Positions 1 through 32,000 of a stretch of DNA of 32,000 nucleotides are shown here, piece by piece. The position numbers were made by a program, and so were the translations under genes. The notes under the pieces were generated by a model. That model was not told where the DNA came from and did no database searches. It saw only the letters and a list, made by a program, of their open reading frames with translations. Position 1 is the first letter of the stretch; each line of letters starts with the position of its first letter. The stretch is from Schaalia meyeri (GTDB lineage: Bacteria > Actinomycetota > Actinomycetes > Actinomycetales > Actinomycetaceae): contig NZ_FNLK01000005.1 of assembly GCF_900105015.1 (NCBI RefSeq), forward strand, positions 210,001-242,000. Reading direction: 5' to 3'.

Positions 1-1779
1 GCTTCCAGCGCGACGGCTACCTCGGAACCGGACGCCATGAGGATCACGTCGGGCGTTCCCTCGGTGTCCGCCAAGACGTAGGCGCCTTTGTTGAGGTTCT
101 CCGTTCCAGCCAGGGGAGTGTTCTCGCCGCGCGCGGGGTTGGGCAGGTTCTGGCGGGACAAGATGATGGCCGCGGGGTGGGACTGCTCAAGGATCGCCTT
201 CCAGGAGGCGGCCGTCTCGGCCGCATCTGCGGGGCGGACAACCGCGAGGTTCGGAATCGCCCTATAGGACGCGAGGTGCTCAATGGGTTGGTGGGTCGGC
301 CCGTCCTCGCCGACACCGATAGAGTCGTGGGTCCACACGTAGGTGACAGGCAGGTCCATGAGGGCGGCCAGGCGCACTGCCCCGCGCATGAAGTCGGAGA
401 ACACGAAAAACGTGCCGCCGTAGGCGCGAGTAAAGCCGTCGGCGGCGATGCCGTTGAGGGCGGCACCCATCCCAAACTCGCGCACGCCAAAGTGCAGGTT
501 TCGGCCGAACTCGTTACCGCTGAACGCGCTCGATGAGCGGTGTGCGGGCAGGAAGGACGGCTCGCCCTTGACGAAGGTATTGTTCGATCCTGCCAGGTCG
601 GCGGAGCCCCCCCACAGTTCCGGCAGGACGGGTGCGATCGCGTTGAGGACCTGACCGGAGGCGGCACGGGTGGCGATTGCCTTTCCCTCTTCGAAGGTTG
701 GCAGGGCGTCCGCCCAGCCCTCGGGCAGGCGTCCCTCGGCGAGGCGCTGAAGGAGCGCGGCCTGCTCGGGGTGCGAGCCTTTCCACGCCTCGAAGCGAGC
801 GTCCCAGTCGCGACGATACTCGGCGGCGCGGGTAGCGGCCCGCTCGCGTACCTTCGTCACGAGCGCCTCGTCAGCGTCGAACATCTTGTCCGGGTCAGCT
901 CCCAGGGTCTCCTTTAGGCCCCTGAGCGCGTCGGTGCCGAGCTTGGACCCGTGGATACCGCCGGTGTTCTGCTTGCCGGGGGTGGGCCAGCCAATGATGG
1001 TGCGCAGCGCGATGAGGGATGGCTTCGTCGTCTCAGCCTTGGCCGCGTCGAGCGCGTCGCTCAGGGCAACCGTGTCCTCGTCGTAAGAGCCGTCCTCGGA
1101 GAGCCAGTTGACGCGCTGGACGTGCCAGCCGTAGGACTCGTAGCGGGCCAGCACATCCTCGTTGAAGGCGATGGAGGTGTCATCTTCGATCGAGATGTGG
1201 TTGTCATCCCAGATGACGGTGATGTTGCCCAGCTCCTGGGTACCCGCCAGCGAGGACGCCTCGGCGGAAACGCCTTCCTCGAAGCATCCGTCTCCGGCGA
1301 TCACGTAGACGTGGTGGTCAAAGACGGACTCGCCCAGCGGCGTATCGGCGTCCAGCAGGCCGTGGACACGGCGCGCGTTCATGGCGAAACCGACGGCAGA
1401 GGCGATGCCAGTTCCGAGGGGGCCCGTTGTGATCTCAACGCCCTTGGTGTGACCGTACTCGGGGTGGCCGGGGGTCAATGAGCCGGCGGTGCGCAGCTTC
1501 TCGATGTCCTCCAGTTCGAGACCGAAGCCCGTGAGGTAGAGCTGAACGTACTGGGTGAGGGAGGAATGTCCTGCCGATAGGATGAAGCGGTCGCGGCCGA
1601 TCCACCGCGGATCCGCAGGATCGACGTTCATGACCTTGTTGTAGAGAAGATAGGCTGCGGGTGCCAGCGAAATGGCGGTGCCGGGGTGGCCCGATCCGGC
1701 CTGCTCGACAGCATCCGCCGCCAGGATCTTCGCGGTCTTCACCGCTTCGTCGTCAATGTGGTCCCACTGTAGTGTCACG
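1..1779 (-). CDS. tkt: Transketolase, N-terminal ~593 codons (3' end lies off the window)
   Basis: Not in the ORF track because it runs off the edge. My own reverse-strand translation from GTG at 1779 gives VTLQWDHIDDEAVKTAKILAADAVEQAGSGHPGTAISLAP..., and 301-360 gives MDLPVTYVWTHDSIGVGEDG. These are the ThDP-binding GHPG and THDSIGxGEDGPTHQ transketolase motifs. GGAGA lies 6 nt upstream of the GTG. Confidence 0.93.
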
Positions 1780-1906
1780 TCGGTCTCCAGCTGTTGGGCC
1801 CCAGCGTTGGGGCTTGAAAAGGTTTACCGTGTCACAGTCTAGCGAAATTGTGTGCGCTCGGATAGCGCTCCCACGCATTCGCCGGTTTCTCGCATACGCT
1901 GGCGCT

Positions 1907-2857
1907 ATGACTTCCATGGATGCCCTCGTGAGTGATTGGGCGGACTATTTGCGCGTCGAGAAGGGGGTGTCCGCTCACACGGTGTCGAGCTATCGCAGGG
2001 ATGCCACTCGATACGTGCGCAGCATGGAGCAGCGAGGAGCGCTGAGCTTGGACGAGGTGGCTGGCCGAGACATCGAGGATTACATGATGCGGCTTGCATC
2101 CGGCGAGGTATCGGGAAGCCCCGCCGCGGCCTCGTCGGTGGCGCGCGCCCTAGCTGCGATCCGTGGCCTCCACAGGTATGCCCTGAACGAAGGGGTGGTG
2201 GGAACCGACGTTACGGGGCAGCTGCACGCTCCTCGGCAAGGACGACGCCTGCCCAAAGCCCTGTCGGTTGGTGAGGTGGGGAGGCTGCTTGAGGCAGCCC
2301 ACGCCGATGATTCGCCCGTTGGACTGCGTGACGCCGCGCTGCTGGAGCTTTTGTATGCGACGGGCGCGCGCGTGTCCGAGGCAGTCTCGCTGAGCGCAGA
2401 TGACCTGGATCTTGCGGGGCAGATGCCGGTCGCGCGGCTCTTCGGCAAGGGCCGAAAGGAAAGGATTGTCCCTGTCGGTTCGTTTGCGGTTGACGCGCTC
2501 GAGGCCTACCGAGTTCGCTCCCGTCCGGCGCTGGCAGCGCGCGGTCGAGGCTCGAGCGCATTCTTCCTGAACTCGCGCGGTGCTCCTCTGTCCCGCCAGA
2601 GCGCGTGGACTGCGATCCGTCGCGCCGCCGAGGCTGCGCACCTGGTGGACCGGGTTTCGCCCCACACCCTGCGCCATTCGTTTGCGACACACCTGCTGGA
2701 AGGAGGGGCCAGCGTGCGCGAGGTTCAGGAGCTGCTGGGACACGCGACGGTGGCGACAACCCAGATCTACACGCAGGTCACGGCGGCTGCGTTGCGCGAG
2801 GTGTTTACTCTCTCGCACCCCAGAGCGCGTGGCACGAATGAGATTGAGAAACGATGA
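1907..2857 (+). CDS. xerD: Tyrosine site-specific recombinase XerD
   Basis: ORF 1661..2857. The N-terminal SAM-like domain begins at MTSMDALVSDWADYLRVEKGVSAHTVSSYRRD. The C-terminus HTLRHSFATHLLEGGASVREVQELLGHATVATTQIYT carries the RHR-H-Y catalytic signature. The xerD-parA-scpAB neighbourhood is typical of Actinobacteria. Start chosen at ATG 1907; the 82 upstream codons are Arg/Pro-rich junk overlapping tkt. Confidence 0.9.
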   Translation: MTSMDALVSDWADYLRVEKGVSAHTVSSYRRDATRYVRSMEQRGALSLDEVAGRDIEDYMMRLASGEVSGSPAAASSVARALAAIRGLHRYALNEGVVGTDVTGQLHAPRQGRRLPKALSVGEVGRLLEAAHADDSPVGLRDAALLELLYATGARVSEAVSLSADDLDLAGQMPVARLFGKGRKERIVPVGSFAVDALEAYRVRSRPALAARGRGSSAFFLNSRGAPLSRQSAWTAIRRAAEAAHLVDRVSPHTLRHSFATHLLEGGASVREVQELLGHATVATTQIYTQVTAAALREVFTLSHPRARGTNEIEKR

Positions 2858-2871
2858 TTTAGGATGGAGGT

Positions 2872-3735
2872 GTGACCGAACAATCGCATCCCACGCTGAC
2901 GCCCGACCTGCCTGACGAGTCGGTCGATTTCCCCGTGCCCGCGCCGTTGGCTGGGCACGGTCCCGCCCGTGTTATCGCGATGTGCAACCAAAAGGGTGGC
3001 GTCGGCAAGACGACCACAACCATTAATCTTGGCGCCGCGTTGGCCGAGTACGGGCGTCGCGTCCTGATCGTTGATTTTGACCCGCAGGGTGCGGCCTCCG
3101 TGGGACTGGGGATTAACGCGTTGGATATGGAGCAGACGATCTATTCGCTGCTCATGAATCCGAAGGCCGACGTCGGCGCGACCGTGTGCCATACGGTCAC
3201 GGAAAACCTCGACATTATTCCCGCCAATATCGATCTGTCCGCGGCGGAAGTTCAGCTGGTCAACGAGGTCGCGCGCGAGAGCGCGCTGGCCCGCGTGCTG
3301 CGTCATGTCGAGTCCGACTATGACGTGATTCTGATTGACTGCCAGCCCTCGCTGGGCCTGCTTGCGGTCAATGCGTTGACCGCCGCTCACGGCGTTATCG
3401 TCCCGGTCGAGGCCGAGTTTTTTGCCCTGAGAGGCGTCGCGTTGCTCGTTGAGACGATCGAAACGGTCAGGGATCGTATTAATCCGCGTCTGAAGATAGA
3501 CGGCATCGTGGCTACCATGGTCGATAGTCGCACCCTTCATTCGCGCGAGGTCCTGCAGAGGCTCCAGGAGGCTTTCGGCGATCTCGTATTCGACACGCGC
3601 ATCGGTCGGACGATTAAGTTCCCGGATGCGTCCGTTGCGACGGAGCCCATCATTTCCTACGCGCCGAACCACGCGGGGGCTCACGCATATCGCCGTCTGG
3701 CGCGGGAAGTTGTCGCCCGTGGCGACGCAGCCTGA
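2872..3735 (+). CDS. ParA/Soj-family partition ATPase (deviant Walker A)
   Basis: Contains VIAMCNQKGGVGKTTTTINLGAALAEYGRRVLIVDFDPQG. GTG start preceded by GGATGGAGG. Conserved position between xerD and scpA. Confidence 0.9.
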   Translation: MTEQSHPTLTPDLPDESVDFPVPAPLAGHGPARVIAMCNQKGGVGKTTTTINLGAALAEYGRRVLIVDFDPQGAASVGLGINALDMEQTIYSLLMNPKADVGATVCHTVTENLDIIPANIDLSAAEVQLVNEVARESALARVLRHVESDYDVILIDCQPSLGLLAVNALTAAHGVIVPVEAEFFALRGVALLVETIETVRDRINPRLKIDGIVATMVDSRTLHSREVLQRLQEAFGDLVFDTRIGRTIKFPDASVATEPIISYAPNHAGAHAYRRLAREVVARGDAA

Positions 3736-4588
3736 ACGAGTCGAGGTCCAGGGGGAGTTTGATCTCTTCGCTGTCTCGCTGCCCGTGTTCGAGGGGCCTT
3801 TCGACCTGTTACTCTCGCTGATCGCGCGCAAGAAGCTCGACATTACCGAGGTCGCGCTCGCGCAGGTGACCGACGAGTTCATCGCCTTCATGCGGGCATC
3901 GCCCGACCTGTCGCGGACGACCGAGTTCTTGGTGGTCGCGTCGATGCTGCTCGAGATGAAGTCCGCGCGACTGCTTCCTGACGTGGAGGACGAGGACAAC
4001 ACCAGCGAAGCGGACCTGGAAGCACGCGATCTTTTGTTCTCTCGGCTGCTGCAGTATCGCGCGTACAAGGAGGCCTCGCGGGACATCGCGCAGCGGATGG
4101 AGGAATTCGGCGCATACGTCGCGCGCAACGTTCCCCTCGAGCCTCACTTTGCGGCCCTGCTGCCGGAGCTTTCATGGACCACAGGCCTTAAGGACCTCGC
4201 CCGCATGGCTTCCAACGCCCTCTCGTCCTCGACTCCGACGATCGAGGTGGCGCACTTGCATGATCCGGTCGTGCCCGTCCGTCAGCAGGCACTTATCGTC
4301 TCTGCGATGCTCGCCGAGGCCAAACAGATGACCTTTCGCGAGCTGATTCGCGACGCTTCCTCCCGCGCCGTGGTCGTCTCCCGTTTTTTGGCATTGCTGG
4401 AGCTGTATCGCGAAGGAGCGGTTGAATTCACGCAGGAGCAGGCGCTCGGTAAGCTGTCGATAACGTGGAGCGGCGCAGCTGGAGGCATCGACGTGGACGC
4501 TGGTTGTCACGAGGAGGCCCTAGCCGACGCGGTCACGGCCTTATCGAAGATGAGTAACGACGGCGATGGAAGGCACTGCGAACGATGA
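3719..4588 (+). CDS. scpA: Segregation and condensation protein A (kleisin)
   Basis: FEGPFDLLLSLIARKKLDITEVALAQVTDEFIAFM is the ScpA N-terminal signature. The GTG at 3719 is in frame and overlaps the parA 3' end. The ATGA overlap with scpB suggests coupling. The start is uncertain; the ORF opens at 3626. Confidence 0.85.
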   Translation: MATQPERVEVQGEFDLFAVSLPVFEGPFDLLLSLIARKKLDITEVALAQVTDEFIAFMRASPDLSRTTEFLVVASMLLEMKSARLLPDVEDEDNTSEADLEARDLLFSRLLQYRAYKEASRDIAQRMEEFGAYVARNVPLEPHFAALLPELSWTTGLKDLARMASNALSSSTPTIEVAHLHDPVVPVRQQALIVSAMLAEAKQMTFRELIRDASSRAVVVSRFLALLELYREGAVEFTQEQALGKLSITWSGAAGGIDVDAGCHEEALADAVTALSKMSNDGDGRHCER

Positions 4589-5145
4589 GTGAACATACGC
4601 TGCGCGCGTCCATTGAGGCGATCCTGATGGTAGCGTCTGAGCCGATTACACCGTCGGAGTTGGCGGCGGTCCTGGGAGTCGACGCGTCAAACGTCGAGTC
4701 TCAGCTGCATGTCCTCGCCGACGAGTACAGGGGACGGACAGGCTCTCCTGCCCGCGGCTTTGAGCTGCGAGCGGTTGCCGGTGGGTGGCGCATCTATTCT
4801 TCGCGCGCCTACGCCGATGTTGTGGGGCGTTTCGTCGTGGGTTCTGCCCACGCGCGACTGTCCCAGGCCGCGCTCGAGACACTGGCCGTCATCGCCTACC
4901 GTCAACCTATTTCGCGTGCGCGCATATGCCGCATCCGTGGCGTGAACGTCGACGGTGTGGTGCGTACCCTGCTTGCGCGGGGACTCATCGAAGAGACGGG
5001 CGCGACACCGTCCGGGGCACGACTGTACGGGACGACCGGGGAGTTTCTTGAGAAAATGGGGATGACGAGCCTTTCCGAGCTGCTACCCTTGGCGCCCTAC
5101 CTGCCGGACGCCGATGCGCTGATTGAATTGGAGGAAGAACTATGA
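4585..5145 (+). CDS. scpB: Segregation and condensation protein B
   Basis: 186 aa. LRASIEAILMVASEPITPSELAAVLG and the winged-helix repeats are typical of ScpB. ATGA overlaps with both scpA and rluB. Confidence 0.9.
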   Translation: MSEHTLRASIEAILMVASEPITPSELAAVLGVDASNVESQLHVLADEYRGRTGSPARGFELRAVAGGWRIYSSRAYADVVGRFVVGSAHARLSQAALETLAVIAYRQPISRARICRIRGVNVDGVVRTLLARGLIEETGATPSGARLYGTTGEFLEKMGMTSLSELLPLAPYLPDADALIELEEEL

Positions 5146-5891
5146 GGGCTAACCCCTACACTGAGGGTGGAGTGCGCCTGCAGAAGGTGCTCGCTCAGGC
5201 CGGTGTCGCATCCAGGCGTGCGTCCGAGCAGATGATTGCGGATGGCCGGGTGAGCGTCGACGGACAGATCGTGCGCACCCAGGGTGTTCGCGTTGATCCC
5301 GCGAATCAGGTGATTCACGTCGATGGGGAACGCCTCATCTTGGATGAGACGAAACACATCGTGTTGGCTCTCAACAAACCGATTGGCACCGTCTCCACGA
5401 TGCGCGACCCGGAGGGGCGGCCATCGATCGCCGATCTGATCGCCGACTACCCTGAGCGCCTGTACCACGTGGGACGCCTCGACATCGATACCTCCGGCCT
5501 GCTCCTGCTGACGAATGACGGGGAGCTCGCGAATCGCCTGACGCACCCGTCATACGAGATTCGTAAGACCTACGTGGCGCGCCTACACGGTGAGGTGAAG
5601 CCCGGGGTGAGGCGTCGGCTCCTCGCCGGTATCGAGCTTGAGGACGGGCCGATCGCGGTTGATTCTTTCCGCGTCGTCGATACGTATGGAGACATTACGA
5701 CCGTCGAGATCGTTATTCACGAGGGACGTAACCGCCTGGTGCGCCGCATGATGGATGCGGTCGGGTATCCGGTGCGCGAACTCGTGCGCACCGGATTTGG
5801 TCCGGTCACGCTCGATCACCTGAAACAGGGGACCACGCGTCGGGTTAAGGGCAACGCCCTGGTCGCCCTGTACGGGGCCGTCGGACTGTGA
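5142..5891 (+). CDS. rluB: 23S rRNA pseudouridine synthase, RluB/RsuA family, with S4 domain
   Basis: S4 domain RLQKVLAQAGVASRRASEQMIADGRVSVDG. Catalytic motif HVGRLDIDTSGLLLLTNDGELANRLTHP. Confidence 0.87.
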   Translation: MRANPYTEGGVRLQKVLAQAGVASRRASEQMIADGRVSVDGQIVRTQGVRVDPANQVIHVDGERLILDETKHIVLALNKPIGTVSTMRDPEGRPSIADLIADYPERLYHVGRLDIDTSGLLLLTNDGELANRLTHPSYEIRKTYVARLHGEVKPGVRRRLLAGIELEDGPIAVDSFRVVDTYGDITTVEIVIHEGRNRLVRRMMDAVGYPVRELVRTGFGPVTLDHLKQGTTRRVKGNALVALYGAVGL

Positions 5892-7090
5892 GCACCGCAG
5901 GTGGCGGCGTCGGCGCTCGCGTCGTGTCAACCGTTGGTCCTGTGCTGATTATCGGTTCGGGCCTGCTGGGCGCCTCACTCGGACTGGCACTGCGCGCCGG
6001 GGGAGTGGGCGTCTATCTGGAGGATGCATCGCCCACCTCTCTCCGTTTGGCTTCCGACGTGGGTGCCGGCTGCCCGTTCGCGGACGTGATGGACGAGGCG
6101 GGCATTGCGCGGGAGGAATTAGGCGGGGCCGCGCCGGGCTACGAGGCACCGCGCATCGTTGTCGTTGCAACCCCTCCCGACGTGGCGGATCGCGTTATCG
6201 TCGATTCCCTGCTGCGCTTCCCCGGCGCGATCGTCACGGATGTGGCATCGGTGAAGGGCACCGTGGTTGCCGATGTCCTGGCTGCGTTGGACCAGGCCGG
6301 ACAAACAGATCATGCTTCTCGTTACGTGGGCTCTCATCCGATGGCTGGACGCGAGCGCAGCGGCGCCGGAGCTGCGGATGCTGACCTGTTTTACGGCAGG
6401 CCGTGGGTGATTGTCGCCCACGAATCAACGTCCCCACGCGCGGTGCTTGCGGCGCGCGTGTTGGCCACAGACGCGGGCGCGGTCCCGCTGGAGATGAACG
6501 CTGGAGTGCACGATCACGCCGTCGCGCTCGTATCCCACGTACCGCAGCTGGTGTCCTCGATGCTCGCGGCGCGCCTCGTTGATGCTCCCGCGCAGGCTCT
6601 GGGTCTGGCCGGTCAGGGCCTGCGTGATACCGCGCGAATTGCTGCGTCTGACCCTCGTTTGTGGACGACGATCCTGGCCGGTAACGCGGGGCCCGTCGCC
6701 TCGATTTTGCGCGATCTGCGCGGCGACCTCAATGACCTACTCACTCACCTGGACGCAGCGGCCGAGTTGGGGCCGTTGCGCGGCGGAAGCGTCGGGGCGA
6801 TCAACCGTGTGATGACCGCCGGTAACCGGGGAGTTGCGAGAATTCCGGGCAAGCACGGTGGAGCGCCGTCCCGCTATCGTGAGATCGAGGTCTTGATCCC
6901 GGACGAGCCGGGTGCGCTAGGGCGCTTGTTCAGCGAACTGGGGGAGTCTTCTATCAATATTGAGGATTTCGTCCTCGAGCACTCTGCTGGCGCGCTGGCT
7001 GGCGTCGCTCGCGTCATGATTGATCCGGCGGTCGCTGATCGCTGCGTCGCCGACCTGCAGGAGCGGGGATGGCGTCTCATCACCTACTAG
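5888..7090 (+). CDS. tyrA: Prephenate dehydrogenase with C-terminal ACT-like domain
   Basis: Rossmann motif VLIIGSGLLGASLG. Core motifs GSHPMAGRE and HDHAVALVSHVPQL. C-terminal regulatory domain IEVLIPDEPGALGRLFSELGESSINIEDF. GTGA overlap with rluB. Confidence 0.82.
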   Translation: MSTAGGGVGARVVSTVGPVLIIGSGLLGASLGLALRAGGVGVYLEDASPTSLRLASDVGAGCPFADVMDEAGIAREELGGAAPGYEAPRIVVVATPPDVADRVIVDSLLRFPGAIVTDVASVKGTVVADVLAALDQAGQTDHASRYVGSHPMAGRERSGAGAADADLFYGRPWVIVAHESTSPRAVLAARVLATDAGAVPLEMNAGVHDHAVALVSHVPQLVSSMLAARLVDAPAQALGLAGQGLRDTARIAASDPRLWTTILAGNAGPVASILRDLRGDLNDLLTHLDAAAELGPLRGGSVGAINRVMTAGNRGVARIPGKHGGAPSRYREIEVLIPDEPGALGRLFSELGESSINIEDFVLEHSAGALAGVARVMIDPAVADRCVADLQERGWRLITY

Positions 7091-7117
7091 GATGACTGTG
7101 GTAAGGAGATTGTTCAC

Positions 7118-7846
7118 ATGGACGACATGATGCGCCGGGATGCGATTTCTCGTGTTGGTATCACTATTGCGATCGATGGACCCGCCGGTTCTGGAAAGTC
7201 CACGGTGTCAAAGAAACTGGCCTCGCGTCTGGGGATCGGCTATCTCGACACGGGCGCGATGTATCGCGCGCTCACGTGGTACGTCCTCAAGCGGGGCATT
7301 GACTTTGCCGATACAGCGGCGGTTGCCGGGGCCGCTCACGAGATGCCGCTTCGCCTCGTGTCCGACCCGATGGACCCGCACGTATGGGTCGGGGACTGCG
7401 AGGTCACCGAGCAGATTCGTGCGCCGCGAATTGCGCTTGCGATCAAGCACGTGTCAACCAATCTGTCTGTCCGGTCGTGGATGGCGACCGAGCAACGCAG
7501 GCGGATGATGGAGGCACGCCACAGCGGCTCTGGAATGATTGCAGAGGGGCGCGACATTACGACCGTCGTTTGTCCGAACGCGGATGTTCGTATCCTTCTT
7601 TTGGCGGATCAGGAGGCGCGCCTGCGCAGGAGGACGCTCGAGCTGTACGGCGACGCGACCGATGAACACATGGAGATCGTCCGGGAGCAGGTCGAGGGAC
7701 GGGATCGCGCCGACTCGGAGGTCGCCGAGTTTATGGTCGCTGCGCCCGGCGTGGCCACGGTGGACTCCACCGGACGTGACGTCGAGGGAGTGTGCGATGC
7801 GATCATGCGGTACGTGGATCAAAATCTCGCGGATCGGGACGTCTAG
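7118..7846 (+). CDS. cmk: Cytidylate kinase
   Basis: IAIDGPAGSGKSTVSKKLASRLGIGYLDTGAMYRA. AAGGAG lies 10 nt upstream of the ATG. Confidence 0.93.
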   Translation: MDDMMRRDAISRVGITIAIDGPAGSGKSTVSKKLASRLGIGYLDTGAMYRALTWYVLKRGIDFADTAAVAGAAHEMPLRLVSDPMDPHVWVGDCEVTEQIRAPRIALAIKHVSTNLSVRSWMATEQRRRMMEARHSGSGMIAEGRDITTVVCPNADVRILLLADQEARLRRRTLELYGDATDEHMEIVREQVEGRDRADSEVAEFMVAAPGVATVDSTGRDVEGVCDAIMRYVDQNLADRDV

Positions 7847-8018
7847 CCTCAGCATCGTCGACGCGCCGTCGTGTCCCTGCGGTCTTTTTAGCGGCGAGAG
7901 AATGGCCAGGAGAGCGCCGTCGGCACCCCGGTTCGAATCCCGTGGCCTCCGGTCCCGCGACACCTTCACCGGCCGCGTGTCCGCGTGCAGTAGCCGATAT
8001 GTTGCGACCGTTCGCGCC

Positions 8019-8537
8019 CTAACCGATTCCTGGTGTGTGGTTGGACGTTCCCCCGTGGTTCGAGTAGCCCTGGTTCGGCGGAGCTCCCATCGGCGTACCA
8101 GCCTGCGGGTACTGCGGCCCGTAATTGGGGCCACCGGTGACCCCGTACTGAGGGCCGTTCGGGCTGTTGAAACTGGGCATGTCGCGTGACTGCGCCTTGC
8201 CTTTCCCTAGGTAGAAGTAACGGAAGAGCAGGGCGAACAAGATGACAATGCCACCGACAACAAGGGCGATGATGACGGCGATGGGACTCACGGGACCGTG
8301 GTGACGGTTCCGGACCCTGAATCGGCGCCGTGCGGGAGAAACGGCAACGCTTACCTGCGCCTGCGCTGTAGGCGTTGTGATCGGGTGCCCAGTCGGGGCG
8401 CTGTCTGCGACGGCGACCACACAAGTAGTGGTAGTGGAGGAGGTGGAGGCGGCCTGCGACGGAGCGGATGGCGCGACGATAGCGGCGGTGCCGATAGCGA
8501 GTGCGGCCGCGAATGTCCTGAGTCGGTGCGATGTCAT
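8019..8537 (-). CDS. Hypothetical small membrane protein: N-terminal hydrophobic/signal-like segment, Ser/Thr-rich stretch, one TM helix, Pro/Gly/Gln/Asn/Tyr-rich tail
   Basis: 172-aa ORF with C-ending codon bias like neighbouring genes. GGAG lies 9 nt upstream of the ATG. MTSHRLRTFAAALAIGTAAIVAPSAPSQA is signal-like. TM segment is PIAVIIALVVGGIVILFALLF. The tail has GPQYG/GPNYG/PQYPQAG repeats. I recognise no family. Confidence 0.55.
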   Translation of the reverse strand: MTSHRLRTFAAALAIGTAAIVAPSAPSQAASTSSTTTTCVVAVADSAPTGHPITTPTAQAQVSVAVSPARRRFRVRNRHHGPVSPIAVIIALVVGGIVILFALLFRYFYLGKGKAQSRDMPSFNSPNGPQYGVTGGPNYGPQYPQAGTPMGAPPNQGYSNHGGTSNHTPGIG

Positions 8538-8767
8538 GGGACGATAACTCCAAGCGTTCGGGTAAGCGGACGAACACGTGTCAGTCTAGTCCAGACTGGG
8601 AGCACAATAGTGATCTCACGGTGTAATGCGGGACATTAATGGGTGAATGGCGGGAGGAGCGGATTCCCCTGCGGGTCAGTGTGGTGCGGCGCACTCTCAT
8701 CGGCTTGCTTCTGGGTCTCGTGGTGCGCTATAGTTCTACAGGTCGCCGAGGCGATGATCTTAATTTG

Positions 8768-8844
<77 letters not shown>

Positions 8845-8849
8845 AAGAG

Positions 8850-8875
8850 CCGCGAGGGTTGTCCTCGCGGTTTTT
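8850..8875 (+). terminator. Intrinsic terminator after tRNA-Pro
   Basis: CCGCGAGG-gttgt-CCTCGCGG (8-bp GC stem) followed directly by TTTTT. Confidence 0.65.
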
Positions 8876-9097
8876 GCGTGCCCTCACAGGATGAAGGCTG
8901 AGTGGGGGACCTCTGTCCCTCACGGTTGTTGTTTGTCGGGTTTGTAACCGAAATGTGACCGATGATGTCGCACTTTTATTACCCCTGGTAAATGGCCGTT
9001 TACGCGCGCTCCTGCGAGTGTTTACGCAGGTAAAGGGGGGATACATCAAGCGTACGCTCCATCAATTCTGCGAACGCGGCTGGAGTAAACTGTTTGA

Positions 9098-9133
9098 CAG
9101 GTCGAAGTCATCAACGGGGATGACTTCGACCTG
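9098..9133 (-). terminator. Perfect 15-bp stem-loop, possible U-tract-less terminator of the PH-domain gene or a structured RNA
   Basis: CAGGTCGAAGTCATC-aacggg-GATGACTTCGACCTG. It lies about 135 nt downstream of the stop at 9267 on the minus strand. No clean T-run on either strand. Confidence 0.3.
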
Positions 9134-9266
9134 CTAACCCTCCACCCGGCCCCTGCCACCGGCCTATTGCCGGTCTTCCTTCTACAAGAGGAGGCCCCGG
9201 TCTCGTCCGTGCAACGATGCTACGACGAGGCCAGGGCCGGGGAGGGGATGGTTTTCCGGCTGCTGA

Positions 9267-9779
9267 TCAACTCCGCGGATCCGCGTCAATGGCTCCCTGA
9301 ATATCGTGAAATAGCAGATTCGATATCTCGACCTGAACCATTTCGACCTTGGGCACGTCCCACAACAGGAGGGGATCGTTCGCGGATGTCTGCAGGGCGA
9401 GAGTGCCGCAACCAAAGATACGATCGTCGAAGTTCTTTTCGATCTGGATGTCGGAGATGCGGGTCAGCGGCAGGTCGTGTCCGGTCCGCCTAATGACGCC
9501 GGTGCGGGTGATGACCCGCTTTGTCGTGACCGTGTAGGTTGTCATCGACCACTTCACCCACGGCACGATAAAGAGCGGAATCGACAGCACGAGGACGGTG
9601 ATCCATATGGTTGCCAACGCCCAGTAACGTGCGTTCGCAGGCACGTAGAACGATCCGATGGCAGCCGCTACGAGCAAGAGAACCTCAATGATAATCGCGG
9701 GCAAGAGGGTCTTGACGTGCGTGTGCATGTGACGGACGACGACCTCGTCCTGACTGAGGAGCTTCTTCGACATGGCCAT
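9267..9779 (-). CDS. Bacterial PH-domain (bPH_2 / YdbS-YdbT-like, DUF304) membrane protein
   Basis: 170 aa. Two TM helices (LLPAIIIEVLLLVAAAIGSF, ALATIWITVLVLSIPLFIV) are followed by YTVTTKRVITRTGVIRRTGHDLPLTRISDIQIEKNFDDRIFGCGTL, the typical bPH_2 pattern. Confidence 0.75.
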   Translation of the reverse strand: MAMSKKLLSQDEVVVRHMHTHVKTLLPAIIIEVLLLVAAAIGSFYVPANARYWALATIWITVLVLSIPLFIVPWVKWSMTTYTVTTKRVITRTGVIRRTGHDLPLTRISDIQIEKNFDDRIFGCGTLALQTSANDPLLLWDVPKVEMVQVEISNLLFHDIQGAIDADPRS

Positions 9780-9851
9780 AGCTCTATCATGCCAGAATTG
9801 CGCGAGGCAGGAGGCCTCATGTCATGGCCCGTACGAGGTGCGAACCGCGGC

Positions 9852-10505
9852 TTAGCGGGGACGCCGATACGTCCCGATGATGTCGGTGTTCACGATTCCG
9901 ATTGCGGTCATGAGGGCGAGCATCGTTGTCGGCCCGACAAAGCGGAACCCGCGCCGTCTCAGTTCCGCGGCGAGTGCTCGGGACTCGTGAGTCTGCGTCG
10001 GCACCTGCGCGGCGCATGTGGGCCGGGGATCGTGGGTGGGGCAAAATCGCCACACCAGATCGCCGAGGTGCGACGGCTGCTCGTCCCGGGCAGCTGCATC
10101 TGCCTCGCAGGATCGAATCGCTAACGTTGCCCGCGCATTGGAGATCGCGGCTTCGATCTTCCTACGGTTACGGATGATCGAAGCGTTCGACATGAGGGCT
10201 TCGACGTCCTGTGGGCCGAATCCGGCGACCCGTTCGGGCTGGAAGTTGGCGAATGCCTCGCGAAACGCGGCGCGCTTGGTGAGCACGGTGCGCCACGAGA
10301 GGCCCGACTGGAAACCCTCGAGAATCAGGCGTTCATAGACCCCCGACTCGTCGTGGACGGGCATGCCCCACTCGGTATCGTAGTAGAGACGCATCAGGGT
10401 GTCGTGGGACGCCCAGGTTGGGCGGACCAGGCCGTCATCGCACAGCGTGAGGCCATTGGCAAGCGTTTTTGGCGCTCCCACGGGAACGTTGTGTGAGGTG
10501 TTCAT
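9852..10505 (-). CDS. tag: DNA-3-methyladenine glycosylase I
   Basis: YYDTEWGMPVHDESGVYERLILEGFQSGLSWRTVLTKRAAFREAFANF and IIRNRRKIEAAISNA match Tag. I prefer ATG 10505 (MNTSHNVPVG...) over the ORF-track start 10634, because a perfect 10-bp hairpin sits in 10595-10620 and Tag proteins are about 190-220 aa. The start is uncertain. Confidence 0.85.
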   Translation of the reverse strand: MNTSHNVPVGAPKTLANGLTLCDDGLVRPTWASHDTLMRLYYDTEWGMPVHDESGVYERLILEGFQSGLSWRTVLTKRAAFREAFANFQPERVAGFGPQDVEALMSNASIIRNRRKIEAAISNARATLAIRSCEADAAARDEQPSHLGDLVWRFCPTHDPRPTCAAQVPTQTHESRALAAELRRRGFRFVGPTTMLALMTAIGIVNTDIIGTYRRPR

Positions 10506-10594
10506 GATGTGATCCTGCGTCTCCTCATCGGCGCGGTCAAGCGAAGCGCCGGAGCCTGTGGAAAAGAGCGCGTCGCTCCCCGTCCCTGTGGATG

Positions 10595-10620
10595 CACTGC
10601 CGATCCATGTATCGGCAGTG
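10595..10620 (-). terminator. Perfect 10-bp stem-loop downstream of der (possible attenuator or terminator)
   Basis: CACTGCCGAT-ccatgt-ATCGGCAGTG on the + strand, about 50 nt past the der stop. No adjacent U-tract. Confidence 0.3.
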
Positions 10621-10670
10621 ACCGGTGACATCACGCCCTGGCGGGGGAGGAGAGCCCACCGGGCACGCGT

Positions 10671-12221
10671 CTACCTCCGGCGCTTCTCACGCACACGCAC
10701 GGAAATCTGAATGGGAGTTCCCTCAAAGCCAAAAGTCTCGCGCAGGCGGCGTTCGATGAAGCGGCGGTAACCCGGATCCAGGAAGCCGGTTGTGAACAAG
10801 ACGAAACGAGGTGGTTTGCTGGAAGCCTGAGTGCCAAAAAGAACGCGGGGCTGCTTACCGCCGCGCAGCGGGTGCGGGTGGGCGGCAACCAGCTGTCCGA
10901 GGAATGCATTGAGCTGCCCGGTTGGAATACGAGTCTCCCACCCCTTCAGGGCGGTGTCGAGCGCCCGAACGATCCGGTTCGTGTGCCAACCGGTCTTGGC
11001 CGCGAGGTTAATGCGCGGTGCCCACTGGACCTGCACGAGTTCACGCTGAAGCTGGTTCTTGATCTCTTTCTGGCGTTCCTCGTCAACCAGATCCCATTTG
11101 TTCGTGACGACCACGAGCGCGCGACCCGAGTCGATCACCTGCTGCACGACGCGAATATCCTGCTCGGTGAGCGGGGCGGAACCGTCAATGAGGACCAGGG
11201 CGACTTCAGCCCTCTCAATAGCCGCCTGAGTCCGAATAGACGCGTAGTAGTCCGCGCCCGTCGTGCGGTGCATCTTGCGTCGAATGCCCGCGGTATCAAT
11301 GAACCACCAGGGCCTGCCGTCAAGCTCAATGAGCTCGTCGACAGGGTCACGCGTCGTGCCAGCCAGTTCGTTAACGACGACGCGTTCGCCACCGGCGAGG
11401 GCGTTGAGCAGCGAGGACTTACCAACATTTGGGCGACCGACGAGGGCTACTCGGCGCGGCCCACCAGCGGGTGGTGCCAAGGCGACGGCCGACTCGTCGG
11501 GCAGGACGTCCATGACGACATCGAGCAGGTCGCCGGTGCCTCGTCCGTGCAGGGCCGAGATGGGGTGGGGTTCTCCCAGGCCAAGACTCCACAGGTAGGC
11601 TGCGTCGGCCTCCTGAAGGGGGGAATCGACCTTATTCGCGGCTAGGATAATCGGCTTGTTCTTGGACCGCAGCATCTCGACGATGCGTTCGTCCGAAGCT
11701 GTGACTCCAACCGTTGCATCGAGTACGAGGACAACCGCGTCCGCCAGATCGACCGCCATCTCGGCCTGTTTCGCAACCGAGCGGTCCAGGCCCTTGACGT
11801 CGATTTCCCATCCGCCGGTGTCCACGAGGGTAAAGTTGCGTCCGGCCCACTCCGCGGGGTAGGAAACGCGGTCACGTGTCACGCCCGGTGTGTCCTGCAC
11901 GACCGCCTCACGTCGGCCGAGAATACGGTTCACCAGCGTGGATTTACCGACGTTGGGGCGTCCGACGACTGCCAGCACCGGCAACCCCGCAGTAACGTCG
12001 TGGCCATTCGTAGCCGGTGCCTGGCCCGAAAGCAACGCGATGTCTTCCTCGTCCAGCTCAAACTGATCGAGGTCGGCGCGCATGATGCGGGCGCGCGCCT
12101 CGGAGTTTGCGTCTGCTAGGTCGCGCGCATCGAACGAGGCCGTGGCCGGGGCAGCGCCGCAGTCGAGTGCGTCCTCGGAGAAGCTGAGGGGGGCATCGGA
12201 TCGGTCATCAATGTCTTTCAC
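10671..12221 (-). CDS. der: Ribosome-associated GTPase Der/EngA (two GTPase domains plus KH-like domain) with an acidic N-terminal extension
   Basis: Two G1 motifs: [18 protein letters not shown] and [27 protein letters not shown]3 motifs and NKVD/NKWD G4 motifs. C-terminal [37 protein letters not shown] start at 12221. Confidence 0.93.
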
Positions 12222-12299
12222 CCGTCCAGTCTACGGCGAGAGGCGCCGCCCGGGCCCAATGGGGCCTGCCAGGCGCGCCAGGACATCGCCTGATGCCTC

Positions 12300-13880
12300 C
12301 TATTCGTGCGAACGCACGTCACCCGCGAGGACCTCTGCAGCGACGGGGACGTCGTTGTAGCGGTGGTGAATTCCTTGGATTTCCTGATACCACTCGGATC
12401 CCTTGCCCGTAATAACGACGGTGTCTGTCGGCAAAGCGGCCAGAATCGCTCGTCGCACCGCGTCACGACGGCAAGTTGTCACTTCAAACACATCGAGCAT
12501 GTCGGGGCGAACGGATGCGATCCCGCGCAGCAGGTAGTCGCGAATGTGCTGAGGATCCTCGGTACGCGGATTCTCGTCCGTCACCCACAAGATGTCGGCC
12601 TCGCGTGCGGCGATGGCCCCGAGCTCTTCGCGCTTGCTTGCGTCCCGATCACCGTCGGTGCCAAAGACAATGACGACGTTACCGCTGGTGAGCTCGCGCG
12701 TCGAACGCAGGGTCCATTCAAGAGCCTCGGGCGTATGGGCATAATCGACGATGACCAGGGGCTGGGCGCCCGGCGTGGGATTGACCTTCTCCATACGCCC
12801 CGGAATCTGAGGGGCGGCCTCAACGGAGGCGATGACGTCGGGAAGGTCGATTCCCAGGCTTACGGCGCTGACAATCGCGACCGCGGTATTTTGGACGTTG
12901 ACCTCTCCCAGGATGGGCATCGCGACGCGGTGGCCCATGCCGTCGGGGGCAACGAGAGTGAAAACGGTGCGCCCAATCGACTTGTCCGGTGCGATGTCGC
13001 AGACCTGCCAGTCCGCCTCCTCATCGGTCAGTGCAGACACGGTAGTAACCGGAATGGGGGCCTGGGCCGCAAGTCGGCGCCCCCACTCGTCGTCGACGCA
13101 CACGACCGCGCGGCGAGAGTGCTCGGGGGTAAAGAGCAGGGCTTTCGCGGCGAAGTATGCTTCCATATCGCCGTAGTAGTCCAGGTGGTCGTGCTGAAGG
13201 TTCGTGAAAGCGGCGACGTCGAAGACGATTGTGTCGACCCGGTGCAACGAGAGGGCATGCGCCGACAGCTCAATGACCCCCGCACCGCACGCGTATTGTT
13301 CGGTTGCGGCGAGGAAACGCGCGACGACGGGGGCTTCCGCCGTCGTACGGACTGCCTCAAAGGAAATCGGACCGACACTGGTCTCGACTGTCCCGCACAG
13401 CGATGCATCGGGGAAACGAGAAGAAATCGCAGCACGCATGAGGTATGACGTCGTCGTCTTGCCATTGGTGCCCGTAACGGCCATCGTGGTGACGCGGGTT
13501 GCGGGAGCGCCGTAGATGTTGTTGCAGATCGTGGGGACAACTCCGCGCGGATCCTCCACCTGGACGACCGGCACCCCCAGGCCTCGGTCGTGTGCCTGCA
13601 CCCTTCCGGCCGCGTCCGTGAGAATGAGGCTCGCTCCCGCTTCAACGGCCGCGTGGGCAAAACGCACCCCGTGCTGTGTCAAGCCCGGGATCGCCACGAA
13701 GATCCACCCCGGTTCGCAATCGTTGGAAGAGACGGTGATACCGCTGACGGTGGTTCCCGTGCGATCGATTGCCCCTGCGGTTGCGTCAGCATCGTAGAAT
13801 CCCTGGATCGCGACGCCTTCCAAAGCTCGGAAGAGCGGAACCGGATCAACGGGGGGGCGGATATCAGTCACTGAAGTCAT
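12300..13880 (-). CDS. murE: Mur ligase, MurE-like (UDP-MurNAc-L-Ala-D-Glu : diamino-acid ligase)
   Basis: Motifs MAVTGTNGKTTTSYL (P-loop), FTNLQHDHLDYYGDMEAYFAAK, VDYAHTPEALE, VTDENPRTEDP (compare the DNPR motif of DAP-adding MurE) and ITGKGSE. Start at ATG 13880 or GTG 13919. The amino-acid substrate is not decidable from sequence. Confidence 0.82.
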   Translation of the reverse strand: MTSVTDIRPPVDPVPLFRALEGVAIQGFYDADATAGAIDRTGTTVSGITVSSNDCEPGWIFVAIPGLTQHGVRFAHAAVEAGASLILTDAAGRVQAHDRGLGVPVVQVEDPRGVVPTICNNIYGAPATRVTTMAVTGTNGKTTTSYLMRAAISSRFPDASLCGTVETSVGPISFEAVRTTAEAPVVARFLAATEQYACGAGVIELSAHALSLHRVDTIVFDVAAFTNLQHDHLDYYGDMEAYFAAKALLFTPEHSRRAVVCVDDEWGRRLAAQAPIPVTTVSALTDEEADWQVCDIAPDKSIGRTVFTLVAPDGMGHRVAMPILGEVNVQNTAVAIVSAVSLGIDLPDVIASVEAAPQIPGRMEKVNPTPGAQPLVIVDYAHTPEALEWTLRSTRELTSGNVVIVFGTDGDRDASKREELGAIAAREADILWVTDENPRTEDPQHIRDYLLRGIASVRPDMLDVFEVTTCRRDAVRRAILAALPTDTVVITGKGSEWYQEIQGIHHRYNDVPVAAEVLAGDVRSHE

Positions 13881-13943
13881 AACACCACTGTAGTTCGTCG
13901 CGGCGGCGTCGCGCTCCACACGTCAGGTCGGCGACACAGTAGG

Positions 13944-16532
13944 ATGAGACTCATGCAGATTCTGACACGCGACGAGGCGGCGCATCGCGCGGCCCAGCTG
14001 GACGTATCCGCCATTGACGTCGTCGTTGACGTCCGAGACGCCCAGAAAGAGTCCGTGGCAACCTATCCGGTGAGTTCCACGCTGACGATGACCTCGCGCG
14101 GGGAACGAAGCTTTATCGATATCGCCGGGGAGGTCACGGGAGTATTCCTGAACGGCCAGGCACATGCGTTCGAAGACGACGAGGACCGCGTGTGGGTGAG
14201 CGGCCTGCCCGTGGGGGAGAGCTTCACGCTGGAGATCCGTGCGCTCGCCCGCTACTCGCGCAGCGGCGAGGGATTGCACCGCTACGTCGATCCCGAAGAC
14301 GCGGAGGTGTACCTCTACACGCAGTTCGAACCCAACGATGCCCACCGAGCGTGGCCGTGCATTGACCAGCCCGATGTGAAGCCCGAGTGGACCTTCCACG
14401 TGATCGCGCCCGCGCGATGGGTCGTCTCCTCCAACGGCGCTGAGATTCGGTCTGAGCCGGTCGACGGGGAGGAGGTGGTGCGTCACGACTTCAGCGCAAC
14501 GCGGCCGCTTTCCAGCTACATCACGGCCATCGTCGCCGGTCCGTGGGCGGTCATCGACGGCGGAACGTGGAGCGGCGGTGCCTCCGATGGGGGACACACC
14601 GACTTGGCGCTTCGCCTGCTGTGCAGGCGCACTCTCGCACGCTACCTCGATGCGCAGGATGTTTTCGAAGTCACGCGAGCGGGGCTGGACTTTTATCACG
14701 AGCGCTACGGGGTAACTTTCCCCTGGGGGTCCTACGACCAGATCTACGTGCCTGAATACAACCTCGGAGCCATGGAGAACCCGGGGTGCATCACCTTCAA
14801 CGAAAACTACATTTCCCGCTCGACGCCTACCTTCGCAGAACGGCAGCGTCGCGCGAACACCACGCTCCACGAGATGTGCCACATGTGGTTTGGTGACCTC
14901 GCCACTCCCGCCTGGTGGGACGACCTGTGGCTCAAGGAATCGTTTGCAGAAAATCAGGGGGCCAGCGCGATCGCAACGGCAACGCGCTATGTCGGCGAAT
15001 GGGCGAATTTCGCTATGAACCGTAAAATCTGGGCCTACACGCAAGACCAGATGCCGACGAGACACCCCATCGCGGCCGACATCCCTGACGTCGCCGCGGC
15101 CAAGACAAATTTCGACGGCATCACCTACGCGAAGGGTGCCTCCGTTCTCAAACAGTTGGTGGCGTGGGTCGGACAGGACGCGTTCTACGAAGGAACACGT
15201 CGGTACTTCCAGAAACACCAATTCGGCGCCACGTGCCTCCACGACCTGCTCGAAGCCCTGGAAGAGGCGTCGGGGCAGGAACTGGAAACGTGGAAGAGCG
15301 CATGGCTCGACACATCGGGTCCTTCGACCCTGTTCGCCACCAGAGCCATCGACGGAGCCGGAGCCATCTCGGACTTTACTCTCCACCAGAGCGCTCAAGC
15401 GTGTGGGGGAGTGCTCCGTCCCCACCGCGTAACCGTATCGACGTGGCGTGTGGCCGGGGGAAAGCTGGAACAAACTCGGGTCTTCGATGTGCGCATAGAG
15501 GGGGAGAGGACCTTGATCGACCCCGACGGGGTACTGTCGGGGTCGGGTAGCGCTGCTTTAGTTGACCTCGTCGTCGTCAATGACGATGACCTGACGTACG
15601 CGATCGCCCGGCTGGATGAACGCTCAACGGACGTCGCTCTGGCCTACGTCGCCACCATCGACGCGCCGATCACGCGAGCGGTTGTCTGGGCGTCGCTGTG
15701 GAATGCAGTGCGTGACGGGCTGCTCGATCCGCGCCGCTTCATCGATGCCGTCCTTACCGCCGTTCCCGCGGAGAGGGAACCCACTATCCGCGACCGTCTC
15801 GTCCTGTTCGTCGCGGAAGCCCTGTCGTCGTTCCTGCCCGGACGAGCGCGCGTCGGAGTCCACGACCGCGTGATGGCGACCATGCTTCGCCTGTCGAAGG
15901 AGACGACCGACGCCGATGCCCGGCGCACGTATACGCGCGCCTTCATCGCCGAGTTTTCAGCTCGAGGCGGGGACAACTACGCGGAAACGGTGAAAGGGCT
16001 CGCCTGGGCAGATGACCCTGACATCGCGTGGAGAGCGCGCCGGGCGCTATCGGCGCGGGGAATCGTGCACGAGGAGACGATCGACCAATGGCGTGACGCC
16101 GATGGGTCGGGTGAAGCTGCGCGGATGAGCGCTGAGGCGCTTTCCTCGCTGCCCGAAGAAAGCGCCCGGAGGCGCGCGTGGGAGTCTGTCTATGCAGATT
16201 CGCTGTCGAACGACCTCCTCACCGCGACCCTGGCGGGCTTGCAGGCCTCGTCGTGGGAAGGCGAGTCAGGAGTCGAGACCGCGCTTTCGAGGATACGCGC
16301 CTACTGGGAGACGCACACCATCGGCATGGCGCTGCGCTACGCCAACGGGGTGCTGGCGCTGGGCATCGACATCGACCGCGAGGGCAGCGTCGAACAATCC
16401 GTTTGCCTCCTGCGTTCATGGCTTGAGGAAAACGCAGACGCTCCGGCTCAGCTGCGCCGTATCATCATCGAGCACCTCGACTCGTTCGAGCGCTGCGAAC
16501 GCGTGCAGCGTCGGTGGGAGCAGGAGCAATGA
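13944..16532 (+). CDS. pepN: Aminopeptidase N (M1 zinc metallopeptidase)
   Basis: Motifs GAMENPG, HEMCHMWFGDL (HEXXH), WLKESFAE and the ERAP1-like C-terminal domain. 862 aa. A possible alternative start is ATG 13953. Confidence 0.93.
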   Translation: MRLMQILTRDEAAHRAAQLDVSAIDVVVDVRDAQKESVATYPVSSTLTMTSRGERSFIDIAGEVTGVFLNGQAHAFEDDEDRVWVSGLPVGESFTLEIRALARYSRSGEGLHRYVDPEDAEVYLYTQFEPNDAHRAWPCIDQPDVKPEWTFHVIAPARWVVSSNGAEIRSEPVDGEEVVRHDFSATRPLSSYITAIVAGPWAVIDGGTWSGGASDGGHTDLALRLLCRRTLARYLDAQDVFEVTRAGLDFYHERYGVTFPWGSYDQIYVPEYNLGAMENPGCITFNENYISRSTPTFAERQRRANTTLHEMCHMWFGDLATPAWWDDLWLKESFAENQGASAIATATRYVGEWANFAMNRKIWAYTQDQMPTRHPIAADIPDVAAAKTNFDGITYAKGASVLKQLVAWVGQDAFYEGTRRYFQKHQFGATCLHDLLEALEEASGQELETWKSAWLDTSGPSTLFATRAIDGAGAISDFTLHQSAQACGGVLRPHRVTVSTWRVAGGKLEQTRVFDVRIEGERTLIDPDGVLSGSGSAALVDLVVVNDDDLTYAIARLDERSTDVALAYVATIDAPITRAVVWASLWNAVRDGLLDPRRFIDAVLTAVPAEREPTIRDRLVLFVAEALSSFLPGRARVGVHDRVMATMLRLSKETTDADARRTYTRAFIAEFSARGGDNYAETVKGLAWADDPDIAWRARRALSARGIVHEETIDQWRDADGSGEAARMSAEALSSLPEESARRRAWESVYADSLSNDLLTATLAGLQASSWEGESGVETALSRIRAYWETHTIGMALRYANGVLALGIDIDREGSVEQSVCLLRSWLEENADAPAQLRRIIIEHLDSFERCERVQRRWEQEQ

Positions 16533-17383
16533 CGCACCGGGGCCATCGAGACGAAGCACCGGGGGAGGAACGACAGGTGCCCCGGGCCTCGACCGTGGAC
16601 CCCGCGGCCTCGATGTCCCTGTTGACCTCCCTGCTGGCAAACCCCCTCGATGCGGGCTACGAACACTACCACGCGGACCACAGCTCCCACCCTGCCAGGT
16701 GCATCGAGAAGCTTGCCGTCTTTGTGGTTGCGGCAGCGCTCGGCTTCGGATCAATCGTGGCAACGGCTTGTCTGCGAGGGCCAGCCAGTGACGTGAAGGC
16801 GGACCTGAAGGCCCAGGCATCTGCCCGATCTGACCAGGTGGAAGCGCTGAACGCCGACGTGCAGTCTCTCGGTAGAGCGATCGACCAGCTCTCGCAATCC
16901 GGGGACGCGGCGCCTACCGATAGCGCCCAGGAGATGACGACGGCCACGACCCCGGTATCGGGCCCCGGGATCACTGTCACGTTGACGGATCGCAGCGGTC
17001 CCGGCAGAGGCAGCGGAGCCGTGCGCGATCAGGATCTGGCGATGGTCGTCAACGCGCTGTGGGCCGCAGGTGCGGATGCGATTTCTATCAACGGTCAAAG
17101 GATCGGCCCCGATACCTTCGTGCGCAAGGCGGGTTCCGTTATCCTCGTCAACGTTGCTCCCGTGTCCTCCCCCTATGAGGTCAGCGCCATCGGAGATTCC
17201 AACGCGCTGTCGGTTGCGCTCGTTCGCGGAGCCACCGGCGATTATCTCTCGGCCGCCCAGTCGGTGACCGGCATGAGCGTCTCCACGAAGGTCGTAGCTA
17301 CACTGTCCATGGACGCGCGCGCCCATACCGTCCCCCAATACGCATCCCCGCTGACGTCACCGAACGAAGGAGGTACTCAGTGA
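16529..17383 (+). CDS. DUF881 domain membrane protein (division-associated cluster)
   Basis: Single TM segment, coiled region, then GPGITVTLTD...DQDLAMVVNALWAAGADAISINGQRIGP...SPYEVSAIGD, typical of DUF881. The ATG at 16529 forms an ATGA overlap with the pepN stop and follows GGAGCAGGAG. Confidence 0.8.
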   Translation: MTHRGHRDEAPGEERQVPRASTVDPAASMSLLTSLLANPLDAGYEHYHADHSSHPARCIEKLAVFVVAAALGFGSIVATACLRGPASDVKADLKAQASARSDQVEALNADVQSLGRAIDQLSQSGDAAPTDSAQEMTTATTPVSGPGITVTLTDRSGPGRGSGAVRDQDLAMVVNALWAAGADAISINGQRIGPDTFVRKAGSVILVNVAPVSSPYEVSAIGDSNALSVALVRGATGDYLSAAQSVTGMSVSTKVVATLSMDARAHTVPQYASPLTSPNEGGTQ

Positions 17384-17712
17384 TCGCCGTCATCGGATTG
17401 ATCATCGGCATAGTTTTCGGCGTGCTCCTTGACCCCACGGTTCCGGCATGGCTGACGCCGTTTTTGCCCGTCGCGGTTGTCGCCGGGCTTGATGCCCTCT
17501 TCGGCGCCGGGCGCGCGTGGCTTGAGGGTCGTTTTGCCGACCGTGTGTTTGTCACATCGTTCTTTTGGAACGTCGTCGTCGCATGCCTCCTTGTTTTCCT
17601 GGGCACTCAGCTCGGAGTGGGGTCCGCGATGACCACGGCCGTGGTCGTAGTTCTGGGAATCCGCATCTTCTCCAATACCGCATCGATCCGTCGATTGCTG
17701 CTGAAGGCGTGA
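17380..17712 (+). CDS. Small basic family protein (DUF1290)
   Basis: 110-aa multi-TM protein sandwiched between two DUF881 genes, the conserved actinobacterial arrangement. GTGA overlap with the upstream gene. Confidence 0.8.
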   Translation: MIAVIGLIIGIVFGVLLDPTVPAWLTPFLPVAVVAGLDALFGAGRAWLEGRFADRVFVTSFFWNVVVACLLVFLGTQLGVGSAMTTAVVVVLGIRIFSNTASIRRLLLKA

Positions 17713-17713
17713 C

Positions 17714-18514
17714 ATGAGCGAGAAGACGAACGAAGAGATCCCCGCCGTCCACGAGGATCGAACCGCCCATCGCGGCGATGACGCGAAGGGTGAGACACGC
17801 GGTGGGAAACACCTGTGGGAGCGAGCGAGGGGAGCGTTTTTTGCGCTTCCACGGGGGCTGCATGCCGTCATACTCATCATCTTTATGATTCTCGGGTTTG
17901 CGCTGGCCACTCAGGTTCGCGCCCAACGCTCCGACCCTCTCGAGGGGCTGTCCGAGCAGGATCTCGTGACGGTCCTCGACGAGCTGGGAACTCAGGAGCA
18001 GAATCTGCGGACAAAGCGCGGGGAGCTCGCCCGCGAGCTGGAGGATCTGCAGGGCGCAGCTGACGAAGCAGACGCTCGTGAACAGGCGTCACGAAAGGCC
18101 GCGCTCCAAGCGCAGATAGCGGCGGGAACCATCCCCGTACACGGCCCCGGCGTATCGGTCAGCGTCGCGGACCCCGGCGCGAATCTGACCCCCACTCAGT
18201 TCGTGATAACGCTCGGGGAACTGCGCAACGCGGGAGCTGAGGCCATCGAGCTCAACGGGGTGCGCCTGTCGACGCGGTCGGCGTTTACGGGACAAGCCGG
18301 AGCGATCAACGTCGATGGCACCGCCATCTCTTCGCCGTACACGTGGAACGTCATCGGTGAGTCACAGACGATCGCGACAGCGCTCGACATTCAGGCCGGA
18401 TCGGCGGCACAGATGAGGGCCAAGGGAGCGGTTGTCAGCATCACGCCGAGCAAGGATATCGAGATCCGCTCTGTCGCCACCCCGCGCGCGCCCCAGTACG
18501 CGACATATGACTGA
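17714..18514 (+). CDS. DUF881 domain membrane protein (second copy)
   Basis: TM segment, coiled coil, then HGPGVSVSVADPG...ITLGELRNAGAEAIELNGVRLSTRS...SPYTWNVIGE. Confidence 0.8.
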   Translation: MSEKTNEEIPAVHEDRTAHRGDDAKGETRGGKHLWERARGAFFALPRGLHAVILIIFMILGFALATQVRAQRSDPLEGLSEQDLVTVLDELGTQEQNLRTKRGELARELEDLQGAADEADAREQASRKAALQAQIAAGTIPVHGPGVSVSVADPGANLTPTQFVITLGELRNAGAEAIELNGVRLSTRSAFTGQAGAINVDGTAISSPYTWNVIGESQTIATALDIQAGSAAQMRAKGAVVSITPSKDIEIRSVATPRAPQYATYD

Positions 18515-18524
18515 GCGCCCCACG

Positions 18525-18530
18525 TATAAT
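18525..18530 (+). promoter_or_regulatory. Candidate -10 element (TATAAT) for the FHA gene
   Basis: A perfect TATAAT sits in a GC-rich spacer, 88 nt upstream of ATG 18618. The -35 (cGACAt, 18-nt spacing) is weak. Confidence 0.3.
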
Positions 18531-18617
18531 GGGCGAGGAAGTCACCGTGCCCGCGCCTGACGGATGGTGAACGTTTACACTTGTCCCAGTCACCGAAATC
18601 ACCGTTTGGAGCGCACA

Positions 18618-19052
18618 ATGTCTGACAATCAACAGTTCGACCCCACTGCAACCTCCATCTTTGGCATGACGCCTGTAACGGAGGACGCCGAAGAGGCACC
18701 CGTCGCGCTGTCCGCTCGTGATCGCGAGGCCGTGGAAGCCCTGCCCGCAGGTTCGGCTCTGCTTATCGTGCAGCGCGGGCCCAATACCGGTGCGCGTTTC
18801 CTTCTCGATCCCGAGGTAACGAATGCCGGTCGATCACCGAAGGCCGACATCTTCCTTGACGACGTTACCGTGTCGCGTAAGCACTGCCAGTTCATCGCCT
18901 CCGGCGGCGGCCACATCGTGCGCGACTCCGGTTCCCTCAACGGAACCTATGTGAACCGTGAGCGCGTCGACTCGGTTGAATTGCACCCGGGAGACGAGGT
19001 GCAGATCGGGAAGTACCGACTGACGTACCAGCCCTCAACCAAGCATGCCTAG
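18618..19052 (+). CDS. garA: FHA-domain regulator, GarA/OdhI family
   Basis: A threonine-containing N-terminal peptide (FDPTATSIFGMTPVTED) is followed by the FHA domain: GARFLLDPEVTNAGRSPKADIFLDDVTVSRKHCQF...DSGSLNGTYVNRERV. GGAG lies 7 nt upstream of ATG 18618. Confidence 0.88.
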   Translation: MSDNQQFDPTATSIFGMTPVTEDAEEAPVALSARDREAVEALPAGSALLIVQRGPNTGARFLLDPEVTNAGRSPKADIFLDDVTVSRKHCQFIASGGGHIVRDSGSLNGTYVNRERVDSVELHPGDEVQIGKYRLTYQPSTKHA

Positions 19053-19821
19053 CGTGTCTGCTGCCGTTGCACGCGTGCGTCGATCCGATTCCGCTGCGGA
19101 ATCGATCTCGTGGCCACACGATGTCGATCACGCGCCCGAGCTGTCGATTGGTCGGGTCGTCGACGCCCTGAAAGAAGAGTTCCCCGCGATCTCACTGTCC
19201 AAGGTGCGCTACCTGGAGAGCGAGGGGCTCGTGTCTCCCGCACGCACGGGTGCCGGATATCGGAAGTACTCCGCCGCGGATATCGAACGTCTGCGTTATG
19301 TGTTGACCGAGCAGCGGGACTCGTTCACTCCGCTGAGTGTGATTCGCGCTCAGCTTGATGCGCTCGATGCTGGCCATTCGCCCGCGAGGCGCCGCGTTGC
19401 GCAGATGGTGTCCTCGGAGGGGCAAACTGTGTCCCTTGGCGGACGGCGGGCCATTCCGGCAGGTGATCTTTCGGATCTGACCGGTGTGGACATGGATGCT
19501 CTGGAGCGCTACACCCGCCTCGGACTGATCACGCCTGACCTGGCCGGCTATTTCCCCTCGCGGTGTGTTCAGGCCGTATCGACGATCGCACGCCTGGAAT
19601 GCGCGGGAGTTGACGTGCGCGTTCTGCGCGCGGTGCGTCAGGGCGCGGAGCGCAGTGCGGATATCATCGATCAGGCGGTGTCCTCGCAGCGAGGACGAGG
19701 CCGGGGAGCGGATCGGGAGCGGGCGCGCGCGCGCGCGATCGAGCTTGGTGATCTGTTCGCTGAGCTGCACCGGGACATGTTGACTGTTGCCGTGTCGGCG
19801 CTGGCCGACGAAGACGACTAA
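19045..19821 (+). CDS. MerR-family transcriptional regulator (position equivalent to corynebacterial FtsR / Mtb Rv1828)
   Basis: HTH segment LSIGRVVDALKEEFPAISLSKVRYLESEGLVSPARTGAGYRKYSAADIERLRYVL. Directly downstream of the garA homologue and overlapping it by 8 nt. Confidence 0.8.
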   Translation: MPSVSAAVARVRRSDSAAESISWPHDVDHAPELSIGRVVDALKEEFPAISLSKVRYLESEGLVSPARTGAGYRKYSAADIERLRYVLTEQRDSFTPLSVIRAQLDALDAGHSPARRRVAQMVSSEGQTVSLGGRRAIPAGDLSDLTGVDMDALERYTRLGLITPDLAGYFPSRCVQAVSTIARLECAGVDVRVLRAVRQGAERSADIIDQAVSSQRGRGRGADRERARARAIELGDLFAELHRDMLTVAVSALADEDD

Positions 19822-19863
19822 CTCTCATGTTCAGCATGAAGGTTAGACTCGCCGGGACGATCG

Positions 19864-19892
19864 TTGACCGCCGTGCGTCGGTGCTCTACCGT
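19864..19892 (+). promoter_or_regulatory. Candidate sigma-A-type promoter for the second merR gene
   Basis: TTGACC - 17 nt - TACCGT (TANNNT). It lies about 40 nt upstream of GTG 19934, which is preceded by AAGGAG. Confidence 0.35.
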
Positions 19893-19933
19893 AGTCCTGT
19901 TCTCACCAAGTACCACCCACAAGGAGCCCCACA

Positions 19934-20488
19934 GTGAGTGCAGAAGCGAACGCCGCCGCACCGAGGCAAGGCATGCTTTTTGGCGATCCGCTCGAGGGAC
20001 TCGATACGGATGAAATGGGTTATCGCGGCCCTGTTGCGTGCAGCGCTGCCGGCATCACGTACCGCCAGCTGGACTACTGGGCCAGAACGGGTTTGCTGCA
20101 GCCTTCTATCCGCGCCGCCCGCGGGTCGGGCTCCCAGCGTCTCTACTCTTTCCGCGACATCCTCGTCCTGAAGGTAGTCAAGAAGCTGCTCGACGCGGGT
20201 GTGTCGCTGCAGCAGGTGAGGGTAGCTGTCGCGTCTCTCCAGCACCAGGGAGTGGACGATCTCGCTGCCATCACGCTCATGAGCGATGGCGCTTCCGTCT
20301 ACGAATGCACGTCGACGGATGAAGTTATCGACCTTCTACAGGGCGGACAGGGGGTTTTCGGCATCGCGGTCGGCCGCGTTTGGCGTGAAGTCGAAGGCTC
20401 TCTTGCCGAGCTTCCACTCGAACGCCCCGGGCGGGTGTTCGTTGATGAGCTGGCGGAGCGACGTCGTTCCAAGCGCTCAGCGTCCTAA
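19934..20488 (+). CDS. MerR-family transcriptional regulator (Rv1830-like)
   Basis: CSAAGITYRQLDYWARTGLLQPSIRAARGSGSQRLYSFRDILVLKVVKKLLDAGVSLQQVR. AAGGAG RBS 7 nt upstream of the GTG. Confidence 0.8.
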   Translation: MSAEANAAAPRQGMLFGDPLEGLDTDEMGYRGPVACSAAGITYRQLDYWARTGLLQPSIRAARGSGSQRLYSFRDILVLKVVKKLLDAGVSLQQVRVAVASLQHQGVDDLAAITLMSDGASVYECTSTDEVIDLLQGGQGVFGIAVGRVWREVEGSLAELPLERPGRVFVDELAERRRSKRSAS

Positions 20489-20498
20489 TGTGAGCCGT

Positions 20499-20544
20499 AT
20501 GGGTGTGGGGACCGGATCGAATTCGATCCGGTCCCCACACCCAT
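20499..20544. terminator. Perfect 46-bp palindrome (23-bp arms) between convergent genes; probable bidirectional terminator
   Basis: ATGGGTGTGGGGACCGGATCGAA|TTCGATCCGGTCCCCACACCCAT with no mismatch and a GAATTC centre. It begins 11 nt after the merR stop and ends 27 nt before the Hsp70 gene stop. No U-tracts. Confidence 0.6.
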
Positions 20545-20570
20545 TGACAGGGGGCTGCGCGGCCTTGGAA

Positions 20571-22085
20571 CTATTGGCGCCCGAGGGGCCGCCTGATCGT
20601 GAATGCGGCCTCCAGGTCGGTGATTTCCACACTCACCATCCCGTTCGCATCAACGATGTAGGCCTCTTCGATGAGGGGGCCATCCTCCGTGCGAACCACG
20701 GGAATCGATGCGATGTCAATGTCGCTGCGGTGCAGGTTGGGGTCGAAGGGGAAGATGACTTCCCCGTACGGCTGCAGATCCCCGCGTGGCACCCCGGCCT
20801 CGTCGAAGGATGAGTACTCAACGAAGCGGAAGTGTCCAATGTTGTGAGCTGCACGATATCGGCGCTTGATCGTCAGGGCCTGACCGGGAGCCAGTTCCGT
20901 GTTGGGCTCAAGGAGTGTGTCGAACGAAATGAGGTTACCGGCCTCACGCTCACGGAAGACTCCGAGGCCTCGAGAAAGCTGCTCGCGCACCGTGTACGCC
21001 GCTTCGGGATCGGCTCCGATGGCCAGTCCGATCGCGGTAGACGCAGCCGTGTGGGGCGAACGATGAACCCGGCGTCCGAAACGGGAACGCAAGACCCTGG
21101 CAACGAGAGGCAGCTGAGAACCGCCACCTACCACGTAGAGCCCCGCGATATCGCCGCCAAGCTTGCTCGTGCCCGACGCGTCGGGCACGAGGAGGGGTTC
21201 CATCGCTTTCACCGTTGCCTCGACCAGGGGAGTGCAGGCGTCATAGAAGCTGGCGACCGTGATTGTGACGGGCTCTCCATTAACGGGTACCGTGATGAAC
21301 TTCGTGGAAGGGGAGAGCGTTTCCTTTGCGGTGCGGGCATCTTCCAGCAGCCGCTGCCACGCGGCGTCCCCCAGCTTTCCCGAATCGGTTTTGGCGGCTG
21401 CGGCCAGGCAGTTGGCGAGCACCGTGTCAAAGTCATCCCCGCCGATCATGTTCAGACCGCGCGAACCCATGACCTCGTGCAGCGTTCCGGTTGCCGAGAC
21501 GATGGAGGCATCGAATGTGCCGCCGCCGAGGTCGTAGACGAGGATTGCGGTTCGCTTTGAATTGAGCGTGCCGGCGTGGCGGTGCGTGTACTCGAAGCCG
21601 GCCGCTGACGGTTCGTTAACCATGGCGAGCACGTCCCAGCCCGCACGCCGGAAGGCCTCGAGAGTGAGGAAACGCTGGGCAGACCACGCGTGGGCGGGAA
21701 CGCCGACCAGCGCCTCCAGGGGCTCGGATGCGGGCAATAGGGAGACGGAGGAGTTGGTGCGCAGCTGATGGGCCACGTAGCTAAGGAAGCCCGTCAGCGC
21801 GTCCAGGATGGAGATGCTGTGATTTCCCAGCCGAAACGTCGAGGCGTCAGTGACGGACGCATCCGACAGCAGTCGCTTGAAGGAGCGAAGGTGGAGGGCT
21901 CCGTCGCGCGCGGCGTCTTCGGCGTCGAAGCCGTACACCAGTCGGTCGCCATCAAGGGCGAGTACAGACGGAATGAAATCGATGGTATCGTCCTGATTGT
22001 TAATAAAAGAGACGATCGGATAGTTCCCCCGATCGACGATAGCGATCGCTGTGGTCGTGGTGCCAAAATCAACTCCGAGTCTCAT
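20571..22085 (-). CDS. Non-canonical Hsp70-family ATPase (YegD/HscC-like, short substrate-binding region, no lid)
   Basis: Motifs MRLGVDFGTTTTAIAIV, AMVNEPSAAGFEY, VYDLGGGTFDASIV and LYVVGGGSQLPLV match the actin/Hsp70 nucleotide-binding domain. Only about 120 residues follow it. No dnaJ or grpE nearby. Start chosen at ATG 22085; the ORF opens at 22106. Confidence 0.85.
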   Translation of the reverse strand: MRLGVDFGTTTTAIAIVDRGNYPIVSFINNQDDTIDFIPSVLALDGDRLVYGFDAEDAARDGALHLRSFKRLLSDASVTDASTFRLGNHSISILDALTGFLSYVAHQLRTNSSVSLLPASEPLEALVGVPAHAWSAQRFLTLEAFRRAGWDVLAMVNEPSAAGFEYTHRHAGTLNSKRTAILVYDLGGGTFDASIVSATGTLHEVMGSRGLNMIGGDDFDTVLANCLAAAAKTDSGKLGDAAWQRLLEDARTAKETLSPSTKFITVPVNGEPVTITVASFYDACTPLVEATVKAMEPLLVPDASGTSKLGGDIAGLYVVGGGSQLPLVARVLRSRFGRRVHRSPHTAASTAIGLAIGADPEAAYTVREQLSRGLGVFREREAGNLISFDTLLEPNTELAPGQALTIKRRYRAAHNIGHFRFVEYSSFDEAGVPRGDLQPYGEVIFPFDPNLHRSDIDIASIPVVRTEDGPLIEEAYIVDANGMVSVEITDLEAAFTIRRPLGRQ

Positions 22086-22118
22086 GGAACCCACCCTAGC
22101 GCGCATTCGCGGCGGGGC

Positions 22119-22865
22119 CTAGGACCGTCTTACGGGACGTTCCCACTTTCCGCGATCACATGCCCTGTGGGCGAGGGTGACAAAAAGCCAAGCGAACAGG
22201 AAGTACGCAAATCCTGCGATGGCATCCACAATGTAATGGTTGCCCGTTGCGACGATTGTCACGATTGTCAGTGTCGGGTGCGCGGCGAGCAGGAGCCTGG
22301 CCCACCACGAACGCCACACGTAGGTGCCGAGCATGAACGCGACCCACATCGACCAGCCTGTGTGCATGGAGGGCATCGCGCCGTATGGGTTGGCGAGCGT
22401 GCCGAACAGCTGGGAGTAGGAGGACGTGTGTTGGGCGACGGCGTCGACGATTCCAAATTCGTTGACGAGGCGCGGAGGAGCCAGGGGATAGGTCCAATAC
22501 GTTACCAGCGCGCCGATCGTCATGACCACGAGCGTCCAACGAGCCCGTGAGTAGAGGGTGGGCGCCTTGATCCACAGGGCCAGCATCGCCAGCCCCGTGG
22601 CGAGAAAGAACGAGACCGCGTACTGCATCGAAGCCAGCGAAGCAACGGTGGGATGCGCTGCCAGCCAGGCGTTGGCGTCCGCCTCAACGAACAGGCCAAC
22701 GTATTCCTCGAGGCGGGCGATCGTGTGGGCGTGTGCGACCGCGACCTCCTTGGTGGCGGGTGCAAGAAACGACAAAACCGAGTAGGCCATGCATGCGAAG
22801 GTGAGTCCGACGACTTCGCGAATGGCGTGTGGCCTGCGTGAGGATAGGGGCTTGTCCGACGTCAT
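22119..22865 (-). CDS. PAP2-superfamily integral membrane enzyme (PAP2_3 / Aur1-sphingomyelin-synthase-like subgroup)
   Basis: About 6 TM helices. Motifs PSMHTGWS and TGNHYIVDAIAG (HxxxD) correspond to PAP2 motifs C2 and C3 in the lipid phosphotransferase-like variant. Confidence 0.75.
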   Translation of the reverse strand: MTSDKPLSSRRPHAIREVVGLTFACMAYSVLSFLAPATKEVAVAHAHTIARLEEYVGLFVEADANAWLAAHPTVASLASMQYAVSFFLATGLAMLALWIKAPTLYSRARWTLVVMTIGALVTYWTYPLAPPRLVNEFGIVDAVAQHTSSYSQLFGTLANPYGAMPSMHTGWSMWVAFMLGTYVWRSWWARLLLAAHPTLTIVTIVATGNHYIVDAIAGFAYFLFAWLFVTLAHRACDRGKWERPVRRS

Positions 22866-22911
22866 GGGTGTAACTGTAGCCGTGTGGGTGAAGGGAGCGT
22901 TAACGGAAAAA

Positions 22912-22939
22912 ATCGGACATAATGTACATTATCGGATCG
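22912..22939 (-). other. dif: Candidate dif site (XerC/XerD chromosome dimer resolution site)
   Basis: The minus strand reads CGATCCGATAA-TGTACA-TTATGTCCGAT. Against E. coli dif (GGTGCGCATAA-TGTATA-TTATGTTAAAT) it matches 6/11, 5/6 and 8/11 positions, including the invariant ATAA...TTATGT. The core ATAATGTACATTAT is a perfect 14-bp palindrome. The site is AT-rich in a GC-rich intergenic spacer. Gene orientation to its right is almost entirely minus-strand. Confidence 0.55.
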
Positions 22940-22990
22940 TGGGGTGGGAGTTGGACGAGGCGGTGGCGGGGTTCCGCTTGACGTGTCGGA

Positions 22991-22996
22991 TAGAAT
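22991..22996 (+). promoter_or_regulatory. Candidate -10 element (TAGAAT) for rbpA
   Basis: TAGAAT lies 34 nt upstream of ATG 23031, which is preceded by GGAGG. No convincing -35 at 17-18 nt. Confidence 0.3.
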
Positions 22997-23030
22997 GAAT
23001 CCGTTTCTTCACTACGTCCAGGAGGCAGTT

Positions 23031-23396
23031 ATGGCTGACCGCGCATTGCGTGGCATGCAGATCGGCGCCAAGTCCCTCGAGTCCGAGGACGGCGTCGTCT
23101 TCGCAGATCGTTTCGTCGTCCGTTACCTGTGCCCGAACGGACACGAGTTCGAGGTAACGCTCTCCAGCGAGGCGACCGCGCCCGCAAACTGGGAATGCAA
23201 GTGCGGCCAGTCCGCCGAGCTTATCGGCGAAACTGAGGAAGACGAGGAATGCAAGCCCGTGAAGCCGCAGCGCACCCACTGGGACATGCTGCTTGAGCGC
23301 CGCTCGATCGAGGAGCTTGAGGTCGTTTTGAGCGAGCAGCTGACCGTGTATCGCGAGGGGCGACTGCGCCCCGAAGGCCACTACCGCAAGGGCTAA
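23031..23396 (+). CDS. rbpA: RNA polymerase-binding protein RbpA
   Basis: MADRALRGMQIGAKSLESEDGVVFADR...YLCPNGHEFEVTLSSEATAPANWECKCG...PQRTHWDMLLERRSIEELE is the actinobacteria-specific RbpA core and sigma-interaction domain. Confidence 0.92.
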   Translation: MADRALRGMQIGAKSLESEDGVVFADRFVVRYLCPNGHEFEVTLSSEATAPANWECKCGQSAELIGETEEDEECKPVKPQRTHWDMLLERRSIEELEVVLSEQLTVYREGRLRPEGHYRKG

Positions 23397-24178
23397 CACG
23401 AACGGAACGGCGCGCGTGCGGCCTGGGCTAGACGGCTCAGGCCGCCCTTTGTCACCATTGCCAGTTCCTCGACAAAAATCGATGAATCGAGCTTCGATTC
23501 GCCGGCGATGCGTTCGTCGAAAGTGATAGGCACCTCGCGAATTACCGCGCCCAAGGACCGTTCGAGCTCGGTCATCTCGACCTGGAAACCGAATCCCGTA
23601 GTCGAGACGCGCCCCAGGACGCCGTGTGCGACCAGGAAGGAAGCACGATGAACGCGCAGGCCCGCAGTCGCGTCACGAACGGGCGTTCCGAGGCAAAATC
23701 GGACATAATAATTGCCCGCCTTCGAGAGAGCGACGCGTTTAGCCGACCAGCCATTGACCCTCCCGCCGCGTACCCACCGGGAACCAATCACCAAGTCAGG
23801 ATGATCGGGGCCGGACATTCGTGTCAACAATTTGGGCAAGTCGACCGGACGATGCGAACCGTCCGCATCCATCTGCAGCAGGAACGGGTAGGCGTGCTCC
23901 ATGCCCCACCCCATGCCGTCGACGTAGGCGGTTGCCAGGCCTGATTTCGCCGGACGGTGGAGAACGTGAAGTCGAGCCTCCCCCGCGCATCGTTCGTCAA
24001 CCCACTCCCCCGTGCCATCCGGGGACGAGTCATCGACGATGAGTACGTGAGCGTTCGGGACCTGCATCCACACTTCCTTCAGAACGGCTGGTAGCGTCGA
24101 CATTTCGTTATAAGTGGGGATCACGATCAGCGTGTGATCGCCAATTGGCGAGGGAGCGGGATGCGCGGAATCAGTCAT
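23393..24178 (-). CDS. ppm1: Polyprenol-phosphate mannose synthase (GT2), separate catalytic polypeptide
   Basis: LIVIPTYNEMSTLPAVLKEV...VLIVDDSSPDGTGEWV...LQMDADGSHRP. Lies immediately downstream of lnt, as in species where Lnt and Ppm1 are not fused. Start ambiguous (24178, 24187 or 24214). Confidence 0.85.
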   Translation of the reverse strand: MTDSAHPAPSPIGDHTLIVIPTYNEMSTLPAVLKEVWMQVPNAHVLIVDDSSPDGTGEWVDERCAGEARLHVLHRPAKSGLATAYVDGMGWGMEHAYPFLLQMDADGSHRPVDLPKLLTRMSGPDHPDLVIGSRWVRGGRVNGWSAKRVALSKAGNYYVRFCLGTPVRDATAGLRVHRASFLVAHGVLGRVSTTGFGFQVEMTELERSLGAVIREVPITFDERIAGESKLDSSIFVEELAMVTKGGLSRLAQAARAPFRSC

Positions 24179-24204
24179 GAGCCACATTTTGCATGTTTTG
24201 AGGA

Positions 24205-25815
24205 TCACTCGCACGCGCTGTTCGGGAAAGCCGATACCCGCCCGCGCGCGAGTCCTGCCAGGGATACCGCGACAAGCAGCACAGTGAGCGCCATCAAGGC
24301 GATCGGAATATGCTCGCCAGCGCGAGCTGTGACAGTCAATGACGAGCGCAGCGGTATGTCTGCCACCACAGTGGCAACCTGTTGAGTAGCCGTCGAAGCG
24401 AGCACCGAACCGTCGGGGCGAATCACGTACGAGTGTCCGGTCGTTGACGCCTGGATGGCGCTGCGCGAATACTCCATTGCGCGCATGCGCAGCAGCTGCC
24501 CCTGCTGAGCGGACTCTCCCGATGAGCGGAAATGGTAGTTGTTCGACGGGGTGACGATGGCCTGTCCGCCCAGGCCAACACCCGCTGCGATGACCGTTGG
24601 ATACCCTGCTTCAAAACAGATTCCGACAGCGAGCGGAACTGTACGACCATCGCGCGCGACCACGTCCATGCGGGGAGGCTCCTCCCCCGCTTCCATGTCC
24701 CTGCTGGACTGAGCCACTTCCGTGGCAAAGGAGGAAATGTAGCCCCGGAACGGGATGAATTCACCAAAGGGCACGGGCACGTGCTTGGAATAACGCAATG
24801 CCTCGTCCATGCCGGTGCCGACCTCCCACAGGGCAAGCCAGTTTTTCACGCGATTGCGCTCATTGATATTCGTGTAGCCCATGAGGATCGGCGCATCGAC
24901 GGCACGAGACGCAGTTTCGATGCTCTTTGCCACATCGGGAAAGGCTGCCGGGTCGCGGTCGACGGATCCTTCGCCCCAGATTGCCAGATCGATAGGATTG
25001 CCTGTCGTTGCTGGGTCCTTCGCCAGCTGCAGCGTTGCGCGCATGTTGTTGCCCGTGACCTCCCCCCGTCGTTTATAGGCCTGCGCTCCCGGCAGCGCGA
25101 TATCACCCTGCACGATCCCCACGCGGAGCAGGCCTTCTTCTGCCCGATTCGACAGCGGGATTGCCGCTGGAGCCACGTAACAAACGGCCAGGACTACGGC
25201 CAGGAAGGGACGCGAGAACCAGCGCTCGGCGTGACTGGAGGCGTCGCGGCGAGCAAACATGCGGCGGAGAAGTACCGCGCAGAACACCACGACAGTGGTA
25301 ATCACCGACGTTCCTCCGTAGGGGGCCAGGTGGCCAAGCGGCGAATCAACCTGAGGGAGGGCAACCGACCCCCATGGGAAACCCGACCATGGCCAGCGCA
25401 AGCGCACCGCATCAACACCCGCCCAGGAGACGGCGTACACGAGCGCCTGCACGAGTGGCCCGCGAGCCCAGGGCCACAGTTGCGTCCACCGCACGAAGAC
25501 CACCCATAGGAGCAGAAAAAGGGTCTGGACAAAGGCCAGCACAAACCACGCCGGCCGCGATCCCACGGCGAGAAAAACCCAATCAATAAGGGGAAGCCAC
25601 ATGCTCATCCCGAATATGAAGGTAACCGTCAGGGCGTGAAGAGAACGGGCCTCGTCGATGCGGGAGATATAGAGTGTCAGCGCGGGCACCGACAGCCACC
25701 ACCAGCCCAGCGGGGGAAACGACGCGTACAGTGCCAGGCCAGCGACGGCCGCAACCAATGTATCCCCGCACACATGAGCGAGGGACGCGCGTTTCAAAAT
25801 TTCTCGATGCCCCAC
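24205..25815 (-). CDS. lnt: Apolipoprotein N-acyltransferase
   Basis: Multi-TM N-terminal half plus a CN-hydrolase domain (VGIVQGDI..., WGEGS, VGICFEAGYP). GTG 25815 has GGAGG 5 nt upstream and avoids overlap with helY. The ORF opens at 25899. Confidence 0.88.
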   Translation of the reverse strand: MGHREILKRASLAHVCGDTLVAAVAGLALYASFPPLGWWWLSVPALTLYISRIDEARSLHALTVTFIFGMSMWLPLIDWVFLAVGSRPAWFVLAFVQTLFLLLWVVFVRWTQLWPWARGPLVQALVYAVSWAGVDAVRLRWPWSGFPWGSVALPQVDSPLGHLAPYGGTSVITTVVVFCAVLLRRMFARRDASSHAERWFSRPFLAVVLAVCYVAPAAIPLSNRAEEGLLRVGIVQGDIALPGAQAYKRRGEVTGNNMRATLQLAKDPATTGNPIDLAIWGEGSVDRDPAAFPDVAKSIETASRAVDAPILMGYTNINERNRVKNWLALWEVGTGMDEALRYSKHVPVPFGEFIPFRGYISSFATEVAQSSRDMEAGEEPPRMDVVARDGRTVPLAVGICFEAGYPTVIAAGVGLGGQAIVTPSNNYHFRSSGESAQQGQLLRMRAMEYSRSAIQASTTGHSYVIRPDGSVLASTATQQVATVVADIPLRSSLTVTARAGEHIPIALMALTVLLVAVSLAGLARGRVSAFPNSACE

Positions 25816-25831
25816 TGAAACCTCCAGGCTC

Positions 25832-28597
25832 TTAGATGGTGGTCCAGGAAACGATACCGCGTCCGATGCGGTTCTTCGCTGCCTGAGCTGTGCGAGCAAG
25901 ATCGGAGGAAGGCACAGCGGAGGCGATCTGCCCCAGGCAATCCATGACTTGTCGCATCCACCGGACGAAGTCGCCGGCCTGTATCTGTGTGCCGTCGATT
26001 GCGGTAGCGAGCGTCGAGCCGTGAGCCCACGCCAGCGTTGCGGCCATCAGACCAGCGTCCATACCCGGCGTCGGATCCAAACCGCAGTGCTTCTCCACGC
26101 GATGCACTCGTTCGAGTGTGCCCATGCACTCGTCCCAAGCCGTGCGCAGCCGGATGCTTACGCCCGAGGGGGTGAGCTCGCATGCGTCGTCATCGCTGTG
26201 CGAATCGTAGACGAGGGCGGATACCAACGCCGCCAGTTCCGCTTCGTTCAGGCCTTCCCACGCGCCTTCGTCGATCGACATAGCGATCACGAGGTCGCGC
26301 TCGCCAAAAACACGGCGGAGCCGCTCGCCCGACTCGGTCACGCGGTCGCCATCGAGGAAACCAAGCCGCTCAAGGACCGCGCAAACTCGGTCAAAGTGCA
26401 CGGCAACCGAACCGGTCTGTGCGTCAATCTGCGTTCTTAGACGGTCGATCTCACGACTCACGTGCGCCCATCGAGCACCCGCCCTGGCGTGTTCCTCTCG
26501 GTGAGGGCATCGGTGGACCGGATGAGAACGCATGGCTGCACGCAGATCCGAGATCGGATCGCGGTCCGGGGAGCTGTCGTGGGCGAGAGCGAAACGTCCC
26601 TTGGCGCGGCCCGATCGGAGCTCCCCCGCGATACGGGTGCGTTCCTTCGTGCGGCGCAATGCTGACCCACCCGGAATCGACAGGTGTCCGACGACGGCGA
26701 TACCGCCGCGGATGTCCTCCGGTGCGAGGGAGCGCCACGTGCCGTCCTCTCCGATGATACAGACCTCGACTCGGCCCGAGGCCGTGGTCGCCTGCGCGCC
26801 GACAACGCACAGGCGGTGCTTGTGCCCGCGAGTGAGCGCGAGAACGTCTCCGGTGCGTACGCTCTCGAGCACGCGTCGTGATTCCTCGCGCCGCTCGCGC
26901 TTGCGTGCGCGCGCACCCGACTTTTCTGCCTGGCTGATTCGATCACGCAGCGTCAGGTACGCGCGCACGTCACCGCGTGAACACGACAGGTCCTGGGCGG
27001 CGTCGTCGCGCTGCGCTTCAAGCTCCGTCAGCCGCGACGCGAGTTGTACGACGGCAGCGTCAGCCTGGAACTGAGCGAAAGAGGACTCCAGAACCCTGCG
27101 AGTGAGGGAACGCGTCGACCTGGCCAGGAGGTTGACGACCATGTTGTAGGTCGGCGTGAACGCCGAAATCAGCGGATAGGTACGCTTTGAGGCCAGCGCC
27201 GCCACCTCTTCGGGCGCCACTCCCCCGCGATGCGACACGATCGCATGCCCCTCCGTGTCGATTCCCCGACGCCCGGCACGGCCAGACAGCTGCGTGAACT
27301 CGCCCGCGGACAGTGACACGTGTGCTGATCCGTTCCACTTTGTGAGCGATTCGATGACGACGGTTCGCGCGGGCATATTGATACCAAGGGCCAGGGTCTC
27401 CGTCGCATAGACCATCTTGACCAGGCCCGCTGAGAAGAGATACTCGACGGTCTCTTTCATGAGAGGGAGCATTCCCGCATGGTGGGCCGCGATCCCGCGC
27501 ATGAGCCCCCGTTTCCAGGAATCGACCCCGAGCACGGTGGCGTCCTCCGGGGCAATCGCCGTGATGGCCTCGTCAACGTAGCGCTCGATCGTGGCTGCCT
27601 CGGATCGGGTTGTCAGGGTGATGCGCGTCGCGAGAACCTGACGTACGGCGTCTTCGCAACCGGCTCGCGAGAAGATGAAAGTGATCGCCGGTAACAGGTG
27701 CGCACGATCAAGAGAAACGAGCGTTGATGGGCGCGACTCTCGGCCCCCGATGCCGCTGCGGTTCCACGAACGCGATCCACGCCCGCCCCTCATGCCTGAG
27801 TCGTTTGTCGCTGCAACCAGCCGCGGGTTGAGCTTGTGCTTCCCGCTTGGCGCGTATAGGTCGAAGATCTTCTCACCGACGATCATGTGCTGGTAGAGAG
27901 GAACAGGTCTGTCTTCGGACACGATGATTTCGCAGGTGGAGCGGACTTCTCGGATCCATGCACCGAACTCTTCCGCGTTAGACACCGTCGCAGACAACGC
28001 GATGATCGCCACGTGGGCGGGGAGGTGAATGATCACTTCCTCCCACACGGGACCGCGCGTGCGATCCGCGAGGTAGTGGACCTCGTCGAGGACGACAACG
28101 CCGAGATCGTTGAGGGGAGCGCCCGCGTAGATCATGTTGCGGGCGACCTCGGTCGTCATGACCACAATGGGAGCACCGGGATTGACGGACGTGTCTCCCG
28201 TTGCCAATCCGACGTTGTCGTCCCCGTAGAGTTCGCGCAACTCCAGGTACTTCTGATTCGAGAGAGCCTTAATCGGTGTCGTATAAAAGGCGCGCATGCC
28301 TCGCTCAAGCGCGACAAAAGCACCGAATTGGCCCACGATTGTCTTTCCGGCACCCGTAGGAGCGGCGACGAGAACGGAGCTTCCAGTCTCGAGGGCGTCG
28401 AGTGCCTTAATCTGGAAGGGATCGGGAGTGAAGCTGAGTCCGGCCACCCACCGGGCGCGCAGCGAGGAGGCGGCGCGAAGCTGCGCCTTGTAAGCGGCGT
28501 AACGCTGTGCGGCGCTTCCCTCTCCCACGCCGATACGCTCCTCGTGCTCCGCCCGGTCAGTCTCGCGGGCGCGGTGCCTGCGTCGTTGCGGGCTCAC
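25832..28597 (-). CDS. helY: Ski2-like DExH-box RNA helicase HelY
   Basis: Motifs VAAPTGAGKT (motif I), VVLDEVHYLAD (DEVH), SATVSN and HHAGMLP, plus a C-terminal DSHCT-like region. GTG 28597 overlaps the pafC stop (GTGA) and follows GGGAGGAG. Confidence 0.9.
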   Translation of the reverse strand: MSPQRRRHRARETDRAEHEERIGVGEGSAAQRYAAYKAQLRAASSLRARWVAGLSFTPDPFQIKALDALETGSSVLVAAPTGAGKTIVGQFGAFVALERGMRAFYTTPIKALSNQKYLELRELYGDDNVGLATGDTSVNPGAPIVVMTTEVARNMIYAGAPLNDLGVVVLDEVHYLADRTRGPVWEEVIIHLPAHVAIIALSATVSNAEEFGAWIREVRSTCEIIVSEDRPVPLYQHMIVGEKIFDLYAPSGKHKLNPRLVAATNDSGMRGGRGSRSWNRSGIGGRESRPSTLVSLDRAHLLPAITFIFSRAGCEDAVRQVLATRITLTTRSEAATIERYVDEAITAIAPEDATVLGVDSWKRGLMRGIAAHHAGMLPLMKETVEYLFSAGLVKMVYATETLALGINMPARTVVIESLTKWNGSAHVSLSAGEFTQLSGRAGRRGIDTEGHAIVSHRGGVAPEEVAALASKRTYPLISAFTPTYNMVVNLLARSTRSLTRRVLESSFAQFQADAAVVQLASRLTELEAQRDDAAQDLSCSRGDVRAYLTLRDRISQAEKSGARARKRERREESRRVLESVRTGDVLALTRGHKHRLCVVGAQATTASGRVEVCIIGEDGTWRSLAPEDIRGGIAVVGHLSIPGGSALRRTKERTRIAGELRSGRAKGRFALAHDSSPDRDPISDLRAAMRSHPVHRCPHREEHARAGARWAHVSREIDRLRTQIDAQTGSVAVHFDRVCAVLERLGFLDGDRVTESGERLRRVFGERDLVIAMSIDEGAWEGLNEAELAALVSALVYDSHSDDDACELTPSGVSIRLRTAWDECMGTLERVHRVEKHCGLDPTPGMDAGLMAATLAWAHGSTLATAIDGTQIQAGDFVRWMRQVMDCLGQIASAVPSSDLARTAQAAKNRIGRGIVSWTTI

Positions 28598-29529
28598 GAC
28601 GGCTCCTCCCGCATCCAGACGGACAGAATGCGGCGCGCCCGCTGCGCCGCCTCGACGCGCATATCGGGGTAAGCCGCGCGCAGGTGGTGCGCAATGTCGA
28701 TAAGGAGACTGAGCCCCCACTGCTCATTCCATACCGGGAGCACAATGCGCGCTCCCCCGTCGTCCAATTCAGCGTTGATCGATCCTCCGTACTCGTCCGC
28801 GATCCATCGGGCATCCCGATCGACGTCAAGCGTCCACGTCGATGATTCCTCGCGCATCTTGCGCGGAACCTGGACACGTCTGCCAACCGCGCGAATGTTG
28901 CCCATCGAGGATGCGGCGAAGCTGCGCGGTGCCCCTGCATCCGCGCACCAGCCCCGCAGGAGCCAGCCGGTCGCGGTCGCTTCGAGGAACCAGGGATCAA
29001 CGACGCGATGCGATGATTTGCCCCCGGTGGACACGTAATCGAACTCCACGCGCTGTTCACGGGTCAGTGCGTCGCGTAGCTGCACGATGACGTCGGACGA
29101 GGCCCTGGCGCGTGATGCTTCCACGCTCTCCCCGCTCGCGGTCTCCCCCAAACCCCCCAAAGACGATATGACAAGAGCCGCGTGAGGAAGGTGACCGATC
29201 AGCTCCGGTCCCACAAGCGGCGCGATTGCAGACAACCCGATGAGCAGGGCCTGCGCCTCCGGCTCAGAGAAACGCAATGGAGCCGACGCTCCCATGGTCG
29301 AGCGCAGCGAGATGCGCTGCTCGGTCTCAAAAAGTTCCCAGTCGATCTCGAAGGACGCGCCGGGCAGAGAATCGCCGACCGACGCCAAATACTCGATATC
29401 ACGTCGAACCTGGCGGCGAGTGCGATGAAAGTGCGCGCCCAGCTCGTCCACGCCCACTCCCGGATGCTCGCCGATCCACGCGACCATTGAAGCCAGGCGA
29501 ACGACGGCGAGTTGCACGGTTTCAGGCAT
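28594..29529 (-). CDS. pafC: HTH-WYL-WCX transcriptional regulator, PafC-like
   Basis: N-terminal HTH (VGVDELGAHFHRTRRQVRRDIEYL). WYL region (RVEFDYVSTGGKSSHRVVDPWFLEATATGWLLRGW). Second gene of a paired WYL regulator operon. Confidence 0.8.
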   Translation of the reverse strand: MPETVQLAVVRLASMVAWIGEHPGVGVDELGAHFHRTRRQVRRDIEYLASVGDSLPGASFEIDWELFETEQRISLRSTMGASAPLRFSEPEAQALLIGLSAIAPLVGPELIGHLPHAALVISSLGGLGETASGESVEASRARASSDVIVQLRDALTREQRVEFDYVSTGGKSSHRVVDPWFLEATATGWLLRGWCADAGAPRSFAASSMGNIRAVGRRVQVPRKMREESSTWTLDVDRDARWIADEYGGSINAELDDGGARIVLPVWNEQWGLSLLIDIAHHLRAAYPDMRVEAAQRARRILSVWMREEPS

Positions 29530-30463
29530 CGCTTCCTCCCCACGCGGCCGCCCTGGAGAGGCGATCGATCATCGCGTCGCGCAACTGAGGCGGAGAAAGG
29601 ACGATGGCGTCGGCCGCGAGCGGCAGCAGACGGGCGATCCACGTGCCCAACTCCCCGTCTTCGAGGAGAACCCGTTCCCAACCGTTCTCGCTCAGTGTGT
29701 TCTCCCCGCAGGCGGTACCCCCGGCCTCGTACCCCAGGAGAATCGTACGAGCGGGCGAAGAAACGCGCACACTCACGAGAGGCGAGACCAACGAGGACAC
29801 GCGCGGGGGCGTACGTCCCGGTGGCGCGACCGACGCGTCCCCGGGCTCCCCGATGAAGGAAACTGGCGAGCATACCCGCGAGAGACGAAACGTTCGTTCG
29901 GCGAGTCGATCGAGGTCCCAGCCCCACAGATAGAGGGCGCGCCCCTGCGCCGAAAGAGCCCACGGTTCGATAGAGCGTTCCGTCAACCCGCCCGACCCCG
30001 GGTACGCGAACGTCACCACGCGACGCTCGCGTATGGCGCGCGCACACTGCGTGGCGGCCCCCAATCCCGACAGGCCGAGGGTAATGAGCGGTGCCGAAGA
30101 GTCATCCGATGATGCCGCAGCGGCCTTGGCGTCAACCGAATCTGCGATCAGCTCGTCCGTGTCCCACGCGCGGGCGGCGAGCGAAATCAGCGCGCGATCG
30201 GCGCTGGAGATCTCAATATTGGGCGCGAGGGAGTCCCTGCTGATGCTGTAGCGCTCGCCGGAGTGAATCGTCAGGTGCGCACCCGCCTCGCGCAGCGCGT
30301 CCTTGTCGCGCTGAAACTGCGTCTCGAAGGCTGCCTCGGCCAGCTCCCGGTATCCAGGAAGTGAGCGAAGCTGCGCTTTGGTGCGACCCGGACGCGCGCC
30401 AAGGAGCTCGACGAAGAGCTCCAGGACGCGCACGTTGGCGCTGGGGGCGATACTCACCCACAT
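29522..30463 (-). CDS. pafB: HTH-WYL-WCX transcriptional regulator, PafB-like
   Basis: VRVLELFVELLGARPGRTKAQLRSLPGY...FQRDKDALREAG, then the WYL region VVTFAYPGSGGLTERSIEPWALSAQGRALYLWGWD. Overlaps pafC by 8 nt. Confidence 0.8.
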   Translation of the reverse strand: MWVSIAPSANVRVLELFVELLGARPGRTKAQLRSLPGYRELAEAAFETQFQRDKDALREAGAHLTIHSGERYSISRDSLAPNIEISSADRALISLAARAWDTDELIADSVDAKAAAASSDDSSAPLITLGLSGLGAATQCARAIRERRVVTFAYPGSGGLTERSIEPWALSAQGRALYLWGWDLDRLAERTFRLSRVCSPVSFIGEPGDASVAPPGRTPPRVSSLVSPLVSVRVSSPARTILLGYEAGGTACGENTLSENGWERVLLEDGELGTWIARLLPLAADAIVLSPPQLRDAMIDRLSRAAAWGGSDA

Positions 30464-30505
30464 ACCCTACGTCCAACGCGGGCCTCCCACGGACGCGGCG
30501 CACCG

Positions 30506-31555
30506 TCAGGACTGAGACGAGCGTTCCTCGTCGGTGGAAACAAATTGATTCGTCACGATCGAATCGGTATCAACGGAACCCTCCAGCACTCCGATCGACG
30601 AAAGGAAGCTCAGCATCGACGCCCATCGTTTGAGATCCTGGACTCCATCCGCCTGACCGCTCTGTCCACTCCACAGGGGAATCGTTGCAGTCAAGACAGC
30701 ATGTGCGCCGGATAGGGCCGTCTCATCGGTCAGCGTCGTGTCCCACTTCGATGTGGCCTCGACAGCGACCTTGGGATCCGCTGCGATCGCGTCCATCGCC
30801 TCTGTCGTTGCCTGAACGATGGCTTTCGCCTGGTCGGGGTGCGTGTCCGCCCACTCGTGAGTCGTAATGATCGAAGCACCAACTAGGGGTGTCGCGGCCC
30901 CTCCCAGCGGAATCTCTCGAATGTCGATGCCCGCCAGGCGCATTTGCACCGCGTCGTTGTTGGTGAAACCAACGACCGCATCGACCTGCCCGGATGCAAG
31001 AGCCGCCCGTTGGGTGTATCCAATCGACGATATCGTTACATCCGATGCCTGCAGGCCGCCGTCCCTCATGGCGGCAAGCGCGGCGTAGTAGTTCGAACCG
31101 TATTCACCCGGAATGCCGATGGTCTTGCCCGCGAGGTCTGCCAGGCCTTTGATCGAAGAATCCGCGGGGACGATGACCGTGCCCGGATAGGCGTCGTAGT
31201 AGCGGCCGATAGACACCAGATCGAGCCCCTGCGAGGCGGCTACCGCTGCCTCGTCGCCCGAGGCGATCACCACGTCTTCCTGCCCGGCAAGCAACGCCGT
31301 GAACAAGCCCTCGTCAGAGCCGTGATGGCGGATCGTCGGGTGAATCCCGGCAGCGCCGTAGGTTCCCTGCGCCTCAGCAACGTACACGGGAGCGAACTGG
31401 ATATTGGGGATGTAGGTTAAGCCGATCGTGACGTCTGCGGCGCCGTCTGGTGTCGATCCTCTGTGCTCCGATGGGGCGCCGGGCGTGCACCCCGCCAGGA
31501 TCAGCGACGCGCACGCGCCGAGCGCAACTGTGCGAAGAACTGCGGAAACATTCAA
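30506..31555 (-). CDS. ABC transporter substrate-binding lipoprotein (NMT1/THI5-SsuA-like)
   Basis: Lipobox LILAGC after a signal peptide. The periplasmic binding fold with IGLTYIPNIQFAPVYVAE is typical of the NitT/TauT family. TTG start with AAGGAG 7 nt upstream. Confidence 0.78.
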   Translation of the reverse strand: MNVSAVLRTVALGACASLILAGCTPGAPSEHRGSTPDGAADVTIGLTYIPNIQFAPVYVAEAQGTYGAAGIHPTIRHHGSDEGLFTALLAGQEDVVIASGDEAAVAASQGLDLVSIGRYYDAYPGTVIVPADSSIKGLADLAGKTIGIPGEYGSNYYAALAAMRDGGLQASDVTISSIGYTQRAALASGQVDAVVGFTNNDAVQMRLAGIDIREIPLGGAATPLVGASIITTHEWADTHPDQAKAIVQATTEAMDAIAADPKVAVEATSKWDTTLTDETALSGAHAVLTATIPLWSGQSGQADGVQDLKRWASMLSFLSSIGVLEGSVDTDSIVTNQFVSTDEERSSQS

Positions 31556-31567
31556 GGGGATTCTCCT

Positions 31568-32000
31568 TCACTGCGTGATGTCGTAACGTCTCGACCGCTC
31601 GATCCTGTACACGATGATGTAGAGCATCGTCGCCATCACGCACAAAATTGCGATAACGACGAACATTCCGGCGGTGTCCACGTTGCTTCTCATTTGAGTG
31701 AGTACCTGCCCGAGTCCGGCCCCGCCCATCACCATCTCGCCCACGACGGCGCCCGTCACTGACAGCGCGAAACCGTTGCGCAGCCCACCGAGAATGGCGT
31801 GTGCTGCCAACGGAATCTCCATCTGCGTGGCCATAGTCCATCCGGTTGCCCCGTCGAGGGCCGCCGCTTCGAGGAACTCGCGGTTGATGTGCCGCAAACC
31901 GACGACGGTGGAGACCAGAATCGGGAAGAAGACAATGAGCGCGCAGAGCGCGATGACAGAGGTCATGCCGTACCCGACCCACAGGACTAACACGGGGGCG
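31568..32000 (-). CDS. ABC transporter permease (NitT/TauT family), C-terminal part; 5' end off the window
   Basis: The EAA-like loop REFLEAAALDGATGW and the C-terminal TM helices. The reading frame is open to the window edge. Confidence 0.75.
   Translation of the reverse strand, partial: APVLVLWVGYGMTSVIALCALIVFFPILVSTVVGLRHINREFLEAAALDGATGWTMATQMEIPLAAHAILGGLRNGFALSVTGAVVGEMVMGGAGLGQVLTQMRSNVDTAGMFVVIAILCVMATMLYIIVYRIERSRRYDITQ

Follow-up and report, generated by a model that had tools for sequence, protein, structure and literature searches.

The question raised by this locus is whether a 28-bp sequence lying between two divergent genes of Schaalia meyeri, for a PAP2-family phosphatase and for the RNA polymerase-binding protein RbpA, is the chromosomal dif site of this organism, as an earlier note on the same DNA had proposed, or a sequence with some other role. 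The analysis covers a window of 32,000 nt (the whole stretch of DNA under study), with an extension on its right side. We consider it very probable that the 28-mer is the chromosomal dif site of S. meyeri. This identification, already put forward in the earlier note, is sustained by a lineage-typical 11-6-11 layout matching known dif sequences, by the uniqueness of the site in the DNA scanned, by its conservation in relatives, by a local switch in chromosome polarity and by the presence of an XerD-like gene in the same window. The S. meyeri dif thus belongs to a well-known class and does not represent new biology.

The 28-mer and its likeness to published dif sites

On the plus strand, positions 22912-22939 read ATCGGACATAATGTACATTATCGGATCG, and the reverse complement is CGATCCGATAA-TGTACA-TTATGTCCGAT; the central positions 22919-22932 (ATAATGTACATTAT) equal their own reverse complement and form a perfect 14-bp palindrome. 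Sequence, coordinates and palindromic core had all been given exactly in the earlier note. An inverted-repeat search returned no report for the site because the arms of the palindrome are only 7 bp each, and the palindrome was confirmed by reading the sequence. The layout is that of dif (Table 1): two partially inverted 11-bp arms flank a 6-bp centre, and the inner bases of the arms, ATAA and TTATG, are conserved. The TTATGTC of the putative XerD arm recurs in the large majority of the actinobacterial dif predictions listed; in a minority, TTATGTA or TTATGTT takes its place.

Table 1. Position, strand and assignment of the predicted dif site, its parts and the features that surround it.
Feature	Position in the window	Strand	Remarks
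Predicted dif site, 28 bp	22912..22939	-	reads CGATCCGATAA-TGTACA-TTATGTCCGAT
Putative XerC-binding arm	22929..22939	-	CGATCCGATAA; assigned by analogy with E. coli dif
Central region	22923..22928	-	TGTACA; 11-6-11 layout, predicted strand-exchange region
Putative XerD-binding arm	22912..22922	-	TTATGTCCGAT; assigned by analogy
PAP2-family phosphatase gene, left neighbour	22119..22865	-	Pfam PAP2_3, E=8e-40; transcribed away from dif
rbpA (RNA polymerase-binding protein), right neighbour	23031..23396	+	Pfam RbpA; transcribed away from dif
Xer-family tyrosine recombinase, most likely XerD	1661..2857	+	Pfam Phage_integrase and Phage_int_SAM_1
RGGGGAG, left arm	112..21315	12 plus : 1 minus	point toward dif
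RGGGGAG, right arm	23978..32000	8/9 minus in the window; 12/13 minus out to 41.5 kb	point toward dif
Likely rbpA -10 element, TAGAAT	22991..22996	+	conserved alignment block with invariant T positions
Likely PAP2 -10 element, TACAGT	22873..22878	-	7 nt before the PAP2 ATG

The spacer that holds the 28-mer is 165 nt long and has 53% G+C. The description of the site as its most AT-rich patch holds for the site taken together with an adjoining A-run: the AT-richest 28-nt intervals (20/28 A+T) start at 22905-22907 and span both, the 28-mer itself having 17/28. The start codon of the PAP2 gene, the same 248-aa gene that is called in public assemblies, ends at 22865 and leaves 46 nt to the site, within one base of the 47 nt noted before; on the other side, rbpA is preceded by an AGGAGG ribosome-binding site. 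The window aligns in reverse orientation with chromosome CP066065.1 with 0 mismatches over 30.5 kb. An identical RbpA protein is encoded by two complete S. meyeri chromosomes, CP066065.1 (2.03 Mb) and CP012072.1, the latter from Schaalia (formerly Actinomyces) meyeri W712 (2.05 Mb, 65.5% G+C). The site occupies positions 739,937-739,964 of CP066065.1 and 712,773-712,800 of CP012072.1, and in strain W712 the flanks differ from those of the window but the site does not.

The E. coli and B. subtilis dif sequences quoted in the earlier note are the correct ones; the E. coli site is identical to the 28-mer at 19/28 positions, with the same 11-6-11 layout, and the B. subtilis site at 17/28. Resemblance is closer within the Actinobacteria. 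The predicted dif of Corynebacterium aurimucosum (TTGTCCGATAATGTACATTATGTCAGAT) shares 24/28 positions and the same 28-bp layout, that of C. efficiens 23/28, and the Bifidobacterium prediction (TCCGATAATGTACGTTATGTCAGAT, from B. animalis) 23/25, again with the same 28-bp layout; the end of the XerD arm reads CGAT in S. meyeri and AGAT in the Corynebacterium and Bifidobacterium predictions. The Frankia alni dif is identical at 21/28 positions. Mycobacterial dif sites, identical at 19-20/28, follow the same phylum-level consensus, CCGATAA-N6-TTATGTC, but have GCGACA or GCTACA at the centre where S. meyeri has TGTACA. The B. animalis dif sits 0.02-0.04 degrees from the GC-skew shift point (Kono et al. 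2011 supplement), the M. bovis dif is placed at 2,211,556 (Kono et al. 2011), and mycobacterial dif sites of the same consensus support Xer-mediated excision in vivo (10.1101/758037). The dif of M. tuberculosis and M. smegmatis serves in Xer-cise marker excision.

The reference sites were those of the supplement to Kono et al. 2011 (BMC Genomics 12:19), where dif was predicted, with sequences given, in all 66 Actinobacteria examined, a set without any Schaalia or Actinomyces genome. A position weight matrix made from 29 in-register, non-redundant published actinobacterial predictions scores the site at 30.6 bits. Second in the window comes the opposite strand of the site itself (-0.55), the best other site reaches -7.9 and the window background stands at -64.5 +/- 13, placing the site about 7 standard deviations over background; within the window, the matrix scan recommended in the earlier note thus returns this site first and by a wide distance. 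Its score falls slightly under the range of the matrix-building sites themselves (32.9-50.9 bits) because both arms depart from those sites in their four outermost bases. In the XerD arm these are CGAT, as against the commonest actinobacterial AAGT or AGAT, and among the matches listed from the relatives examined below the CGAT variant is shared only with the S. odontolytica group (7/118 loci). The 18-base core occurs a single time in the window, even at three mismatches, with 0.01 matches expected from dinucleotide-preserving shuffles.

Chromosome polarity around the site

Over the DNA covered, the site sits where the two chromosome arms meet, and both the base skew and the strand of the heptamer RGGGGAG reverse there. 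GC skew in 1-kb bins is positive throughout positions 1-23,000, save for two weakly negative bins, and negative or near zero beyond; the sign changes within about 0.5 kb of the site, and cumulative G-C reaches its maximum at 23,435. The right flank was lengthened by 9.5 kb from CP066065.1, bringing the chromosome covered to about 41.5 kb. Skew amounts to +0.052 on the left and to -0.011 to -0.019 on the right, the value of -0.011 being that of the extended flank, a difference with p<1e-4 by block permutation on the extended sequence. Of 74 related loci among the matches listed, 61 have a higher skew on the left than on the right (p=1e-8). At third codon positions the skew is -0.013 in plus-strand genes of the left arm, -0.173 in minus-strand genes of the same arm and -0.067 in minus-strand genes of the right arm, weakening beyond 32 kb. 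The right-arm value lies between the expectation for a terminus (-0.013) and that for replication through the locus (-0.173), nearer to the former, though not cleanly so.

Gene direction follows the same pattern. To the right, minus-strand genes account for 8.5 kb of the window (8.6 kb in the earlier note), the sole exception being the 0.37 kb of rbpA; in all, fifteen consecutive genes spanning 17.3 kb converge on the site from this side. To the left, plus-strand genes predominate as had been claimed, with 12.3 kb, but the 9.6 kb attributed to minus-strand genes was too high, our count being 6.7 kb.

The strongest local signal of the junction is the polarity of RGGGGAG. Its switch of strand is bracketed by positions 21,309 and 23,978 (Fisher exact p=3.3e-5), and two of the left-arm copies lie on the template strand of a minus-strand HSP70-like gene. 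The same polarity is apparent in 932 kb of pooled flanks from 120 other genomes, among the matches listed. In these flanks GGGGGAG exceeds every other 7-mer in polarity, with 363 copies pointing toward dif and 5 away, AGGGGAG is the second most polar (244:6), and the strand bias of RGGGGAG exceeds 98%, while heptamers of similar composition are far less skewed (GGGGGTG 33:36, GGGGGCG 73:70, GAGGGGG 63:32). Predicted genes directed away from dif carry the motif 0 times on the coding strand and 59 times on the template strand, and homology-confirmed genes of this kind 0 and 18 times, respectively. The bias hence follows the chromosome arm and not transcription. It is present in each of the groups considered, namely Bifidobacteriaceae, Actinomycetaceae, Cellulomonadaceae/Demequinaceae, Nanopelagicales and Corynebacterium. 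Over-representation of RGGGGAG is only 1.3-1.4-fold.

Taken as a local statement, the reading of this locus as the terminus is borne out by the change in skew, by the 17.3 kb of convergent genes and by the flip of RGGGGAG. The further claim that the site fixes the terminus was overstated, because dif marks the polarity junction of the chromosome, a junction that usually, but not always, coincides with the end point of replication (PMC13342612). A structural hallmark described for the FtsK-XerCD system is that polar motifs reverse at dif (PMC13342612); over the DNA covered, skew and RGGGGAG both reverse here. Along CP066065.1 the site falls at 36% of the length and along CP012072.1 at 35%, two records that differ in start point and orientation. 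Such a position would imply arms of unequal length if the records began at dnaA; as they start at different points, it is uninformative and not contradictory. Elsewhere dif is found at 50.4% of the complete record in Scardovia wiggsiae and at 39%, 8% and 95% of other complete records, values that likewise depend on the start of each record.

Conservation of the site and alternative readings

For the survey of relatives, one genome per species was searched for CCGATAATGTACRTTATGTCMGAT, yielding at least 120 stretches with a match. The 24-base core is found once in each of these actinobacterial stretches, and the matches listed include Bifidobacteriaceae, Actinomycetaceae, Demequinaceae, Cellulomonadaceae, Corynebacterium, Nanopelagicales and others. 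As the relatives were retrieved by the core pattern, identity inside the pattern is a matter of construction; the independent evidence of conservation is the constant setting of the site and its contrast with the flanking DNA. Both are pronounced. In 12 aligned Actinomycetaceae spacers the block TCCGATAATGTACATTATGTC[C/A]GAT is invariant, and the flanks can barely be aligned in the more distant members, so that the comparison of orthologous spacers proposed in the earlier note comes out in favor of dif. Over 118 loci, among the matches listed, conservation drops to background right outside the 28-mer, and within it the outer four bases of the XerC arm are poorly conserved, with columns 1-4 at only 43-68%. 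The central region of the relatives reads TGTACA, or TGTACG with a change in the first base of the next arm.

The setting is defined above all by rbpA. A protein search with the proteins of the window detects an RbpA homologue in 96 of 120 stretches at a median distance of 0.9 kb, among the matches listed; RbpA lies within 3 kb of the site in 30 of the 34 stretches with at least 3 kb on both sides, and on the XerC-arm side in 92 of the 96, with the same limit to the matches listed. Sites with the core in Bifidobacterium and Corynebacterium genomes also adjoin rbpA. Several families share, among the matches listed, the gene order MerR-family gene, dif, rbpA, (ppm1, lnt), helY, and the same neighbourhood occupies positions 19934-28720 of the window. 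Between families that share only 40-60% identity in RbpA the core is exactly the same, and it is kept at the orthologous position. The earlier note had held that a dif site would explain local rearrangements, but the neighbourhood is unusually well conserved and not rearranged. The linkage of dif and rbpA suggests an ancient and stable terminus neighbourhood. In M. tuberculosis and M. smegmatis, dif presumably lies tens of kb from rbpA and not adjacent to it.

The window has several other features. Just left of the terminus junction lie genes for an OdhI/GarA-like FHA protein (18564-19052, plus strand) and for an FtsR-type MerR regulator (19045-19821, plus strand; NCBIfam NF050798, 239 bits), which adjoin two DUF881 genes and one DUF1290 gene in a conserved actinobacterial cluster related to cell division. 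The otherwise unannotated gap at 7.9-9.2 kb contains a tRNA-Pro gene (anticodon GGG; 8768-8844, plus strand), and none of the open reading frames listed for this gap matches a Pfam family, so that they are probably spurious.

The alternative that survives best, although we consider it very unlikely, is that the 28-mer is a secondary Xer site, such as the junction of a dif-integrating mobile element, and that the functional dif lies elsewhere. Our scans reached 41.5 kb of a 2.03-Mb chromosome, and Bifidobacterium margollesii does possess two dif-like sites on different contigs. Nonetheless, the matrix finds no second dif-like site in the window and there is no second 24-base core in the DNA out to 41.5 kb; conserved housekeeping genes stand on both sides, and neither integrase nor phage genes adjoin the site; the position is the one that dif occupies in many other genera; and the polarity switch falls at the 28-mer itself. 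The two B. margollesii sites lie at 7558-7581 and 1648-1671 of their respective stretches, with unrelated flanks, and the one on a 2.3-kb contig has the A variant followed by a hairpin. The site on this small contig may belong to a plasmid, to an integrated element that makes use of Xer or to a fragment of the assembly. For S. meyeri, a plasmid Xer site of the cer/psi type, which has about 180 bp of accessory sequence, was also considered and rejected because the window is identical to a 2.03-Mb chromosome and the flanks of the site are freely diverging promoters of housekeeping genes.

Slightly less probable still is the notion that the palindrome serves as a transcription factor operator for the divergent PAP2 and rbpA promoters and resembles dif by coincidence. 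The setting would suit such an operator: the 14-bp palindrome is perfect, the spacer holds divergent promoters, and the site is separated by 46 nt from the start codon of PAP2 and by 52 nt from the probable -10 element of rbpA (TAGAAT). The promoter elements themselves were drawn from conservation in the Actinomycetaceae spacer alignment alone, a sigma-70 consensus scan of the spacer having returned no promoter. The likely PAP2 -10 element, TACAGT, is conserved as TACAGTTACACCCATG in the S. odontolytica group, and its distance to the ATG suggests that the PAP2 mRNA may be leaderless; such a start would put dif upstream of the core promoter, at about -47 to -74. The operator reading is nevertheless at odds with most of the evidence. 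What is conserved is the asymmetric, dif-typical 24-28-mer, not the palindrome alone. Bifidobacteriaceae and further groups carry this sequence in stretches that, as far as read, yielded no PAP2 homologue and that have rbpA 1-2 kb off or inverted; it also matches dif predictions across the phylum regardless of the neighbouring genes. An operator would, moreover, leave unexplained why skew and polar motif both reverse here. A chance AT-rich palindrome without function, for which only the shortness of the motif speaks, is opposed by the shuffle expectation and by the distance of the matrix score from background, and is effectively refuted by the exact conservation of the core across families.

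Interference of Xer binding with PAP2 or rbpA transcription, as raised in the earlier note, is speculative. Other families carry the same dif in quite different spacers, and there is for this reason no evidence that dif is coupled to regulation in a conserved manner. In the S. meyeri spacer itself, a block upstream of rbpA (22960-23010, plus strand; GTTCCGCTTGACGTGTCGGATAGAATGAATCCGTTTC) is kept across S. meyeri and the S. odontolytica group. A TTGACG lies only 7 nt from TAGAAT, so that the two do not form a standard -35/-10 pair, and a call for a terminator-like hairpin overlaps the block.

Predicted recombination at the site and its wider meaning

The identification of the 28-mer as dif is accompanied by a plausible recombinase. 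The window encodes one Xer-family recombinase (1661-2857), with the catalytic domain of tyrosine recombinases and an N-terminal SAM-like domain, in an intact gene that lies about 20 kb from the site and is not mentioned in the earlier note; the window holds no xerC, and the roughly 41.5 kb covered hold no ftsK. The open reading frame of the recombinase as called is an upper bound, since homology begins near residue 84, at about position 1910. The protein scores 344.8 bits against the NCBIfam model NF001399 for the Xer subfamily (cut-off 279), and it scores higher with the XerD model (318.9) than with the XerC model (291.9), each value being just under the cut-off of its own model. Among solved structures its best match is E. 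coli XerD (1A0P, E=6e-55), with which the conserved active-site regions ATGxRVSE, HxLRH and LGH...IYT align. The gene heads a cluster composed of xerD, parA-like, scpA, scpB, rluB, tyrA and cmk, an arrangement known around xerD in other Actinobacteria.

In the dif/XerCD/FtsK system of E. coli, as here, base skew and a G-rich polar motif reverse at the site, and the homologue of E. coli XerD is the recombinase just described. By this analogy we infer the assignment of recombinases to arms, the dependence on FtsK and the part of RGGGGAG as a guide motif. XerC would bind the 11 bp of CGATCCGATAA and XerD the 11 bp of TTATGTCCGAT. The closing septum would hold an FtsK pump that, as in E. coli, reads polar motifs and travels toward dif from both sides, and its arrival at the site would activate XerD. 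With the two sites of a dimeric chromosome paired, the enzymes would then swap strands in turn at the edges of TGTACA, and a dimer arising from an odd number of crossovers between sister chromosomes would be resolved into two monomers at cell division.

The polar motif involved would not be that of E. coli. KOPS (GGGNAGGG) and RGGGGAG are alike in being short, G-rich, strand-biased and inverted at dif, but they differ in sequence. In the DNA covered KOPS shows no skew (2:1) and the B. subtilis motif (GAGAAGGG) stands at 3:0, both being too rare to inform. The strong bias of RGGGGAG, its inversion at dif and its independence of gene direction are the properties expected of a motif that imparts architecture to the chromosome, and make it a candidate FtsK-orienting (KOPS-like) or Chi-like motif. 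A Chi-like recombination hotspot motif would show a similar polarity. We therefore put forward only tentatively, and with somewhat less than even confidence, that RGGGGAG might be the equivalent of KOPS in a large part of the Actinomycetota, with Bifidobacteriaceae, Actinomycetaceae, Cellulomonadaceae, Demequinaceae and probably Corynebacterium among them. A limited literature search retrieved nothing relevant on actinobacterial KOPS or on GGGGGAG, and we do not claim the motif as new.

A dif site is where the arms of a chromosome meet, and once annotated it offers a fixed mark against which Schaalia assemblies can be oriented and inversions assessed. The 28-mer could also serve directly for Xer-based marker excision, a procedure that works in mycobacteria, in S. 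meyeri, an oral commensal and pathogen. More generally, the by-products of the analysis, that is, the polarity of RGGGGAG in five actinobacterial groups and the linkage of dif and rbpA, could matter more than the site itself. If RGGGGAG does orient FtsK, the guide motif of the high-GC Gram-positives, for which our literature search found no published sequence, would become directly testable, and selection for its polarity would explain why dif and rbpA have stayed linked in one orientation across families.
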